Source: Dehalococcoidia bacterium (GTDB taxonomy: Bacteria; Chloroflexota; Dehalococcoidia; SM23-28-2; RBG-16-64-32). Taken from it: 64,000 bases of DNA. The translations under genes were made by a program, and so were the position numbers. Positions 1 to 64,000 of this stretch are shown here, piece by piece. The notes under the pieces were generated by a model, which did no database searches, was not told the origin of the DNA, and was given only the letters and a program-made list of their open reading frames with translations. Location of the stretch: contig CAXXTF010000001.1 in assembly GCA_963665775.2 (NCBI GenBank), forward strand, positions 576,001 to 640,000. Reading direction: 5' to 3'. The stretch's first letter is position 1. Each line of letters begins with the position of its first letter.

Positions 1-1
1 G

Positions 2-316
2 GCCAAAGGCTCCGACACCTTCTGCCCCATCGGGCCCTTCATCGCCACCGGCCTCGATCCCAGGAACCTGGAGCTGGCCACCAGACTGAACGATGTCCAG
101 GTGCAGAAGACCAGCACCAACGCTTTGGTGCACGGGGTGGCAGAGCTCATCAGTTTTATCTCCCAGGTCATCACCCTGGAGCCGGGCGATCTGATCTTTA
201 CCGGCACCCCCGGTGAGACGCCGCCGCTCAAACCGGGCGATGTGGCTGAGGTGGAGATTCAGGGGATCGGTGTGCTGCGCAACCCTGTGGTGGCCAGTAG
301 CGACGTGACGCCGTAA
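2..316 (+). CDS. Fumarylacetoacetate hydrolase family protein (5'-truncated by window)
   Basis: Frame open from base 2: AKGSDTFCPIGP...TLEPGDLIFTGTP...GIGVLRNPV, the FAH family C-terminal motifs. Confidence 0.9.
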   Translation, partial: AKGSDTFCPIGPFIATGLDPRNLELATRLNDVQVQKTSTNALVHGVAELISFISQVITLEPGDLIFTGTPGETPPLKPGDVAEVEIQGIGVLRNPVVASSDVTP

Positions 317-334
317 GCGCAGGTATCTAGCGGC

Positions 335-748
335 TCACACCTTGGACCACAGGTCCATCCGGCGCCAGCAATGGTCACACAGGGATACGGGCTCCCGGGT
401 CGATCGACCACGGCGCGTCGCTGTGCGCGAACGGCGCTGCAGGTGGTCGCTGCAGAACACTCCGTCGCAATGGGAACACTGGCCCCAGCGCTCCTGGTCG
501 CAGCCGCTCAGGCCGCACGAACTCTCGTCGTTTCTCTGGCTGACCAGGCTCATATAGGCCTTGTGGGTCTTGAGATCGGCCACCTTCCTCTGGCAACGCC
601 GCCGGTGGCACACCTGCTGCCTCTCCTCTAGCTCATCGCCGTGCTGGCGACAGAAGGAGCGGCTGCAGTATTGGCAGGCGGCAACAGGAGGTTCTTGACA
701 GCGGCGGAATATTCGACCGGCGTAGCAACTCTTCTGGGAAGCGATTAT
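335..748 (-). CDS. Cys/His-rich tandem zinc-finger protein (AN1/B-box-like), probable non-canonical start
   Basis: Frame stays open upstream of the listed GTG (613) and reads KSCYAGRIFRRCQEPPVAACQYCSRSFCRQH, paralleling the downstream CGLSGC...CSHCDGVFCSDH; GGAAGG precedes ATC-ATA-ATC at 751-743. Confidence 0.6.
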   Translation of the reverse strand: MIASQKSCYAGRIFRRCQEPPVAACQYCSRSFCRQHGDELEERQQVCHRRRCQRKVADLKTHKAYMSLVSQRNDESSCGLSGCDQERWGQCSHCDGVFCSDHLQRRSRTATRRGRSTREPVSLCDHCWRRMDLWSKV

Positions 749-796
749 GATCGTCCTTCCCGGCTTCCGGAAACGGGCACCAGAGCGGCCGAAGCT

Positions 797-1099
797 CTAC
801 TCTTCGCCTTGCTGCTTTGTGGAAGCGACCGTGGAACGGTGGAGGAGCTTCTGCGCCTCCTCGGCGACGCCCAGGTCTACAGCATCGCAGTACGTGGAAT
901 AGATCGCTCGGTCTATCAGACGCACACCCTCGTCATTGATCTGGCCAGACTGCTCATGGCGTAGCGGCAACAGCCGCTTCAGCTGTCCCAGGAAGTGCAG
1001 CTGCAGCGGTGAGTAGGAGGTCTCGCTCTCCGTGAAAGGGGATACCATCTCCTCCATCCCTCCCTTGGTCTTGTCAGCGTGTCGCAGTTGGTCCGGCAT
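797..1099 (-). CDS. Hypothetical protein
   Basis: 100-aa ORF with plausible helical composition; true start may be ~1057 after GGAGG. Confidence 0.6.
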   Translation of the reverse strand: MPDQLRHADKTKGGMEEMVSPFTESETSYSPLQLHFLGQLKRLLPLRHEQSGQINDEGVRLIDRAIYSTYCDAVDLGVAEEAQKLLHRSTVASTKQQGEE

Positions 1100-1279
1100 A
1101 CGATTAGACGCCTCACTTCATAGGATATAGAGGGGGCCGCAGTTAGGCAAGAGCCGCCTGCCATTCTAAACGTGAATATCCGGTATACGTGAAGACCGCG
1201 CTAGCGAAAGGAGAAGAATCCGGCAGGCGCTGCGTGGCCGTCCGGCGGCCTGGCCGGGTCGGCGGGCGCTGAGGGCGCC

Positions 1280-1660
1280 CTAATCGGCCTCAGCTTGGCG
1301 GTAGCGGTTGTACGACTCAAAGGCGTTGAGGACGGCGGTCGATAACGCCTTTTGGGAGGGGCAGATGTAGCGGTGCCGTATCTCCTCCGCCGCTTCTAGG
1401 GGGCCATCATTTATGTTTCGGCCGCTCAGAACCTCCGCTAGCAGGCGCATACCCAGCTCTGGGACAGCTCTGGCCGCTACGCCCACGATGACGCCGCTCT
1501 TGACGTCCGTCTCCAGCTCCACTGAGACGACCTGCGAGGTGTCCCTGGGTGTGAGGCTCTGGGGCAGCCGCGCGTGGCCCACAAAGATGACTGTGCCGAC
1601 AGACTTCGGGGTGGAGGTTCCGGTATCCGGCCTGCTTAGTTCGACCTGCATCTGGTTCAT
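1280..1660 (-). CDS. DUF3870 domain protein
   Basis: TVIFVGHARLP...VELETD...G.I...RY....QKAL..A pattern typical of DUF3870. Confidence 0.7.
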   Translation of the reverse strand: MNQMQVELSRPDTGTSTPKSVGTVIFVGHARLPQSLTPRDTSQVVSVELETDVKSGVIVGVAARAVPELGMRLLAEVLSGRNINDGPLEAAEEIRHRYICPSQKALSTAVLNAFESYNRYRQAEAD

Positions 1661-1938
1661 CCCCTCCGCTGGCCCGATGCGGATTTAGAGGGACTGAGAT
1701 ACCCCCTCGAGTCGCAGATCGGGCGGGTGGTGGTTGCTAACCTCTTCAGTGTAGCAACTCGCTCTGCCGTATCAACAGGATAGGTCGATAGAACTGATGT
1801 AAGGAGGCGTGAATCTGACGTGAAGGGCTTCACGGCCGTGGTCGTCGGCCGTTGGGCCGCGCCCCGACGTGTCTGGTCTCCGGGGTCGGCCATCGGTACC
1901 CTTCAGGCTGGTGGTGTGCGTCTGCGGGCCGTTCGGGG

Positions 1939-2226
1939 TTACTCGGCTATGAACGATCTTTCCTCATGGCCCGCCTGCACCTGCAGGTGCAGGCGGGAGC
2001 GCCGCGACAGGGAGCGATCATCGGTCGCCGCCCGTTCCGCTGCCTCCTCCGACGTCCATACGCTGACGCGGCCTACCTTTCCCGAGCTGTCTGTCGCCCG
2101 CATGAAGTAGACCTGGAGGCAACCCTCCTGTTGCCGGTAGAGGGCCACCAGCTCCTTATTGATCTCGGTGACCTCCGGCTCACTGCCAGCCAGGGGCTTC
2201 ATTAATGAGACACGGATGTATGGCAT
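1939..2226 (-). CDS. ABM-like (dimeric alpha/beta barrel) protein
   Basis: 95 aa, YRQQEGCL...GRVSVWTSEEAA resembles the antibiotic biosynthesis monooxygenase fold; AGGAG RBS. Confidence 0.65.
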   Translation of the reverse strand: MPYIRVSLMKPLAGSEPEVTEINKELVALYRQQEGCLQVYFMRATDSSGKVGRVSVWTSEEAAERAATDDRSLSRRSRLHLQVQAGHEERSFIAE

Positions 2227-2309
2227 ATGCGCACATCTCCTCTGGAAGTCCCGGGGCCCTGCCCCAGATGTGGAGCAAGTTTACCGCAGAACAGGCGCGC
2301 TGACAATCA

Positions 2310-2344
2310 GGCAGGGCGGCCTCTCTATATGAGGCCGCCCTGCC
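2310..2344. terminator. 14-bp perfect stem hairpin downstream of Zn-ribbon gene
   Basis: GGCAGGGCGGCCTC-tctatat-GAGGCCGCCCTGCC. Confidence 0.65.
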
Positions 2345-2376
2345 CAGATCTAACTCTCCGTTACCTGGCTTAGAGC

Positions 2377-2583
2377 TTACAGCCGGAGCTTGCCGTGCGA
2401 CGGCTGACGGCGGCGCTGGCGGTGCTCTCCGTTCGCCTCGGTCTCCAGATCAAGAGTCGCCAAAGCATTGACCTCATGCACGAAACCGCAGGATAGGCAG
2501 GTGCTGTAGGCACCGTACCAGTCTTCCTCGAACAGCATTGCGCCGCGACACCTGGGGCAGTTCCGCGGTGGAGCTGCTTGCAT
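2377..2583 (-). CDS. Small zinc-ribbon protein (CxxC...CxxCG)
   Basis: CPRCRGAM...YSTCLSCGF; GGAGGT RBS 8 nt upstream; basic C-tail. Confidence 0.75.
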   Translation of the reverse strand: MQAAPPRNCPRCRGAMLFEEDWYGAYSTCLSCGFVHEVNALATLDLETEANGEHRQRRRQPSHGKLRL

Positions 2584-2610
2584 TGACCCATACCTCCCTC
2601 GGCTAAACCA

Positions 2611-2643
2611 GAAAAAGCCTGGTACCAGTTCCCCTGGTCAGGC
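2611..2643 (-). terminator. Intrinsic terminator (riboswitch expression platform)
   Basis: Minus strand GCCTG-ACCAG-gggaa-CTGGT-ac-CAGGC-TTTTT between aptamer and ORF. Confidence 0.7.
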
Positions 2644-2644
2644 C

Positions 2645-2770
2645 CTTTCAGCCGCCGCCGAGGTTAGTTGACGGATTCGGGTCGAAAGGTTAACCCTACC
2701 CCGACTTAGTCGGGGATTCACCCCAGATTAGGCTCCCCCGGTCCCGATCTTCATCGGGATTTGGCGCGTC
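2645..2770 (-). ncRNA. Cyclic di-AMP (ydaO/yuaA) riboswitch
   Basis: Minus strand CGCCAAATCCCG..CGGGACCGGGGGAGCC..TGGGGTGAATC..GGTAGGG..CCCGAATCCGTCAACTAACCTCG matches the ydaO consensus blocks. Confidence 0.92.
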
Positions 2771-2795
2771 ACACTATCCCGTGACTGCGCCTCCT

Positions 2796-2824
2796 ATCCT
2801 AGTGATTATTGACAAACCTGTCAA
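2796..2824 (-). promoter_or_regulatory. Sigma70-type promoter of riboswitch transcript with overlapping palindrome
   Basis: TTGACA-17 nt-TAGGAT on minus strand; TTGACA-aacc-TGTCAA inverted repeat at 2809-2824. Confidence 0.7.
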
Positions 2825-2955
2825 GACGAACCGGTGCCCTTTTTCAAATGAATTACGCGGCTGCTTCGGCTTAGCTCCTTTACGGGTGGTCGGCGAAGCC
2901 GTGATAAAGTGCCTAGCCCCTGCCGCCAGTGGTCGTTCGGCGTTACGATGAGGGC

Positions 2956-3663
2956 ATGTCAGCCAAGGATCCCCTTCAGGTGCGCCGGATGTTCGGCCGA
3001 ATCGTCCCCCGCTACGACCTGATGAACCGGCTCATGAGCCTGGGAATGGATCGACGCTGGCGCCGGGCGGCGGCCGCCGCCGCCCGGCCGTCGGCCGGCG
3101 TGGCTCTGGATGTCGGCACTGGCACTGGCGACCTGGCGCAGGAGCTGCACCGCCGGGGTGTGGCCCAGGTCGTCGGGGTAGACTTCTCTCGCGAGATGCT
3201 GGTCGCCGCCCGCGCCAAGCTGTCCCTGCGGGCCGGGGTGACGCCGCGCTGGGCGCTTGCCGACGCCCTTCATCTCCCGTTCCCCGATGACACTTTCGAC
3301 TGTGTGACCAACGGGTTTCTCCTTCGCAACCTGGCCGACCTGCCAGCAGGCCTGGCGGAGATGGCCCGCGTCCTGAAGCCCGGTGGCCGGCTCGTCTGCC
3401 TGGATATGACGCGGCCCCCGTCCGGGCCGTTCGGGGCCCTGTACCGGCTGTACTTCGGCCGCTTGCTACCCCCGTTGGGCGGGCTAATCAGCGGCGATGT
3501 CGACGCCTACCGCTATCTCCCTAGCTCCGTCGAGGGCTTCCTCGACGCGCCGACCCTGGCTGGCCTCTTGGCCGATGCCGGCCTGGCCCAGGTGAGCTAC
3601 CGGCTATTCAGCGGTGGCACGGTGGCCCTCCACACGGCCCGCAAGCCGGGACCAGGACGGTAG
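2956..3663 (+). CDS. menG: Demethylmenaquinone methyltransferase (UbiE/MenG family)
   Basis: MFGRIVPRYDLMNRLMSLG.D..WR, LDVGTGTGD, EMARVLKPGG. Confidence 0.9.
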   Translation: MSAKDPLQVRRMFGRIVPRYDLMNRLMSLGMDRRWRRAAAAAARPSAGVALDVGTGTGDLAQELHRRGVAQVVGVDFSREMLVAARAKLSLRAGVTPRWALADALHLPFPDDTFDCVTNGFLLRNLADLPAGLAEMARVLKPGGRLVCLDMTRPPSGPFGALYRLYFGRLLPPLGGLISGDVDAYRYLPSSVEGFLDAPTLAGLLADAGLAQVSYRLFSGGTVALHTARKPGPGR

Positions 3664-3679
3664 CGCCTTGCTTGCCCCC

Positions 3680-4735
3680 TCATACTAGCGACGCCACCAG
3701 GTCCCCCATCTCCGAAGTCGACATCCCCATCCGTCCGGCGGAGAGCGACTCGATCTTACCGCCGGTCAGCGCCTTCACGATCGCCTCCTCGACGCGGGCG
3801 GCCGCCTCGACCTCCCCAACGTGCTCCAGCAGCATCTGGACGGCGCCGATAGCGGCCATAGGGCAGATGACGTTCTGCCCCGTATACTTGGGGGCGCTGC
3901 CGCCGATGGGCTCGAACATGGAGACGCCCTCCGGGTTGATGTTCCCGCCGGCGGCTATCCCCATGCCCCCCTGGATCATCGCCCCCAGGTCCGTGATGAT
4001 GTCGCCAAACATGTTCTCCACCACGATCACGTCGAACCACTCCGGATTCTTGACGAACCACATGCAGGTGGCGTCCACGTGTGCGTACTCCCGGCGGATG
4101 TCCGGGTAGTCGGCCTCGCCCACCTCGTTGAAGGCCCGCCACCAGGTGTCGTGGGCGTAGGTGAGGACGTTCGTCTTGGCTACTAGGTGCAGCTGCTTCA
4201 TCCGGTCGCGCCTGCGGGTCAAATCGTAGGCGTAGCGGATACAGCGCTCGGCCCCGAATCGGGTCGTCAGGTGAACCTGGGTCGATACCTCCTGCGGCGT
4301 CCCCTTGTACTGGAAGCCGCCCATGCCGCTATACAGCCCCTCCGTGTTCTCCCGCACCACCACGAAGTCGATATGCTCCGGACCCTTCTCCTTGAGGGGA
4401 CAGTCCACGCCCGGGTACAGCTTCACCGGTCGCAGGTTGATGTACTGGTCCAGCTCGAAGCGCAGCCGTAGAAGGAGCCCCTTCTCCAGGATGCCCGGCG
4501 CCACCTCCGGGTGGCCCACGGCGCCCAGATAGATGGCGTCGAAGCCGCGCAGCTCTTCCAGGACAGAGTCGGGGAGGGTCTCGCCGGTGCGGAGATATCG
4601 GTTGCCGCCCAGATCGTAGTGGGTCAGGTCGTAGCGGAAGCCGCTGCTGGCCGCGGCGGCCTCCAGGACCTTGAGCCCCTCGCGCACCACCTCAGGACCC
4701 GTACCGTCGCCAGGGATGACAGCTATTCGATGCAT
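3680..4735 (-). CDS. leuB: 3-isopropylmalate dehydrogenase
   Basis: IAVIPGDGTGPEV, VVRENTEGLY, NMFGDIITD, FEPIGGSAP. Confidence 0.88.
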   Translation of the reverse strand: MHRIAVIPGDGTGPEVVREGLKVLEAAAASSGFRYDLTHYDLGGNRYLRTGETLPDSVLEELRGFDAIYLGAVGHPEVAPGILEKGLLLRLRFELDQYINLRPVKLYPGVDCPLKEKGPEHIDFVVVRENTEGLYSGMGGFQYKGTPQEVSTQVHLTTRFGAERCIRYAYDLTRRRDRMKQLHLVAKTNVLTYAHDTWWRAFNEVGEADYPDIRREYAHVDATCMWFVKNPEWFDVIVVENMFGDIITDLGAMIQGGMGIAAGGNINPEGVSMFEPIGGSAPKYTGQNVICPMAAIGAVQMLLEHVGEVEAAARVEEAIVKALTGGKIESLSAGRMGMSTSEMGDLVASLV

Positions 4736-5227
4736 TTGGGTTCCTTTCCTGGAGTGACTGGGCGCAGTTTAGCATAGGGCAGGCGTAAGAGGGAGGTCTC
4801 GACGAACCTGGCGAGGAGAGGGTGCGCCTCGCGACCGGCCACATGACGGCGATCTTCGATGACGACTACAGCAAGGAGGGTCCCGCCCTTGGGGCGGCCC
4901 GCGCTCTTGGCGTCACGACAGAGAGGCTGGCCGGGCTGGGCATCGGCTGGGTAGGCGACGAACTCTCCGAGTTGAGCCTGGCCCGGGTGTAGGGCGGACA
5001 TTAGAGGTCAGTACCGTGTGAGGGGGCCGTCAGAGGTTGGCTGGCGGATCTACGTTGATTAGACGCACGGCCTGCGCAAAATGCCCGCGAACTCCCTTGA
5101 CCTACTGGCTCGGTGGTGCTACTTTCGCCTCAGTGATAGGTCTCTTGCAGACGTACCGAGGGGCAGAGAAAAGCGGCGGCGTTACGGCGCCGCCGTATTC
5201 TTCCGGAACACCTGAAGGCCGATCCCG

Positions 5228-5854
5228 ATGCGCATCTCCCTGATCCCCCGTAACTACCGCTTCTACGACCTGTTCGAGGAGAGCGCCCATATGCTAGTCG
5301 TGGCTGCTGAGGCTCTCGTTGATCTCCTTCAGAACTTCGAGAATGTGGAGATGAAGACCTCTCGCATCAAGGAGATGGAGCATGAGGCCGACAACATCAC
5401 CCACGAGCTCTACCGGCAGGTGAACCTGACCTTCGTAACGCCTCTCGACCGCGAAGATATCGCCGCCCTGGCCCAGCGCACGGACGACGTGATGGACTTC
5501 ATCGAAGGGGCGGCAACGATGGTGCGAATCTACAATATCGGTGAGCCCAGCGAGGCAGCGCGTGGCCTGGCCGACCTGATCCGCCTCCAGTGCATGCAGA
5601 TCGAACAGGCCGTGGGCATGTTGAGGCACTCCCGGAAGCTTAAGCAGATCCCAGAGCATCTACGGGAGATCAACCGCCTGGAGAACGAGGCCGATACGCT
5701 GTTCCTGAACGCGTGCGCCGATCTGTTTCGCCCGGAGGTGGATTCGGTGGAGATCATCAAGTGGCGGGACATCTATGATCAGCTTGAGCGGGCCACCGAC
5801 AGCGCCGAGCACGTGGCGCATGTTCTAGAAGCGATCGTCCTGAAGCATGGCTAG
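5228..5854 (+). CDS. DUF47 / PhoU-like phosphate transport regulator
   Basis: EHEADNITH...TFVTPLDREDI...LENEAD; upstream of pit. Confidence 0.92.
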   Translation: MRISLIPRNYRFYDLFEESAHMLVVAAEALVDLLQNFENVEMKTSRIKEMEHEADNITHELYRQVNLTFVTPLDREDIAALAQRTDDVMDFIEGAATMVRIYNIGEPSEAARGLADLIRLQCMQIEQAVGMLRHSRKLKQIPEHLREINRLENEADTLFLNACADLFRPEVDSVEIIKWRDIYDQLERATDSAEHVAHVLEAIVLKHG

Positions 5855-5882
5855 GGGCGCGCGCAGTCAGAGGTGGTTCAGA

Positions 5883-5905
5883 GGGAGTTCGGCTCCCCTT
5901 TTTTT
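5883..5905 (+). terminator. Putative intrinsic terminator between DUF47 gene and pit
   Basis: GGGAG-ttcgg-CTCCC-c-T7. Confidence 0.45.
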
Positions 5906-5970
5906 GACGTTGGGAGCACGGCGCCGCGCCACGATGGTCGCGGTGTGAAAGGGCGAACCCTGGACTACCA

Positions 5971-6978
5971 GTGACAGACACGTTCGGTTTCCTGATCTTC
6001 GCCTTCGCCGCCGTCCTGGCCTTCGAGGCCGTCAACGGCTGGACCGATGCCCCCAACGCCGTCGCCACCGTCGTCTCCACGCGCGCCCTGCCGCCGATGG
6101 TGGCGGTAGGTATGGCCGCTGTACTCAACCTGGTGGGCGTCCTTTCCGGGACGGCGGTAGCCAAGACCATAGGGTCGGGAATCGTCGACCTCGAGGTGTT
6201 GACGGCGGGGGGCACAGGATTGCAGATTGGAGCGGCAGGGGCCCTGGCGGTGGTCATCTGGAGCGGCGGCGCAGCCTACTTCGGGCTGCCCACTAGCGAG
6301 AGCCACGGCATCGTGTCCGGCATTGCGGGGGCGGCCGTCGCTGTCGCCGGATTTGACGTCTTGCTGTGGGACGGCTGGTTGAAGGTGTTCACAGGCGTGG
6401 GAGCAGCGGTGTTTTTCGGCGCTCTCGGGGCATTCCTTCTGGGAATCCTCATCCTCCGCCTGTTCCAGCGTCTAAGCCCTTCCCGGATGAGACGTACCTT
6501 CGCCCCCCTTCAGATCCTCTCCTCGGCGTTTATGGCCTGGAGCCACGGCACGGCCGACGGTCAGAAGGCGATTGGGGTGATGGCCATGCTCCTGGTCATC
6601 CACAACGGCACTGCCAGTGAGGAGTTCACCATCCCTCTGTGGGTCATCCTGTTGGGGGCGGGAACCATGGGTGCCAGCACCATGCTAGGCGGATGGCGCA
6701 TCATCCGCACTCTAGGGATGCGGGTGACTCAGCTGGAGACCCACCAGGGGTTTGCCGCCGAGGCGGCGGCCGCCACGACCCTCACCATTACCGCCAGGCT
6801 GGGTATACCCGTGAGCACCACACACACCATCGGCTCCGCCATCATGGGTGTCGGCTCCACGCGGCGTCTGTCGGCCGTACGCTGGGGGGTAGCCTACAAC
6901 ATCGTCGTCGCCTGGATCCTCACCTTCCCCATCTGCTTCGGCTTGGGCTACCTCATCGCAGTGATCATCCCTGACTAG
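5971..6978 (+). CDS. pit: Inorganic phosphate transporter (PiT family)
   Basis: NGWTDAPNAVATVVST, GLPTSESH, HGTADGQK, GIPVSTTH. Confidence 0.93.
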   Translation: MTDTFGFLIFAFAAVLAFEAVNGWTDAPNAVATVVSTRALPPMVAVGMAAVLNLVGVLSGTAVAKTIGSGIVDLEVLTAGGTGLQIGAAGALAVVIWSGGAAYFGLPTSESHGIVSGIAGAAVAVAGFDVLLWDGWLKVFTGVGAAVFFGALGAFLLGILILRLFQRLSPSRMRRTFAPLQILSSAFMAWSHGTADGQKAIGVMAMLLVIHNGTASEEFTIPLWVILLGAGTMGASTMLGGWRIIRTLGMRVTQLETHQGFAAEAAAATTLTITARLGIPVSTTHTIGSAIMGVGSTRRLSAVRWGVAYNIVVAWILTFPICFGLGYLIAVIIPD

Positions 6979-7016
6979 CCGCCGCCTCTGCCCAAGACGG
7001 CATAGGGTGACACCGG

Positions 7017-7598
7017 CTAGGTGATCTTCAGCGGCACTCCCTCCGTACAGAGGGGACACGCGTCCCGCTCGTACGTCGGGTAGTCCAGGTGCAGGCAGGC
7101 GAAGAAGGGCAGGCCGAATGCCGTATCGTTGAAGGCTTGGCCCCGGCGGTCCACCAGAACGCCCACTCCCACCGGCTCCCCTCCCGCCTGGCGTACCGCC
7201 TCGATCACCTCCTGCACGCTGCCCCCGGTGGTGAGCACGTCGTCTACGATAAGCGTGCGCTCGCCCGGTTCGATCACGAACCCTCGCTGGAAGGCGCGTC
7301 CCTTGTCTGCCCGCTCAGCGAAGATGCCCCGCAGCCCCAGGGCCCGCGCCACCTCATAGCTGATAGTGATCCCGCCTGTCGTCGGACCTGCCACCAGCTG
7401 TGGCCGTAGCTCTCGGAATCGCTCCGCTATCATCCGGCACAGCGTATCCGTGTACCGCGGGTGTTGCAGAACGTGGAACTTCTCAATGTAAACGGGGGAG
7501 TGCCTGCCCGAAGCGAGCTGGAAGTGGCCCTCCAGCAGCGCTCCGGCCTCTCGAAAGATGGCCGCTGCCGTACCCTCTGAGGCCTGCATCTCGCTCAA
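7017..7598 (-). CDS. pyrE: Orotate phosphoribosyltransferase
   Basis: GALLEGHFQLASGRHSPVY, IVDDVLTTGGS. Confidence 0.95.
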   Translation of the reverse strand: MSEMQASEGTAAAIFREAGALLEGHFQLASGRHSPVYIEKFHVLQHPRYTDTLCRMIAERFRELRPQLVAGPTTGGITISYEVARALGLRGIFAERADKGRAFQRGFVIEPGERTLIVDDVLTTGGSVQEVIEAVRQAGGEPVGVGVLVDRRGQAFNDTAFGLPFFACLHLDYPTYERDACPLCTEGVPLKIT

Positions 7599-7601
7599 AC
7601 C

Positions 7602-8663
7602 TCACTCCTCGGCCGCGGCCGCCTCGTCGCCCAGCGCTATGGAGCGGTTCGGCGCCAGATCCAGCGCCGGACCACCGTCATTCCAGTAGGTTATTAACGC
7701 CTTGCCGATGATATTCTTCTCCGGCACCAGCCACCCCTGGCGCGAGTCGCTGCTGTTCTGCCGGTTGTCCCCCATCACGAAGTAGCAGGCCGACGAGCCG
7801 CAGGCGGCGATCGACTCCTCCGTGTTGGCGGGCGGTATCTCCCAGGGCCCGCAGTTGCTGCCGCATCTCGTGCTGCCCAATGTGTACGGCTCCGTTATCG
7901 GCTGCCCGTTCACCGCCACCCGGTTCCCCTCCGCTGATATCTCTATCGTATCCCCGGGCACGCCGATGATCCGCTTCACGAAGTCCCGTTCGACCCCCCG
8001 TTCCGCATCGCGTGGCGATTGGAACACGATGACATCCCCCCGCGATGGCGAGCCCCACAAGTGGTGCATCGGGTCATCCCCTGAATCATAGAAGGGAAGC
8101 CAGTCGAAGATGCCCAGGTCTATCTCGGCGTAAGCCAGCTTGTTCACGATCAGGTACTCGCCGCTGTCCAGGCTGGGCATCATGCTGGCCCCCTCCACCC
8201 TGAAGTTCTGGAAGGAGGCCCGTACCGCCAGGAAGATCAGCAGGGCCAGCAGCAGCGTCTCCACCACTTCGCGAGCCGTTATCGCCCACCGCCTTTGCGG
8301 CTGCGCGACCGTCAGGGTCCCTGCCTGCGGCTGGCGTTGCAGCTCACTCAGCCCCGCCGCTTCCTCGTACGGCCCCTCGCTTCCCGCCGGTTGCCAGGGG
8401 CCCAGCCGTCGCTCCAGTCGTGGCCCCGAACCCGGCGTCGCTCCCCAGGCGGGCTCCTGGGCCCCGGCGGACCCCCGTTGCGGCCAGTCTGGACCGAACA
8501 GCGCGTCACCCGCCGGCTCTTCGGAGGGATAGGACGTAGGCGGTGATGTCTCGCCCCAGGGCGAGGTCAGGGGGTCGTACTCCGGTGGAGGCCGACGCTC
8601 CCCCGCCGCGTCCCCTTCGCCCCTCTCGGGCCTCTCGTCGTCGAACTCTCTTAAGTGGGTCAT
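7602..8663 (-). CDS. lepB: Signal peptidase I with long acidic Pro/Gly-rich N-terminal extension
   Basis: GASMMPSL, DFVKRIIGVPGD, YFVMGDNRQNSSDSR. Confidence 0.93.
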   Translation of the reverse strand: MTHLREFDDERPERGEGDAAGERRPPPEYDPLTSPWGETSPPTSYPSEEPAGDALFGPDWPQRGSAGAQEPAWGATPGSGPRLERRLGPWQPAGSEGPYEEAAGLSELQRQPQAGTLTVAQPQRRWAITAREVVETLLLALLIFLAVRASFQNFRVEGASMMPSLDSGEYLIVNKLAYAEIDLGIFDWLPFYDSGDDPMHHLWGSPSRGDVIVFQSPRDAERGVERDFVKRIIGVPGDTIEISAEGNRVAVNGQPITEPYTLGSTRCGSNCGPWEIPPANTEESIAACGSSACYFVMGDNRQNSSDSRQGWLVPEKNIIGKALITYWNDGGPALDLAPNRSIALGDEAAAAEE

Positions 8664-8756
8664 CTGCGTTAACCTAAATTATATCAGGGCGAATGCCCTC
8701 CGTCTGAAGAAGAGACGTTTCTGTTGTCCAGGCGTTTCCCTTCTTGGCTGGTCTCC

Positions 8757-8792
8757 GGCCAGGGCTCTAGCCAGCGCTCTGGCCAGCGCCTA
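8757..8792 (+). repeat. Three imperfect 12-bp direct repeats upstream of ECF sigma promoter
   Basis: GGCCAGGGCTCT / AGCCAGCGCTCT / GGCCAGCGCCTA; TGcTAGAAT at 8805-8813. Confidence 0.55.
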
Positions 8793-8828
8793 CTACCGCC
8801 TCCTTGCTAGAATGGGCCTCGAAGCCAG

Positions 8829-9431
8829 ATGGACATAGACGAAGCCGAACTTATCGCCCGCAGCCGTCAGGGCGACCTCGACGCTTTCAACCGGCTTGTC
8901 GAGCGCTACCAGCGGCCGGTCTATAACCTCTGCCTCCGCATGCTCACCGCCCCTCAGGCCGCCGAGGACGCGACCCAGGACGCCTTCATCGCCGCCTACC
9001 GCGCCCTCGACTCCTTCCGTGGTGGCTCTTTCCGTGCCTGGCTCTTCCGTATCGCCACCAACGCCTGCTACGACGAGCTGCGCCGCCGCCGCTCTCGCCC
9101 TATCCTCTCCTTGGACGAGCCCCAGGGCGCGGAGCAGCTCCCTCTCGACCTCCCCCATCCGGGTCCGACCCTGGAGGAGCATGCCCAGCGCCTGGAGCTG
9201 GCCCGCTATCTGCAGGAGGCGCTGGACGCCCTGCCCGTCGACCAGCGGCTGGCCATCGTGCTCTGCGATATCCAGGGCTTCGACTATAGCGAGATCGCCG
9301 AGATCACAGGCGCATCTCTGGGCACCGTCAAGTCCCGCATCGCCCGCGCCCGCCTCCGCCTCCGCGGCCTCCTAACGGCTCACCGGGAACTTTTGCCCCC
9401 TTCCTTCCGTCCGACTAGTGAGGGATCTTGA
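8829..9431 (+). CDS. ECF RNA polymerase sigma factor
   Basis: AEDATQDAF, FRAWLFRIATN, YSEIAE..GTVKSRIARAR. Confidence 0.95.
   Translation: MDIDEAELIARSRQGDLDAFNRLVERYQRPVYNLCLRMLTAPQAAEDATQDAFIAAYRALDSFRGGSFRAWLFRIATNACYDELRRRRSRPILSLDEPQGAEQLPLDLPHPGPTLEEHAQRLELARYLQEALDALPVDQRLAIVLCDIQGFDYSEIAEITGASLGTVKSRIARARLRLRGLLTAHRELLPPSFRPTSEGS
9386..9411 (+). promoter_or_regulatory. ECF-type promoter inside sigma gene 3' end
   Basis: GGAAC-N17-CGTC just upstream of the anti-sigma gene. Confidence 0.6.
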
Positions 9432-10141
9432 TGTTCTGGTTCAACCGACACCGCCGACTCCGCGATCAGCTCTCCGCCTACACTGACGGCCAATTGACCG
9501 CCGCCGAGACCGAGGCCTTAGAGCGCCATCTCGCTGCCTGCGTCGACTGCCGGCAGGCGCTGGAAGATATCCGGGCCACGGTCCTGGCCCTGCGGGATCT
9601 GCCGTCGGTGGAGGTGCCCCGCTCCTTCGCCCTCAGGCCGGAGCAGGTCGCCAGACCGGCCCGTCCGCGCCCAGCGCTGGCGGTGCCGGTTCTAGCCACC
9701 GGCATGCGTCTGGCCGGCGCTGCCCTCGTCTTCGCCTTGGCCACCGTCCTCGTCGTCGACCTCGGCGACCTGCGCGGCGATAGTGGCGGCTCCGCGGCGT
9801 CGCAGGCGGCTCCCGCCGGGCTGGAGGCATCGCCTGAGGCCCGCATGGCGGCGCCCCCAGAGGAATCCGAGCGGATGGGGGTTACCGCTGCCGCCGACGA
9901 CCCGGCGACGGAGGCTCTCGCGGAGATGACGCCCGACGCCGCCCCCCTCCCAGCTCCTGGCCAGGAGGAAGGCGAAGCCGCGCCCGAGCTGCCGATGCCC
10001 GCCGCGAACGGGCCGGCGGCAGCGATAGGTTCTGACAGCGGCCTCGATCCCCTGCGTGTGGCGGAGGTCGCTATCGCTGCCGCCCTCGCTCTACTCGTAG
10101 TTGGCAGTCTCACCCTGGCCTACGCCAGGAGAAAGGTGTAA
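9428..10141 (+). CDS. Anti-sigma factor with zf-HC2 domain and TM helices
   Basis: LSAYTDG.L...HLAACVDC (HxxxCxxC); overlaps sigma stop codon. Confidence 0.9.
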   Translation: MMFWFNRHRRLRDQLSAYTDGQLTAAETEALERHLAACVDCRQALEDIRATVLALRDLPSVEVPRSFALRPEQVARPARPRPALAVPVLATGMRLAGAALVFALATVLVVDLGDLRGDSGGSAASQAAPAGLEASPEARMAAPPEESERMGVTAAADDPATEALAEMTPDAAPLPAPGQEEGEAAPELPMPAANGPAAAIGSDSGLDPLRVAEVAIAAALALLVVGSLTLAYARRKV

Positions 10142-10152
10142 GGTGCGAGGAT

Positions 10153-10941
10153 ATGAGAATCAAGGCTTTCGCTTTACTGACTGCGGCTTTCGCCACCATC
10201 GGACTGGTGGCCGCTGCCTGCGGCGGCGGTGATAGCGTACAGGCCGTCCCCGGCAACGGCGATGCCGGCGCGACAGGCGGGCTAGCGGCCCTCCAGAACG
10301 GGGCCGGCGGTCAGCTTCAGGGCATCGCCGTTGCCGGGGACGGCGTCATAACCGCTGAGCCCGATACCGCCTCCCTTTCCCTGGGTGTTACGGTCTTCGC
10401 CGACACCGTCGTTGCCGCCCGTGCCCAGGCCGCTGAGGCGATGAACGATCTCCTAGAATCCGTCAAGGGTAATGGTGTCCTCTCTGACGATATCAGGACC
10501 ACCCAGTTCACCATAAACCCGGAGTTTGACTACTCTCGTTCCGGCGAGCCGCGGATTACGGGCTACCGGGTGACGAACACGGTCTCCGTCAAGGTGCGGA
10601 ACCTGGACAGCGTGTCCGATGTCATCGACGATGCCGTCCTGGCCGTGGGCGACCCCATCCGCATCGGCGGCATCTCCTTCACCGTCGATGACCCCACCCC
10701 GTTCCTCTCCCAGGCCCGGGCGGTCGCCATAGGCAACGCTCAGACCAAGGCTCAGGAGCTGGCGGATCTGGCCGACGTGACCCTCGGCAAGCCGTTTGCG
10801 ATCAGCGAGTCTTCCGGCGGCGGCCCCTCGCCCGTCTTCTTCGAGGCTGCAAGGGTCGCGGGCGATAATGCCGTTACGCCCATCCAGCCCGGCCAACTGG
10901 AGCTAACGGTCAACGTTCAGGTTGTTTACGCAATCCAATAG
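10153..10941 (+). CDS. SIMPL (DUF541) domain lipoprotein
   Basis: Lipobox AAAC; GDGVITAEPDTA, GYRVTNTVSV, PIQPGQLELTVNVQVVY. Confidence 0.9.
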   Translation: MRIKAFALLTAAFATIGLVAAACGGGDSVQAVPGNGDAGATGGLAALQNGAGGQLQGIAVAGDGVITAEPDTASLSLGVTVFADTVVAARAQAAEAMNDLLESVKGNGVLSDDIRTTQFTINPEFDYSRSGEPRITGYRVTNTVSVKVRNLDSVSDVIDDAVLAVGDPIRIGGISFTVDDPTPFLSQARAVAIGNAQTKAQELADLADVTLGKPFAISESSGGGPSPVFFEAARVAGDNAVTPIQPGQLELTVNVQVVYAIQ

Positions 10942-10983
10942 CAGTATCTGGCGGGTTTGTAGTGCGTTACAGGAGCGGAAGGA

Positions 10984-11997
10984 GTGATCGTAATGAACCG
11001 TAGATTGTTCGGGCTCAGCGCCCTGGTAGTGGCGGGCGTAGCTGTCCTCGGCCTCGCCTGTGGCGGCGACGGCGACGACGGCGACGACGAGGTCGCCATC
11101 CGTACCGAGAAGGGGCTCTCTGTGGCTGCCCTGACCCCTGGGGGCGGCTTCGGTGGCGATACGGTTGCTGGTGCGCAGGGCGGTGCCCCCGGGCTGGAGA
11201 TCGCTGTGCCCGCCCCCGCTGCCGGTTCTGAGGGGGCAGCCATCGCCGTCCCTGGCTTTGGTATCGACCCTGCACCCTTTCAGCAGCAGGGACAGACCGG
11301 CATCACCGTCCAAGGCTTCGGCTCCGCCACCGTTGACGCCGATACGGCCGTCCTGGAACTGAATTTCGGTATCGACTACGACTATCCGGTCAGGCCCGTC
11401 CCAGCGCCTCTGCCTCTGGATGACGCCACTTCGACCAGCGACGGGGACTCAGCGCCCGTTATCGATGAGCCGGTGCTGCCGGATGAGGTCCAGCCGATTA
11501 CCGAGGCGGAGCTGGCACCCGTTATCGACGCCATCGTCGCTCAGGGCGTCGCGCGGAGCGATATCGAGTTCGTCGGCAGCCCCTTCTACGACCGCTACTT
11601 CAGCAGCGCCACCCTGCGCGTGACCGTCCGCGACCTGGATGCTCTGGACGGCATCGTCGACGCTGCCACCGCTGCCGCCGCCAACCTGGCCGAGATCGGG
11701 TTCCAGGGTAGCTACGTCTCCTACACCGTCAATGACTGCGCCGCACTGGAGAAGGCGGCGCTGCAGGCGGCCGTCGTGGATGGCGGCGAGCGCGGGGCCA
11801 TCTTCGCCGATGCCCTGGGCGTGGACCTCGGCGCCGTCATCAGTGCCAGCCACTACATCTACTCCTTCTACGGCGCTAACCCCTGCGACCCTGTTTTCGA
11901 TGGTCCCTACCCCTTGGGTGGCATCTCCTATTTCCAGGGCCAGCCCAAGCAGGTGCAGCTGATCAGCAACGTCAGCATCACCTACGCCATCCAGTAG
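10984..11997 (+). CDS. SIMPL (DUF541) domain lipoprotein, divergent paralog
   Basis: Lipobox GLAC; GITVQGFGSATVDADTA; ends VSITYAIQ like the upstream paralog. Confidence 0.75.
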   Translation: MIVMNRRLFGLSALVVAGVAVLGLACGGDGDDGDDEVAIRTEKGLSVAALTPGGGFGGDTVAGAQGGAPGLEIAVPAPAAGSEGAAIAVPGFGIDPAPFQQQGQTGITVQGFGSATVDADTAVLELNFGIDYDYPVRPVPAPLPLDDATSTSDGDSAPVIDEPVLPDEVQPITEAELAPVIDAIVAQGVARSDIEFVGSPFYDRYFSSATLRVTVRDLDALDGIVDAATAAAANLAEIGFQGSYVSYTVNDCAALEKAALQAAVVDGGERGAIFADALGVDLGAVISASHYIYSFYGANPCDPVFDGPYPLGGISYFQGQPKQVQLISNVSITYAIQ

Positions 11998-12005
11998 CCA
12001 CTTCG

Positions 12006-12040
12006 TGTGGGGGCCGGAACGAATGTCCCGGCCCCCACAC
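12006..12040 (+). terminator. Stem-loop after SIMPL operon
   Basis: GTGTGGGGGCCGG...CCGGCCCCCACAC. Confidence 0.65.
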
Positions 12041-12271
12041 GGCAACTCCGGCGTTGACTAATCGGGTCTCCCTCTGCCACAATTTCCCCGCTATGACCGT
12101 CCTCAGCTTCCTCCGCATGTCCACCCCCGTAGACCGGCCCCACTCCTTCCCGTGTCTATCAGGATTTCCCGCCTGACTCCTCCTGAGCGGCGCCACGGCG
12201 CTCTTTCGACAGGCTCAGCCCGGGCGGGCGTCTAGGTTCCAGGCTCCCGCGTCTGCGATAATGTTCACGCT

Positions 12272-13381
12272 ATGACCAGCGACCCGATGCAGCGCGCCCT
12301 GGAGCTGGCCCGCGGCGCCCTGGGCACCACCTCCCCCAACCCCACCGTCGGCGCCGTCCTCACCGGCCCCGATGATGCCATCGTGGGCGAGGGGTCCACC
12401 CAGCCGCCGCCCGGCCCCCATGCGGAGATCGTCGCTCTCCGCCAGGCCGGCCCGCGGGCCCGCGGCGCCACCCTTTACGTCACCCTGGAGCCCTGCCCTC
12501 ATCAAGGCCGCACGCCTCCCTGCGCCGATGCCATCATCGCCGCCGGCGTCGCCGAGGTCCGCTACTCGCTGGCCGACCCCGACCCCAGGGTCGACGGCGG
12601 CGGCCACCGCGCCCTGGAGGCCGCCGGCATCCGCGTCGTGCCCGGCGCGGGTGAGGCCGAGGCGCGCCGCATCAACGAGGCGTTCATCAAGCACCGCACC
12701 CGTGGCCTCCCGTTCGTCGTCGCCAAGTTTGCCGCTTCTCTGGACGGCCGCATCGCCGCCGCCTCCGGCGATTCCCGCTGGGTCTCCGGGCCGCAGACGC
12801 GGGAGTGGGCGCATCGTCTCCGAACCGAACTGGACGCCATCCTCGTCGGCTCTTCCACGGTCATCGTTGACGACCCCCAGCTGACCGCCCGCCCGGGCGA
12901 CCGCGAGGCCGAGCGTCAGCCTCTGCGCGTCGTCGTCGATACGCGCGGCCGCGTGCCGCCCATGGCCCGCGTCCTGATCGGTCCCGGCCGCACCATCGTC
13001 GCCACGGCGGACAGCTCCACCGCACCTTGGCGCGCCGCCATCAAGGCCACGGGCGCCGAATTACTCATCCTCCCCAGGCGCGGCGACCGCGTAGACCTCC
13101 TGGCCCTGCTCCAGGAGCTGGCCCGCCGCGATATCGTCTCCGTACTGGTCGAGGGCGGCGGCGTTATCCTCGGCTCCTTCTTCGACCGGGGCCTCGTCGA
13201 CAAGCTCCACGCCGTCATCGCCCCAATGATCATCGGCGCCGCTGACGCCCCGGCCGCCGTCGCCGGCCAGGGCGCCTTCCGCCTGGCCGACGCCCTCCGC
13301 CTCCGCGATGTGACCCTGGAGCGGCTGGGAGACGACATCCTGGTGACCGCTTACCCCGTCTCTCCGGAGGTGCCGTCTTGA
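12272..13381 (+). CDS. ribD: Riboflavin biosynthesis deaminase/reductase
   Basis: TSPNPTVGAV, HAE, TLEPCPHQGRTPPC, SLDGRIA, VEGG. Confidence 0.96.
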   Translation: MTSDPMQRALELARGALGTTSPNPTVGAVLTGPDDAIVGEGSTQPPPGPHAEIVALRQAGPRARGATLYVTLEPCPHQGRTPPCADAIIAAGVAEVRYSLADPDPRVDGGGHRALEAAGIRVVPGAGEAEARRINEAFIKHRTRGLPFVVAKFAASLDGRIAAASGDSRWVSGPQTREWAHRLRTELDAILVGSSTVIVDDPQLTARPGDREAERQPLRVVVDTRGRVPPMARVLIGPGRTIVATADSSTAPWRAAIKATGAELLILPRRGDRVDLLALLQELARRDIVSVLVEGGGVILGSFFDRGLVDKLHAVIAPMIIGAADAPAAVAGQGAFRLADALRLRDVTLERLGDDILVTAYPVSPEVPS

Positions 13382-13521
13382 GCCGTCGCCGCAGCCGGGC
13401 CATGCGTCGCCGGGGCCGAAGGGTCGGCCGGCCGGCGGCTCGCGTCTCCGTCTGGATATTAATGCTGCTGGCCCTGGTCGTACTCGCTGTCGGCCTTGCC
13501 CGCGCTCTCCCTGCGCCCTAG
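13378..13521 (+). CDS. 47-aa small membrane protein (not in ORF track)
   Basis: GGAGG RBS, TTGA overlap with ribD stop; MSRRRSRAMRRRGRRVGRPAARVSVWILMLLALVVLAVGLARALPAP. Confidence 0.55.
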   Translation: MSRRRSRAMRRRGRRVGRPAARVSVWILMLLALVVLAVGLARALPAP

Positions 13522-13583
13522 CCTTGACCGGCCCTCGTCCACCCTATACCTTGGTTCCGCCGTACCCCACAACATAGGGGAGA

Positions 13584-14099
13584 ATGACGATGACAGAGAG
13601 CAAGCTCGTGGGACTCCTGTTCGACTCCTGGGACGACCTGGACCGGGTCATCGCCGGCCTTGACCCAGAGGAAGCGGTCGCAAGCGCCGACGGCGGCAGC
13701 TCGTTCGCCTGGACCGTCGCTCAGCTGGCGAGCCAGGTCGATGGCTCGATCAACGTCCGGTTCCAGAAGCGAGACCCCCATCAGCTTATCGGGCAAGGTC
13801 GCTTTCGGGCGGGCGGTAGCGGCGCCGCTCAGGAGTGGCAGGCTATTCAGGCGGCTGTCCGCGAGGTCAGGAAATCCGCCCAGGCTTATCTGGAGGGGAT
13901 GGACGACGGCGACCTCAACCTCGTAATCCCCTACGAGGGCTCTTTCGCGCTCCTCCGGGAAACGGGCATCAGCCTCCGCCATGCCCTCATGCGCAGCTGT
14001 GCCCATCACTACTTCCACATCGGCGAGATCGCCGCCAAGCGCAATCTCCTGGGGCACGAAGTAGGGGATTACCCCGGCCTGTTGGCTCAGTCCATCTAG
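13584..14099 (+). CDS. DinB/YfiT-like protein
   Basis: W.DLDRVIAGL...SFAWT...HHYFHIGEI, a four-helix metalloprotein pattern. Confidence 0.75.
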   Translation: MTMTESKLVGLLFDSWDDLDRVIAGLDPEEAVASADGGSSFAWTVAQLASQVDGSINVRFQKRDPHQLIGQGRFRAGGSGAAQEWQAIQAAVREVRKSAQAYLEGMDDGDLNLVIPYEGSFALLRETGISLRHALMRSCAHHYFHIGEIAAKRNLLGHEVGDYPGLLAQSI

Positions 14100-14154
14100 C
14101 CGGATACATCTCTCGTTTGCTCGTTATCGCGGCTGCCTATACGCTTATCGCGCC

Positions 14155-14742
14155 ATGTTCACCGGCATCATTGAGGAGATAGGCACGATCCGAGAGGCCG
14201 ACCGCGGCCACCTGATCATCGCCTGCCAGAAGTCCCTCCGCGACACCAAGCTGGGCGACTCCATCGCCATCAACGGCGTAGACCTAACCGTCATGCACAT
14301 TGATGACGAATCCCTACACTTTCAGTGCATGCCGGAGACGTATCGCCGCTCCAGTCTGGGCCAGCTCCGCGCGGGCGATCCCGTCAACCTGGAGCGCTCC
14401 CTTACCCTGGCCAGCGGCATCTCCGGCCACCTCGTTCGCGGTGTCGTAGAGGCCACCGGCGAACTCCTCTCCCTCATCCCTGAAGAGGACGCCCTCCTCG
14501 CCCGTTATAGCGCCCCCCCGGATATCCTCCGCCATACCGTGGTCAAGGGCCCCGTCACCGTCGATGGCGTCTCCCTCACCGTCATCACCAAGGACGACCG
14601 CTCGTTCACCGTCTCGCTCGTCCAGTACACCCAGGAGCACACGAACCTCACCCGCCGCGAACCCGGCCATGCCGTAAACTTGGAGAGCGACATCATCGCT
14701 CGCTACGTCGACCAGCTACTCGCTGAGCGGGAGACCCGCTGA
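14155..14742 (+). CDS. ribE: Riboflavin synthase (alpha chain)
   Basis: MFTGIIEE, GDSIAINGVDLTV, VNLER, VDGVSLTV. Confidence 0.95.
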   Translation: MFTGIIEEIGTIREADRGHLIIACQKSLRDTKLGDSIAINGVDLTVMHIDDESLHFQCMPETYRRSSLGQLRAGDPVNLERSLTLASGISGHLVRGVVEATGELLSLIPEEDALLARYSAPPDILRHTVVKGPVTVDGVSLTVITKDDRSFTVSLVQYTQEHTNLTRREPGHAVNLESDIIARYVDQLLAERETR

Positions 14743-14834
14743 GCGCCCAGTCCCGCCTTCAGGCAGCGGGCAGCGCCTTCGCTGCCTTTGCGGTATAATA
14801 GCGTCGCTGTCCCCCTTGCGGCGGCGGTACAGGC

Positions 14835-16145
14835 TTGAAGGGAGGCGCCCCCCTCTTGGAGGCACAGTCCAGCGTGGAATCTAACGTGGAATCTATAGAA
14901 AAACACCGGCGGTCGAAGCGATCCCGCCAACGCCAGCCAGGCCCTGCCATCATTGAAGAGGCCCGCGAGGAGTACCGTCGCGGCGGCTTCGTCATCATCG
15001 TCGACCAGGAGAGCCGCGAGAACGAGGGCGACCTCACGATGCCCGCCGAATTCGTTTCGGAGGAAGCTATCAGCTTCATGCTCCGTCACACCAGCGGCAT
15101 CGTCTGCGTCTCCGTCGATGGGGAGCGCCTGGACAACCTGCGCATCCCCCTCATGGTCGGCAACAACCAGGCCCCCTATGGCACCGCCTTCACCGCCTCC
15201 GTAGACGCCCGCATCGGCGTCAGCACCGGCGTCTCCGCTCACGATCGTGCCCGAACCATCCGTATCCTGGCCGATCCAGCCTCCTTCCCCGGTGATCTCG
15301 TTATGCCGGGCCACATCTACCCGCTGCGCGCTCGCGAGGGCGGCGTGCTCGTTCGAGCCGGCCACACGGAGGCCAGCCTGGACCTCTGCCGCCTCGCCGC
15401 CCTCCAGCCGGCAGCCGTTCTCTGCGAGCTCATGAATCCGGACGGCTCCATGATGCGGCTCCCTCAGATCAAGCGCTTCGCCAACCGCCACCACATCAAG
15501 GTCATCACCATCAACCAGCTCATCCGCTACCGCGTCGAGCGTGAGCACCTCGTCCAGCGTGTCGCTACCGCCGACCTTCCCACCAAGTGGGGTGACTTTA
15601 CCCTCTACGCCTACCGGTCCGATATCGATCCAGACGAGCACGCCGCCCTTGTCTTCGGCGATGTCTCGACCTCAGACCCTGTCCTCGTACGGGTGCACTC
15701 CCAGTGCATCTCCGGCGACGTCTTCGGCTCCTTACGCTGCGACTGTGGCGAGCAGGCCCAGCTTGCGCTCCAGCGCATAGCAGAAGAGGGCCGGGGGGTC
15801 TTCGTCTACATGCGCCAAGAGGGCCGGGGCATCGGTTTCCACAATAAGGTCCGCGCCTACCAGATACAGGAGACCGAGGGGCTGGACACGGTCGAGGCGA
15901 ATGAGGCGCTGGGCTTCCCCGCCGACCGCCGTGACTACGGTATCGGCATGCAGATCCTCATGGACCTGGGTCTCCGGAAGATCCGCCTGCTCACCAACAA
16001 CCCCGCCAAGCGTGCCGGCCTCGAGGGCTACGGCCTGGCGGTGGTGGAGCGCGTTCCCCTCATGACCGTTCCTAACCGTCACAACAAGCGCTATCTAGAG
16101 ACCAAGCGCGACAAGCTCGGTCACATCATGGACATACCCAGCTGA
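14835..16145 (+). CDS. ribBA: DHBP synthase / GTP cyclohydrolase II (start uncertain)
   Basis: RENEGDL, RAGHTEA, VRVHSQC..GDVFGSLRCDCG, QEGRGIG, LLTNNP. Confidence 0.96.
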   Translation: MKGGAPLLEAQSSVESNVESIEKHRRSKRSRQRQPGPAIIEEAREEYRRGGFVIIVDQESRENEGDLTMPAEFVSEEAISFMLRHTSGIVCVSVDGERLDNLRIPLMVGNNQAPYGTAFTASVDARIGVSTGVSAHDRARTIRILADPASFPGDLVMPGHIYPLRAREGGVLVRAGHTEASLDLCRLAALQPAAVLCELMNPDGSMMRLPQIKRFANRHHIKVITINQLIRYRVEREHLVQRVATADLPTKWGDFTLYAYRSDIDPDEHAALVFGDVSTSDPVLVRVHSQCISGDVFGSLRCDCGEQAQLALQRIAEEGRGVFVYMRQEGRGIGFHNKVRAYQIQETEGLDTVEANEALGFPADRRDYGIGMQILMDLGLRKIRLLTNNPAKRAGLEGYGLAVVERVPLMTVPNRHNKRYLETKRDKLGHIMDIPS

Positions 16146-16153
16146 GGCGGGCC

Positions 16154-16509
16154 GTGACCACCCCGAACCTCCAGGCTGGAGAGTCCGCCGACATCCGCGG
16201 CCAGAAGACCCGCCTCCGCCCCATGCGTCCCGATGGAGCCCCCCTTTTCTACGGCTGGGCCACCGATCCCGAAGTTCAGCCCTTCTGGGGCGGCCATGAC
16301 CGTTGTCAGTCGTTGGGCCGTACCCTACGTGACCGGGGGCTCACTACTGCGACGCCGCCTACCGCGGCCGCGGCTACGGCACCGACGCCGTCCGCGCCTT
16401 CCTCTGCTTCCTCCGCGAGGGCGTCACACGCCAGTCCGACTGGGTTGACGGGCGCTGGGTAGACGCGGTCCTCTACGGCATCCTGGAGCACGATTTCCGC
16501 CGCCCGTAG
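16154..16509 (+). pseudogene. Decayed RimJ/RimL-type GNAT acetyltransferase
   Basis: N-part IRGQKTRLRPM...W..DPEV in one frame; YRGRGYGTDAV...FLREG...DGRWVDAVLYGIL* in another frame; internal segments missing. Confidence 0.75.
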
Positions 16510-16615
16510 ATGGCGGGCCGGTCTTTGGCCTGCCGCCTTGCGCCTGAAGGCTTATAATGGGAAGAGCGTCGGCTCCTGGGCCGGCTCGACTATCCCAGTT
16601 CATCTGTGTGAATCT

Positions 16616-17089
16616 GTGGCCAGCAAGACCCCTTACGAAGGCCAACTCGACGGCTCCCGCCTCGTTCTAGCTGTCGTCGTCTCCCGCTTCAACGAGCACG
16701 TCACCGCCAAGCTCCTCGCGGGGGCGGAGGCCGCGTCCGAGCGCTACCGCGTCTCCCAGCATGACGTGTTCTGGGTCCCCGGCTCCTTCGAGATCCCCCT
16801 CATCGTCCAGCAACTGGCCCGCTCCAGCCGCTACGACGCCGTCGTATGTCTGGGCGCCGTCATCCGACACGAGACCGATCACTACGAGCACGTAGCCCGG
16901 GAGGCTGCGAGTGGTATCCAGCGCGTCGCTCTGGACACGGGTGTCCCCTGTATCTTCGGTGTCCTCACCACGGATAGCGAAGAGCAGGCCCTGGCGCGCG
17001 CCGGCGGCCGCCACGGCAACAAAGGCGACGAGGCCGTCCAGTCCGCTATCCGGACGGCCAATCTCCTACGGGCCCTGCGGCAGGACTAA
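16616..17089 (+). CDS. ribH: 6,7-dimethyl-8-ribityllumazine synthase
   Basis: VVSRFNE, VPGSFEIP, CLGAVIRHET.HYE, FGVLTT, NKG. Confidence 0.96.
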   Translation: MASKTPYEGQLDGSRLVLAVVVSRFNEHVTAKLLAGAEAASERYRVSQHDVFWVPGSFEIPLIVQQLARSSRYDAVVCLGAVIRHETDHYEHVAREAASGIQRVALDTGVPCIFGVLTTDSEEQALARAGGRHGNKGDEAVQSAIRTANLLRALRQD

Positions 17090-17105
17090 AGGGTGCGACC
17101 TTCCC

Positions 17106-17903
17106 CTAGGGCTTGACCTCTTTCCAGTACTCCCGTTTCGTCGCGATGGGCCGGAAGCCCATTCTCGCGTACATCTGCTTCGGCGTGTTCGCCGCGGCGG
17201 CCAGGAGGATAACCGGACCAGCTTGGCGCTTACGGCAGTCCGAGACGCAATGGTGGACGAGCGTAGTGGCCAGGCCCTGATGTCTGAAGTCCGGATGGGT
17301 GAAGAGGTCCTCCACCTGCCCCATACCGGCGGGACCCTCCCACGACGAGCAGTGGGCCCGAGCCTCCCCGTCCACGTAGGCCAGCCAGTATCGTGCCGGT
17401 GGTACCCGCAGGCGCATTGACCGCGCCATCACCCTGCCGACCTCCTCATCATTGGGCATGTCTGCCCCCTCCCTGTATTCCCGCCAGCCGATCTCGTGTA
17501 GCGCTTCGTACTGCTCCCATCCGGCCTCGTCCCTGATCGGCCGGATGTCGACAGACTTCGCCTGGCCCGCCAGCTCCCCCTCCAGCAGCATGACCAGCTC
17601 CTCGTTACGTTGGTAGCCGTCCAGCGCCAGCCGCGCCTCGAATGCTGGCGGTGTCGTGAAGTCGAGGTCGAAGCGCCGGTGAGGGAAGCCGGCGAACTCG
17701 CGCTCCACGCGCGCCAGCAGTGCCTCGATCTCGGACGAGGTAGCGGCGGTAACGTGCGTCACGTGGTTCGCGTCGCGGATCGCCTGGAACGCCCGAAAAT
17801 CCCGGTTGCGAATGAAGGTGGCGCCGTCCGCCTCGAACCGCTCGTTCCCAAGCGCCTGGAACGCCTGGTTCACTTCAAGCGCCTTTAGGGCCAGGTCTGT
17901 CAT
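17106..17903 (-). CDS. GNAT family N-acetyltransferase
   Basis: VEDLFTHPDFRHQGLA...MYARMGF. Confidence 0.88.
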   Translation of the reverse strand: MTDLALKALEVNQAFQALGNERFEADGATFIRNRDFRAFQAIRDANHVTHVTAATSSEIEALLARVEREFAGFPHRRFDLDFTTPPAFEARLALDGYQRNEELVMLLEGELAGQAKSVDIRPIRDEAGWEQYEALHEIGWREYREGADMPNDEEVGRVMARSMRLRVPPARYWLAYVDGEARAHCSSWEGPAGMGQVEDLFTHPDFRHQGLATTLVHHCVSDCRKRQAGPVILLAAAANTPKQMYARMGFRPIATKREYWKEVKP

Positions 17904-17969
17904 GCTCGGAGTCTCCCGTACCGGCTGGTCGCGATGGGCCGGTCTAACCTATCTGCTACAATGGCTGAA

Positions 17970-18443
17970 ATGTACGGACGTCACCCGAACGTCGTCATCG
18001 TCCGCTACTGGTCTCAGACCGAGCCCCCCTGGGATCGCCGGAACGTCCCCTGGATCGTCCGCCTGACTGTTCGTTGGGGCATGACCATCGTCGGCTTCCT
18101 CGCCGCCGAGGCGCTCATTAGTGGCATCGACATCGCTGGCTGGCAGGCCCTCCTGCCCGCCGCCGCCATCTTCGTCGTCGCCAGCGCCCTCCTGAGGCCG
18201 CTCCTCCTGCTCCTCACCTGCCCCCTTCAGATCGTGACCTTCGGGCTGTTCATCTTCGTCATTAACGCCGCCATCCTCGCCCTCACCGCCTGGCTCTCCG
18301 GCCGGTGGGGGATCGGCTTCGATGTCGACGGGTTTGCCGCCGCCTTCCTGGGAGCCCTGGTCATCTCCGCCGCCTCCTTCCTCCTGACCAGACTCCTCGC
18401 CCGCCGCCTCCGTCGCGGCCCGGGCGCATCGCTCCCCGCATAG
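17970..18443 (+). CDS. YvlD/DUF360 4-TM membrane protein ('phage holin family' superfamily IV)
   Basis: LRPLLLLLTCPL..VTFGLFIFVINA...GF.VDGF.AA.LGAL. Confidence 0.85.
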   Translation: MYGRHPNVVIVRYWSQTEPPWDRRNVPWIVRLTVRWGMTIVGFLAAEALISGIDIAGWQALLPAAAIFVVASALLRPLLLLLTCPLQIVTFGLFIFVINAAILALTAWLSGRWGIGFDVDGFAAAFLGALVISAASFLLTRLLARRLRRGPGASLPA

Positions 18444-18452
18444 GGCTCGGCT

Positions 18453-18713
18453 CTAGTCGCCGCTCACCTTGAACACCCGGTCGCCGCCGCGGCATCGCTC
18501 CGCCACCTTGATTCCGATTTTGTCCCCCGCCTTCGCCTTCTGCACCGACTCGTGCTCGATTTGGATGCTCCCCACAACCTGCTCAAGCTCCGTCGTGTGC
18601 CCTCTCACCCGGATTCGGTCTCCCACCTTCAGCGCCTTCTTCAGATCGATCCCCGCCACCTCGATCTGGGCGAAGTAGTCCACTACCTTCCCGATCTCGG
18701 TCTCTTTGGCCAT
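18453..18713 (-). CDS. Small translation-factor-like beta-barrel protein
   Basis: IGKVVDYFAQIEVAGI.L...LKVGD.I...GHTT...Q.V.SIQIEH...GD.VFKV. Confidence 0.8.
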   Translation of the reverse strand: MAKETEIGKVVDYFAQIEVAGIDLKKALKVGDRIRVRGHTTELEQVVGSIQIEHESVQKAKAGDKIGIKVAERCRGGDRVFKVSGD

Positions 18714-18811
18714 CGCATTCCCTCCTTTGTCCTCGCTCGACAGCGCATCTCGCCAGAGGTCTGCTTGGTTCTACAGCGGTGCGCGGGTCCTCAGTCGTCC
18801 GTCCCCGGCGA

Positions 18812-19051
18812 TTAGCCCTCGTTCAGGCTCAGGAAATCCCGCATCGCCTCGCGCAGCTGCTGCCGGTGCTTCGGGTTGGCCAGCGTTAGCCCGTGGTGGT
18901 TGATCAGCCGCGCCGAGGTCTCCTGCCACTCCCGCCAGCACTCCCCGCACACGCTCTCCAACACCTTCTGGCCCGCGGGCCCACCCATCGGCGCCGACTC
19001 CAGTCCGTCCTTCTCCTCCTTGCACTTCGCACACGTGATCACGCTCGCCAT
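18812..19051 (-). CDS. Fe(II)-trafficking / oxidative damage protection protein (YggX-like)
   Basis: CAKC...GL...P..G..GQKVLESVC.ECW.EW......LIN...L. Confidence 0.8.
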   Translation of the reverse strand: MASVITCAKCKEEKDGLESAPMGGPAGQKVLESVCGECWREWQETSARLINHHGLTLANPKHRQQLREAMRDFLSLNEG

Positions 19052-19116
19052 GCTTACCTCCCTCCGTCAGTCATCCCCATTGTCCCACAGGACGGCCTGC
19101 CCTTGGCTCTCTCTTA

Positions 19117-20094
19117 CTACGTTTCATCAGCCCGTGTCGCCTCTTTCGGCAGCGCCATCTGTTCCGACGCCGCCGCCTCCGCCAGCGGCAGCTCCAGCTG
19201 ACCCCTGAAGCGCTCCACCGCCTTATCCACCTCGTCGTACTTGTTCTTGGCGTTCGTGAGGTGCCTCCCCAGCACCTCGTACTCCTGCTGAAACCGTCCG
19301 TAATCGTTTTTCAGCCGTCCTAAGCGGCCCAGAATCTTGTCGGCCTCGCGCTCCACGTGCATCCCGTTTAGCCCCTTAACGATCACCTGCAGGTAGGCGT
19401 AAAAGCTGTTCGGCGATACGGTGATCACCCGTCGCTCCAGCGCGTATCCCTGAATGCTGCCCCCGTCGAGTTCCATCTCCTCCTTCACGATCGTCTCGTA
19501 GTAAACGTTCTCGGCCGGTATGTACATGAGGGCGAAATCGAACGTACCCTCGTCCGGCCGGATATACTTAGCGACCGCGTCCACGTGCCCCCGGACGGCC
19601 CGCACGAACTTCCGCCGCAGCCGCGCCCGCTCCTCCTCCGTCTCCGCGGCGATCATCCTCGTGAAGCTCTCCAGGGGGAACTTGGCGTCCACCGGCACCT
19701 GGGCCACGCCAAGGTCGATCACAGCGTCCACCACCTCGCCGCTCTGGAAGCGGCGCTGAAACGTGTAGTTGGCCTCGGGCAGGATCTGGGCCAGCAGCCT
19801 TTCCAGGAGCATCTCGCCGAACTCGCCGCGCATCTTGGGCGGCTTCAGGATCTCCTGCAGGCTGGCGATGCTCTTCCCCACCTCTAGTATCCGTGTCGCG
19901 GAGGACCCGACGGCTTGCAGGTTCTCGCCCACCGTCTTCATGCGTTCGGCCGTGGCCTGGAGGTTCACGTCCAGCCGGCCGTCCATGCGATCCAGCCGCG
20001 CCTCCAGTCGGCGGCGGCTCTCACGGCTTTCGTACACGACCAGGGCCAGCAAACCGATTGCCAACACGATCACCACGATAGCGATTGTTGTCAC
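19117..20094 (-). CDS. rmuC: DNA recombination protein RmuC
   Basis: K.RGEFGE..LE, PVDAKFPL, KYI.P..GT.DFALMYIPAE, SPNSF. Confidence 0.92.
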   Translation of the reverse strand: MTTIAIVVIVLAIGLLALVVYESRESRRRLEARLDRMDGRLDVNLQATAERMKTVGENLQAVGSSATRILEVGKSIASLQEILKPPKMRGEFGEMLLERLLAQILPEANYTFQRRFQSGEVVDAVIDLGVAQVPVDAKFPLESFTRMIAAETEEERARLRRKFVRAVRGHVDAVAKYIRPDEGTFDFALMYIPAENVYYETIVKEEMELDGGSIQGYALERRVITVSPNSFYAYLQVIVKGLNGMHVEREADKILGRLGRLKNDYGRFQQEYEVLGRHLTNAKNKYDEVDKAVERFRGQLELPLAEAAASEQMALPKEATRADET

Positions 20095-20109
20095 GGCTGC
20101 GCCCCTTTC

Positions 20110-21735
20110 TCAGAACTCCCAGGCATCCCCGTATCCCAGCACCCTCACCTCGATCCCCGTGCCGCGCAGGTGCTCGGCGAAGTAGGCCGGGTTCTCCGTG
20201 TGGATCGGCACCAGCGTCTTGGGCCCGATCTCCCGCGCCAGGGTCAGCAGCTCATCGGCGCTGGCGTGCCCCGAGGCGTGCAGCCCTTGCTCCTCCTCCG
20301 GCAGCGCCGCGATCGCCTGCCCCGCCTCGTACGGCAGCCCCACCGACCGCAGATCGAAGTGCTCCAGCCAGTTGCGCAGCCGCCGGAAATCCATCTCCTG
20401 CTCCTCCGTGTACGCCTCGCTGGAGGAATACACGTATGTCCCGCCGTGCACATTGATATCGACCAGGTTCTTGGCGTCCCAGAAGCTGAAGCAGAGGACG
20501 TAGTCCCCCGGCGAGTTGTGCACCTGCCGCGCCGACACCAGCCGCTCGCCAAACCGGTTGCGCAGGTTCCGCTCCCACGGCTCCACGCTATAGCGGAGGT
20601 CCTCATACACCAGCATCTGCGCGCTGTTCGACAGCCCCGGCAGGGACGGCGCGGCCAGGCGCATCGCCTCCAGCAGGTAGGCGTCCTTGGCCAGGATCAC
20701 CAGCTGCCGCCCAGTCTGTCCGGCGATTGCCAGGAACGTCTCCAGCCGCTCGATGTTCCGCGGTCCGAAGTCGGCGATCACCAGGTTCTGCTCGGCCCGC
20801 ACCTGCCCCAGCGCCCGCTTGAATACGTCCTGCTCCGTGTAGCTGTGCTGATCCAGCTTGCTGGCCGCGCTGCCGGACGGTATGCGTGTGCCCTCGCAGA
20901 GGAGCAGCCGCGGTCGCAGCGATGCTACGGCGTCGATGAACCGCTCCGTGTCCGTCGCCCCGGCGCCGTGCCAGCGCACGTCCCCGGTGTACACCACCCA
21001 TCCCGCCGATGTCTCCACCGCCCAGGCCCCCGCCCCGTACACCGAGTGGTCCACCGGGAAGAAGCGCACCGGCAGCCCTCCCGCCCGTTCAGAGGAGGGC
21101 TGGGTCGGGGCCGGCGCCAGCCCCTTGCGGCGGGCGTTATCCTGCCCCAATACGTGGTTCGGGGAGCGATCCCAGAACTCCCGCGCCTCTTCGCCCAGCG
21201 TCTCCCGGTCGGCGAAGCAGAAGGGCCGCTGGTGGTAGCTCTCGCCGCGCACCGTCCGCAGATAGCCGCCGTCGTCCGCCCGCGGGCTGAGGTAGCACAC
21301 CTCCTTCTCGAAGTCCGCCATGCTGGAGTCCTGCATCGCCTTGGCGATGAACGCCGTCATGGCGCTGGCGTATACCGGCGTCTCCTCTCGCAGGAACGAG
21401 ATGTAGCCGGTGTGGTCCACGTGGGCGTGCGAGACCAGTACCCCGTCCACGCCGTCCAGCTCCCGGTAGCCGGGCCGCTCCCGACAGCGCTCCCAGGTCT
21501 CGCCGGGGGGCACCAGGTCCGGCCGGTAGAGCCCCTCCAGGGGCGGCAGCAGACCCATCTCCAGCAGGTCCAGCAGCCCTGCCCCGGGCCGCGGCCTCAG
21601 GTACTCCTCGAAATACAGGTCGCGGGTCTTGAACGTCGTCCCAAAGTCGAAGAACAGGCGAGACCCTTCGTCCTCCAGCAGGATCTTGTTGCCGCCGATC
21701 ATCTCGGCGCCGCCGTAGACGGTTACGGTGGGCAT
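20110..21735 (-). CDS. MBL-fold metallo-hydrolase, RNase J/beta-CASP-like
   Basis: GG...IGGN, SHAHVDH, VDHS, YTGD, EGT, HASGHA, PIHTE. Confidence 0.85.
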   Translation of the reverse strand: MPTVTVYGGAEMIGGNKILLEDEGSRLFFDFGTTFKTRDLYFEEYLRPRPGAGLLDLLEMGLLPPLEGLYRPDLVPPGETWERCRERPGYRELDGVDGVLVSHAHVDHTGYISFLREETPVYASAMTAFIAKAMQDSSMADFEKEVCYLSPRADDGGYLRTVRGESYHQRPFCFADRETLGEEAREFWDRSPNHVLGQDNARRKGLAPAPTQPSSERAGGLPVRFFPVDHSVYGAGAWAVETSAGWVVYTGDVRWHGAGATDTERFIDAVASLRPRLLLCEGTRIPSGSAASKLDQHSYTEQDVFKRALGQVRAEQNLVIADFGPRNIERLETFLAIAGQTGRQLVILAKDAYLLEAMRLAAPSLPGLSNSAQMLVYEDLRYSVEPWERNLRNRFGERLVSARQVHNSPGDYVLCFSFWDAKNLVDINVHGGTYVYSSSEAYTEEQEMDFRRLRNWLEHFDLRSVGLPYEAGQAIAALPEEEQGLHASGHASADELLTLAREIGPKTLVPIHTENPAYFAEHLRGTGIEVRVLGYGDAWEF

Positions 21736-21737
21736 GG

Positions 21738-22493
21738 CTACCCGCTCGATGCTTTGAGGACGGTTGGCCAGTCGATGCGGCCATCCTGTGCGAAACCCTC
21801 TCTAGCTTCCTGCAGGAGACGATTTCGCGCCGATCCCACATCTGCTCTGTAAAGCTGTCTGGCACAGGCAAGAGCGTCAAGCAGTTTACGATAGAAGTCA
21901 GTGTCTCCAGACAGCTTCTTCCATAGCTCCTTGCTTGAGAGCGTAATGATTCCCTGTCGCGGCGTCCCTGTCCGCTTTCTGCCGTACGCGAACCCAAAAA
22001 AAGGGTGCACGGCCACACCTCGCTCCTGCTGTAGTCGCGCTCTGGCGTTCGCGAGATCCTCACGTTGCCTCTTGAGGCTCGACGAGGTGTAACCTGCCGG
22101 TCCTGACTTGATGGCGTAAAGCTCCCCGGAATCCTCAAATCGTCTCTTCACATCCACTCCTTCAGCCGAAGATTTGATACAGCCAGGAAGCGCGGTCACC
22201 AGCCTCTCAAGTATCTTGCCGAATAGCCCCTCCACCGACGAGCTCACGAAGTCTGAGAGGGCCCGATCCACCAGATCATCAACGCTGTCGATCCCTATGG
22301 CTCTGTAGAGATAAGGATTCTTCCGGGAGATGAGCTTGCGGAAGGTTATAGTCTCAAGTTTGTCCGCTAGTGGTGTGAGGAAGTCGCGACGTAACGTCTG
22401 CACGAGGGCTCGCGCCAGCTCGCCGTCTTGCCCCAAGGCATCTTCTATACACCTGTAGATCGGGATGTCACTGTCCATCACCCATGTTTCCAA
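21738..22493 (-). CDS. Type II restriction endonuclease (EcoO109I/PmeII-like)
   Basis: RKNPYLYRA...SSSVEGLFG..LE...GVD...AIKSGP; coupled to MTase; lower GC. Confidence 0.75.
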   Translation of the reverse strand: METWVMDSDIPIYRCIEDALGQDGELARALVQTLRRDFLTPLADKLETITFRKLISRKNPYLYRAIGIDSVDDLVDRALSDFVSSSVEGLFGKILERLVTALPGCIKSSAEGVDVKRRFEDSGELYAIKSGPAGYTSSSLKRQREDLANARARLQQERGVAVHPFFGFAYGRKRTGTPRQGIITLSSKELWKKLSGDTDFYRKLLDALACARQLYRADVGSARNRLLQEAREGFAQDGRIDWPTVLKASSG

Positions 22494-23674
22494 ATCAGGA
22501 TGCTCTCAAAGAAGTCATCTGCTCGGCGACCAGTTCTACGGTTAACATGGCGGAGCAGCTTAGTTTCCTTCCGCAGCCCCAACCGCTCTTGGATTTCAGG
22601 GTATAGATTGGCCTTGTCGTTCACCACGATAATCATCCGGCCCTTCGGGGATAGCGCCTTCTTCACGTTCTCGAGGCTTGCAACGATCGATTCAACGTAA
22701 GCCTTCTTCGCGTTACCTGAATGGCCGTTCATGGCCGGTCCTATTTCTTTGTCCGCTTGCCAGGGCAATCCTAGAAGCTCAAAAGCGTAACGGTGCTGCT
22801 TGTGATAGTCGATAAGGCCTACGTAAGGCGGCGATGTCAGTACCAAATCACATTCAGGGAATTCGACCTCTCGTGCGTCCCCCTGAATCATCGTAACGCT
22901 TGCTCCGGTCTGTATCTCCGCGAACTCCTTGATTCGCCGGATAGTGTCGTGGCTGTATCGGCGGAGGAACTGGTCGGCAGTCCGTGTAGGCTCGCACGTG
23001 CGGCTGTGCTTGTAGCAATAGTACGAGTCTTGCTGAGGTGTCTTTGGGAAGTCCAAGTCAAATTGCGTCGTAAGGCGTGCGGAACGGGCGGCCCTCGAGA
23101 GAATGACTTTCAGTACGTCTTGATGCTTGTAGTCTTGAATCATATCTCTGTATAGAAGAAGGCTTTCAAGTGCCTTAGGCGCAAACCAGTTCACCAGGTA
23201 CTCGTTGGTGTTATAGAGCCCTCGCTCCTCCAACAGCTTTTTCTGAATCTCTCCGGTGCTCCGGGCACAGATATCCCGTATATCGCGCGCAAGAAGCTCA
23301 AGATCGTATTCCCCTGTCTTTACCTTAGTGAGGAGACAGTTGAATACAGATATGTCACAGCCCACAGAATCAATGCCCAGCGCCAGAGCTTCTACCAACG
23401 TGGTGCCGGAGCCAGAAAACGGATCACACACCACGCTAGGCCGGTACTTGCGGAGGAATATCTCAACCAGCTGTGGAACGAACTTGCCGAGATACGGGTG
23501 CAATCTATGCACGTGCTTTGTCCGCGCACGCTCTGGGAGATCCCGTTCGGTCCAGCTCAAGTTAAGAGAACTTAGCTTGGTCCTCCGTGTTACTGAAGCG
23601 AAGTCCGTGAACGGAAGAAGCGGATACTGCGCACCTTGCGAGGAAAGGGATTTCCTTGCAGCGGCGAGTGTCAC
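22478..23674 (-). CDS. DNA amino-methyltransferase (probable m4C)
   Basis: HPYLGKF.P, motif I DPFSGSGTT, motif IV TSPPY. Confidence 0.88.
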   Translation of the reverse strand: MTLAAARKSLSSQGAQYPLLPFTDFASVTRRTKLSSLNLSWTERDLPERARTKHVHRLHPYLGKFVPQLVEIFLRKYRPSVVCDPFSGSGTTLVEALALGIDSVGCDISVFNCLLTKVKTGEYDLELLARDIRDICARSTGEIQKKLLEERGLYNTNEYLVNWFAPKALESLLLYRDMIQDYKHQDVLKVILSRAARSARLTTQFDLDFPKTPQQDSYYCYKHSRTCEPTRTADQFLRRYSHDTIRRIKEFAEIQTGASVTMIQGDAREVEFPECDLVLTSPPYVGLIDYHKQHRYAFELLGLPWQADKEIGPAMNGHSGNAKKAYVESIVASLENVKKALSPKGRMIIVVNDKANLYPEIQERLGLRKETKLLRHVNRRTGRRADDFFESILIWKHG

Positions 23675-23761
23675 TGTGCTCTTCCTCCTTTACTCTCGAA
23701 CGCTTATTCTATCACCACCGTCAACTCCTGGCTACGGCCGGGCAGCCCGCGCCGCAACCCG

Positions 23762-25078
23762 TCAACCCGCGTCCAGCCTCTCCCGCAGCGCCGTCACCAG
23801 GTTCGCGATCGGCACCCGCGCCTGCTCCATCGTGTCCCGCTCGCGGATCGTCACCGCCTCGTCCTCCAGCGTATCGAAGTCCACGGTCACGGCCAGCGGC
23901 GTCCCGATCTCGTCCTGCCGCCGGTAGCGCCGGCCGATGCTCTGGGCGTCGTCGTACTGCGTCATAAAGTGCGGCCTCAGCAGCTCCCACACCCGTCGCG
24001 CCGGCGGCACCAGCCGCTCATTGCGCGAGAGGGGCAGCACCGCCACCTTCACCGGTGCCAGCTCCGGCTTCAGGCGCAGCAGCGTCCGCTTCTCCCCCCG
24101 CACCTCCTCCTCCACGTAGGAGTCGATGAGCACCGTCAGGAAGCAGCGGTCCACCCCCATGGACGGCTCGATGACGTAGGGCACCACATGCTGGCCGGAC
24201 GCCTCATCGAAGTAGCTCAGGGTCCGCCCGGCGAACTCCTCGTGCCGCTTCAGATCGAAGTCCGTCCGGTTGGCGACCCCCTCTATCTCCGAGAAACCGC
24301 CGAAGGGAAAGTCGTACTCGATGTCCACCGTCCGCTTGGCGTAGTGCGATAGCTCCTCCGCGGAGTGCTCGCGGATGCGCAGGTTCTCTGGGCGAACGCC
24401 CAGCCCCTGCCACCAGTCGAACCGCTCCTGGATCCAGCGCTCGTGCCACTCCTCGTCGGAGCCCGGCATGACGAAGTACTCGATCTCCATCTGCTCGAAC
24501 TCACGGTCCCGGAAGATGAAGTTGCCGGGCGTGATCTCGTTCCGGAACGCCTTGCCGATCTGGGCGATGCCGAAGGGGAGCTTCTTGCGCATACTCGTCA
24601 TCACGTTGTCGAAGTTGACGAAGATCCCCTGCGCCGTCTCCGGCCGCAGGTAGGCGACGGACGCCTCGTCCTCCACTGGGCCCACGAAGGTCCGGAACAT
24701 CAGGTTGAACATGCGGGGCTCTGTCAGCTCGCCGCCGCACTCTGGGCAGCGCTGGTCGGTCGTATCCCCCAACTCGTCGGCCCGGAAGCGGCGCTTGCAG
24801 GACTTGCAGTCCACCATGGGGTCGGCGAAGGTGTCCACGTGGCCGCTGGCCACCCACGTCTTGGGGTTCATGATGATCGACGCGTCCAGCCCCACGACGT
24901 CGTCCCGCTGCTGGACGGTGGCCTTCCACCAGGCGCTCTTGATGTTGTTCTTCAGCTCGACGCCCAGGGGGCCGTAGTCCCAGAAGCCGCCGATGCCGCC
25001 GTAGATCTCGCTGCTCTGGAAGACGAATCCCCGCCGTTTGCAGAGGGAGACGAACGTTTCCATCGACTGCTGGTTCAT
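23762..25078 (-). CDS. glyQS: Glycine--tRNA ligase (alpha2 type)
   Basis: [58 protein letters not shown]. Confidence 0.97.
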
Positions 25079-25278
25079 ATGCGCACCTGACTGAACGGTT
25101 AGGGGGTGGGTTAGCTGCAAGTTAGCAGCTTGCTTGCGCCAAGTCAAAGCGATCGGCCTCTTGGCATCGGCCCGGCTTTCTTGACACCCTCATGGGCCGG
25201 TGCTAGCATCGACTCGCGTCAAAAATCTATCTGTTTCTCTTCCCCCAGCGGCTGGCACCAAAGTACTGGAGATAGGCA

Positions 25279-25425
25279 ATGCGGTTTATTCTGGGTCTCC
25301 TCTTGGGCATCTCGTTGGGTGCTAGTATGGGGTTATTGGTGGCGCCCCAGCAGGGCAGCGAGAACCGCCGGGTCCTGCGACAGAGGATGCAGCGCCACCA
25401 CGAAGAGGTAGAAGAGCCGCTCTAG
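25279..25425 (+). CDS. YtxH-like small protein, 48 aa (not in ORF track)
   Basis: MRFILGLLLGISLGASMGLLVAPQQGSENRR; GGAG RBS; TTGACA-17-TAGCAT promoter upstream. Confidence 0.75.
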   Translation: MRFILGLLLGISLGASMGLLVAPQQGSENRRVLRQRMQRHHEEVEEPL

Positions 25426-25457
25426 GCGCACAGCCAGCGAGCGGGGATCGAGGGCCC

Positions 25458-25799
25458 TTGGTGCAGCCGGAACAGAAACTCCTAGTCGTAATTGCTTCCA
25501 GCGAGGACGCTGATCCCCTTATCCAGAAGCTGGTGCAGCGGGGCTACCCGGCCACCAAGGTGAGCAGCACCGGTGGCTTCCTCCGCCACGGCAATGTAAC
25601 CATCCTCTCCGGCGTCGACGCTGACGATGTCGAGAACGTCCTGGCCATTATCCGTAGCGAGTGCACGGCCCGTACCGAGCTGGTGCCCGCTCAAGCTTTG
25701 CCTTTCCTCGAGAGTCTCCAGCCGACAGAGCCGGTAGAGGTTCGAGTCGGCGGGGCGATCGTGTTCGTGCTGCCGGTGGAGCGCTTCGAGAAGACGTAG
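25458..25799 (+). CDS. darA: Cyclic di-AMP receptor, PII-like (DarA/PstA, DUF970)
   Basis: KLLVVI, TKVSSTGGFLR.GN.T, EVRVGGAIVFVL.VE.F. Confidence 0.9.
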   Translation: MVQPEQKLLVVIASSEDADPLIQKLVQRGYPATKVSSTGGFLRHGNVTILSGVDADDVENVLAIIRSECTARTELVPAQALPFLESLQPTEPVEVRVGGAIVFVLPVERFEKT

Positions 25800-25897
25800 A
25801 GCGCCTACGCCTCGCCCCTAAGCCGTCGTAGCCAGGGGTCAGCGCCCTATATTTCGGCGCCTGCGGCCCGTACATACCAGACAGAGAGTGGGCGCCG

Positions 25898-27976
<2,079 letters not shown>

Positions 27977-28222
27977 CGGTTAGCGCCCTCCCCAGCGGTC
28001 CGCGCCTGCGTCATGGCGGTGAAGGATCGATGACACTAGTTCCATATTTCACTAAACCTCCGACGGGCAGTCTATCAGAGCCCCTTCCTCCAAATCAAGG
28101 GAGCTGACGAGCAGCCTGCGGGAAGGCGACTGTCGGCACGACTACCCCATCTGGAAGTGGGGTGTGGGCAGCGGCCTAGGGGTGCGGACTCTCTATCCTA
28201 ATCGGCGCGGCGATGACACTGG

Positions 28223-28299
28223 TGGTGCCCCCGGCGGGATTCGAACCCGCGGTCTCCACCTTGAAAGGGTGGCGTCCTGGGCCTCTAGACGACGGGGGC
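28223..28299 (-). tRNA. tRNA-Glu(TTC)
   Basis: Cloverleaf with anticodon arm CCACC-ctTTCaa-GGTGG, GGTTCGAATCC, CCA end. Confidence 0.95.
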
Positions 28300-28418
28300 T
28301 CTAGAGGCATTCTAGGCTAAGCGAAGAGCTGCGGCAAACGCAGTGGCACCGGGAGCGGATGGGTTGGCCGGCTTGGGATATCCACCTCTTTGCCGATGGC
28401 GGGCCGCCAGCTGCCGTG

Positions 28419-30236
28419 TTATTTCAGCCAGCTTGTGATGATGGGCCTAACGTCCAGGACGCGGATGTATGCCGCTTCCAGGACTTCACCGTCGCCCGGC
28501 TGGCCCCAGATCAGGGCGCGCTCGCCTACTTTCGCCTGACCGAATACGTGTGCGCTCTCGCCAACATGGATCCGGGCGACCCCCACGGTCCAGAAGTCAC
28601 CATCGATTTCGGTGATGAGGCCCTCAAGGCGGGCGATTCTGTCCTTCGTCGTCGACTCCAGTATCGTGGACTGCAGTGCGACGATGACGTCATCCTGTCG
28701 CTCGGCGTCGATGGCCACGAGGCTGCCCCGGGCCGGCGCATCTCTTCCAGCAGGGGGCGCAACTCGCAGACCACTCACGAGCCAGTAGCCTCCCTCTCGG
28801 CCCTGGTAGACACCGGTCAGATGGATCGATATCGACCCCGCCTTGGCGTCGGAGGCAAGGATAATCACCCGCTCCGCCAACAGACGTTCCCCATGATTGA
28901 TCGCCTCCACGCGTGCCCATGCCCCATTCTCGATGTTCCCACCCCTGACATCGAAGACGGTTGTTGGAGTGAGGGTGAAAGTAATGCCGCCGATAATATA
29001 TTCGCTGGCGTACGCGGCGGCACTGGCCGTCCCCTCGATGATCCCTTCGTAGGCCAGGGTTGGCTGGCTGGTTGGATCGTCCTCAGTTTCCACGGCCTTC
29101 ACGTTAGAAGCCACAACTCCGGCCTCTCCCGTGTTGGCGGTGATTTGGACCCGCTGCCCCTCCTGCGGCTTGGTCTGCAGAAGGGTTTCGGATGTGATTA
29201 TGAACCTCTGTCCACCCACCACGATCTCGTCCTCCAGGATCTGCTCCACGGCCCCGGAGACGAGAGTCCCCGATTCCGGAACGGAATCCTCAACGGCGGC
29301 GAGGCTAAGGGCCTGAAGGCGCCCGTCGGCGCCGCGGGCCACGACGAGATTCGCCATGCCCCCCGGTATCAGATCGGCGTGGCCGAAGGTCCGCTCGTCG
29401 ATGCGCACCTCGAAGCCGCCGACCTGCCAGATGCCATCGCTGCCCGGTTGGACCGGCCCCGAGATGGTTATGATGCCCCCGGACAGATCCTCTGGCGCCA
29501 GGGAGACCTGAGACCGAGAGCCGCCCAGCCGCGTGTTGTGGAGGGTGGCCACCACTTCCCCGTACTCATCGATTGCGGAGGTAGATACTATCTGCCTGAC
29601 CGCCAGCAGAAGCTCCTCCTGGGCCTCGGACTGTGACAGCAACCTTTCTATCAGGGGGCTCTGCGGCGGCTGTTCCTCAACAATGCGGGCGGCTCTTTCA
29701 TTGCGATCCTTCAGGGCTGACAGGACATTGCCGGGAATCGCCTTGCCCCTCTGAACCATCTCCACTATCTCCGCTGTGCGCTCGTCGGACTGGTCGAGGA
29801 GTATCTCAGCCCTGCCGGTGTCGTCGAACGCGAACCAGAGGCGGACGTCCTCTGTGGCCAGCTTGATGCGATAGAGGGGGCCGTCCGGCAGGCTGTCCTG
29901 GGACGCGTAGGCGACACCGCCGGTAGCGGCCAGGAGGGCCAGCACCAGCGAGGCGGCGAGAGCCACCGGTCGGAGCCAGGGGAAGCTGAGGCTAGGGAAG
30001 CGCCGACCGCGGCGCGGCTCCCGAGCCCGCTGCCGCACTCGATCCCAGGCGATCTCCTGCGCCCGGGGCCGGGGCCCGGCCGCAGGCGTCTGGCTAACGC
30101 GCTGGGCCAGCGTGAGGAGGGGTCGCAATCGCTCTTCGTGCCTGGGATAACGGGAGATGCACGCCTCTATGCTTTCGCCTTGCCGTACCGCTGTCAGGCA
30201 CTCGTCCAGGATGGACCGGAAGCGTCGGACCGGCAT
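28419..30236 (-). CDS. DUF5667 + repeated DUF5666 domain protein, probable anti-sigma factor
   Basis: N-term LDECL...C..RYP....LRPLL, TM helix, SLPDGPLY.IKLA.E, repeated G.V/I...W.VGG modules; follows ECF sigma. Confidence 0.8.
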   Translation of the reverse strand: MPVRRFRSILDECLTAVRQGESIEACISRYPRHEERLRPLLTLAQRVSQTPAAGPRPRAQEIAWDRVRQRAREPRRGRRFPSLSFPWLRPVALAASLVLALLAATGGVAYASQDSLPDGPLYRIKLATEDVRLWFAFDDTGRAEILLDQSDERTAEIVEMVQRGKAIPGNVLSALKDRNERAARIVEEQPPQSPLIERLLSQSEAQEELLLAVRQIVSTSAIDEYGEVVATLHNTRLGGSRSQVSLAPEDLSGGIITISGPVQPGSDGIWQVGGFEVRIDERTFGHADLIPGGMANLVVARGADGRLQALSLAAVEDSVPESGTLVSGAVEQILEDEIVVGGQRFIITSETLLQTKPQEGQRVQITANTGEAGVVASNVKAVETEDDPTSQPTLAYEGIIEGTASAAAYASEYIIGGITFTLTPTTVFDVRGGNIENGAWARVEAINHGERLLAERVIILASDAKAGSISIHLTGVYQGREGGYWLVSGLRVAPPAGRDAPARGSLVAIDAERQDDVIVALQSTILESTTKDRIARLEGLITEIDGDFWTVGVARIHVGESAHVFGQAKVGERALIWGQPGDGEVLEAAYIRVLDVRPIITSWLK

Positions 30237-30237
30237 C

Positions 30238-30870
30238 CTAGCGCTCCCCCCGGACGAGGACCCGCCGCAGAGCGATCAGGGCCCGGTGCTGAAGGGATTT
30301 GATGGCGCCCTCGCTGCGGCCCAAGATGCGGCCCACGGAGCGGTTATCGAACCCCTGGATGAACTTGAGGACGATCACCTGTCGTTGCTCATCGGTAAGG
30401 TACTTGAGGGCCAGCTGTATCTGGCCGCGGTCCAGGGCCCGCTCCGCTAGCGACTGCGGGTTCGCCAGGCTGCTGGCCAGGGTCTCGCTCAGATCGACCT
30501 CGCCGCGGCGCTGGCGCCGACGGTGGAGGTCGATGAGCCGATTACGGGCGATGCGAAATACCCAGGCACCGAAGGGCAACCCCTTGAAGCGATAGCCGTT
30601 GATCGACTCGATCATCTTTAGCATCACATCGGAGGCCAGGTCTTCGGCGGCCTGTACGTCGCCCATCTGCATGAAGGCGTAGCTGTAGATCTTGGGATGG
30701 TAGGTCTGGTACAGCGATGCCAGAGCGGCCTCGTCGTACTGCTGGGCGAGACGGACGAGGCGCCATTCCTCTTCCTGGGCATGGGCTTTCGCCTCCCGCT
30801 CAGCCGAGTCGGTTGCCACAGGTATACCCTGGGACTTCTCGATGGAGCCGCTCAAGGTATTTGTCCACAT
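30238..30870 (-). CDS. ECF RNA polymerase sigma factor
   Basis: AEDLASDV, FGAWVFRIARN, GRSEGAIKSLQHRAL. Confidence 0.93.
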   Translation of the reverse strand: MWTNTLSGSIEKSQGIPVATDSAEREAKAHAQEEEWRLVRLAQQYDEAALASLYQTYHPKIYSYAFMQMGDVQAAEDLASDVMLKMIESINGYRFKGLPFGAWVFRIARNRLIDLHRRRQRRGEVDLSETLASSLANPQSLAERALDRGQIQLALKYLTDEQRQVIVLKFIQGFDNRSVGRILGRSEGAIKSLQHRALIALRRVLVRGER

Positions 30871-30945
30871 GGCCGCACGACCAACCTAAGCAGTACAACG
30901 TGCGCCGAATGGAGAAGATACGGCAGGGGTTTCATCAGGAAGATG

Positions 30946-31143
30946 CTACTCCTCCGCGGACAGGCCCAGGAGGCGACGTCTGGCCCGATCGTAGCGCTCT
31001 TTGGCGCGGGCCTCGCGGTTCAGCAGGCCCTTGAGTGCGGGCGGCTCCCTCTTCTCTCCTTGGAGCAGGACCCGGTGCAGGGCCTGAAGCTGCTTTTGCC
31101 ACTCCTCGTAGGACTTCACATATTCACCCTTTAGATCGTCCAT
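30946..31143 (-). CDS. Small hypothetical protein
   Basis: Helical 65-aa ORF (KGLLNREARAKERYDRARRRLLG). Confidence 0.6.
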   Translation of the reverse strand: MDDLKGEYVKSYEEWQKQLQALHRVLLQGEKREPPALKGLLNREARAKERYDRARRRLLGLSAEE

Positions 31144-31283
31144 GAGGCACCCCGCTCTCCGTCCCATCCTAACGCGCGTCGGCGATTTACGATAGGGAGT
31201 GCACCCGGTGTTCCTGCCGGTGGCCCTGCCGAGTTCCCTGAAGAATGGACGCCCCCTCTCTCCGTTGAAGGTGAGATGCCGGC

Positions 31284-32966
31284 CTAGAGCCAGCTGGAGC
31301 GGATGTCGCCATCGATGACGGCGTCAATAAGGCGGGGCTCTGCCGCGGCCTGCGCCTCGCGCACGGCGTCCCCGATCTCATCCGGGCGCTCGATGCGGAC
31401 GCCTTTGACGCCGAAGCCGGAGGCGATATCGACGAAGTCTATAGGCGGGTCGGTCAGGTCCATCGCCGTGAAGCTGCGTCCCACGGCGTTCGCGCCGAGG
31501 TAGTCGAGCATGTTGAGCTTGAGAATGCGGTAGGAGGCGTTGTTGAGGATCACCCAGGTGACGGGGATCCGGTGGTGCGCCGCTGTCCAGAGGGCCTGGA
31601 TGGTATAAAGGGCGGCTCCGTCGCCTACAACCGATAGGACGGGTCGGTCTGGCTGGGCGAGCTTGAGGCCCAGGGGTGCCGGCATGCCGGGGCCCAGGCC
31701 CCCGCCGCTGGCCCGGAACTGCGAGCCGGGCTGGGGGAAGCGCAGGTAGCGCATGACGTAGCCGCCGGCGGTGACCGACTCGTCGAACACGAGGGTGCCC
31801 GGGACGAGGGCGTCGGCCAGCTCTTTCAGCAGGCGGCCGTTGGCGATCGGCACGTTGTCCCACCTCGTGTGCGCGGCGGCGTCCAGGATTTGCATTATCT
31901 GCTCGTTCATCTTCTGTACGGTGGCGGCCCGCTCCTGGGCGGCCTGACGGTAGGCGGGCGTGAGGCGCTGCTCCAGAGCGGTCAGCAGGTCGGTTAGGGC
32001 TGACTTCGGATCGGCCAGGAGGCCCAGGTGTATGGGCCAGTTCTTGCCCAGCTCCCAGGGATCCAGGTCGATGTGCGCTATGGTCGCCTCCTCCGGAAAG
32101 GGAGATTCGTCTATGGGGAAGAGCAGCGGCAGGACGGACGTGCCGACGGCCAGGATGAGATCGGCGGAGGAGAGCTGGCCCCTGAGGCCGGGGCCGGAGA
32201 TGGCGTTCAGGAGCCCCCCGTAGAGGGGATGGTCAGAGGGGAAGGGGAGTTCGGCGGAGAAGGAGGCGTGGACACGGGCGCCGATGCTCTCGGCGAGCTG
32301 GACGAGCTCCGGCTGGGCGCCTGAGACGGCGACGCCATCACCGCAGATGATGAGGGGCGATTTGGCCTGCGCGATAAGCTCGGAGAGGCGCTCGACAGCT
32401 TCTGGGTCGGGCCGCGGCAGGGCGCTGGCGTAGGCGGCGGGAACGATCTCCACGTCGGCCTCTTCGTCCATCAGGTTCGTGGGGACGGAGAGGAAGACTG
32501 GGCCACGGGGAGGGTCCATGGCTACTTTGAACGCTCGTCGCAGGAGGAGGGGGATCTCGGCTGGGTCTTGCGCTTCGACTGCCCACTTGGTGACGGGCTG
32601 AGCCAGCCGAACGAGGTCGCCGGCCAGGATCGGCTCCTGGGAGGCGCCGCGCTGGGGGTGCTGGCCGGCGTACAGTACCAGGGGTGTGTGGGTGCGGAAG
32701 GAGTTGTAGAGCATGCCCATGGCGTTGCCCAGGCCGGGCATGATGTGGAGTTGGACGAAGGCGGGGCGGCCGCTGGCCCGAGCGTAACCGTCGGCGATGC
32801 CCAGGGCGACCCCCTCGTGCAGGGCGAGGATGTAACGCAGCTGCGGGTAGTCCTGAAGGGCGTCCATAAACGCCTGTTCCGTGCTGCCGGGGTTTCCGAA
32901 GACGTGCGTGACGCCCTCGGCGGTTAGCTGCTCGATCAGGGCCTGACGTCCGCTCAGCCTGGGCAT
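31284..32966 (-). CDS. Thiamine-diphosphate enzyme, benzoylformate decarboxylase-like
   Basis: VFGNPGSTE, LHE..A..IADGYA, GDGAALYT.QALWTAA, ILNNASY.ILK. Confidence 0.9.
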   Translation of the reverse strand: MPRLSGRQALIEQLTAEGVTHVFGNPGSTEQAFMDALQDYPQLRYILALHEGVALGIADGYARASGRPAFVQLHIMPGLGNAMGMLYNSFRTHTPLVLYAGQHPQRGASQEPILAGDLVRLAQPVTKWAVEAQDPAEIPLLLRRAFKVAMDPPRGPVFLSVPTNLMDEEADVEIVPAAYASALPRPDPEAVERLSELIAQAKSPLIICGDGVAVSGAQPELVQLAESIGARVHASFSAELPFPSDHPLYGGLLNAISGPGLRGQLSSADLILAVGTSVLPLLFPIDESPFPEEATIAHIDLDPWELGKNWPIHLGLLADPKSALTDLLTALEQRLTPAYRQAAQERAATVQKMNEQIMQILDAAAHTRWDNVPIANGRLLKELADALVPGTLVFDESVTAGGYVMRYLRFPQPGSQFRASGGGLGPGMPAPLGLKLAQPDRPVLSVVGDGAALYTIQALWTAAHHRIPVTWVILNNASYRILKLNMLDYLGANAVGRSFTAMDLTDPPIDFVDIASGFGVKGVRIERPDEIGDAVREAQAAAEPRLIDAVIDGDIRSSWL

Positions 32967-33093
32967 GGCAGGGGCTCCTTTCAGGTGAAGAGTATCACAG
33001 GGTGGGCGGTCCAGAGGCCGCGTTTTCGTCGTCTCGATGGCGGACACGGCAACCGGTCGAAGGTTGCGCACCCCTCGACCCTTCTGTTCGCTA

Positions 33094-33107
33094 TGGTGGT
33101 GCATACG
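33094..33107. repeat. att site (copy of tRNA-Glu 3' end)
   Basis: 13/14 identity to 41105-41118. Confidence 0.8.
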
Positions 33108-33159
33108 TCCGCCGTATTGCGTCCTATTTCATAGCTAAATCACGGGATATTCTTCCTGT

Positions 33160-33182
33160 CATATAACAATTCATACACCATT
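33160..33182. repeat. Putative integrase arm-type site (left)
   Basis: CATATAACAATTCATACACCATT, 18/23 identical to 40959-40981. Confidence 0.65.
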
Positions 33183-33419
33183 ACGAGTTGGTATTCTCTA
33201 GAACGCTAGGGGCCAAATTGGACGTTACTGGATTGTAGAGTGTCCGATAGATTCTCTCCTACGACGAGACAGGGATCGGAAGAGCTGGTCTCTAAGTTGG
33301 AGACCCTGAAACTGGCCATGGTGCTGCTGGAGGCTTCGGGTTGACCTTGCCCCCGAAAACAAGTCCAGGCCCAATGTTAGTAATCAGGGGTTCTGGACCA
33401 GAGAAAGGGGGCAGAAGGA

Positions 33420-33698
33420 TTGGGCAGGCAGCATCACACGGCAGAGGAGATCATCAACAAGTTGAGGGAGGCGGAGGTCGGGCTGGCTAAGGGCCTGGCT
33501 GTGCCCGAGGTCTGCAGGAAGCTGGGCGTGGCAGAGCAGACCTACTACCGCTGGCGGAAGGAGTAGGGCGGCCTGAGGAGGGAGCAGGCCAAGCGGCTGC
33601 GGGAGCTGGAGCAGGAGAACCTGCGGCTGAAGAAGCTGGTAGTCGATCTCTCCCTGGACAACGCCATCCTGAAGGAGGCGGCGCAGGGAAACTTCTGA
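33420..33698 (+). pseudogene. IS3 transposase OrfA with premature TAG at 33564
   Basis: HTAEEIINKLRE...CRKLGV.EQTYYRWRKE*GGL...RLRELEQEN.RLKKLV.DLSLD. Confidence 0.88.
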
Positions 33699-33721
33699 GC
33701 CCGGCCAAGAGACGACAGGCG

Positions 33722-34584
33722 GTGGCCTGGGTGCGGAATGCGTTGGGCCACGCGGTCATCTCGGAGCGCCGGGCCTGCCAGGCCCTGGGGCAGGAGCGAT
33801 CGACGCAGCGGCGGTGGGGTTCTCCTCCCGACGATGAAGGGAGGCTGCTGAGGCGGATGGTGGAGCTAGCGACCGAGTACGGGCGCTACGGTTACCGACG
33901 GGTAACCGCCCTGCTGCGAGAGGAGGGTTTTCGGGTGAATCACAAGCGGGTAGAGCGGCTCTGGCGGCGGGAAGGGCTGAAGGTGCGGGCGAAGCAGCCG
34001 AAGCGGAGGCGGCTATGGTTGACAGACGGCTCCTGCGTTAGGCTCAGGCCGACTGAGCCCAACCACGTCTGGAGCTACGACTTCGTGTTTACCCGCACCA
34101 GCGACGGCCGTCCCCTGCGGCTCTTGACGGTGCTGGACGAGTTCACAAGGGAGTGCCTGGCTATCCAGGTGGCGAGGCAGATCACCAGTGATGACGTGCT
34201 GGCACGCCTGGCCCAGCTCTTCGTCGAGCGCGGGACGCCTCGCTACCTGCGCTCGGACAACGGGCCAGAGTTCACGGCACGGGCGCTCCGGACCTGGCTA
34301 GAGCGGGTAGGCGTGCAGACTCTGTATATCGAGCCCGGGAGCCCCTGGGAGAACGGCTACATCGAGTCGTTCAATGGGAAGCTACGTGATGAACTATTGA
34401 ATGGGGAGGTGTTCGACACGGTGCTGGAAGCACAGGTCCTCTGCGAGCGGTGGCGACGGAACTAAACGAGGTGCGCCCGCATAGCGCTCTCGGCTACCGG
34501 CCGCCAGCACCGCAAGCGATCGTGCCATGGCCGGGCTCCACCGCGCCATCCCTGGAGACTACGGCGATGGCCACACTAACATAG
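33722..34584 (+). pseudogene. IS3 transposase OrfB (DDE), frameshifted near C-terminus
   Basis: YGYRR, WSYDF, RSDNGPEF, ENGYIESFNGKLRDE; stop at 34465, then NEVRPHSALGY continues in another frame. Confidence 0.88.
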
Positions 34585-34660
34585 CCTGTGGTAGCGTTTA
34601 GGGGGGCAGGTCACTCACCAGAGTTGCCTTGCCTTTGTGTCCGCTACTTTCTGTTGAGGA

Positions 34661-35722
34661 TCAACCCTTGCAATTGGGCGCTCCGTCCATGGTCACGGTC
34701 GGCAGGATTTCGTGGACGCGCCTCTGGGCATCATGCTCTAGGTGCCTAGCCAGTAGACGGTCAACGGTCCGCACCTTCCTCACACCAAGCACCGACGCTA
34801 CTTCATGGTCGGAAAGGCCGCTGGCCCTTAAGTAATAGGCGAAAGCCGACCTGAGTTCAGCTGCTGTCATTGCCGGCACACCTACACGAGAGCAGGCTTC
34901 CCGGACGGTATCTCGGACGGCTCGCGAAGTCAGCGGTTTGGGGTCGCACCTACCCCGTGGGAAAACGTAGCCTTCCGGTCCCACTGGCGGCTGATTGGCC
35001 AGGTGGGTTTTAAGGTGGAACATGGCGTCATTAATGATCCGTAGCCTCAACGGCCTGCCGCTTCGCCATACCTCCACCAACATTGGAGTTGGCTCATGAT
35101 CTCGGAAGAGTTGGCGGGTCTTAAGCGTCACTATTTCTCTAGGATGCAGTCCGGTGAAGCAGTGCAGGGCTAGGAGAGAGCGATTTCGGATGTCCCTGTA
35201 GTTGCTTCCGGGAAAGGCCTTCTCGACCAGTAGTTTGAGCTCTGCAGGCGATAGAGTGGGATTTCGTGGGCGTCTCCTACTCTTGGCTCCAGCGACGATC
35301 GTGCCCGCGTCATGCCACGAGCCGTTCCCCTTGGACGGCAGGAGGGCGTCAAGGGAGCTCATGAAGGCGTGGGCGTCCGGCACTTCCACGTCCGCACCGC
35401 AGAGCGCTACGAACCTGTGGGCGGCGATGAGTCTCGTGCGTCCCGCGGACGCCGATATCCAGGTTGACGGGTGGAGCAGGATGTCGCTCAGGATGCCTGG
35501 ATTCCGGAAGATTGTGGAAGGTGTAAAGTTCCTTCTCTGGGCCTCTCGGAAGAGACTTTTAAGCTGCGAGACCTCCTTCTCAACCGTTGCCCCGCTGCAG
35601 CCCTCGCTGGGTCTGCGTCTGCGGTACAGTCGAAGGAGATCCTCCGACTGGGCATCGACCGGGCTCTTGGTGTTTACAGAGCGCCGGTCTAGGGCCGCCA
35701 ACTGAAAGAGAGGCTTCTGCAT
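34661..35722 (-). CDS. Tyrosine-recombinase-fold protein lacking catalytic residues
   Basis: RNRSLLAL...TGLHPRE (R->H), TAAELRSAFA (HxxR->AxxR), VLGV, TVDRLL (no Tyr). Confidence 0.8.
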   Translation of the reverse strand: MQKPLFQLAALDRRSVNTKSPVDAQSEDLLRLYRRRRPSEGCSGATVEKEVSQLKSLFREAQRRNFTPSTIFRNPGILSDILLHPSTWISASAGRTRLIAAHRFVALCGADVEVPDAHAFMSSLDALLPSKGNGSWHDAGTIVAGAKSRRRPRNPTLSPAELKLLVEKAFPGSNYRDIRNRSLLALHCFTGLHPREIVTLKTRQLFRDHEPTPMLVEVWRSGRPLRLRIINDAMFHLKTHLANQPPVGPEGYVFPRGRCDPKPLTSRAVRDTVREACSRVGVPAMTAAELRSAFAYYLRASGLSDHEVASVLGVRKVRTVDRLLARHLEHDAQRRVHEILPTVTMDGAPNCKG

Positions 35723-36759
35723 TTATCCGGTGGTTCCCTGTTGGCTTGGCTGCTGGCCGCAGCCATCTTCTCGGCGATGCTACGCACCTGAGGTCTGATG
35801 TAGTGATCGTCCATCCGTTCCAGGCCCTGCCATCCTCCGGCCAAGGCCACTGTATATCGTGGAAGGATCGCTGCCGCCTCGCTGGCGAACGCACGCCGGA
35901 AGGCATGCAGGCGGTAGGCGCGGGTTCCGGCGGCGAGGCAGGCCTTCTGGAACGTTTGCCGAACGTTGGGGTAGGACCATTGTGCGATCCAAGTGCTTCG
36001 CCAGAGGGTGGTACTTTCGCCTCCGATGAGCTGCTCTAGCGTGCCATGGAGCCATGCCCGCTCATTGAATTCATCGATGTAGGCGAACAGAAGCCTGCGT
36101 GCGTGGGGAGTAAGTTCGATCTCGCGAGGCTGGCAACGTCCCTTGGCGTGGAGCATCAGCCGGGCAGTACCCATCGGAAGCACAACCAGATCGGCGCAGC
36201 TGGCTTCGCGGAGGGCGTTGACCCTGCTGCCACTCTCGTAGAGTATGGTGAAGAACGCCTCGTTGCGGCGTCCCTTGAAGGTCAGTGCTCGGGCGGCCTC
36301 CCGGATGATGGCGGCGACGTCATCGGGGCTCGGTGCCGGGCCGCCTCGGCGGCGCGGCGCCCCGCCGGTCAGGATGAATCGCCCACCAACGCGCAGGGCC
36401 GACCGGCGCAGTGCTACAGTGACGATCCCCAGGGGCTCTCGGCCAGTCAGTCGCCTTAGTTCCGGGCTCATGAGCCTTGCGAAGGATTGGACTGCCGAGC
36501 GGCGTTGGTCCAGCGTCCACTTCGACAGTTGACGTCCCTCACTTGATCTATCGTCTACCAACGCCTGCCCTAAAGCCTCGGGATGAAGGAACAGCGCCAT
36601 GAACCCTTCGGGGCTTGCCGCCGTCTCGGCAAGGGAATGCAGCTGGTAGACGTATGCCTGGACGGTCTTCTTGGCTGCGCCCGTCGCAACCAGCCTGCGG
36701 CGGTAATTCTCCAATTCAGCGCTGGGACGCCGGTTGGCAGTTGCTTGACGCCTCGCCAT
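35689..36759 (-). CDS. Tyrosine recombinase, catalytically complete
   Basis: RNEAFFTILYESGSR, AKG, LHAFRR, AGGW, MDDHY. Confidence 0.88.
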   Translation of the reverse strand: MARRQATANRRPSAELENYRRRLVATGAAKKTVQAYVYQLHSLAETAASPEGFMALFLHPEALGQALVDDRSSEGRQLSKWTLDQRRSAVQSFARLMSPELRRLTGREPLGIVTVALRRSALRVGGRFILTGGAPRRRGGPAPSPDDVAAIIREAARALTFKGRRNEAFFTILYESGSRVNALREASCADLVVLPMGTARLMLHAKGRCQPREIELTPHARRLLFAYIDEFNERAWLHGTLEQLIGGESTTLWRSTWIAQWSYPNVRQTFQKACLAAGTRAYRLHAFRRAFASEAAAILPRYTVALAGGWQGLERMDDHYIRPQVRSIAEKMAAASSQANREPPDKCRSLSFSWRP

Positions 36760-36815
36760 CGAACGGATTTCCACCGGCGATACGCCGGTTCCGGCAAGAG
36801 ATGGCTGAAGGGCTA

Positions 36816-37729
36816 TCAGCACCGATCCCTCCCATCCGAAACTCGCGAGCTCGGCAAGGCGCCTCCGTCCTTGAGTTGGGCCTCCAGCTCCCTGATCTGC
36901 CGGATGGCCCCTCTGTGCCTGGCCTCGAGGTCGCTGTACTTTCCCTGCCACTGGTTGATGCTGGATTGTAGACCTCGGTTGGTCTCACGCTGCCTGGTGA
37001 ACTCCTCCTCTCGCTCCAGCGTACTCCCGGTCTGGGAACGGATGAACCGCACCCGGGCCTGCAAGTCCTCGTTCCGCTCCTTTGCCAACCGAAGCTCAAA
37101 CTCAAGAGAATCCACATGGGCCGCCAATCGCTGCATCCTCGTGGGGGACTTGAGCTCGTCGCCCCGTCTCGCCTGCGTGGCGGCGGCCTTCGCGGACATC
37201 TCCACACTGGCCACCCTGTCTCCCAATCCCGCCTCCTCGGCGGCCAATTCAGCGTTGGATTTGGCCGTCCCCGAAAAGTGGCACTCGGTCCCACATTAGG
37301 TGTTTTCGCGAGGTCATCTGAGCTTTCGGAGGCATTTGGCAGACTCTTGGCTTTGGGCATCCCGGCTTTATACGAGTCCCGGCAGCGCACCACGCAGGCG
37401 GCCTTCTGGCTCGCCGTGAGATGGCGCCGCTCCGCATTGCGGGACACCACGAAGGAGATGGGAGACTCACCGCTGTACGGCTTGAAGATCAATTGGCTGG
37501 CAATGCCCAGGTCGGTTGCGGCGCGATAGCGGTGCCAGCCGTCCAGCACCATGCCGTCCAGGGTCCATATGACCGGCTCGAGCACGCCGTTCGCCTCCAT
37601 GTCGGCAACGAAACTGGAATAGTCGTCCTCGGATCTGTCGCCCCAGATGGATGACAGGTCATGCCGCTTGTCCGGCATCGCCATGTCCTCGGTAAGAAGG
37701 TCTTCATAGTCCAGGTCGAATAGAGTCAT
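36816..37729 (-). pseudogene. ParB/Srx N-terminal domain protein with coiled-coil C-terminus, split by frameshift
   Basis: DM.ANGVLEP...VLDGWHRYRAA...SRNAERRHLT.SQKA; coiled-coil half lies in a different frame opening after ~37295. Confidence 0.7.
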
Positions 37730-37946
37730 CGAAGCCCCCTGCGGCATTGGAAACTTCCGTTTATGACGCGAAACTTCCGTTCTTGGCTTAGTAGTAGTAG
37801 GCGCAATCACTAGGAAGCACTTGGCAGGGAGCAATCCGTGGTCGTGCCAGATAACGCAGCTCGATTCGCTCTGACGCCTAGGTGGTTGGGTGGAGGGCGT
37901 GGCATGCGTGATGATCATTCCAGGCTCTCTGTTGTTCATTGGCGGA

Positions 37947-38174
37947 CTACTCAACCGCTGCGGGGTCGTAGGCACGTTCCGGCGCCGCCAGCCAGCCGTC
38001 GATGTCCGCCAGCCTCCAGCCGACTGACCGGCGGCCCAGGCGCAGCGGCTTCGGGAACCGGCCCTCTGTCATCAAGGGGTAGATGGTGGCCCGGGAAAGG
38101 CCGGTAAGAGCTTCGACTTCTTGACGCCGCAAGATCCGCCGGGCCTCAATCTCTGACTTCATGAGCACCTCCAA
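37947..38174 (-). CDS. alpA: AlpA family regulator / excisionase
   Basis: RILRRQEVEALTGLSRATIY..M.EGRFPKPLRLG.RSVGW. Confidence 0.93.
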   Translation of the reverse strand: MEVLMKSEIEARRILRRQEVEALTGLSRATIYPLMTEGRFPKPLRLGRRSVGWRLADIDGWLAAPERAYDPAAVE

Positions 38175-38427
38175 GTTCCTGATCGCCTCTTCTGCCTATG
38201 ATCAGAAACCCGGTGGGTACTTGTCATGGATTGGAAAATGGCCGATTTTCTGAGCCTTTTTTGCCCCACGGGTGCGAATATCGAAGTTTATGGGGCAAAA
38301 ATGCGGCTGTCCCGAAGAGAATTAATGCCCCACGTCCTAGTCGCCAAGGATCGGGGGCGACGGTAAAGGGACGGCGAGGCCCGGTGCGGGACCCTGCGAG
38401 CTATAGGGACATGCTGTGGGGGAAGCT

Positions 38428-39717
38428 CTAGCCCAAGTAGGAATACGGGCGACGACCGCCCCGAAAATGTCGTCCTACAAGAAAGAAGGTTGGAGTGTCC
38501 GGCACACTACCATCGAATTCTTCCAAGAGGTAGTCCTCGGCCTCATCAACGTCGATGTGCTCAAGCCCACTTATGCCTCCTTGCCCCCGGAATTTGAACC
38601 ATATCCGCTTCACGGTGTAGAACGAGAGGCCCGTGGCCCGTGCAACCGCGTCGCAGGCGCTCGCCGATTGGGACGGCTCGTCATTGCGTGTTGGCTTCAT
38701 GCCTAGAGCCATGAGCTCCCGTATTGCCTTCTGGATCGTGAAGGAGCGGAAGGGGACCGTAGGTCGGCCCCTCTTCGACAATGGGCGGCTTATCCTTCGT
38801 TCCAAGGCGTCGTTTCGCCACTTCATCAGATTTGCAGGGATCTCATCGCCTTGATGCTCGACACCATAGCTTAGTCGTTCGTAGATGAGCTGAAGCGCGT
38901 CCCACCTCACTGCGTTGTTTCGTGACTCGGCAATGAGCATGCCGGGCTCTTCTAGCTTGCTTCCCCTGAAGAGCCAACCCTTTGCGAGTGCGCGCGCCGC
39001 GTCCTTCGCTGTCCGGCGAATTGACGATGCAACTTCCAGCAACGGCTTGATGATAACGACGGCTTCATCGACTGTCGGCGGCGTCTTGCTATTCTTCCAC
39101 CGGTCCCTGCATTGCGCGTATGTCCAACCTGCTTCGGACGCCTCCCACGATTCCCGCGTTGCCTCCTTGAACTCTAGCAAAGCCTGACGCCCTGCGGCGA
39201 AGTCTCCGGCCATGATTGCTTGCTCCATCCTCTCCTCGAGCTCAGGGGCTCTATACACGCAATAGATGATCAACAGGTCAAGATACGAAAGGCCGAAGAG
39301 AGAATCAGGAAAGGACGCCTGCGAAGAACGTTGGATAGAGATGGGTTCAGCGACTGTCGGCGCGATCTGATAGGTTAACCGTTGTGCTAATATTGCGGAT
39401 TCCAGCGCTCCCATAGTCGCTGCGAAGCCTGTGAAGCCTCGAATGACCGGCGCGCATTGTACTGTCAGCGCTCTTTGGGTTGTTGCAATGTGCCTAACGA
39501 GCGGGTCGAGGGTTGCATTCAGCGCTTCCATAGTCGCTGCGAAGTCTCTAAGGAATGGGGCGAGTCGTTCTGTCAGTGGTCGTTGAGTTGCTGGACCATC
39601 CGGCACCGATAGCGGTATCAACGCCTCTGCCACCGTTTTCTTACGTCCCAGCATGGCCTTAGGGGACGGGGACGGCGACGTCCACGGGCTGATCGGCTGC
39701 GTCGTCCGCTCCTTCAT
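38428..39717 (-). CDS. Hypothetical element protein with C-terminal HTH-like region
   Basis: 429-aa ORF directly after the integrase; KRGRP...SACDAVARATGLSFYTVKRIW; short internal repeat FAATM.AL. Confidence 0.65.
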   Translation of the reverse strand: MKERTTQPISPWTSPSPSPKAMLGRKKTVAEALIPLSVPDGPATQRPLTERLAPFLRDFAATMEALNATLDPLVRHIATTQRALTVQCAPVIRGFTGFAATMGALESAILAQRLTYQIAPTVAEPISIQRSSQASFPDSLFGLSYLDLLIIYCVYRAPELEERMEQAIMAGDFAAGRQALLEFKEATRESWEASEAGWTYAQCRDRWKNSKTPPTVDEAVVIIKPLLEVASSIRRTAKDAARALAKGWLFRGSKLEEPGMLIAESRNNAVRWDALQLIYERLSYGVEHQGDEIPANLMKWRNDALERRISRPLSKRGRPTVPFRSFTIQKAIRELMALGMKPTRNDEPSQSASACDAVARATGLSFYTVKRIWFKFRGQGGISGLEHIDVDEAEDYLLEEFDGSVPDTPTFFLVGRHFRGGRRPYSYLG

Positions 39718-39744
39718 GTCGTCGAACCGTCGGGCCTGCTCACA

Positions 39745-40980
39745 CTATAAGCCACGTCGCACCATCGGGACGGCTATTCCGGCCCTGTCACTCAGATACT
39801 CTGCCCACTGCGCCATGAGCCGCCGTCGCCGCTCGAACAGGTCAGACCTGGCGTAGGCAGCCTCCGTCGTGTTGGCAACCACGTGCGCAAGTGCCGCCTC
39901 CATCACCGCGTGCGGCGTGTCCGTACGCTCAGCCGCCCAATCCCGAAAGCTGGACCGAAAGCCATGGGGGACGGCATCGATGCCCAGCTTCCGCAGGAGG
40001 TTTCTGTGCGTCATGTCCGAAAGGGCCCCTCCGGATCGCGGTGCGGGGAATATCAGGATGCTCTTGCTGTCGAGACTCCTGGCCCCGTCCAGGACTTCGA
40101 GCGCCCGCCCTGACAGAGGGACGCGATGTTCGCGCCCGGCCTTCATCCGCTCAGCAGGCACGGTCCATGTCTCAGAGCCGGAGTCCACTTCCTCCCATCT
40201 TGCCTGACGCACTTCCCCGGAACGGGCAGCCGTCAGGACGAGAAACTCGAATGACAGCTTGGTGACTAGCGCAGCATACGACTCCCGGACAGATCGTAAC
40301 ACTTCTCCAACTTCTGAATATGGTACTGTCCGGTGGTGGGTGGCGATCCGGGGGCGCCGGGGCAACGCCTGGCTGATGGCCTTGCCAGCTGGGTTGTCGG
40401 TGCGGAACCCGTTTGCCACTGCCCAGTCCATGACTGCCGAGATACGCTGCTTTACTCGCCGGGCGGTCTCCGGCTTGGCTGTCCAAATCGGGGTCAACGC
40501 GGAGAGAACGTCCTGGCCGCTCACCTCATCAACAGGTAAAGCTCCAAGCCTAGGGAAAGCGTAGGCCGACAGCGTCATCTCCCATTGGTAGACGTGCTTC
40601 GCGTTGCTCCAGGTAGGACGGTGGAAGTCGATCACCTGCCTCGCCGCCTCGGCGAATGTGGGCACGGCCCGACGATGCTTCTCCGCGATCGGGTTGCCCC
40701 CCTCTCGGGCAAGCTTACGGTTCGCTATGGCCTTTTCTCTTGCCTCGTGGAGCGACACTGTGGCACAACCGCCGAGGCCCAAGTTGCGCCGCTTCCCACG
40801 TATGACGATACGCTGTACCCACCGCTTGGCTCCTGAGGGATCGACGAGGAGATAGAGTCCGTTTCCGTCAGCGTACATCCCCGGCCGCCTCTCGGTGCGC
40901 ACACGTGCTGCCGAAAGGGCATTGATCGGATGCTTGCCTTTGCTCTTAGCACCTTTAGTATATGCCAATTCATATGCCAT
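39745..40980 (-). CDS. P4-like tyrosine integrase with arm-binding domain
   Basis: YADGNGLYL.V...GAKRW, LTAARSGE, MKAGREHRVPL, HGFRSSFRDW, LAH, AAY. Confidence 0.96.
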   Translation of the reverse strand: MAYELAYTKGAKSKGKHPINALSAARVRTERRPGMYADGNGLYLLVDPSGAKRWVQRIVIRGKRRNLGLGGCATVSLHEAREKAIANRKLAREGGNPIAEKHRRAVPTFAEAARQVIDFHRPTWSNAKHVYQWEMTLSAYAFPRLGALPVDEVSGQDVLSALTPIWTAKPETARRVKQRISAVMDWAVANGFRTDNPAGKAISQALPRRPRIATHHRTVPYSEVGEVLRSVRESYAALVTKLSFEFLVLTAARSGEVRQARWEEVDSGSETWTVPAERMKAGREHRVPLSGRALEVLDGARSLDSKSILIFPAPRSGGALSDMTHRNLLRKLGIDAVPHGFRSSFRDWAAERTDTPHAVMEAALAHVVANTTEAAYARSDLFERRRRLMAQWAEYLSDRAGIAVPMVRRGL

Positions 40981-40981
40981 T
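40959..40981. repeat. Putative integrase arm-type site (right), overlapping int start
   Basis: TATATGCCAATT-CATATGCCATT tandem repeat. Confidence 0.65.
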
Positions 40982-40990
40982 TCTTATGAG

Positions 40991-41019
40991 ATTCTAGCAG
41001 AACGCATGAGCCAAGTCAA
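40991..41019 (-). promoter_or_regulatory. Integrase promoter
   Basis: TTGACT-17 nt-TAGAAT with TG extension, 10 nt before ATG. Confidence 0.65.
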
Positions 41020-41104
41020 GCCTCTTAGGGCAGTGAATCAAGACTAATTCAGGTAGAGGATGGGTGATAAGAGGATGCTCTTCAAGGAAATCGGAAGGGG
41101 ATAG

Positions 41105-41181
41105 TGGTGGCGCATACGGGATTCGAACCCGTGATCTCCGCCTTGAGAGGGCGGCGTCCTGGGCCACTAGACGAATGCGCC
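41105..41181 (-). tRNA. tRNA-Glu(CTC)
   Basis: Anticodon arm CCGCC-ctCTCaa-GGCGG, T-loop GGTTCGAATCC, CCA end. Confidence 0.95.
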
Positions 41182-41186
41182 AGGAT

Positions 41187-41260
41187 TGGCTGCGGGACTA
41201 GGATTCGAACCTAGACTAACTGATCCAGAATCAGCCGTGCTACCATTACACAATCCCGCA
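41187..41260 (-). tRNA. tRNA-Gln(CTG)
   Basis: Starts TGCGGGA, anticodon loop ttCTGga, GGTTCGAATCC, GCCA end. Confidence 0.95.
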
Positions 41261-41336
41261 GGGACAAGCTGATTCTAGCAAAGTGCCGCTAGGCGGGCAA
41301 ACGCCGAGAACGGCTATGGGTCAGGCAATGATACCT

Positions 41337-41374
41337 GGCTACCGCAGACTTCGTCGGGCCGCCTTCAGCCTCTC
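41337..41374 (-). repeat. Displaced copy of gltX 3' end
   Basis: 35/38 identical to 43163-43200; reads ERLKAARRSLR* vs ERLKSARRRLR*. Confidence 0.85.
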
Positions 41375-41681
41375 TATGGCGGGCTCGCCCGTGATCGATT
41401 TCCAGACTCGGCAGGCCGTCCAGGGGTACCTTGAGCCGGAGTGAAGGCCGCTGGCAGCAGTCCGTTGTCGCACATTTCGACGATGGCTAGGAAGCCGTCC
41501 TCAAGGGAGGGGAACTGGTAGATCCTCAGGTGCCTTTTAGCTATCTACGCCTCGTCGCCGGAATATAAAGGATCCTTCGATTGACTGCGTGGCCTCGAAG
41601 CCCCATACTGCCGTCTGCGGAAGCACACTAGCTATTTATGCCGCGACCGGTCTGCACTGCATCTGAGGAGGAGGAAGCGCG

Positions 41682-42113
41682 ATGCTAAGCTGCGAGAAGC
41701 GTACTTTAGTGGACGCCCCGGTGGATAAGGTCTTTACTTACCTGGCAGACTTCACACGTCACCCAGAGTGGGCTGCCCATCGATTGAAGATAGAGCCGAC
41801 CTCGCAAGGTCCGGTCGGCATCGGCAGCACGTTCGCCAGTTCGGGCCACCAAATGGGCCGCGAGAACGAGAACAAGGTGGTGGTGACAGAGTTTGTGGCC
41901 AACGAAAAGTTGGTGTTTGAGGCCGAGGGCCAACAGGGGAGGTTCCGCCACTCTTTTGAGGTGCAGCCAGCCAACGGAGGTGCCCGGCTCACCAAGCGCT
42001 TCGAGCCCCTGCGACTCTCGCTCATGGCCAAGCTCATGGCGCCTGTCCTCATCTTACTAAGCCCGCGGGGGCTGGCCGGCGACCTGCAGCGCATCAAGTC
42101 ACACTTGGAGTAA
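41682..42113 (+). CDS. SRPBCC family protein
   Basis: VDAPVDKVFTYLADF..HPEW...GPVGIGSTF...DLQRIKS.LE; strong RBS. Confidence 0.9.
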   Translation: MLSCEKRTLVDAPVDKVFTYLADFTRHPEWAAHRLKIEPTSQGPVGIGSTFASSGHQMGRENENKVVVTEFVANEKLVFEAEGQQGRFRHSFEVQPANGGARLTKRFEPLRLSLMAKLMAPVLILLSPRGLAGDLQRIKSHLE

Positions 42114-42491
42114 GGGAAAGCGGCGACCTTTGGGTGCCATCCCATGGCCAGGAGTGGGGATGCCTGGGCGATCGCCTGTGGCATGCCAGCTATCCTTATC
42201 CTAAGGGCCCTATTGAGGCTCATCTTCATGCCTCGGATTCGGAAGCTCGATTAGTGTCCGGAGTGTGGGACTCGAAAAGATAGTCGTGACCGTAGCTTAT
42301 GCTCGCCACGACCCGCGTGGGCGGCATGACCGCTGGGTATAGCTTGCGGCAGCCCGCCGCCAATACCAGCCGAAAATGGCTGGCCTCAGCCGGGACAGTC
42401 CGGAAGCGCGCCGCGGGACGCCAGCACCCCACCTACGGCCATTGGTTGCGGTCTGTCGCATCGACGTCTTTCGGCCTGTAGACTTAGAACG

Positions 42492-43151
42492 ATGGATTCT
42501 CTCGGCCAGGTTCACAGTGAAGTGGTTCATTGTCGGAAGTGCCCTCGGCTCGTGGAATGGCGAGAACAGGTGGCCATCGAGAAGCGAACGGCCTTCAAAG
42601 ATTTCGATTACTGGGGCCGCCCGGTTCCTGGATTCGGCGATCCGCAGGCGCGGCTTCTCGTCGTGGGCCTCGCTCCGGCAGCGCATGGTGGGAACCGGAC
42701 GGGCCGGGTTTTCACGGGTGACCGGTCCGGCGACTGGCTATACAGGGCGCTCCATCGTGTCGGCTATGCTAACCAGGCCAGCAGCAGCCATAGCGACGAT
42801 GGATTGGCCCTGACGGGTGCTTATGTGACAGCAGCGGTTCGTTGCGCTCCCCCGGCCAACAAACCCACGGGAGAGGAGAGGGACAACTGTCTGCCCTACC
42901 TTGTCCGGGAGCTGAGGCTGCTAAAGGAAGCGCGGGTGATTGTAGCGCTTGGTGCGTTCGCGTACGATGCGGTATCTCGGGCAACCGGCCTCAGACCGAA
43001 GCCGAAGTTCGGCCACGGCGTCGAGGCCCACCTGCCTGATGGGCGGGTCGTCCTCTGCTCGTACCACCCGAGTCAGCAGAACACATTCACCGGCAGACTC
43101 ACAGAGGAGATGCTCGACGCTGTCTTGAGTCGGGCCCGGCTTCTGGCCTGA
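42492..43151 (+). CDS. Uracil-DNA glycosylase, family 5 (UdgB-like)
   Basis: [36 protein letters not shown]. Confidence 0.93.
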
Positions 43152-43164
43152 GTTGAAGCATCGG

Positions 43165-44634
43165 CTACCGCAGCCTTCGTCGGGCCGACTTCAGCCGCTC
43201 GACCGTTCGCTGCTGCCCCAGCACGGCCATCGTCTCGAACAGCGGCGGCGCGGCCGTCTTGCCGGTGACCGCCACCCGGATCAGGCCGAACAGCTCTCCC
43301 GTCTTGTAGCCCAGCTCCTGGGCCAGAGGGCGGATGGCCCCCTCAAGCCCATCGTGCGCCCACGGCTCCAGCCCGTCGATGCCGGCGAGAACAGCTTCCA
43401 GGGCGTCGGCGGCCTGGGCGTCGTCGTCGGCGAATCGCTTCCCTAGCATATCCTCGAGCGTATAGTCCAGCTCGCCCTCCTGGAAGAAGAAGCCGGACAG
43501 CGCCACGGCCTCCGGGAGGAGCTTGATGCGCTCGTGGATTAGCGGGACGATGCGCTCGAGGTACTCGCGGTCCAGGGGCCCGACCGCGGCCTCCAGAACC
43601 GGGCGGAGCCGCTCGGCCAGCTCCTCGACGGGCAGGGCGCGGAGGTAGACGCCGTTCATCCAGGTAAGCTTCTCGACGTTGAAGATGGCGGGGCTCTTGA
43701 GGATGCGCTCCAGGCTGAAGTGGCGGACGAACGTATCGCGGTCGATGACCTCGGTACGGTCGTCCAGGGACCAGCCCAGCAGGCCGAGGAAGTTGAACAG
43801 GGTTTCGGGCAGGAATCCCTGGTCGCGGAACTGCAGTACGGAGGTAGCGCCGTGGCGCTTCCCCAGCCGGGCGCCGTCCGTACCCAGGATCGTGGGCAGG
43901 TGGGCGAAGGTGGGCGGCTCCCAACTGAAGGCGTCGTACAGGAGGATGTGCCGAGGCGTGGACGAGATCCACTCGTCACCTCGGAAGACGTGGCTGATGG
44001 CCATGAGGTGGTCGTCTACCACGCTGGCCAGGTGGTAGACGGGGAAGCCGTCCGACTTCAAGATCACAAAGTCGTCCAGGGTATCGTTCTCGAAGATCAG
44101 GTCGCCGCGGATGACGTCACGGTACGTCGTCTGGCCGGCGAGCGGCGTGCGGAAGCGGAAGACGGGGGTGATGCCCTGGGCCTCGAACTGCGCCCGGTCG
44201 TCCGAGGGGAGGTCGCGGCAGCGGCGGTCGTATTTGGGGGGGAGCTTGCGCCTCTGCTGGTCCTTCCGCACCTCGTCCAGACGTTGGGAGGAGCAGAAGC
44301 AGAGGTAGGCCTGGCCGGCGTCAAGAAGCTGGCGGGCCGCCTTCTGGTAGATATCCAGGCGGTGGGACTGGACGTACGGACCGTGCTCGCCGATATAGCG
44401 AGCCGGGTCCTTCGGGTCGGGCCCCTCGTCCCACTCCAGGCCCAGCCAGCGGAGGGTCTCCGCTATCGACTCCAGGGCGCCGGGCACCACGCGGCTCTGG
44501 TCGGTATCCTCTATGCGGAGGATGAAGGTCCCGCCCTCGTGCCGGGCGAAGAGCCAGTTGAATAGGGCCGTGCGCACGTTGCCGACGTGGAGGTCACCGG
44601 TCGGCGAGGGGGAGAAGCGGACGCGGACGGACAT
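43165..44634 (-). CDS. gltX: Glutamate--tRNA ligase
   Basis: RFSPSPTG.LHVGN, LRIEDTD, YHLASVVDDH, LGKRHG. Confidence 0.97.
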   Translation of the reverse strand: MSVRVRFSPSPTGDLHVGNVRTALFNWLFARHEGGTFILRIEDTDQSRVVPGALESIAETLRWLGLEWDEGPDPKDPARYIGEHGPYVQSHRLDIYQKAARQLLDAGQAYLCFCSSQRLDEVRKDQQRRKLPPKYDRRCRDLPSDDRAQFEAQGITPVFRFRTPLAGQTTYRDVIRGDLIFENDTLDDFVILKSDGFPVYHLASVVDDHLMAISHVFRGDEWISSTPRHILLYDAFSWEPPTFAHLPTILGTDGARLGKRHGATSVLQFRDQGFLPETLFNFLGLLGWSLDDRTEVIDRDTFVRHFSLERILKSPAIFNVEKLTWMNGVYLRALPVEELAERLRPVLEAAVGPLDREYLERIVPLIHERIKLLPEAVALSGFFFQEGELDYTLEDMLGKRFADDDAQAADALEAVLAGIDGLEPWAHDGLEGAIRPLAQELGYKTGELFGLIRVAVTGKTAAPPLFETMAVLGQQRTVERLKSARRRLR

Positions 44635-44723
44635 CTCCGCCTCATTCTAGCAGAGGCGGAAGCCCAGAACCTAGGGATAGGGGCGTTGAACAAAGGACGG
44701 CGAGCCGGTATCCTGGCAGGGAG

Positions 44724-45023
44724 ATGGCAAGCGTAATCGAGGTCAAACCGGAGCGGTTGGACTCCCTGTACGTGAACGGGCTCGAGCTTCCTTACGTGGA
44801 GTTCGACACGTCGGAGCCAGCCCTCAAGCTGATCTACCAGGGCGAGGAGTTCGCGTACTGGCGGACGGTGCCGCACAAGGGCTACGGGTCGCTGCTGGCC
44901 CGGCGCATCCGGGAGCTGGCGGGGGAGGGGAAGAAGCCTCTGCTGGCGCGGTTCGGCTTGAGGATCTACATCTACGCCACGGGTGTCGTTCCCATCGGCT
45001 CCGGCAAGCCGCCGGCAGCTTAG
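44724..45023 (+). CDS. Hypothetical protein
   Basis: 99-aa ORF with host-like codon use and GGGAG upstream. Confidence 0.65.
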   Translation: MASVIEVKPERLDSLYVNGLELPYVEFDTSEPALKLIYQGEEFAYWRTVPHKGYGSLLARRIRELAGEGKKPLLARFGLRIYIYATGVVPIGSGKPPAA

Positions 45024-45922
45024 CCGCCCAGCTCTAAGGCGTTCAGCACCTCGCGAAGCTCCGGCGGTAACGGCGACTCAAACTCGATGGCGCGGTCGCT
45101 GGTCGGCAGCCGGAAGGCGAGGCGGTGGGCGTGCAGGAACTGCCGGCCGATAAGCGCCGAGCGTCTGCCGTACGTGGCATCGCCGACGATAGGGTGACCG
45201 ATGGCGGCCAGGTGCACGCGAATCTGGTGCGTGCGTCCGGTCACCGGCTCCACCGCCAGCAGGGCGTAGTCGTCCCACAGCTGACGGGTGCGGTAGCCCG
45301 TCTCCGCTTCCCGCCCGCCGGCGACGACGGCCATCTTCTTACGGTTCCTGGGATGCCGTCCGATGGGCGCCTCGATGACCCCTTCTGCCGGTCGGGGCAC
45401 GCCCTGGACGAGGGCCAGGTATGTCTTGTGGACATCGCGGTCCTTCAGTTGCTGGGCCAGGCTGCGGTGGGCACGATCGTTCTTCGCCACCACGAGGAGG
45501 CCGGAGGTATCCTTGTCCAGCCGGTGGACGATGCCCGGCCGCAGGGTACCGCCGATGCCCGACAGGTCTGGACAGAGGGCCAGGAGGGCGTTCACCAGAG
45601 TGCCCCGGGGATGGCCGGGTGCCGGGTGCACCGTGAGGCCGGCCGGCTTGTCGACGACGATGATCTCCTCGTCTTGGTAGATGATCGTCAGGGGGATCGT
45701 CTCGGGGAGGAGCCGTAGCGGCTCGGGCTGCGGAATACGGGCGATGACCTGATCGCCTGGGGCCAGCCGCTGGGAGGGCTTCGCCGGGTGACCTCCCACT
45801 GTCACCAAACCTTCATCGATGAGACCGCGGACCCGATTGCGCGAGAGATCGCGGCAACGCCGGGCCAGGAAGACGTCCAGCCGCTCGCCGAGGCGGTCGG
45901 CGGCGAGCTCAATCGTCTGCAT
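45020..45922 (-). CDS. rluD: RluA-family pseudouridine synthase with S4 domain
   Basis: RLD.FLA, VDKPAGL.VHP, GIVHRLDKDTSGL, TGRTHQIRVH. Confidence 0.93.
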   Translation of the reverse strand: MQTIELAADRLGERLDVFLARRCRDLSRNRVRGLIDEGLVTVGGHPAKPSQRLAPGDQVIARIPQPEPLRLLPETIPLTIIYQDEEIIVVDKPAGLTVHPAPGHPRGTLVNALLALCPDLSGIGGTLRPGIVHRLDKDTSGLLVVAKNDRAHRSLAQQLKDRDVHKTYLALVQGVPRPAEGVIEAPIGRHPRNRKKMAVVAGGREAETGYRTRQLWDDYALLAVEPVTGRTHQIRVHLAAIGHPIVGDATYGRRSALIGRQFLHAHRLAFRLPTSDRAIEFESPLPPELREVLNALELGG

Positions 45923-46436
45923 GGGCGGCGGGCTCCGATCGGCTGGAGAGGAAGGCGTAGCCCAGGATGAGGATGACGATGCCGATGGTTATGGAGGAGT
46001 CGGCAACGTTAAAGGTGGGCCAGATCGGGAAGTCGAGGAAGTCTGTAACCTCGCCCAAGCTGAGGCGGTCCAGCAGATTGCCGAGCGCACCGCCCAGGAT
46101 CATCCCCACCGCGATGGGGACGATAACGTGGTCAAAGGGTGGGAATCGATAGTAGAAGTAGATGGCGGCCAGCCCTATGAGGGTGGTTACGATGAGGAAG
46201 CTGTTCTGGTTCTGCAGGATCCCGAAGGCGGCGCCGCTATTCGTGAGGTGATGCAGCCGCACCGGCCAGTCTGCGCTGGGCCAGATGTCGCCGCGGTCTA
46301 TTAGCGTCCGGACCAGCACCTTACTGGCCTGATCCAGGGTAATGACAAGCGCGGCGGTGGCCCAGAACAGGCTCCGCCGCAGCCCGGAGGCGGGGGTTCT
46401 CTGAGGGGGCGTGTGCGTGACGTCTACAGGGCGCAT
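45909..46436 (-). CDS. lspA: Signal peptidase II
   Basis: LDQASK, NSGAAFG, GGALGNLLDR, V.DF, FNVADS. Confidence 0.95.
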   Translation of the reverse strand: MRPVDVTHTPPQRTPASGLRRSLFWATAALVITLDQASKVLVRTLIDRGDIWPSADWPVRLHHLTNSGAAFGILQNQNSFLIVTTLIGLAAIYFYYRFPPFDHVIVPIAVGMILGGALGNLLDRLSLGEVTDFLDFPIWPTFNVADSSITIGIVILILGYAFLSSRSEPAAHADD

Positions 46437-46608
46437 TCGTACCGAGTTGATGATAGCATGGAGAGCTTCCGGCAAAACCCGGCGCCCGCCGCGTCGAGGG
46501 GGCAGTCGTGGCCGGTGCGCGTCCGATTTGCGCAGGTTTGACGGTTGCCATAGGTGATTGGTAGGCTGAATTCGTAGTTTGCCCCACATCCACTGGAAAG
46601 GTACTGCG

Positions 46609-47211
46609 GTGGCTCTTGACCTAGCCTTTGGCCGCTCGAGGGACCAGGAGAAGTACGGAGAGCGTGTGCCGCCCGGCCAGCGAGTCGTGGCGGATTGGCC
46701 GGTGCTGACCTACGGCGGCACCCCCCAGATCGACCTCGCCAAGTGGGCATTGCGGCTGTTCGGTGCCGTGGAAGGGGAAGTGGAGCTCACCTGGGAGGAG
46801 TTCACCGCTCTGCCTCGCACCACGGTTCACTGCGATATGCATTGCGTGACCTCCTGGAGCCGCCTGGACAACGACTTCGAAGGGGTGGCCCTCCAGGAAC
46901 TGCTCAAACATGTGAAGCCCTTGCCTTCCGTAGAGCACGTCATGGTTCACTCCTACGGCGGCTACACTACCAACGTTTCTCTCCCTGACCTCATGGCGGA
47001 GAACGTCCTCCTGGCCTACAAGCACGATGGTGCGGAGCTGGCGACGGAGCACGGTGGCCCGGCGCGCCTGCTAATCCCCCACCTCTACCTCTGGAAGAGC
47101 GCCAAGTGGGTGCGCGGCCTGGAGTTCCTGAACAGGGAGCAGCCCGGCTTCTGGGAGAAGTACGGCTACCACATACATGGCGATCCCTGGAAAGAGGAGC
47201 GCTACTCGTGA
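46609..47211 (+). CDS. Sulfite oxidase-like molybdopterin oxidoreductase
   Basis: [45 protein letters not shown]. Confidence 0.92.
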
Positions 47212-48197
47212 CCCAGGCTGGTACCCTTGACGTCACCGACCGGCAGCTTCTCAATCGGCTGCAGAGCGATTTCCCCCTCGTTGAGCAGCCCTTCGCCATC
47301 GTTGGCCAAGGGCTGGGCCTCGGCGAGGATGAGGTGCTGGAGCGGGCGCGGGCGCTGCGTCAGTCCGGAATCGTGCGCCACCTGAGCGCCATCTTCGATG
47401 TCTATCGGGTGGGCTATCGCAGCACCCTGGTCTCGTTCTCCGTACCGGAGGAGCGGCTGGAGGCTGCCGCCGCTGTCGTGAGCGCTCATCCGGGCGTGAG
47501 CCACAACTACGCCCGGGAGCACGTGTACAATCTGTGGTTCGTGCTGGCGGTGCCCCGTTCAGTCGATCTCGACGCGCTCGTGGCCGACCTGGCCGCGAGA
47601 GCAGAGGCCACCAAGTACCACATATTGCCCTCCCTGAAGCTGTACAAGATCAATGTGGAGTTGGACGTGGTGAAGGGAGAGGGGAACCAGGGCCAGGTGT
47701 CGCGCCACCCGAAGGCTCCCAGGCGGGAGTTGACCGCCGAGGAGATCGGGCTGGTACGGGCGCTCCAGGATGATCTGCCGCTGGTCAGTCGCCCCTTCGC
47801 TCAGGCGGCGGCCGACCTGGGAATGACGGAGGAACAGTTGTTGGCCAGGGCTCGTGCCCTACAGGAGGAGGGGATCATGCGCCGCTTCGCCGCGGTGCTG
47901 CGCCACCGCGCGGTTGGCTTCACCGCTAACGGTATGGCCTGCTGGATTGTGCCGGAGGAGCGGATCGAGGAGTGTGGGACGCGCTTCGGCTCCTATCCGC
48001 AGGTGAGTCACTGCTACCGGCGCCCCACCTTCGACGACTGGCCCTACAGCATCTTCACCATGATCCACGCCCAGAGCCACGCCAAGTGCGAGGAGACGGT
48101 GCTCAGGATCGCCGCCGACGTGGGTGTCCACGAGTACGCTATCCTGTATAGCCACACAGAGTACAAGAAGGAACGAGTCAAGTACTACGCGGAGTGA
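47208..48197 (+). CDS. Fused siroheme decarboxylase AhbA/AhbB (NirDLGH-like)
   Basis: Two Lrp-like repeats: LQ.DFPL..PF, VSHNYAR..YNLWF and VSHCYRRP...WPYS.FTMIH. Confidence 0.88.
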
Positions 48198-48198
48198 T

Positions 48199-49281
48199 AT
48201 GAGCGAATACGCCAAGGATCGACCCCACGACGACAGCGCCTTCGAGCGGATGCGCTACTACCTGCGGGAGATCGGTCAGGGGCCCAAGAACTGCCGCGAT
48301 CTGACGCGGGAGGAGGCGCGGGACGCCATGGAGATGATCCTGGCGCGTCAGGTCACAGACGCTCAGATGGGGGGCTTCCTTCTTGTCGAGCGGTTCAAGG
48401 GGGAGTCGCCGGAGGAGCTGCTGGGGTTCGCCGACGCCATTCGTGCCGGCGCCCGCCTCATCCAGCCCCGGGTGGAGGGGCTGCTGGACATCGGCAGCCC
48501 CTACGACGGGCGCCAGCGAAACCTGGTGATCAGCCCGGCGGCGTCGATCGTGGCCGTGGCGGCGGGGGTGCCTATCGTCATGCAGGGGGAGAAGGACATG
48601 CCGCCCAAGCACGGCATGCCGGTGGGAGACGTGCTGGCGGCGTTGGGGGTGGACGTGGACGCCGAGCCGCCGGAAGTGGAGGCGAGCATCGAGGAGGAAG
48701 GGTTCGGCTACATGCGGCAGGCTCGCTTCGTGCCGGCGGTGTTCGCCCTGAAGGATGTGCGGGAGGAGATCGCCCTGCGCAGCAACATCAACACCATCGA
48801 GAAGCTGTACAACCTGGCGGGGGCGCCGTACAGCCTGATCGGGCTGACGCACGTGCCTTACCTGGAGAAGATGCTGGCGGCCGCCAAGCAGATGGGGTTC
48901 CGCCGCTTAATGATAGTTCAGGGCATCGAGGGCAACGAGGACGTGCCGACCTCGCGGCCCTGTCGCGTGTTCCAGAGCGTGGACGGGGAGATGCAGGAGT
49001 CGCGGCTGAACCCCCAGGAGTACGACCTGTTGCCGGCCTCGGCGGAGGAGCTGGCCGGCGGCGACGCCGCCTATAACGCCGATGTTCTCCTGCAGGTGCT
49101 GGAGGGGGAAGTCAGCGCGCAAAGGGACCTGGTAGTGCTCAACGCGGGCATCCGCATCTACTTGGCCGAGCGTGCCGAGAGTATCGGCGAGGGCATAGAC
49201 CGCGCCCGTGAGGCTATCGACTCCGGCGCCGCCCGGGCGAAGCTCGAATCGCTCCGTCAACGGGCGATCAGCCGCGTTTGA
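48199..49281 (+). CDS. TrpD2/YbiB-like anthranilate phosphoribosyltransferase-family protein
   Basis: LTREEA..AM..IL...Q.G.FL...R.KGES.EEL.GF; PYDGR replaces the TrpD GTGGD motif. Confidence 0.8.
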   Translation: MSEYAKDRPHDDSAFERMRYYLREIGQGPKNCRDLTREEARDAMEMILARQVTDAQMGGFLLVERFKGESPEELLGFADAIRAGARLIQPRVEGLLDIGSPYDGRQRNLVISPAASIVAVAAGVPIVMQGEKDMPPKHGMPVGDVLAALGVDVDAEPPEVEASIEEEGFGYMRQARFVPAVFALKDVREEIALRSNINTIEKLYNLAGAPYSLIGLTHVPYLEKMLAAAKQMGFRRLMIVQGIEGNEDVPTSRPCRVFQSVDGEMQESRLNPQEYDLLPASAEELAGGDAAYNADVLLQVLEGEVSAQRDLVVLNAGIRIYLAERAESIGEGIDRAREAIDSGAARAKLESLRQRAISRV

Positions 49282-49316
49282 CCATGGGCTTGGGCAGCGC
49301 GTAGACTAATTCTGCC

Positions 49317-49754
49317 ATGGACGACTACGGGTTTGATATAGATGAGGTGATGCGGGTCATCGACTCGGCGGAGGTGTTGGTGATTCGTTTCGCCATCCTG
49401 GAGAAGCGTCTCCTCATCGATGCCCGAATCAGCGAGCAGGAAGGACCCATCATCGCTATCGTTCCCAGGGTTGGCTCCGTGGAGGAACGCTTTAAGGGGC
49501 TGAAGATGATGCGGCCTCGTCTTCCCGTGCCCGATAAGATCATGTCTTTCATGTGGCCGCGGCAGATGGAGACGTTCCGCAGTTCAGGCGTCTGGTCAAA
49601 GATAGAGGAGCGGATGGTCAGTCTCGGCGGTGAACCGATGTCAGAGCGGTGCCAGCAGGTATTCCTGGAACTGGCCCGTGCGGAGAAAGCGGAGACGCTG
49701 TCCGCCATCCGTGGCGGGGAAGACTACCAGTCGTTGTGGGAGCGTTCAGGGTAG
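49317..49754 (+). CDS. Conserved hypothetical protein
   Basis: 145-aa ORF, globular composition. Confidence 0.7.
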   Translation: MDDYGFDIDEVMRVIDSAEVLVIRFAILEKRLLIDARISEQEGPIIAIVPRVGSVEERFKGLKMMRPRLPVPDKIMSFMWPRQMETFRSSGVWSKIEERMVSLGGEPMSERCQQVFLELARAEKAETLSAIRGGEDYQSLWERSG

Positions 49755-49810
49755 GCTGGTAGCTAGAGCTGAATCTGTCGAAGGAACCCGGTAGCGGGGC
49801 CCCTTTCTTA

Positions 49811-50593
49811 TTGCTGATGAAGGTTGTAGGCCTGCGTGGCGATACCGTCACGCCCCCTTCTCCGCTGCGTACGAGCGGTAAGTTCGTCGGTCTCGCCCTG
49901 ACTCTGCTGCTGGTGGCGATCGCCTGTGGCGGCGACGCGGCTGTGCGTCCGGGTCAGGCTGTCGTCTCCACCATCCCCTGGGTCGTGCCCGAGACCGCCC
50001 GCTATCGAATCCTGGATAGCGACGACATCAAGGGGTCAGGGGTGCTGAGCATCGAGGCGCGGGGCGACGCTCTGATCTTCAGCCAGAGCTTCCAGTCCCA
50101 GGAGCAGGCGTTCACCGACGACATATCCGTAGAGACGGACGCGACTACCCTGCAGCCTCTCACTGTGCGGCGGGTGATCGCGGGGCCGGAGGGGGAGCGG
50201 GTGTGTGATGCGAACTACGCCGGTGGCGTGGCGGTTGTGACTCAGAGAGCCAGGGACGACGAGCGGATCGACAGGCTCGACGTGCCCGCCCCCTCTTACG
50301 ATAGCTGGACAGACCTCTTCCTCTGGCGCACGCTGCCCTTCGAGCAGGGGTACGAGGCCACCTATACGGATATCCTGACCTGCAGTCTCGCCAAGCCGGG
50401 TGTCCTCTCCGTGGAGATCAAAGTCACGGCTCTGGAGACGGTGTCCGTGCCAGCCGGCTCCTTTCAGGCCTGGCGGCTGGAGATCCGTTCCGGCGGGCTG
50501 ACGCAGAAGGCCTGGTACGCGGACGACGAGGCGCGCACGCTTGTCCGCTATGATAACGGGAACGAGGTCTTCGAGCTGGAGTCCGTGCACTAG
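49811..50593 (+). CDS. Lipoprotein, DUF3108-like (start uncertain)
   Basis: Lipobox AIAC; ETVSVPAGSFQAWRL motif. Confidence 0.7.
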   Translation: MLMKVVGLRGDTVTPPSPLRTSGKFVGLALTLLLVAIACGGDAAVRPGQAVVSTIPWVVPETARYRILDSDDIKGSGVLSIEARGDALIFSQSFQSQEQAFTDDISVETDATTLQPLTVRRVIAGPEGERVCDANYAGGVAVVTQRARDDERIDRLDVPAPSYDSWTDLFLWRTLPFEQGYEATYTDILTCSLAKPGVLSVEIKVTALETVSVPAGSFQAWRLEIRSGGLTQKAWYADDEARTLVRYDNGNEVFELESVH

Positions 50594-50749
50594 CCGGCTC
50601 GACGCCCGGTTACAGATACGAATCTAGCCGTTTACCGCCAGGCAGAGAGCGGTAAGGGAAGACAGTTGAACAGGTCAAGAATACCCGGCAAACGCCGCCA
50701 TGATGCGCCGTATTGGCCACCGCCGCGATGGCCCATCCCACAACTATAT

Positions 50750-51469
50750 TCAGGGGATTCGCTCAACGGCTTTGACGGCCAGGCCCTTCGCAATCTCCAA
50801 TTGGGTTGCGCTATCTTCTGCGGGGAGATTCAGCATTATCCGGAGGTAGACATCGCCGTGGCGCAGACTCAGGACGCCCAGTGCCACCGTCTCTTCAAAG
50901 TTAAAGTGGTGAGAGGGGACCCGAACACCGTCGAACCAGGCGGCCTCGTCACCGATTCCGGGCACCGGCTCGCCCGCAACGCCTTCCATCTCAGCGCCTG
51001 CCCGGAGATCTTCCGGAGACCCTGGCTCGATCCGCAAGTAGATTCCAGAATCGGTTTGCCACTGGCCGTTCAGGGTCCCACATGGAAACGCGGTGACAAA
51101 CTCGCCCAGCGCCTCATCTGCCTCGTCCGGGGTCACCAGGTCACAAAAGGAACCGATTTGAGGCAGCGTGGTCGCGGCCGTGGGGGACGCGGCAGCCGTC
51201 GGCGTAGGCCCGCCCGGCGTGGCAGTTGGTTGTTCCACCGTGGGCGCTTGAGTTGGGGTTTCGCCGGGCGTCGTGGCCGCCACCTCCTCTTCTCCGTCGC
51301 CTCCTCCGCCGCACGCCGTGAGCGCCACCAGAGCTGTCAGCGCCAGAACGGCGACCAGCGTGGCAGCGACCCGCCTCGGGTTCGGCGTCGAGACCATAGG
51401 CGGGCGCGGCGGAAGAGGATCGGACAGCCCGGCGATAGGGGGCGAGGTGAAGAGCACGGCCATGAGCAA
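50750..51469 (-). CDS. Lipoprotein with Pro/Thr linker (DUF3558-like)
   Basis: LTAC lipobox, PT-rich stalk, CDLVT.DE...LG, PVPGIGDEA. Confidence 0.65.
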   Translation of the reverse strand: MLMAVLFTSPPIAGLSDPLPPRPPMVSTPNPRRVAATLVAVLALTALVALTACGGGGDGEEEVAATTPGETPTQAPTVEQPTATPGGPTPTAAASPTAATTLPQIGSFCDLVTPDEADEALGEFVTAFPCGTLNGQWQTDSGIYLRIEPGSPEDLRAGAEMEGVAGEPVPGIGDEAAWFDGVRVPSHHFNFEETVALGVLSLRHGDVYLRIMLNLPAEDSATQLEIAKGLAVKAVERIP

Positions 51470-51689
51470 CCTCCGGTTCAGGCCTCTAAGGATATAAGAG
51501 GCCGCCTAGCCAAGATGGACATTCAAGGAGTGAGCTGCGATTGGACGGCCCTCGGTCTCCGCCTTTGGCTGCATGGTAATGAAGGTGGCTGAGGCGCGTG
51601 GAAGGATATGCCCGTCCTCATCGATGGTTATATTCATGGCCTTGAGTATACTATGCGCGCTGTTCGGGTGTAGCGGCTTTAAGTATGCC

Positions 51690-51872
51690 CTACTTGCGCG
51701 CGCTCCGGAGATATGCCGTCTTAGGCTTCGGCATGACGCCGAGTTGCGGCATCATTTGCGCCATATCCACGTACTCGCGCTCGGCCGTAATCTTGCCGTC
51801 TTTGGTCTCCAACACGGTGACGACCGGCATCGTAACCTTGCGTCCGGTGGCTGCGATTCCCATGAAGTCACC
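51690..51872 (-). pseudogene. C-terminal fragment of SnoaL-like ester cyclase
   Basis: GDFMGIAATGRKVTMP......DGKITAEREYVD...MMPQLG; N-terminal half absent. Confidence 0.75.
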
Positions 51873-51931
51873 GTCTGTTTGTCGCCGACCGTGAAGCTCT
51901 CCGTTCCGGTTGCTGCGCCGTCCATCGCCCC

Positions 51932-52354
51932 TTACGGAACAGGCTGGAATGCGGTGTCAATGTCCGCGCAGGGTTCCGTTTGGCTGACCGGCAAAAGCAC
52001 TACATGGCGTTGAATCTTTGGAGCGTCCACAGCGTCGATATCTCCGTCACAGTCCACGTCCGCCCACAGTGCTGGCAACACATCCTCCCACAGTGTGGCT
52101 AAGTCATCGCCGAACTCCAGGCAGGGGTCCGTCTGGCTTATTGGAAGCGCCACCAAGTTTCGCAAGACCTTCAGGGCGTCGACAGCATCTACGTTGCCAT
52201 TGCAGTCAACATCCCCGTTCACTAGCTGTCGGGCCTGGATTCTGTAGGTGATTGGTTCACCGCCAGGCAGCTCGCCGCCCACCCCCATCGCGTACGTTGC
52301 ATCAATCATGCCGGAAGATCCAAGGCCGATGGTCCCTTTTATCTCCACAGTCAC
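51932..52354 (-). CDS. Dockerin-like repeat protein, probably a C-terminal remnant
   Basis: GDVDCNGNVDAVDAL and ADVDCDGDIDAVDA; no signal peptide. Confidence 0.65.
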   Translation of the reverse strand: MTVEIKGTIGLGSSGMIDATYAMGVGGELPGGEPITYRIQARQLVNGDVDCNGNVDAVDALKVLRNLVALPISQTDPCLEFGDDLATLWEDVLPALWADVDCDGDIDAVDAPKIQRHVVLLPVSQTEPCADIDTAFQPVP

Positions 52355-52391
52355 GCCCTAGTTCAGTTGCTAAGCTCTGTAGGTATGACCG

Positions 52392-53540
52392 CTATACGCC
52401 CGTTAGGTTGTAGAAATTGCACGCATTATCGTGCATGATTAGCTTCTTCTCATCGTCGGGCACGTTCCTGAACAGGCGGTCGACTTGATTGCGGCTGTTG
52501 GGCCATTCATTCCCGCCATGCGGGAAGTCCGTCGACCACATGATTCGGTCAACGCCGATGTAGTGGCGCAGCTCGACACCTATGTGGTCGCACATGAAGG
52601 TGGCCCAGAAGTTCCGGCGGAACTGCTCACTGGGAGCCATTTTCAGATGGGACTTGCCCGTGATGAAGCGATAGTGCAGCCAGCGGTCATCAGCCTGCTC
52701 CAGGTAGCACGGGATCCAGCCGACGTTGCACTCCGTGAGCACGATCTTGATCCTCGGGAACCGTTCGGCGATCGACTGGCCCAACAAACTGTCGATTATT
52801 GGCATGGTGGTGGCCCCGCACTTCGCCATAGTGCCGAGAGCGATCTGATCGGGCCCCATGCCCTCGAAGCTAACCTGTGCGGGCGTAAAGCCTCCGCCGA
52901 TGTGGATGCAGACAGGTAGGTTAGTGTCCTCGGCCATAGCCCAGAACCTATCGTCCTCCGGGCTCGGCATCTGCGAGCCATTGGGCCACCGAGAGAGATT
53001 AACCCCTGTGTGGCCTTTCTTCATGCACCGCTCCACTTCCGCCAGAGCGTCCTCGATTCCGGTGGTAGGCACCGTTGCTATACCGAAAATTCTGTTGTCG
53101 GACGGTCCGGAGAACTCCTCAACCATCCAATCGTTATAGGCCCGAGTACAGGCCAGTATAAGCTCCCTATCGTCCCCGTAGGCGCCGGGGCCAAGAGGGT
53201 AGACAACTTCGGCATGGATCCCGTCCAGGTCCATGTCCTGGACCCGAGCCTTAGAATCAAAATGGGAGGGGCGAATAGTCTCGTAGGTAAGGACGACATC
53301 CGGGTTAATATCGGTGCTCATCACACCAGCAGTGCTGTTAGTAATCCATAAGGGCCGCACATGCTTGCCATCTTCGTAGGACCATGCATCGCCACCGTTC
53401 GGCAGTTTCACGACCTTCGGAGCGCGCTCCTTCAGCTTCTGTGGCACCCTGCTCTGCCAGACGTGTGGTGGCTCAGTAACATGACAGTCTGAGTCTACGA
53501 TGTTAAATCCTGGTCCCGAGTAGACTTGTCCTTTTGGCAT
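52392..53540 (-). CDS. Amidohydrolase (Amidohydro_2) family protein
   Basis: DSDCH..EP, MDLDGI, RAYNDW, HIG, E..VGW.P, IMWSTDFPH; lower GC. Confidence 0.92.
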   Translation of the reverse strand: MPKGQVYSGPGFNIVDSDCHVTEPPHVWQSRVPQKLKERAPKVVKLPNGGDAWSYEDGKHVRPLWITNSTAGVMSTDINPDVVLTYETIRPSHFDSKARVQDMDLDGIHAEVVYPLGPGAYGDDRELILACTRAYNDWMVEEFSGPSDNRIFGIATVPTTGIEDALAEVERCMKKGHTGVNLSRWPNGSQMPSPEDDRFWAMAEDTNLPVCIHIGGGFTPAQVSFEGMGPDQIALGTMAKCGATTMPIIDSLLGQSIAERFPRIKIVLTECNVGWIPCYLEQADDRWLHYRFITGKSHLKMAPSEQFRRNFWATFMCDHIGVELRHYIGVDRIMWSTDFPHGGNEWPNSRNQVDRLFRNVPDDEKKLIMHDNACNFYNLTGV

Positions 53541-53754
53541 CTCTACATTTCCTCCCGTCGTGTAGATTAGGAATCGATCCTGGGCCAGCGATGAACCCCG
53601 CAGCCCATCGCGCCTCTCCGATCTAGCCGCCGCAAAGTATCGGCTGAAATAATTCTAGTCCCATATCATAAAGCGTCAAGGGGCGTTCCCAGGGCCAGAT
53701 GAACTTCTCACGTGCTTCGTTCAGCGGATTGCAAGCAGTTCCTGATAGGCGCAT

Positions 53755-53788
53755 ATCGTAAACACTAAGACGTCTTAGTGTTTACGAT
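53755..53788. repeat. Perfect 34-bp palindrome with no spacer
   Basis: ATCGTAAACACTAAGAC|GTCTTAGTGTTTACGAT. Confidence 0.95.
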
Positions 53789-53887
53789 TCCGAGCATCGT
53801 AGGAATAGCTGCCGTTCCTCGGAAGCGGCGAATGGAGTAGCTAGCGAATGAATCCTGGCACCAGCAAGTCACACCGTGCTGCCACAT

Positions 53888-54295
53888 TCACATCCGTCCA
53901 GGCAGTGGGGAAACCGTTCCTGTTTGCCCCTCGACCGGCCGTTTGCTCGCCTCTCTGGCGGAACCGAAGCAACGTTCGCGGCGCTCCGGGGCGCTGATGC
54001 TGTAGTAGCGCCCACGAAGCGCCCCCTCCTCTACCAGTATGACCGCCGTGGCGCCGGCGATGACCTGCATCACCTGGGCCGTAGAGGCGTAATCGGCATC
54101 TAAAGAGGACTCGCTGGTTGGGGAAGGGCTGGTGGTCGCTGCCGGCGTGGGGGTCGGAATGGCGCCGCCGCCGACTTCCGCAATGAACTCGAAGAAGAGG
54201 ACGAACAAGGCGAGCAGCAGCAAGATAGGCCAGAGGATTTGCGGGCGGGGAATCCGCACCTTGGGCAGCTTGGGGATGTTGCGTTCGTGTTTCAT
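53888..54295 (-). CDS. Hypothetical membrane-anchored protein (possibly truncated)
   Basis: Basic N-terminus, TM helix, PT-rich linker. Confidence 0.5.
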   Translation of the reverse strand: MKHERNIPKLPKVRIPRPQILWPILLLLALFVLFFEFIAEVGGGAIPTPTPAATTSPSPTSESSLDADYASTAQVMQVIAGATAVILVEEGALRGRYYSISAPERRERCFGSAREASKRPVEGQTGTVSPLPGRM

Positions 54296-54337
54296 GGCGC
54301 CCATGGAATATAATAGGTTTGTTTTAGGGTTAGTAAC

Positions 54338-55012
54338 ATGTCTACCGTTCTCCTGATTTTCAAAGACCCCAGTGCTGAGGAGATGATACATGAGAGCCTT
54401 GGCAATGTGGGCTATGACGTAGTCGTCGCGTCAAATTCCGAGGCCGCTGTCCGCAGCATCTTCAGCGTCAAGGTGGATGTCGTGGTAGTGGACGTGGCCC
54501 TGGGCGACCAGATGGAGTGGTTGCGGCAGCGGCTACGCAACTCCGATGGCGCTCTGCCCGTCGTTTTCCTTGCTCCCGCTGCCGCCCAGTGGCTTCCCGC
54601 TGCCGTCCCGGAACGAGCCGGCCTAGACGAGGTCGTGATCAAACCGTGTTCGGCTACGGATATCAGGCATGCCGTGGAGCGGGCGCTGGCAGCCAGCCAC
54701 CGCGCGCGGCCCAGCGTCGTGCTAGTTGCTGACCTGGAGCTGGATCGGGTCAGTAACTAGCTAAGAAGCGGCGGCGTCTAGGTCCAGTTGACCTCTACCG
54801 AGTTCCGGTTGATGGAGTATCTAGCCCAGCGGCAGGGCGTGATCGCATCTTCCGAGGAGCTACTGGAGAAGGTCTGGGAGTTCCATCCTGGGACTGGCTC
54901 CTCTGAGCTGGTGCGTTCTCACGTTAAGAACCTGCGGGCCAAGGTTAGGATCGCCGCTCCGGGCCGGGAGCTGATTCAGACGGTGCCGCGGCGCGGGTAT
55001 CGATTGGCCTGA
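54338..55012 (+). pseudogene. OmpR-family response regulator with two in-frame TAG stops
   Basis: Receiver-like N-half, then N*LRSGGV*VQLTSTEFRLM...VRSHVKNLRAK...IQTVPRRGY in the same frame. Confidence 0.8.
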
Positions 55013-55469
55013 TCCGGTCCGGACACTACCTGCCCCCCCCGCTCATCTCCTGCCGACTTCCGCGAGTCCTGAGCGTCCCATTGGGACTCCACGCGCTCGT
55101 ATGATCACCTCGGCACGGCCCTCGGCGAAATGGGGCCATCTACGATGAACTTTCGTTGCCCCTGGGTCTAACGGCGCAGCGTCAGGTGACGCCATCGCGG
55201 TAAGGGAGTTCGAGGAGATCGGGGTTACCGGCTCCACTTGCAGGAAGAGATCGCTTCCGAGCGGTGTCCAAACTCTCAAACGTTGGGCTTTCTGATGGTA
55301 AATAGACTTGACCCGATGATGAACAAAGGTTAGGGACATCGGATTCTCTGGCACGGGCGACCTAGCGCTAGGAGGCGCCACGTCCAGAGAGGCAGATCGG
55401 CGCCGGGCGTTGGCAGTAGCCCAAACCGGCCGAATAAGATACCCTTTACCTGTGACGTCTGAAGGTCCA

Positions 55470-56510
55470 ATGCGCGTAATATTGGCCCGGCCAAGAGGGT
55501 TCTGCGCCGGCGTCGTTCGGGCGATCAAGGTGGTCGAGAGGTCGCTCGATGTCTTCGATGGGCCGGTGTACGTTCGCCACGAGATCGTTCACAACCGGCA
55601 GGTCGTGGAGGATCTCCAGGCTAAGGGCGCGATATCTGTTGAGGACCTAGACGCCGTCCCGGACGGCGCTACGGTCATCTTCTCCGCCCACGGCGTGTCT
55701 AAGGCGGTTGCAGCGGAGGCCAAGCGCCGCGGCCTTAACACGATTGACGGGACGTGCCCGCTCGTCACCAAGGTGCACAGACAGGTGCATCGGCTGAGCG
55801 GGCAAGGCTTTGAGATTCTTCTTATCGGCCACGCCGGCCACCCTGAAGTCGAGGGCACGATGGGCCAGCTGGCTGAGAAGATCGAGCTGATCCAGAGTGT
55901 GGAGGACGCAAACCGCGTCGAGGTCGCCAACCCCGAGCGTGTAGCGTACGTGACACAGACGACCCTCTCCATGGACGACACGTCTAAGATCATCAGCGTG
56001 CTGCTGCGGCGTTTCCCGAAACTTCAACCGCCGCCCACCGACGACATTTGCTACGCCACCCAGAACCGTCAGGACGCGGTGAGGAGAATAGTGAAAAGCG
56101 CCGATCTCGTGATCGTCATCGGCGCCGCGAACTCCTCGAACTCCAACCGCCTTGTCGAGGTGGCGGCGTCCCGTGGTGTGCCCGCATATCGCATCGACTG
56201 TGCGGCGGAGCTTCAAGCGGAGTGGTTTCAGGGCGTAGGGACCGTCGGTATCACGGCCGGAGCCTCGGCCCCGGAATACCTGGTGCAGGAGGTGGTCAGC
56301 CACCTCAAAGAATGTTATGGTGCCCAGGTCGAAAGCGAACTTGACGGCACCGACGAGGATGTACATTTCCCTCTTCCACGCGAACTGGTAACGGTCAGCC
56401 GCCATCGCCCTCGCCACGGAGTGCTCCGAGAAGGCGATCCTGACGAAGGCGGACACGGGAGGGATCGACCTCCGCTTCGGCAAGGCCGAGGCGATGCTTC
56501 AGACCATTGA
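55470..56510 (+). CDS. ispH: 4-hydroxy-3-methylbut-2-enyl diphosphate reductase
   Basis: PRGFCAGV.RA, EIVHN, FSAHGV, TCPLVTKVH, QTT, DICYATQNRQ, SSNS, TAGASAPE. Confidence 0.96.
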   Translation: MRVILARPRGFCAGVVRAIKVVERSLDVFDGPVYVRHEIVHNRQVVEDLQAKGAISVEDLDAVPDGATVIFSAHGVSKAVAAEAKRRGLNTIDGTCPLVTKVHRQVHRLSGQGFEILLIGHAGHPEVEGTMGQLAEKIELIQSVEDANRVEVANPERVAYVTQTTLSMDDTSKIISVLLRRFPKLQPPPTDDICYATQNRQDAVRRIVKSADLVIVIGAANSSNSNRLVEVAASRGVPAYRIDCAAELQAEWFQGVGTVGITAGASAPEYLVQEVVSHLKECYGAQVESELDGTDEDVHFPLPRELVTVSRHRPRHGVLREGDPDEGGHGRDRPPLRQGRGDASDH

Positions 56511-56544
56511 GCTCATCGCTCGCCGACAGGGGATAGGCGATTTC
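56401..56544 (+). pseudogene. Internal fragment of aldehyde:ferredoxin oxidoreductase overlapping ispH tail
   Basis: +1 frame reads AIALATECSEKAILTKADTGGIDLRFGKAEAMLQTIELIARRQGIGDF. Confidence 0.7.
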
Positions 56545-56624
56545 GTGCGGGAGGCCTCCGCGAGCGGCGTGTGGGGAGCGGCGGGCGCCGGACAGCGCTG
56601 GCGCCGTCTCGGGGAGTCAAGCTG

Positions 56625-57106
56625 ATGGATGATGCGCTCTTGGCGTTGACGCTAGTAGCAGCCCTCGGCTGCGGGCTGTTGGCCGGAATTGTCTACGCTT
56701 TCTCCAGCGCCGTCATGAAGGCCCTGGGCCGCCTCCCGGCGGCGCAGGGCATTGCCGCCATGCAGTCCATCAACATCACAGTGATCAATCCATGGTTCAT
56801 GGGAGCGTTTTCGGTCCGGTGCCGGTCTGTGTCGCTGTGGCCGTCTTATCCGTGCTCGAATGGGAAGAATCGGAGGTGTTCTATCAGCTCGCCGGCAGCG
56901 CCCTCTACCTCGTGGGAGCGGTCCTCGTGACGGGGGCCTTCAATGTGCCGCGCAACGACGTGCTGGCGGCCGTCGACCCGGAAAGCGCCGACGGCGAGAA
57001 GTACTGGCGCCGCTACCTTGCAGAGTGGACCCTGTGGAACCATGTGAGGACGGCTGCAGCACTCGCGGCCGCCGCGCTGTTCACTCACGCTCTAACCGTA
57101 CACTGA
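56625..57106 (+). pseudogene. DUF1772 / anthrone oxygenase family membrane protein, frameshifted
   Basis: AFS..VM.AL..LP...GI.AMQSIN, then NVPRN..LA...W..Y...WT.WNHVR in another frame; shift at T-run 56808-56811. Confidence 0.8.
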
Positions 57107-57293
57107 CGCTGAAGTCCGTGGCGCGTGGGGTTGGACGTTACAACTAGCGTGTTCCCACGCCGACGTGTCGCTCGACATCCAGCTCGCGACATCTCGTCTG
57201 GCGGAGGGCAGAACCGACGCCACGACGGCTAGCCGTATGTCCCGCGCCTGCTAGCCATGACTGCCCGATCAGTCGTCGCTCCGCTCTCGTGTA

Positions 57294-57352
57294 TTGACAT
57301 CGTTCCGCGGTGCTCTCATGATATCCAGTGCTCACTGGGTAATGTCATGATA
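57294..57352 (+). promoter_or_regulatory. Promoter with operator-like repeats upstream of MaoC pair
   Basis: TTGACA-17-CATGAT; TCATGATA repeated at 57316 and 57345 around CCAGTG-ct-CACTGG. Confidence 0.55.
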
Positions 57353-57414
57353 ACCTGATGCCCTGGTAAGAGCGCTACAGATACGGGCTGTGACCTGAAG
57401 GGAAGGAGAGCGAA

Positions 57415-57951
57415 TTGGCCGGAAAAACGCCAGAGGAGATCCTGGAAGAGGCGTGCAAACTGGTAGGAACGGAGACGAAATCCCATTCGGTCGCCGGACA
57501 GATAGAGTACGCCAGCATCCTGAGACACTGCATGATGACCCACAACGATAACCCCCTATTCCTCGACGCTGACTACGCAAAGACTACCAAACACGGCTCT
57601 GTCCTAGCCCCCGCCTTCTTTCTCTCCGTCATCGAGGGTAACTATCGCTGGCCCGGCGAGGACAGGGCGCCTGACCAGTCGCTGCCGCCGGTGCCGACGC
57701 CGGGAGAGATGATCATCAACCTGGCCACCGAGTGGGAGCTGTTCCGACCGCTCAAGATCGGGGAGCGGTTCACCGCGTCGCAGCGGCTCAAGGACGTGTA
57801 TATCAAGTCCACCCGTGTGGACCCGAAGGCGTTCTGGATCGTTACCGAGCGGATATATCGCGACGAGGCCGGAGAGACGGTGGCGATAGCCAGCAACATC
57901 GGCCTGCGATACAGGTCGCCCGAGCAGGTCAAGGCGGCCGGGGAGGCTTGA
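57415..57951 (+). CDS. MaoC-like dehydratase, N-terminal-type subunit
   Basis: DNPLFLD..YA..T.HG...AP, EWELFRP..IG; hotdog fold. Confidence 0.85.
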   Translation: MAGKTPEEILEEACKLVGTETKSHSVAGQIEYASILRHCMMTHNDNPLFLDADYAKTTKHGSVLAPAFFLSVIEGNYRWPGEDRAPDQSLPPVPTPGEMIINLATEWELFRPLKIGERFTASQRLKDVYIKSTRVDPKAFWIVTERIYRDEAGETVAIASNIGLRYRSPEQVKAAGEA

Positions 57952-58000
57952 AACCACCAGTCCGCAAAAGCCGCAACCCATCTGAAGCCAGGAGAGAAGC

Positions 58001-58492
58001 ATGAAGGTTAGGGAAAACAGCTACGAGGACATAACCATCGGGCCGGCTCACAGGCAGGTCAGAGAACAAACCTACTGGGACGACATCACGGAGGGGATGG
58101 AGCTGCCCTCGATCCCCATCGAGCTGAACTGGACCGAGATGGCCAAACAGGTCAGCGGCAGTCAGGACTTCAACCCGCTTCATCACGATGTGGACTTTGC
58201 CCGCTCACAGGGGCACGGGAACCCGTTCATGAACACCCGCTGGCACGAGGGATGGTTCAGCCGCCTGCTCCACGACTTCACGGGGCCGGAGGGCTGGCCC
58301 CGCAAATTCCACATGGAGATGCGCCGAACCAACGAGCTGGGCGACAAGATCACCTTTAACGGGAAGGTGGTCAGCAAGTACGAGGCCGACGGCCAGCACT
58401 TGGCCGATCTGGAGCTGTGGATCGATAACGAGCGGCATCCCGTGCCCGCTTCCATCGCCACCGCCACCGTGTGGCTGCCCACCCGCGACTAG
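58001..58492 (+). CDS. MaoC-like dehydratase, catalytic-type subunit
   Basis: WDDI.EG.ELP, SQDFNPLHHD..FA...G. Confidence 0.85.
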   Translation: MKVRENSYEDITIGPAHRQVREQTYWDDITEGMELPSIPIELNWTEMAKQVSGSQDFNPLHHDVDFARSQGHGNPFMNTRWHEGWFSRLLHDFTGPEGWPRKFHMEMRRTNELGDKITFNGKVVSKYEADGQHLADLELWIDNERHPVPASIATATVWLPTRD

Positions 58493-58562
58493 CCTGCCAC
58501 TGGTACGGGCCTCTTCGCGCCGGCACTGACAGTGATAGCCTGAAAGGAACCAGGGCAGGCCG

Positions 58563-59861
58563 CTAACTGCGCTTAAGCCGATAGATCGTGTTGTCGAAGG
58601 CGAGAACGAGTAGCTCGCCGTCGGGGAGCTCGGCGAAGGAGGAGATGTTCAACTCCGTGTCCGCCAGGAGAACCGGGTCGCCCTCGCCCGCCGTGTCGAG
58701 CGCCCAGACCTTGCCGCTGCAGAAGTCTCCATAGACGTACCAGCCGCGGAGCTCCGGCATGTCCGAACCGTAATAGACATAGCCCCCCGTGATCGAGCAG
58801 CTGGCGCCATCGTGGCGATAGACCGCGCGGGGGAGCTGGAATCCGCTCTCGGGGCAGCCGCTGGGATCGAACCCGGCGAAGCCCTCGTAGCAGCTCCAGC
58901 CGTAGTTGCCCCCCTTTACCACCCGGTCTACCTCCTCCCAGGCGGCCTGGCCCACGTCACCCAGCCACAGATCGCCGGTCTGGCGATCGAAGCTGAAGCG
59001 CCAGGGGTTGCGGAGACCGAAGGCGTATACCTCGTCCGCGCCGGGGCCGCCGACGAACGGATTGTCCGAGGGCACCTCGTACCCGCCGTCACCCGAAACG
59101 TCGAGGCGCAGGATGGAGGCGAGCAGATTCGTGTTGTCCTGGCCGGTCCCCTGGAAATCCCCTCGGCTACCGCCATCGCCCAGTGAGAGATAGAGGTAGC
59201 CGTCCGGCCCAAACAGGATGCGGCCGCCGTTATGGAGTCCGAAGGGTTGCTCGACCTCGAGTATGACCTGCTCCTCGCCCTCTACGATATCGTTGTTGGC
59301 AACGGGAAAGCGGGAGAGGTAGCTGCACCGGTCAGCACCGTCGGAGCAGATATTCGAGGTGTAGTAGACGTAGACCCGCCCGTCTGCCTGGTAGTCCGGC
59401 GAGAAGACCAGGGAGAGGAGGCCCTCTTCGCCGCCTCCGTTGATCCGGTTTCCGATGTCGCCAAACAGGGTCGGCGGGAACGATCCGTCCAGCGATACAC
59501 GCCAGAACTGGCCCCGATGCTGGGTGATGACGACCGCCTCCCGGCCGTTAGTCCCGGGGATGATGGAGAAGTCCACGATGCGTTCAAATTCGCCCGACGT
59601 CAGGTATGTTTCCATCTCGTATCCGCCTGACACAGGCGTAGGGACGGCAGTCGGGTCGGGCGGCGGCGTCGAGGCGACGGGTGTGACGGTACCGCCGGGA
59701 GTTGGAGATGATGAGGCTGACGGCGGCGGTGTCGTCCCTGAGGCGGAAGGGGACTGAACATCCCCGGTTAAGGTGGACGAGCCGTTGCATCCGAGCAGGG
59801 CGAAGGCCAGGGCACCAGCCATTACGGAAATCCAGATCCTCAGCGCTCCCCTACCCCTCAT
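58563..59861 (-). CDS. PQQ-dependent glucose/sorbosone dehydrogenase family lipoprotein
   Basis: GEEGLL, HNGG.I.FGPDGYLY, GLRNPWRFSFD, GGNYGW. Confidence 0.92.
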   Translation of the reverse strand: MRGRGALRIWISVMAGALAFALLGCNGSSTLTGDVQSPSASGTTPPPSASSSPTPGGTVTPVASTPPPDPTAVPTPVSGGYEMETYLTSGEFERIVDFSIIPGTNGREAVVITQHRGQFWRVSLDGSFPPTLFGDIGNRINGGGEEGLLSLVFSPDYQADGRVYVYYTSNICSDGADRCSYLSRFPVANNDIVEGEEQVILEVEQPFGLHNGGRILFGPDGYLYLSLGDGGSRGDFQGTGQDNTNLLASILRLDVSGDGGYEVPSDNPFVGGPGADEVYAFGLRNPWRFSFDRQTGDLWLGDVGQAAWEEVDRVVKGGNYGWSCYEGFAGFDPSGCPESGFQLPRAVYRHDGASCSITGGYVYYGSDMPELRGWYVYGDFCSGKVWALDTAGEGDPVLLADTELNISSFAELPDGELLVLAFDNTIYRLKRS

Positions 59862-60609
59862 TAACCCACTCGCCATCCGCCCACCGGAGGCGAACCGTGC
59901 TCTCGCGGGCGAACAGGGGCCCCACCTCCAGCCCTAGCCGGCGGTAGAGCGCGGGCGGCACACTCAGGTCCCCCAGGTAGAGGTCGCCCATCCGCTCCTG
60001 TACCTCCGGGGCCGCCAGTCCCGTCTTGGGCAGAGCCAGGGTCAGCGTAGCGATAGCCCTGACGGACGGCTCGTAGACCCTGCCCGAGCCGGCGTCCACG
60101 CCCGACGGGACGTCCAGCGAGACGATGGGCTTGCCGCTGGCGTTGGCCATCTCGATAAGCGTGGCGGCCGCTCCTCGGGGCGCTCCGGCCAGGCTGTAGC
60201 CGATGAGAGCGTCGATGATCAGGTCCGCCTCGGCGAAGAGAAGCGCCGCCGGCGCGGTGCGCGCCTCGCGCAGCTCCACCGCCATCGCCCGCAGGATCGA
60301 GGCCTGCTGAGCGGGAACATCCGTCAGATCGTCCGCTGCCACCGAGAGGAGCACGCGAACGTGGCTCCCCACGTTGTGCAGATGCCTGGCCGCCACCATG
60401 CCGCCACCACCGTTGTTCCCCTTGCCCGCCAGGACGAGGACGCTCCGGCCGGTGGAGCCCTCCGAAAGGCCGGCCGCCAGCCGCGCCAGGTTGCGACCGG
60501 CATTCTCCATCATCTGCAGGAGGAGTATCCCGTACTCCTCTACCATCAACCGGTCCACCTCCCGCATCTGCTCCCTGGTGAGGGACGGCACGACGGGATT
60601 CGCTGCCAT
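59851..60609 (-). CDS. nnrE: NAD(P)H-hydrate epimerase (stand-alone YjeF N-domain)
   Basis: MENAG, GKGNNGGGG, DALIG, SLDVPSG, T.TL..PK. Confidence 0.9.
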   Translation of the reverse strand: MAANPVVPSLTREQMREVDRLMVEEYGILLLQMMENAGRNLARLAAGLSEGSTGRSVLVLAGKGNNGGGGMVAARHLHNVGSHVRVLLSVAADDLTDVPAQQASILRAMAVELREARTAPAALLFAEADLIIDALIGYSLAGAPRGAAATLIEMANASGKPIVSLDVPSGVDAGSGRVYEPSVRAIATLTLALPKTGLAAPEVQERMGDLYLGDLSVPPALYRRLGLEVGPLFARESTVRLRWADGEWVNEG

Positions 60610-60761
60610 CAGACTCCTCCTCGGTTAGCCTCCCCAGACCGAAAGAGCCGCTACGATAGGGCGCCACCCGTACTCGTGGATCGAGATGGCGGCGGCCCGG
60701 CCCCAGAACTCGCGGCTGAAACAGCGGCGTGATCTCCCCGCCTCCTCTGTCACCTCTTGTT

Positions 60762-62777
60762 TTACCGCAGCAGCTCCCGTGTTTTTGCGGCCACATTCTC
60801 CGCCGTAAACCCGAACCTCTCCAACACCACCGCCCCCGGCGCCGAGGCCCCGAAGCGATCCACACTGACCGTGGCGTCGGCCCAGCGCCGCCACCCGAAG
60901 GAGGTCGCGGCCTCGACGGCGAGGCGGGGGACGCCCGGCGGCAAGACCTGGGTCTGGTAGTCCTCCGGCTGAGCGTCGAACAGCTCCCAGGAAGGCATGG
61001 AGACCACGCGTGCCGACACCCCCTCCGACGCGAGGAGATCGCGGGCCTCGAGGCAGAGGGAAACCTCGGAGCCCGTCCCGATGAGGACAGCATCGGTTCC
61101 GTCCTCCACCACGTATGCCCCTCGCTCTAACGAGCCGCCCGGCGCCAGCACCGGCAGCTTCTGCCGGGAGAGGACGATCACCGTGGGTCCGTCGCTGCGC
61201 TGCAGCGCCAGCCGCCAAGCGGCGGCGGTCTCGTTGGCGTCGGCGGCGCGCAGCAGGACGAGGTTCGGTATCGCCCGCAGGCTGGCCAGATGCTCGACCG
61301 GCTGATGGGTGGGGCCATCCTCCCCCAATCCAATGGAGTCGTGCGTGTACACGAACACGACCGGTATCCCCATCAGGGCCGCCAACCGGATCGCCGGCCG
61401 CATGTAGTCGGAGAACACCAGGAAAGTGGCGCCGTACACCTGAAAGCCGCCGTGCAGGGCGATGCCGTTCAGCACCGCGCCCATGGCGTGCTCTCGAAGG
61501 CCGAAGTGGAAGTTACGTGCAGCAAAGTCGCCACGGTTGATGTCCCCGTGACCATTGAGATACGTGTCTGTAGACGGGGCCAGATCAGCGGAACCACCCA
61601 CGAGCTCAGGGACGACCCCCGCGATGGCGTTCAGCACGGCGCCGGAGGCGGACCGGGTGGCAATCTGGTCGCCCGGCGGGAACGTCGGCAGAACAGCTTC
61701 CCAATCCGCCGGCAGCTCCCGGGCCAGCACCCTCTGATACGCCGCCGCCAGCTCAGGGTGAGCGGCGGCGTAGGCGGAAACGGCGCTGCTCCACTCCTGG
61801 TGAGCCGCGGCTCCCGCCTCTACCGCCCTACGGAACACATTCAAGGCCTCTTCCGGGACCGTGAACGGCTCCTCATACGGCCAGCCCAGGTTGCGCTTGG
61901 TGGCCCGCACCTCTTCTTCGCCGAGGGGCGCGCCGTGGGCCGCCGCCGTGTCCTGCTTGCCGGGCGAGCCGTAGGCGATGTGGGTCGGCACCACCACCAG
62001 GGTCGGGCGCTGCGGCTCCGAACGGGCCTCCTCGATGACCCGATTGATCTCTGCCAGATCGTTCCCGTCCGCGATCCGGAGGACGTTCCAGCCGTAGGCG
62101 CGAAAGCGGTCCGCCACCTGCTCGCGGAAGGTGAGATCGGTGGAACCCTCGATGGTGATCTGGTTGTCGTCGTAGAAGACGATGAGCTTGCCCAGATGGA
62201 AGTTTCCGGCCAGGGAGCAGGCCTCTGATGCTATCCCTTCCATCAGGTCGCCGTCGCTGGCGATGACGTAAGTGTAGTGGTCCACCACCTCAGGCCCCGG
62301 ACGGTTGAACCGCGCCGCTAGCATCCGCTCCGCAATGGCCATACCGACAGCGCTGGCGATGCCCTGGCCCAGCGGGCCGGTGGTCGCCTCCACGCCTGGG
62401 GCATGGCCGTACTCCGGGTGTCCCGGCGTCCGGGAACCCCACTGGCGGAAGCGCTTGATCTCGTCCAGGCTCAGGTCATAGCCGGTCAGATGCAGGAGGG
62501 AGTAGAGGAGCATCGAGGCGTGCCCATTGGAGAGGACGAACCGATCGCGATCGGGCCAGGAGGGATCGCGGGGGTTGTGCTTCAGGTATCTAGTCCAGAG
62601 CGCATAGGCCAGCGGTGCCAGCCCCATCGGCGCACCGGGGTGACCTGAATTCGCCTTCTGCACGGCGTCCATGGACAGGGTGCGGATCGTGTTGATACAG
62701 AGCTCGTCCAGATCATCCGGTGGGTGCGCGCGCAGCCTGACATCCGGTCGCAGATCAGAGCTGGTGTCGTCCGTCAT
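60762..62777 (-). CDS. tkt: Transketolase
   Basis: [47 protein letters not shown]. Confidence 0.97.
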
Positions 62778-62965
62778 CCTGCTTTCCTCCTAGCCTGCCT
62801 TTCCCGCCCTCCCGAGCCGGCGGATGCGGCCCGAGACTCCCCCCTTTACGTAGCGTCTCCTGACCCTCAGGCGATAATTCTATCACCGACCGTTGCCCCT
62901 TGACCGCGATGGGGGGCACGACCCCGCATCCCCTCGCTTCGGCACCAGCCAGCGGCGGCTATCCC

Positions 62966-64000
62966 TCAGCGGCTGTTCCCGGCACCGCTCAGGGATCGGT
63001 CCAGGTTATAGGCGGCGCTGACCAGGGTCAGATGGGTGAACGCCTGCGGAAAGTTTCCCAGCGCCTCGCCCGTAAGGCCTATCTCCTCGGAGTACAGTCC
63101 CAGGTGGTTCGCGTACCCCAGCATCCGTTCGAACAGGAATCGCGCCTCGTCCAGGCGGCCCTGTCGGGTCAGGCACTCCACCAGCCAGAAGGTACACAGA
63201 GAGAACGTGCCCTCATTGCCGCTGAACCCATCGTCGGCGGCCTCCCCCGGATCGTACCTCCGCACGAGGCTGTCGCTGGTCAGCTCCTTCAGCGTGGCAT
63301 CGACGGTCCGGATCATGCGAGGGTCGGTCGGCGACATAAAGAACACGAGCGGCATGATCAGATTCGCTGCGTCCAGCGCCGACGAACCGTAGTGCTGGAC
63401 GAAGGCGTCCCGCTCGTCATTCCAGCCGTGGGTCATGATCTCCTCGTAGATGGTGTCTCGCTCCCGCTCCCAGAGACCGCGGTTTCCCGGAAAGGAGCGC
63501 CTGGTGGCGAGGCGCAGCCCCCTGTCCAAGGCGACCCAGCACATCAGCTTGGAGTAGACGAAGTGAAACTGCCCGCCGCGCACCTCCCAGATCCCCTGGT
63601 CGGGGCGGCGCCAGTTCTCGGCGACCCAGTCGAGGATCTTCTGGATCTGCCTCCACAGATCATAGGAGATCGGCGAGCCGTACTTGTTGAACAGGTAGAT
63701 CGAATCCATCAACTCTCCGTAAGTGTCCATCTGGAACTGGTCGCGGGCGTCGTTACCCACCCGCACCGGCCTCGAATCCCGGTATCCCCGCAGGTGGTCC
63801 AGCGTTTCCTCCTTGGGGATGTGATGTCCATCGATCGTGTAGACGCTGCGCAGCCCGTCCCTCTCGTCGAAGTCCAGCATGCGGCCCTCTAGCCACCGCA
63901 TAAAGTGGCGCGCCTCGTCCGTCATCCCCACGCGCATGAAGGCGTACAACGTGAACGCCGCGTCCCGCAACCAGGTGAATCGATAGTCGTAGTTACGCCC
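62966..64000 (-). CDS. Glycoside hydrolase family 15 protein (5' part outside window)
   Basis: [38 protein letters not shown]. Confidence 0.93.

Follow-up and report, generated by a model that had tools for sequence, protein, structure and literature searches.

In the usual description, tyrosine recombinases form tetramers whose subunits can all cut, with activity switching between pairs of them. The locus described here raises the question of what a recombinase-fold protein without the catalytic tyrosine does when it is encoded directly beside a complete one. In a 64,000-nucleotide stretch of DNA from a Dehalococcoidia bacterium, referred to as the window in the following, two such genes, A and B, overlap within an integrative island. 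A natural pair with one subunit that never cuts, conserved over long times, would show how non-cleaving subunits activate their neighbors. It would also bear on the way in which one-strand-pair reactions are completed, for which relatives of B with a fused RuvC domain suggest a concrete answer, and it would provide a compact marker for Chloroflexota integrative elements that are now annotated merely as ‘integrase’. The features of the region are listed below in window coordinates.

33342 to 34613, plus strand: decayed IS3-family element with rve, rve_3 and HTH_21 domains
34661 to 35722, minus strand: gene B, tyrosine-recombinase-fold protein without the catalytic tyrosine, 353 aa
35689 to 35722, minus strand: overlap of the 3' end of A with the start of B, 34 nt
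35689 to 36822, minus strand: gene A, tyrosine recombinase with a complete catalytic set, 377 aa when read from GTG 36822
36816 to 37975, minus strand: gene with a ParB-like N-terminal domain and a coiled-coil C-terminal part, interrupted by a frameshift in the A-run 37274-37277
37947 to 38174, minus strand: AlpA-family regulator, excisionase-like (PF05930, E = 1.1e-21)
38428 to 39717, minus strand: 429-aa ORF of no recognized family (no match in Pfam, NCBIfam, PADLOC or PHROGs)
39745 to 40980, minus strand: P4-type integrase of the island (Arm-DNA-bind_3, PF13356; Phage_int_M, PF22022; Phage_integrase, PF00589)
41105 to 41181, minus strand: tRNA-Glu(CTC), integration site flanking the integrase (ARAGORN)

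Gene A and its partner without a nucleophile

Gene A has all the features of a live tyrosine recombinase. Its match to the Pfam family PF00589 exceeds the cut-off (29.1 versus 27.1 bits), a SAM-like N-terminal domain is recognized (E = 3e-4), and the full R-K-H-R-(H/W)-Y set is present in the motifs GSR, K, HAFR, GGW and DHY, as the earlier note on this DNA had read them. The corresponding residues R200, K227, H306, R309, W331 and Y341 show no variation among the 25 homologs aligned; 109 homologs were found altogether. The dN/dS of A is 0.46 for the closest pair and 0.31–0.39 for pairs with unsaturated dS. The start at ATG 36759 that had been assumed for A is probably too short: the protein has 377 residues in the public collection, and the upstream segment LQPSLAGTGVSPVE is conserved in homologs. 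GTG 36822, which overlaps the stop of the upstream ParB-like/coiled-coil gene, is most likely the true start.

In B, the motif letters GLHPRE, AELR, LGV and DRLL given by the earlier note are likewise correct, and in its catalytic columns the tyrosine is replaced by leucine, the histidine of HxxR by alanine, the H/W residue by valine and Arg-I by histidine. Nevertheless, the protein matches PF00589 with 39.0 bits against the cut-off of 27.1. Its AF2 model (pLDDT 80.5) finds a chain of a Cre/loxP complex, 2hof_B, as its best Foldseek match (E = 4.5e-9, prob 1.00, TM 0.43/0.48). B thus has the fold of the tyrosine recombinases, yet, having neither the nucleophilic tyrosine nor the catalytic His/Arg set, it is not an enzyme of the PF00589 family. 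No closer assignment emerges for either protein. At E ≤ 0.01, NCBIfam yields only four generic Xer-type models for B, all far below their cut-offs; with 37 bits for A and 29.6 bits for B, both fall well outside the XerC and XerD equivalogs (cut-offs 335 and 330), and PDB sequence searches with A and B return no solved recombinase at E ≤ 1.

The state of B is old and shared. Homologs of A and of B each reach E = 1e-117 to 1e-130, and the observation is therefore not a matter of chance. None of 19 close homologs of B has the tyrosine, and dN/dS values are low, at 0.26 in the closest pair and 0.26–0.40 across the 14 closest pairs. Both observations argue against a recent pseudogene, an outcome for which the earlier note had allowed. 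Its list of losses, however, holds for the family only in part: the loss of the tyrosine is family-wide, whereas that of Arg-I is lineage-specific, GLR being kept in 17 of the 19 close homologs. Arg-II is invariant among them. In the wider family (76 full-length representatives), the tyrosine column holds leucine in 54 of 68 sequences and tyrosine in one; this lone exception, P0197, is without Arg-I and has lysine at the position of Arg-II. The H/W column contains neither histidine nor tryptophan in any of 69 sequences, and among the 96 representative clusters at E ≤ 1e-30, all of which were examined, a complete catalytic set occurs in none. By contrast with these losses, the C-terminal helix (RH.ALDAQRRV) is very strongly conserved and is the most conserved part of the protein; a weak HTH_23 match in the C-terminal region lies below its cut-off (E = 7e-4). 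As the B of the window has also lost the Arg-I that most relatives keep, its function may, judging from its sequence, be further degraded.

Conservation and surroundings of the pair

As previously noted, A and B are two co-oriented, overlapping ORFs on the minus strand. This arrangement recurs, with a start/stop overlap of 4–34 nt in seven of the eight loci examined, which would couple the translation of the two genes. At all 13 loci where the DNA upstream of B is readable, one of them a second copy in the same genome, the gene immediately preceding B is A. Conversely, all nine matches of A at E ≤ 1e-30, two in the window's own genome and seven in 192 genomes of a related order, have B downstream. 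A broader profile, A3, lacked specificity: it matched 155 of 192 genomes, in most cases hitting ordinary recombinases via the catalytic domain only, and its matches were used only at E ≤ 1e-65. The pairwise identities of A and B are closely correlated (r = 0.98, a value reached by 1 of 5000 permutations), and the pair is kept across 28–85% identity. The reading frame of B is intact in the window and at 12 other loci; broken copies of the module also exist, one a remnant of B alone (L054) and one with a frameshifted A (L043).

Given the family-wide absence of the tyrosine, the purifying selection and the constant presence of A upstream, the view of B as a conserved and selected partner stands. 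Other expectations raised by the earlier note fared less evenly. The live and dead genes do recur together in other genomes, but not in the company of the ParB-like and AlpA genes. Nor are A and B close paralogs, as their common architecture had suggested: BLASTP aligns them at E = 0.043, and matches between their profiles reach only 1e-11 to 1e-16. The proposed structure prediction of the A+B complex was returned with the tool's verdict ‘weak support’. The predicted assembly has a median ipSAE of 0.46 (best of three controls 0.00), at least 72% of contacts in agreement between runs and a partner pLDDT of at least 78. In the benchmark, 58 of 80 solved complexes and 2 of 110 mismatched pairs passed the mark; passes at 0.60 or under came from only 7 of the 80 solved complexes and from both of these mismatches. 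Since Cre and Xer tetramers have already been solved, the pass may reflect likeness to them only.

What the relatives share beyond the pair itself is a large serine recombinase, encoded downstream of B at 10 of the 14 loci whose DNA extends for 1 kb or more beyond B; at three loci with shorter downstream DNA, the start of this gene can be seen as well. At six loci, an excisionase-like HTH gene lies between B and the serine recombinase. The genes of this module are on one strand and tightly spaced, and the module adjoins a tRNA gene at three loci (L041, L042 and L018). The serine recombinases lose identity in parallel with A and B. Four loci, the window included, have intact A and B genes but no serine recombinase.

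In the window, a decayed IS3-family element begins 47 bp past the stop of B, where most relatives have the serine recombinase, several of them together with the excisionase-like gene. Direct reading of this insertion reveals terminal inverted repeats, in-frame stops and flanks that do not match. With the usual downstream genes absent and the decayed element after B, the A-B module of the window may be a stranded remnant. Upstream of A, the ParB-like N-terminal part of the neighboring gene has PHROG matches (best named E = 1.6e-7), followed by matches of coiled-coil type. The contrast that had been drawn between B and its ‘decaying neighbours’ is only partly apt, as the break in this gene is a one-base difference from other strains in the A-run: one extra A after 37273 is present in the assembled contigs of sequencing runs X8 and X13 and absent from X3. 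The RNA run X20 has no contig on A or B, the island is little covered in X13, and the joints listed for the runs have sides of fewer than 40 letters and are recorded as ‘between: not known’. The statement that the element has a P4-type integrase of its own proved right; the protein has arm-binding, central and catalytic domains, and the tRNA-Glu gene lies 125 bp away.

Searches for sites of recombination defined no recombination site, terminal repeats or att sites in the loci searched. A search with the 3' part of the tRNA-Glu gene (21 nt, up to 3 mismatches) found no second copy in the window. Repeats over 32900-41400 are short two-copy families, none of them convincing, and no convincing repeats were seen at L041, L042 and L045. 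No 10-mer upstream of A is common to three or more of eight loci. One 21-nt repeat (33219/36952), which brackets A, B and the insertion element, was judged to be due to chance, with one copy inside the coiled-coil ORF. As to distribution, samples of 401 genomes of the phylum, with at most 3–5 candidates scored per genome, gave matches to the A, B or fusion profiles in the window's own genome only. Viral contigs contained no match for B or the RuvC fusion, plasmids contained no match, and phage records contained a single match of 26.6%, to the RuvC part of the fusion only.

A possible division of labor and its alternatives

Our preferred explanation, which we hold with about even confidence, is a fixed recombination module of two genes, A and B, in Chloroflexota integrative elements, with B as the obligate non-catalytic partner of A. 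We infer that A would be the sole catalytic subunit, while B would supply a full-length two-domain fold without the nucleophile and both histidines, but with Arg-II, the conserved C-terminal helix and, in most relatives, Arg-I. Produced in fixed proportion from the overlapping genes, the two proteins could bind an asymmetric core site, each at one of its two unlike half-sites, and thereby form an A2B2 synapse, to which B would contribute DNA binding and those subunit contacts that normally switch on neighboring subunits. Cleavage and exchange would then be confined to the A-bound strands, and the reaction would halt at a Holliday junction, to be completed by a junction resolvase or by replication. 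Each pair-bearing element has an integrase of its own, a serine recombinase, in several cases with an excisionase-like gene, or, in the window, the P4-type enzyme with AlpA. Consequently, the job of the pair is more likely a second reaction than ordinary integration; multimer resolution, upkeep of the excised circle or one of the steps by which the element moves would be candidates.

The resolvase could be the host's own RuvC, a canonical form of which is encoded in the host genome, or, in three distant relatives, a RuvC domain that is part of the B-like protein itself. These relatives (P0198, P0221 and P0223; 538–543 aa) match the B profile at E = 4e-38 to 9e-30 and end in a RuvC Holliday-junction resolvase domain (PF02075, E = 1e-12 to 1.6e-7). 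D383, E443, D525 and D528, compared with the catalytic residues of E. coli RuvC, are invariant in them, and a profile of the fusions picks up the B of the window at E = 7.4e-27. Such fusions are rare, with three fused proteins among five relatives in 5.8 billion proteins. At the level of domain composition, they lend indirect support to a Holliday junction as the outcome of cleavage by one subunit type. It is conceivable, but on balance doubtful, that this extends to the entire B superfamily as split-chemistry recombinases: a live tyrosine recombinase would carry out the first exchange, its dead partner would hold the other two half-sites, and a RuvC-type nuclease, part of the dead protein in some lineages and contributed by the host in others, would cut the junction, the Chloroflexota operon with its serine recombinase serving mobility or maintenance through a mixture of recombinase chemistries.

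The frequent serine recombinase invites an explanation that we regard as somewhat improbable, though it merits attention: A, B, the excisionase-like HTH protein and the serine recombinase could constitute one multi-recombinase mobility module at the end of the element, of which the window would hold a truncated copy, rescued by or nested in the P4-integrase island. The shared strand and tight spacing, the adjoining tRNA genes and the parallel divergence of the serine recombinase with A and B all fit this idea. On the other hand, the four loci without a serine recombinase retain A and B intact, and a large serine recombinase acting as an integrase is normally self-sufficient with its excisionase. 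The terminal repeats or att sites of such a module were also not defined in our searches, and no mixed tyrosine/serine transposition module was found in the literature searched. Analogs would be the intA-tfp-intB-srap operon of SE elements, ginABCD of GInts and tnpABC of Tn554, the serine recombinase standing where these have a large second tyrosine recombinase. The SE and GInt operons likewise lie at the element end, are translationally coupled and need a member without the tyrosine.

Three further explanations concern B alone. It may be an independent DNA-binding regulator or architectural protein, such as a repressor or a binder of accessory sites, that stays outside the catalytic tetramer. 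B keeps both DNA-binding domains of the fold and is under purifying selection, and the sub-threshold HTH_23 match would be in keeping with such a role. We nevertheless consider it unlikely, because the strict proximity of B to A, the overlap of their genes and their close co-divergence are more suggestive of a physical partnership, and a RuvC fusion would make little sense in a protein that only regulates. Moreover, the C-terminal region, which in the Cre fold contacts the neighboring subunit, is where B is most conserved. For Tfp of the SE elements, DNA binding without processing has been proposed by its authors (PMC10214605). If B instead entered the tetramer only to poison it, as a built-in, dominant-negative inhibitor that keeps recombination rare, coupled expression would provide constant damping. 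Dead subunits are reported to block half of the sites in engineered mixed Cre tetramers (PMC8789052). But if one transcript yields inhibitor and target at a constant ratio, nothing is regulated, the retention of the pair over its wide range of identities and its co-divergence fit a required partner better, and Tfp and GinC are required rather than inhibitory; we thus think an inhibitor quite improbable. Finally, B could be a functionless, decaying duplicate of a recombinase gene, as might be suspected from the additional loss of Arg-I, the decayed insertion element next to it and the broken copies elsewhere. With its frame intact at 13 loci, its low dN/dS, no complete catalytic set in any of the 96 clusters and A always upstream, this appears scarcely credible.

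Comparison with known systems

The obligate, non-catalytic partner that we favor would have precedents that the earlier note missed in its survey: Tfp of SE elements (PMC10214605) and GinC of GInts (PMC5385486), recombinase-fold proteins without the tyrosine, are genetically essential beside live recombinases. By its description, B resembles them in fold, motif and operon: it lacks the catalytic motif and shares an operon with a live tyrosine recombinase, as set out for Tfp and GinC (PMC10214605). Their genes are coupled in translation with those of live recombinases, in operons that sit at one end of the integrative element and genetically require the protein without the tyrosine. There are also differences. 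Tfp has at least 550 residues and the fold only in its center, whereas B has 353 and the complete two-domain layout. Tfp lies between two live tyrosine recombinases, followed by the small protein Srap or GinD, while A-B includes a single live one, and at the loci with a third recombinase this is of the serine type, unlike in the Tfp and GinC systems. Tfp is found in Gamma- and Betaproteobacteria, without homologs elsewhere according to its authors, and B in Chloroflexota. RIT elements (RitA/B/C) and Tn554 (TnpA/B/C) likewise have several adjacent recombinase-fold genes that act on one element, but all of these keep the catalytic tyrosine or RHRY motif (PMC10214605), and B does not. In the literature searched, with subscription journals outside its scope, we found no description of a natural two-gene pair of a live and a dead tyrosine recombinase, nor of a recombinase-fold/RuvC fusion.

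Of the known structures, the model of B matches chains of the Cre-loxP synapse best, and A has tryptophan at the H/W position, as does Cre. Unlike A-B, Cre is a homotetramer with four competent subunits. Mechanistically, a parallel to the proposed A2B2 complex would be XerC/XerD on CTX attP or plasmid cer, where a heterotetramer of two related subunits on unlike half-sites has one cleaving subunit type, the non-cleaving subunit is structurally required and host functions finish the junction (PMC5357621). In CTX-phage integration, XerD is needed but non-catalytic, the junction being finished by host replication. XerD, however, is catalytically competent and used as such at dif, whereas the inactivity of B is hard-wired.

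A complete recombinase and a partner without the tyrosine

The pair consists of two genes, referred to as A and B in the following:

35689-36822, minus strand: gene A, 377 aa, most likely starting at GTG 36822
34661-35722, minus strand: gene B, 353 aa, overlapping the end of A at 35689

The earlier note's overlapping minus-strand pair stands, but its start for A, ATG 36759, does not: GTG 36822 is the most likely start, because a public collection calls A as a 377-aa protein and the stretch LQPSLAGTGVSPVE, 5' of ATG 36759, is kept among A homologs. A scores 29.1 bits against the Pfam tyrosine-recombinase model (cut-off 27.1), and the full catalytic set attributed to it is borne out, with R200, K227, H306, R309, W331 and Y341 invariant across A and 24 homologs (30-58% identity). 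With none of these residues missing, A is an enzyme with a full active site, its H/W residue being Trp.

B scores 39.0 bits against the same model (cut-off 27.1). Among 19 close homologs (35-56% identity), its Tyr position never holds Tyr, the HxxR His and the H/W residue are missing, and Arg-II (R291) is invariant. Arg-I is kept in 17 of the 19, the exceptions being the window copy (His) and P0004 (Leu); of the Arg, His and Tyr described as lost from B, close homologs thus retain only the first. When 1.84 billion representative proteins were searched by profile, 96 relatives came up at E ≤ 1e-30, a number rising to 278 at E ≤ 1e-10. We compared 76 full-length sequences (at least 300 aa), namely 72 from the 150 best listed hits and four family seeds, not all of which are among those 150. 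The Tyr column holds Leu in 54 of 68 and Tyr only once, in P0197, a protein with no Arg-I and with Lys in place of Arg-II; His or Trp occupies the H/W column in 0 of 69, and Arg is found at Arg-I in 38 of 74 and at Arg-II in 43 of 71. By these column counts, B belongs to an old, sizeable recombinase-fold family without a complete active site. The proposal that A and B are paralogs holds no further than a shared fold of ancient origin (cross-profile hits of 1e-11 to 1e-16); the two are not close kin (BLASTP E = 0.043).

B is a real, folded protein under selection. Its AlphaFold2 model (pLDDT 80.5, 19-sequence alignment) finds as best Foldseek matches the Cre chains of loxP synapses (E = 4.5e-9, probability 1.00, TM 0.43/0.48), followed by archaeal XerA, XerH and other recombinases. 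By the Nei-Gojobori method, the two closest B sequences (dS 0.35) have a dN/dS of 0.26, and values over the 14 closest pairs are 0.26-0.40, not near 1; the figures for A are 0.46 in its closest pair and 0.31-0.39 among those whose dS is unsaturated. Conservation in B is strongest in the C-terminal helix (RH.ALDAQRRV), not in the dead pocket. That B is decaying is contradicted by this selection and conservation, and we find it hardly credible.

Within A and B, the window differs from the strain in sequencing run X8 at three positions (34765, 35892, 36488), all amino-acid changes (V320L in B; A311T and Q112R in A), a sample too small for interpretation.

Recurrence and neighborhood of the pair

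The live and dead genes recur together elsewhere. We distinguish 23 B loci, two of them in this genome (the one in the window and a second copy), nine in genomes of a related order and 12 on metagenome contigs. A lies directly upstream on the same strand in all 13 loci with readable DNA before an intact or near-intact B, a count that leaves aside nine loci at contig edges, where the upstream gene is unreadable. Conversely, B lies downstream in 9/9 A matches at E ≤ 1e-30 (two in the same genome, seven in 6 of 192 related-order genomes), and its start overlaps the end of A by 4-34 nt in seven of eight loci. Across eight loci, the pairwise identities of A and B correlate at r = 0.98, a value reached by 1 of 5000 permutations. 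A and B form a unit. The module is rare: it was found in one of 401 sampled genomes of the phylum, this one, and B in 8 of the 192 related-order genomes (three of the 192 are flagged unpublished, with no positives among them).

Individual loci vary. The second copy in this genome (L045, G000:C2:82000-101999, genes at 7406-14298) encodes proteins 32% (A') and 28% (B') identical to A and B; it is preceded by a QatC-like gene (187 bits, cut-off 280) and a 278-aa gene and followed by a large serine recombinase, with every one of these genes on the same strand. In L043 (9874-12032), A is frameshifted and B intact; in L024, both are split; and in L054 (1519-2145) only a remnant of B is left, its C-terminal ~210 aa, which contains two stops and is not preceded by A.

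A large serine recombinase (Resolvase, Recombinase and Zn-ribbon domains) follows B in 10 of the 14 loci with at least 1 kb of downstream DNA, being absent from the window, L025, L027 and L043; its start is visible in three shorter loci. Six loci have a small excisionase-like HTH gene in between, and in three, L045 among them, A is preceded by a QatC-like gene and one of 260-278 aa. In three loci, the serine recombinase adjoins a tRNA gene:

L041, 13626-13700, opposite strand: tRNA at its 3' end
L042, 13958-14034, opposite strand: tRNA at its 3' end
L018, 2730-2806, opposite strand: tRNA at its 3' end

Since its 3' end reaches or overlaps these genes (tRNA-Asn once, tRNA-Glu(TTC) twice), a serine integrase may target tRNA genes for insertion in these relatives.

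Read from tRNA-Glu(CTC) onward, the window has a P4-type integrase, a 429-aa ORF, AlpA, a ParB-like/coiled-coil gene, A, B and a decayed IS3:

38428-39717: 429-aa ORF, between integrase and alpA
36816-37975, minus strand: ParB-like/coiled-coil gene, N- and C-terminal parts in different frames
33342-34613: IS3 remnant, 47 bp past the B stop, with in-frame stops and terminal inverted repeats

Because the stop of the ParB-like gene overlaps the GTG start of A, the stretch from alpA through the ParB-like gene to A and B resembles a single operon. AlpA and the ParB-like gene, which the earlier note named alongside the pair, do not travel with it, as the window's other island genes had no match in 12 comparison loci at E ≤ 1e-6. 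At the run of A nucleotides at 37274-37277, contigs of runs X8 and X13 (different studies) have one extra A, which puts both parts of the ParB-like gene in one frame, and run X3 matches the window there; this could be homopolymer strain variation or an assembly slip. Searches of Pfam, NCBIfam, PADLOC and PHROGs returned nothing for the 429-aa ORF, within which one direct repeat of 28 nt recurs 117 nt away and another of 29 nt 282 nt away. The window yielded no second att copy. Both ORFs of the IS3 are interrupted by in-frame stops, and the bases on its two flanks do not match; its position after B is consistent with, though no proof of, the loss of whatever once stood there. Its relatives abound in metagenome runs, with summed contig depths of hundreds to low thousands, versus ~10 for the flanks.

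A possible role for the dead subunit

Co-folding of A with B gave a median ipSAE of 0.46 over three runs, versus 0.00 for the best of three controls, with at least 72% of contacts agreeing across runs and a partner pLDDT of at least 78; the verdict was 'weak support'. Of 80 solved complexes, 58 reached the mark, as did 2 of 110 mismatched pairs; only seven of the complexes, together with both passing mismatches, did so at 0.60 or below. As recombinase tetramers have already been solved, the pass may reflect likeness to them rather than binding.

Our best reading, held with about even confidence, is that A and B make up one recombinase, in which B is obligate but non-catalytic. The two would assemble as an A2B2 synapse on an asymmetric core site, only the strands bound by A would be exchanged, and the reaction would be completed by a junction resolvase or by replication. 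Since a separate integrase is present in every element carrying A-B, this reaction would more likely serve multimer resolution, maintenance or an extra movement step than plain integration. The earlier note's asymmetric heteromer is partly supported in this form; the live/dead pair itself is confirmed.

Distant relatives of B offer a clue. P0198, P0221 and P0223, of 538-543 aa, match the B profile at E = 4e-38 to 9e-30 and have at the C-terminus a RuvC domain (PF02075, E = 1e-12 to 1.6e-7) that aligns with E. coli RuvC (1hjr, E = 1.7e-5); P0198 is annotated in one source as 'Holliday junction resolvasome RuvABC endonuclease subunit/integrase'. At 45-47% identity, the three share invariant acidic residues D383, E443, D525 and D528, which we take to be the RuvC catalytic tetrad; their recombinase-like halves lack Arg-I and Tyr, and their profile matches the window's B at E = 7.4e-27. 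Such fusions are rare (three of five relatives found); the unfused P0291 (375 aa) spans residues 15-349 at 47% identity. A dead subunit joined to a resolvase is to be expected if such subunits sit on a Holliday junction beyond their own processing. The host genome encodes its own RuvC.

A rival reading joins A and B with the HTH protein and the serine recombinase in a multi-recombinase mobility module like SE, GInt and Tn554; we consider this rather unlikely. That B acts as a stand-alone regulator seems quite unlikely to us, and a built-in inhibitor very improbable.

Comparison with known systems

B has its closest precedents in Tfp, from SE elements, and GinC, from GInts. These are recombinase-fold proteins without the catalytic motif, encoded in coupled operons with live recombinases at the element end and required for excision and integration (PMC10214605, PMC5385486). 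They differ from B in size (at least 550 aa versus 353 aa), in an operon with two live tyrosine recombinases and a small protein, and in their hosts, Gamma- and Betaproteobacteria. RIT and Tn554 recombinases all retain Tyr (PMC10214605), whereas B does not. Our functional model is XerC/XerD on phage CTX, where XerD is needed yet does not cut (PMC5357621). Searches of openly available full texts yielded neither a natural two-gene live/dead pair nor a recombinase-fold/RuvC fusion. The dead recombinase-fold partner is already known as a principle; not previously known are the B family, the two-gene form, the link to a serine recombinase and the RuvC-fused relatives.
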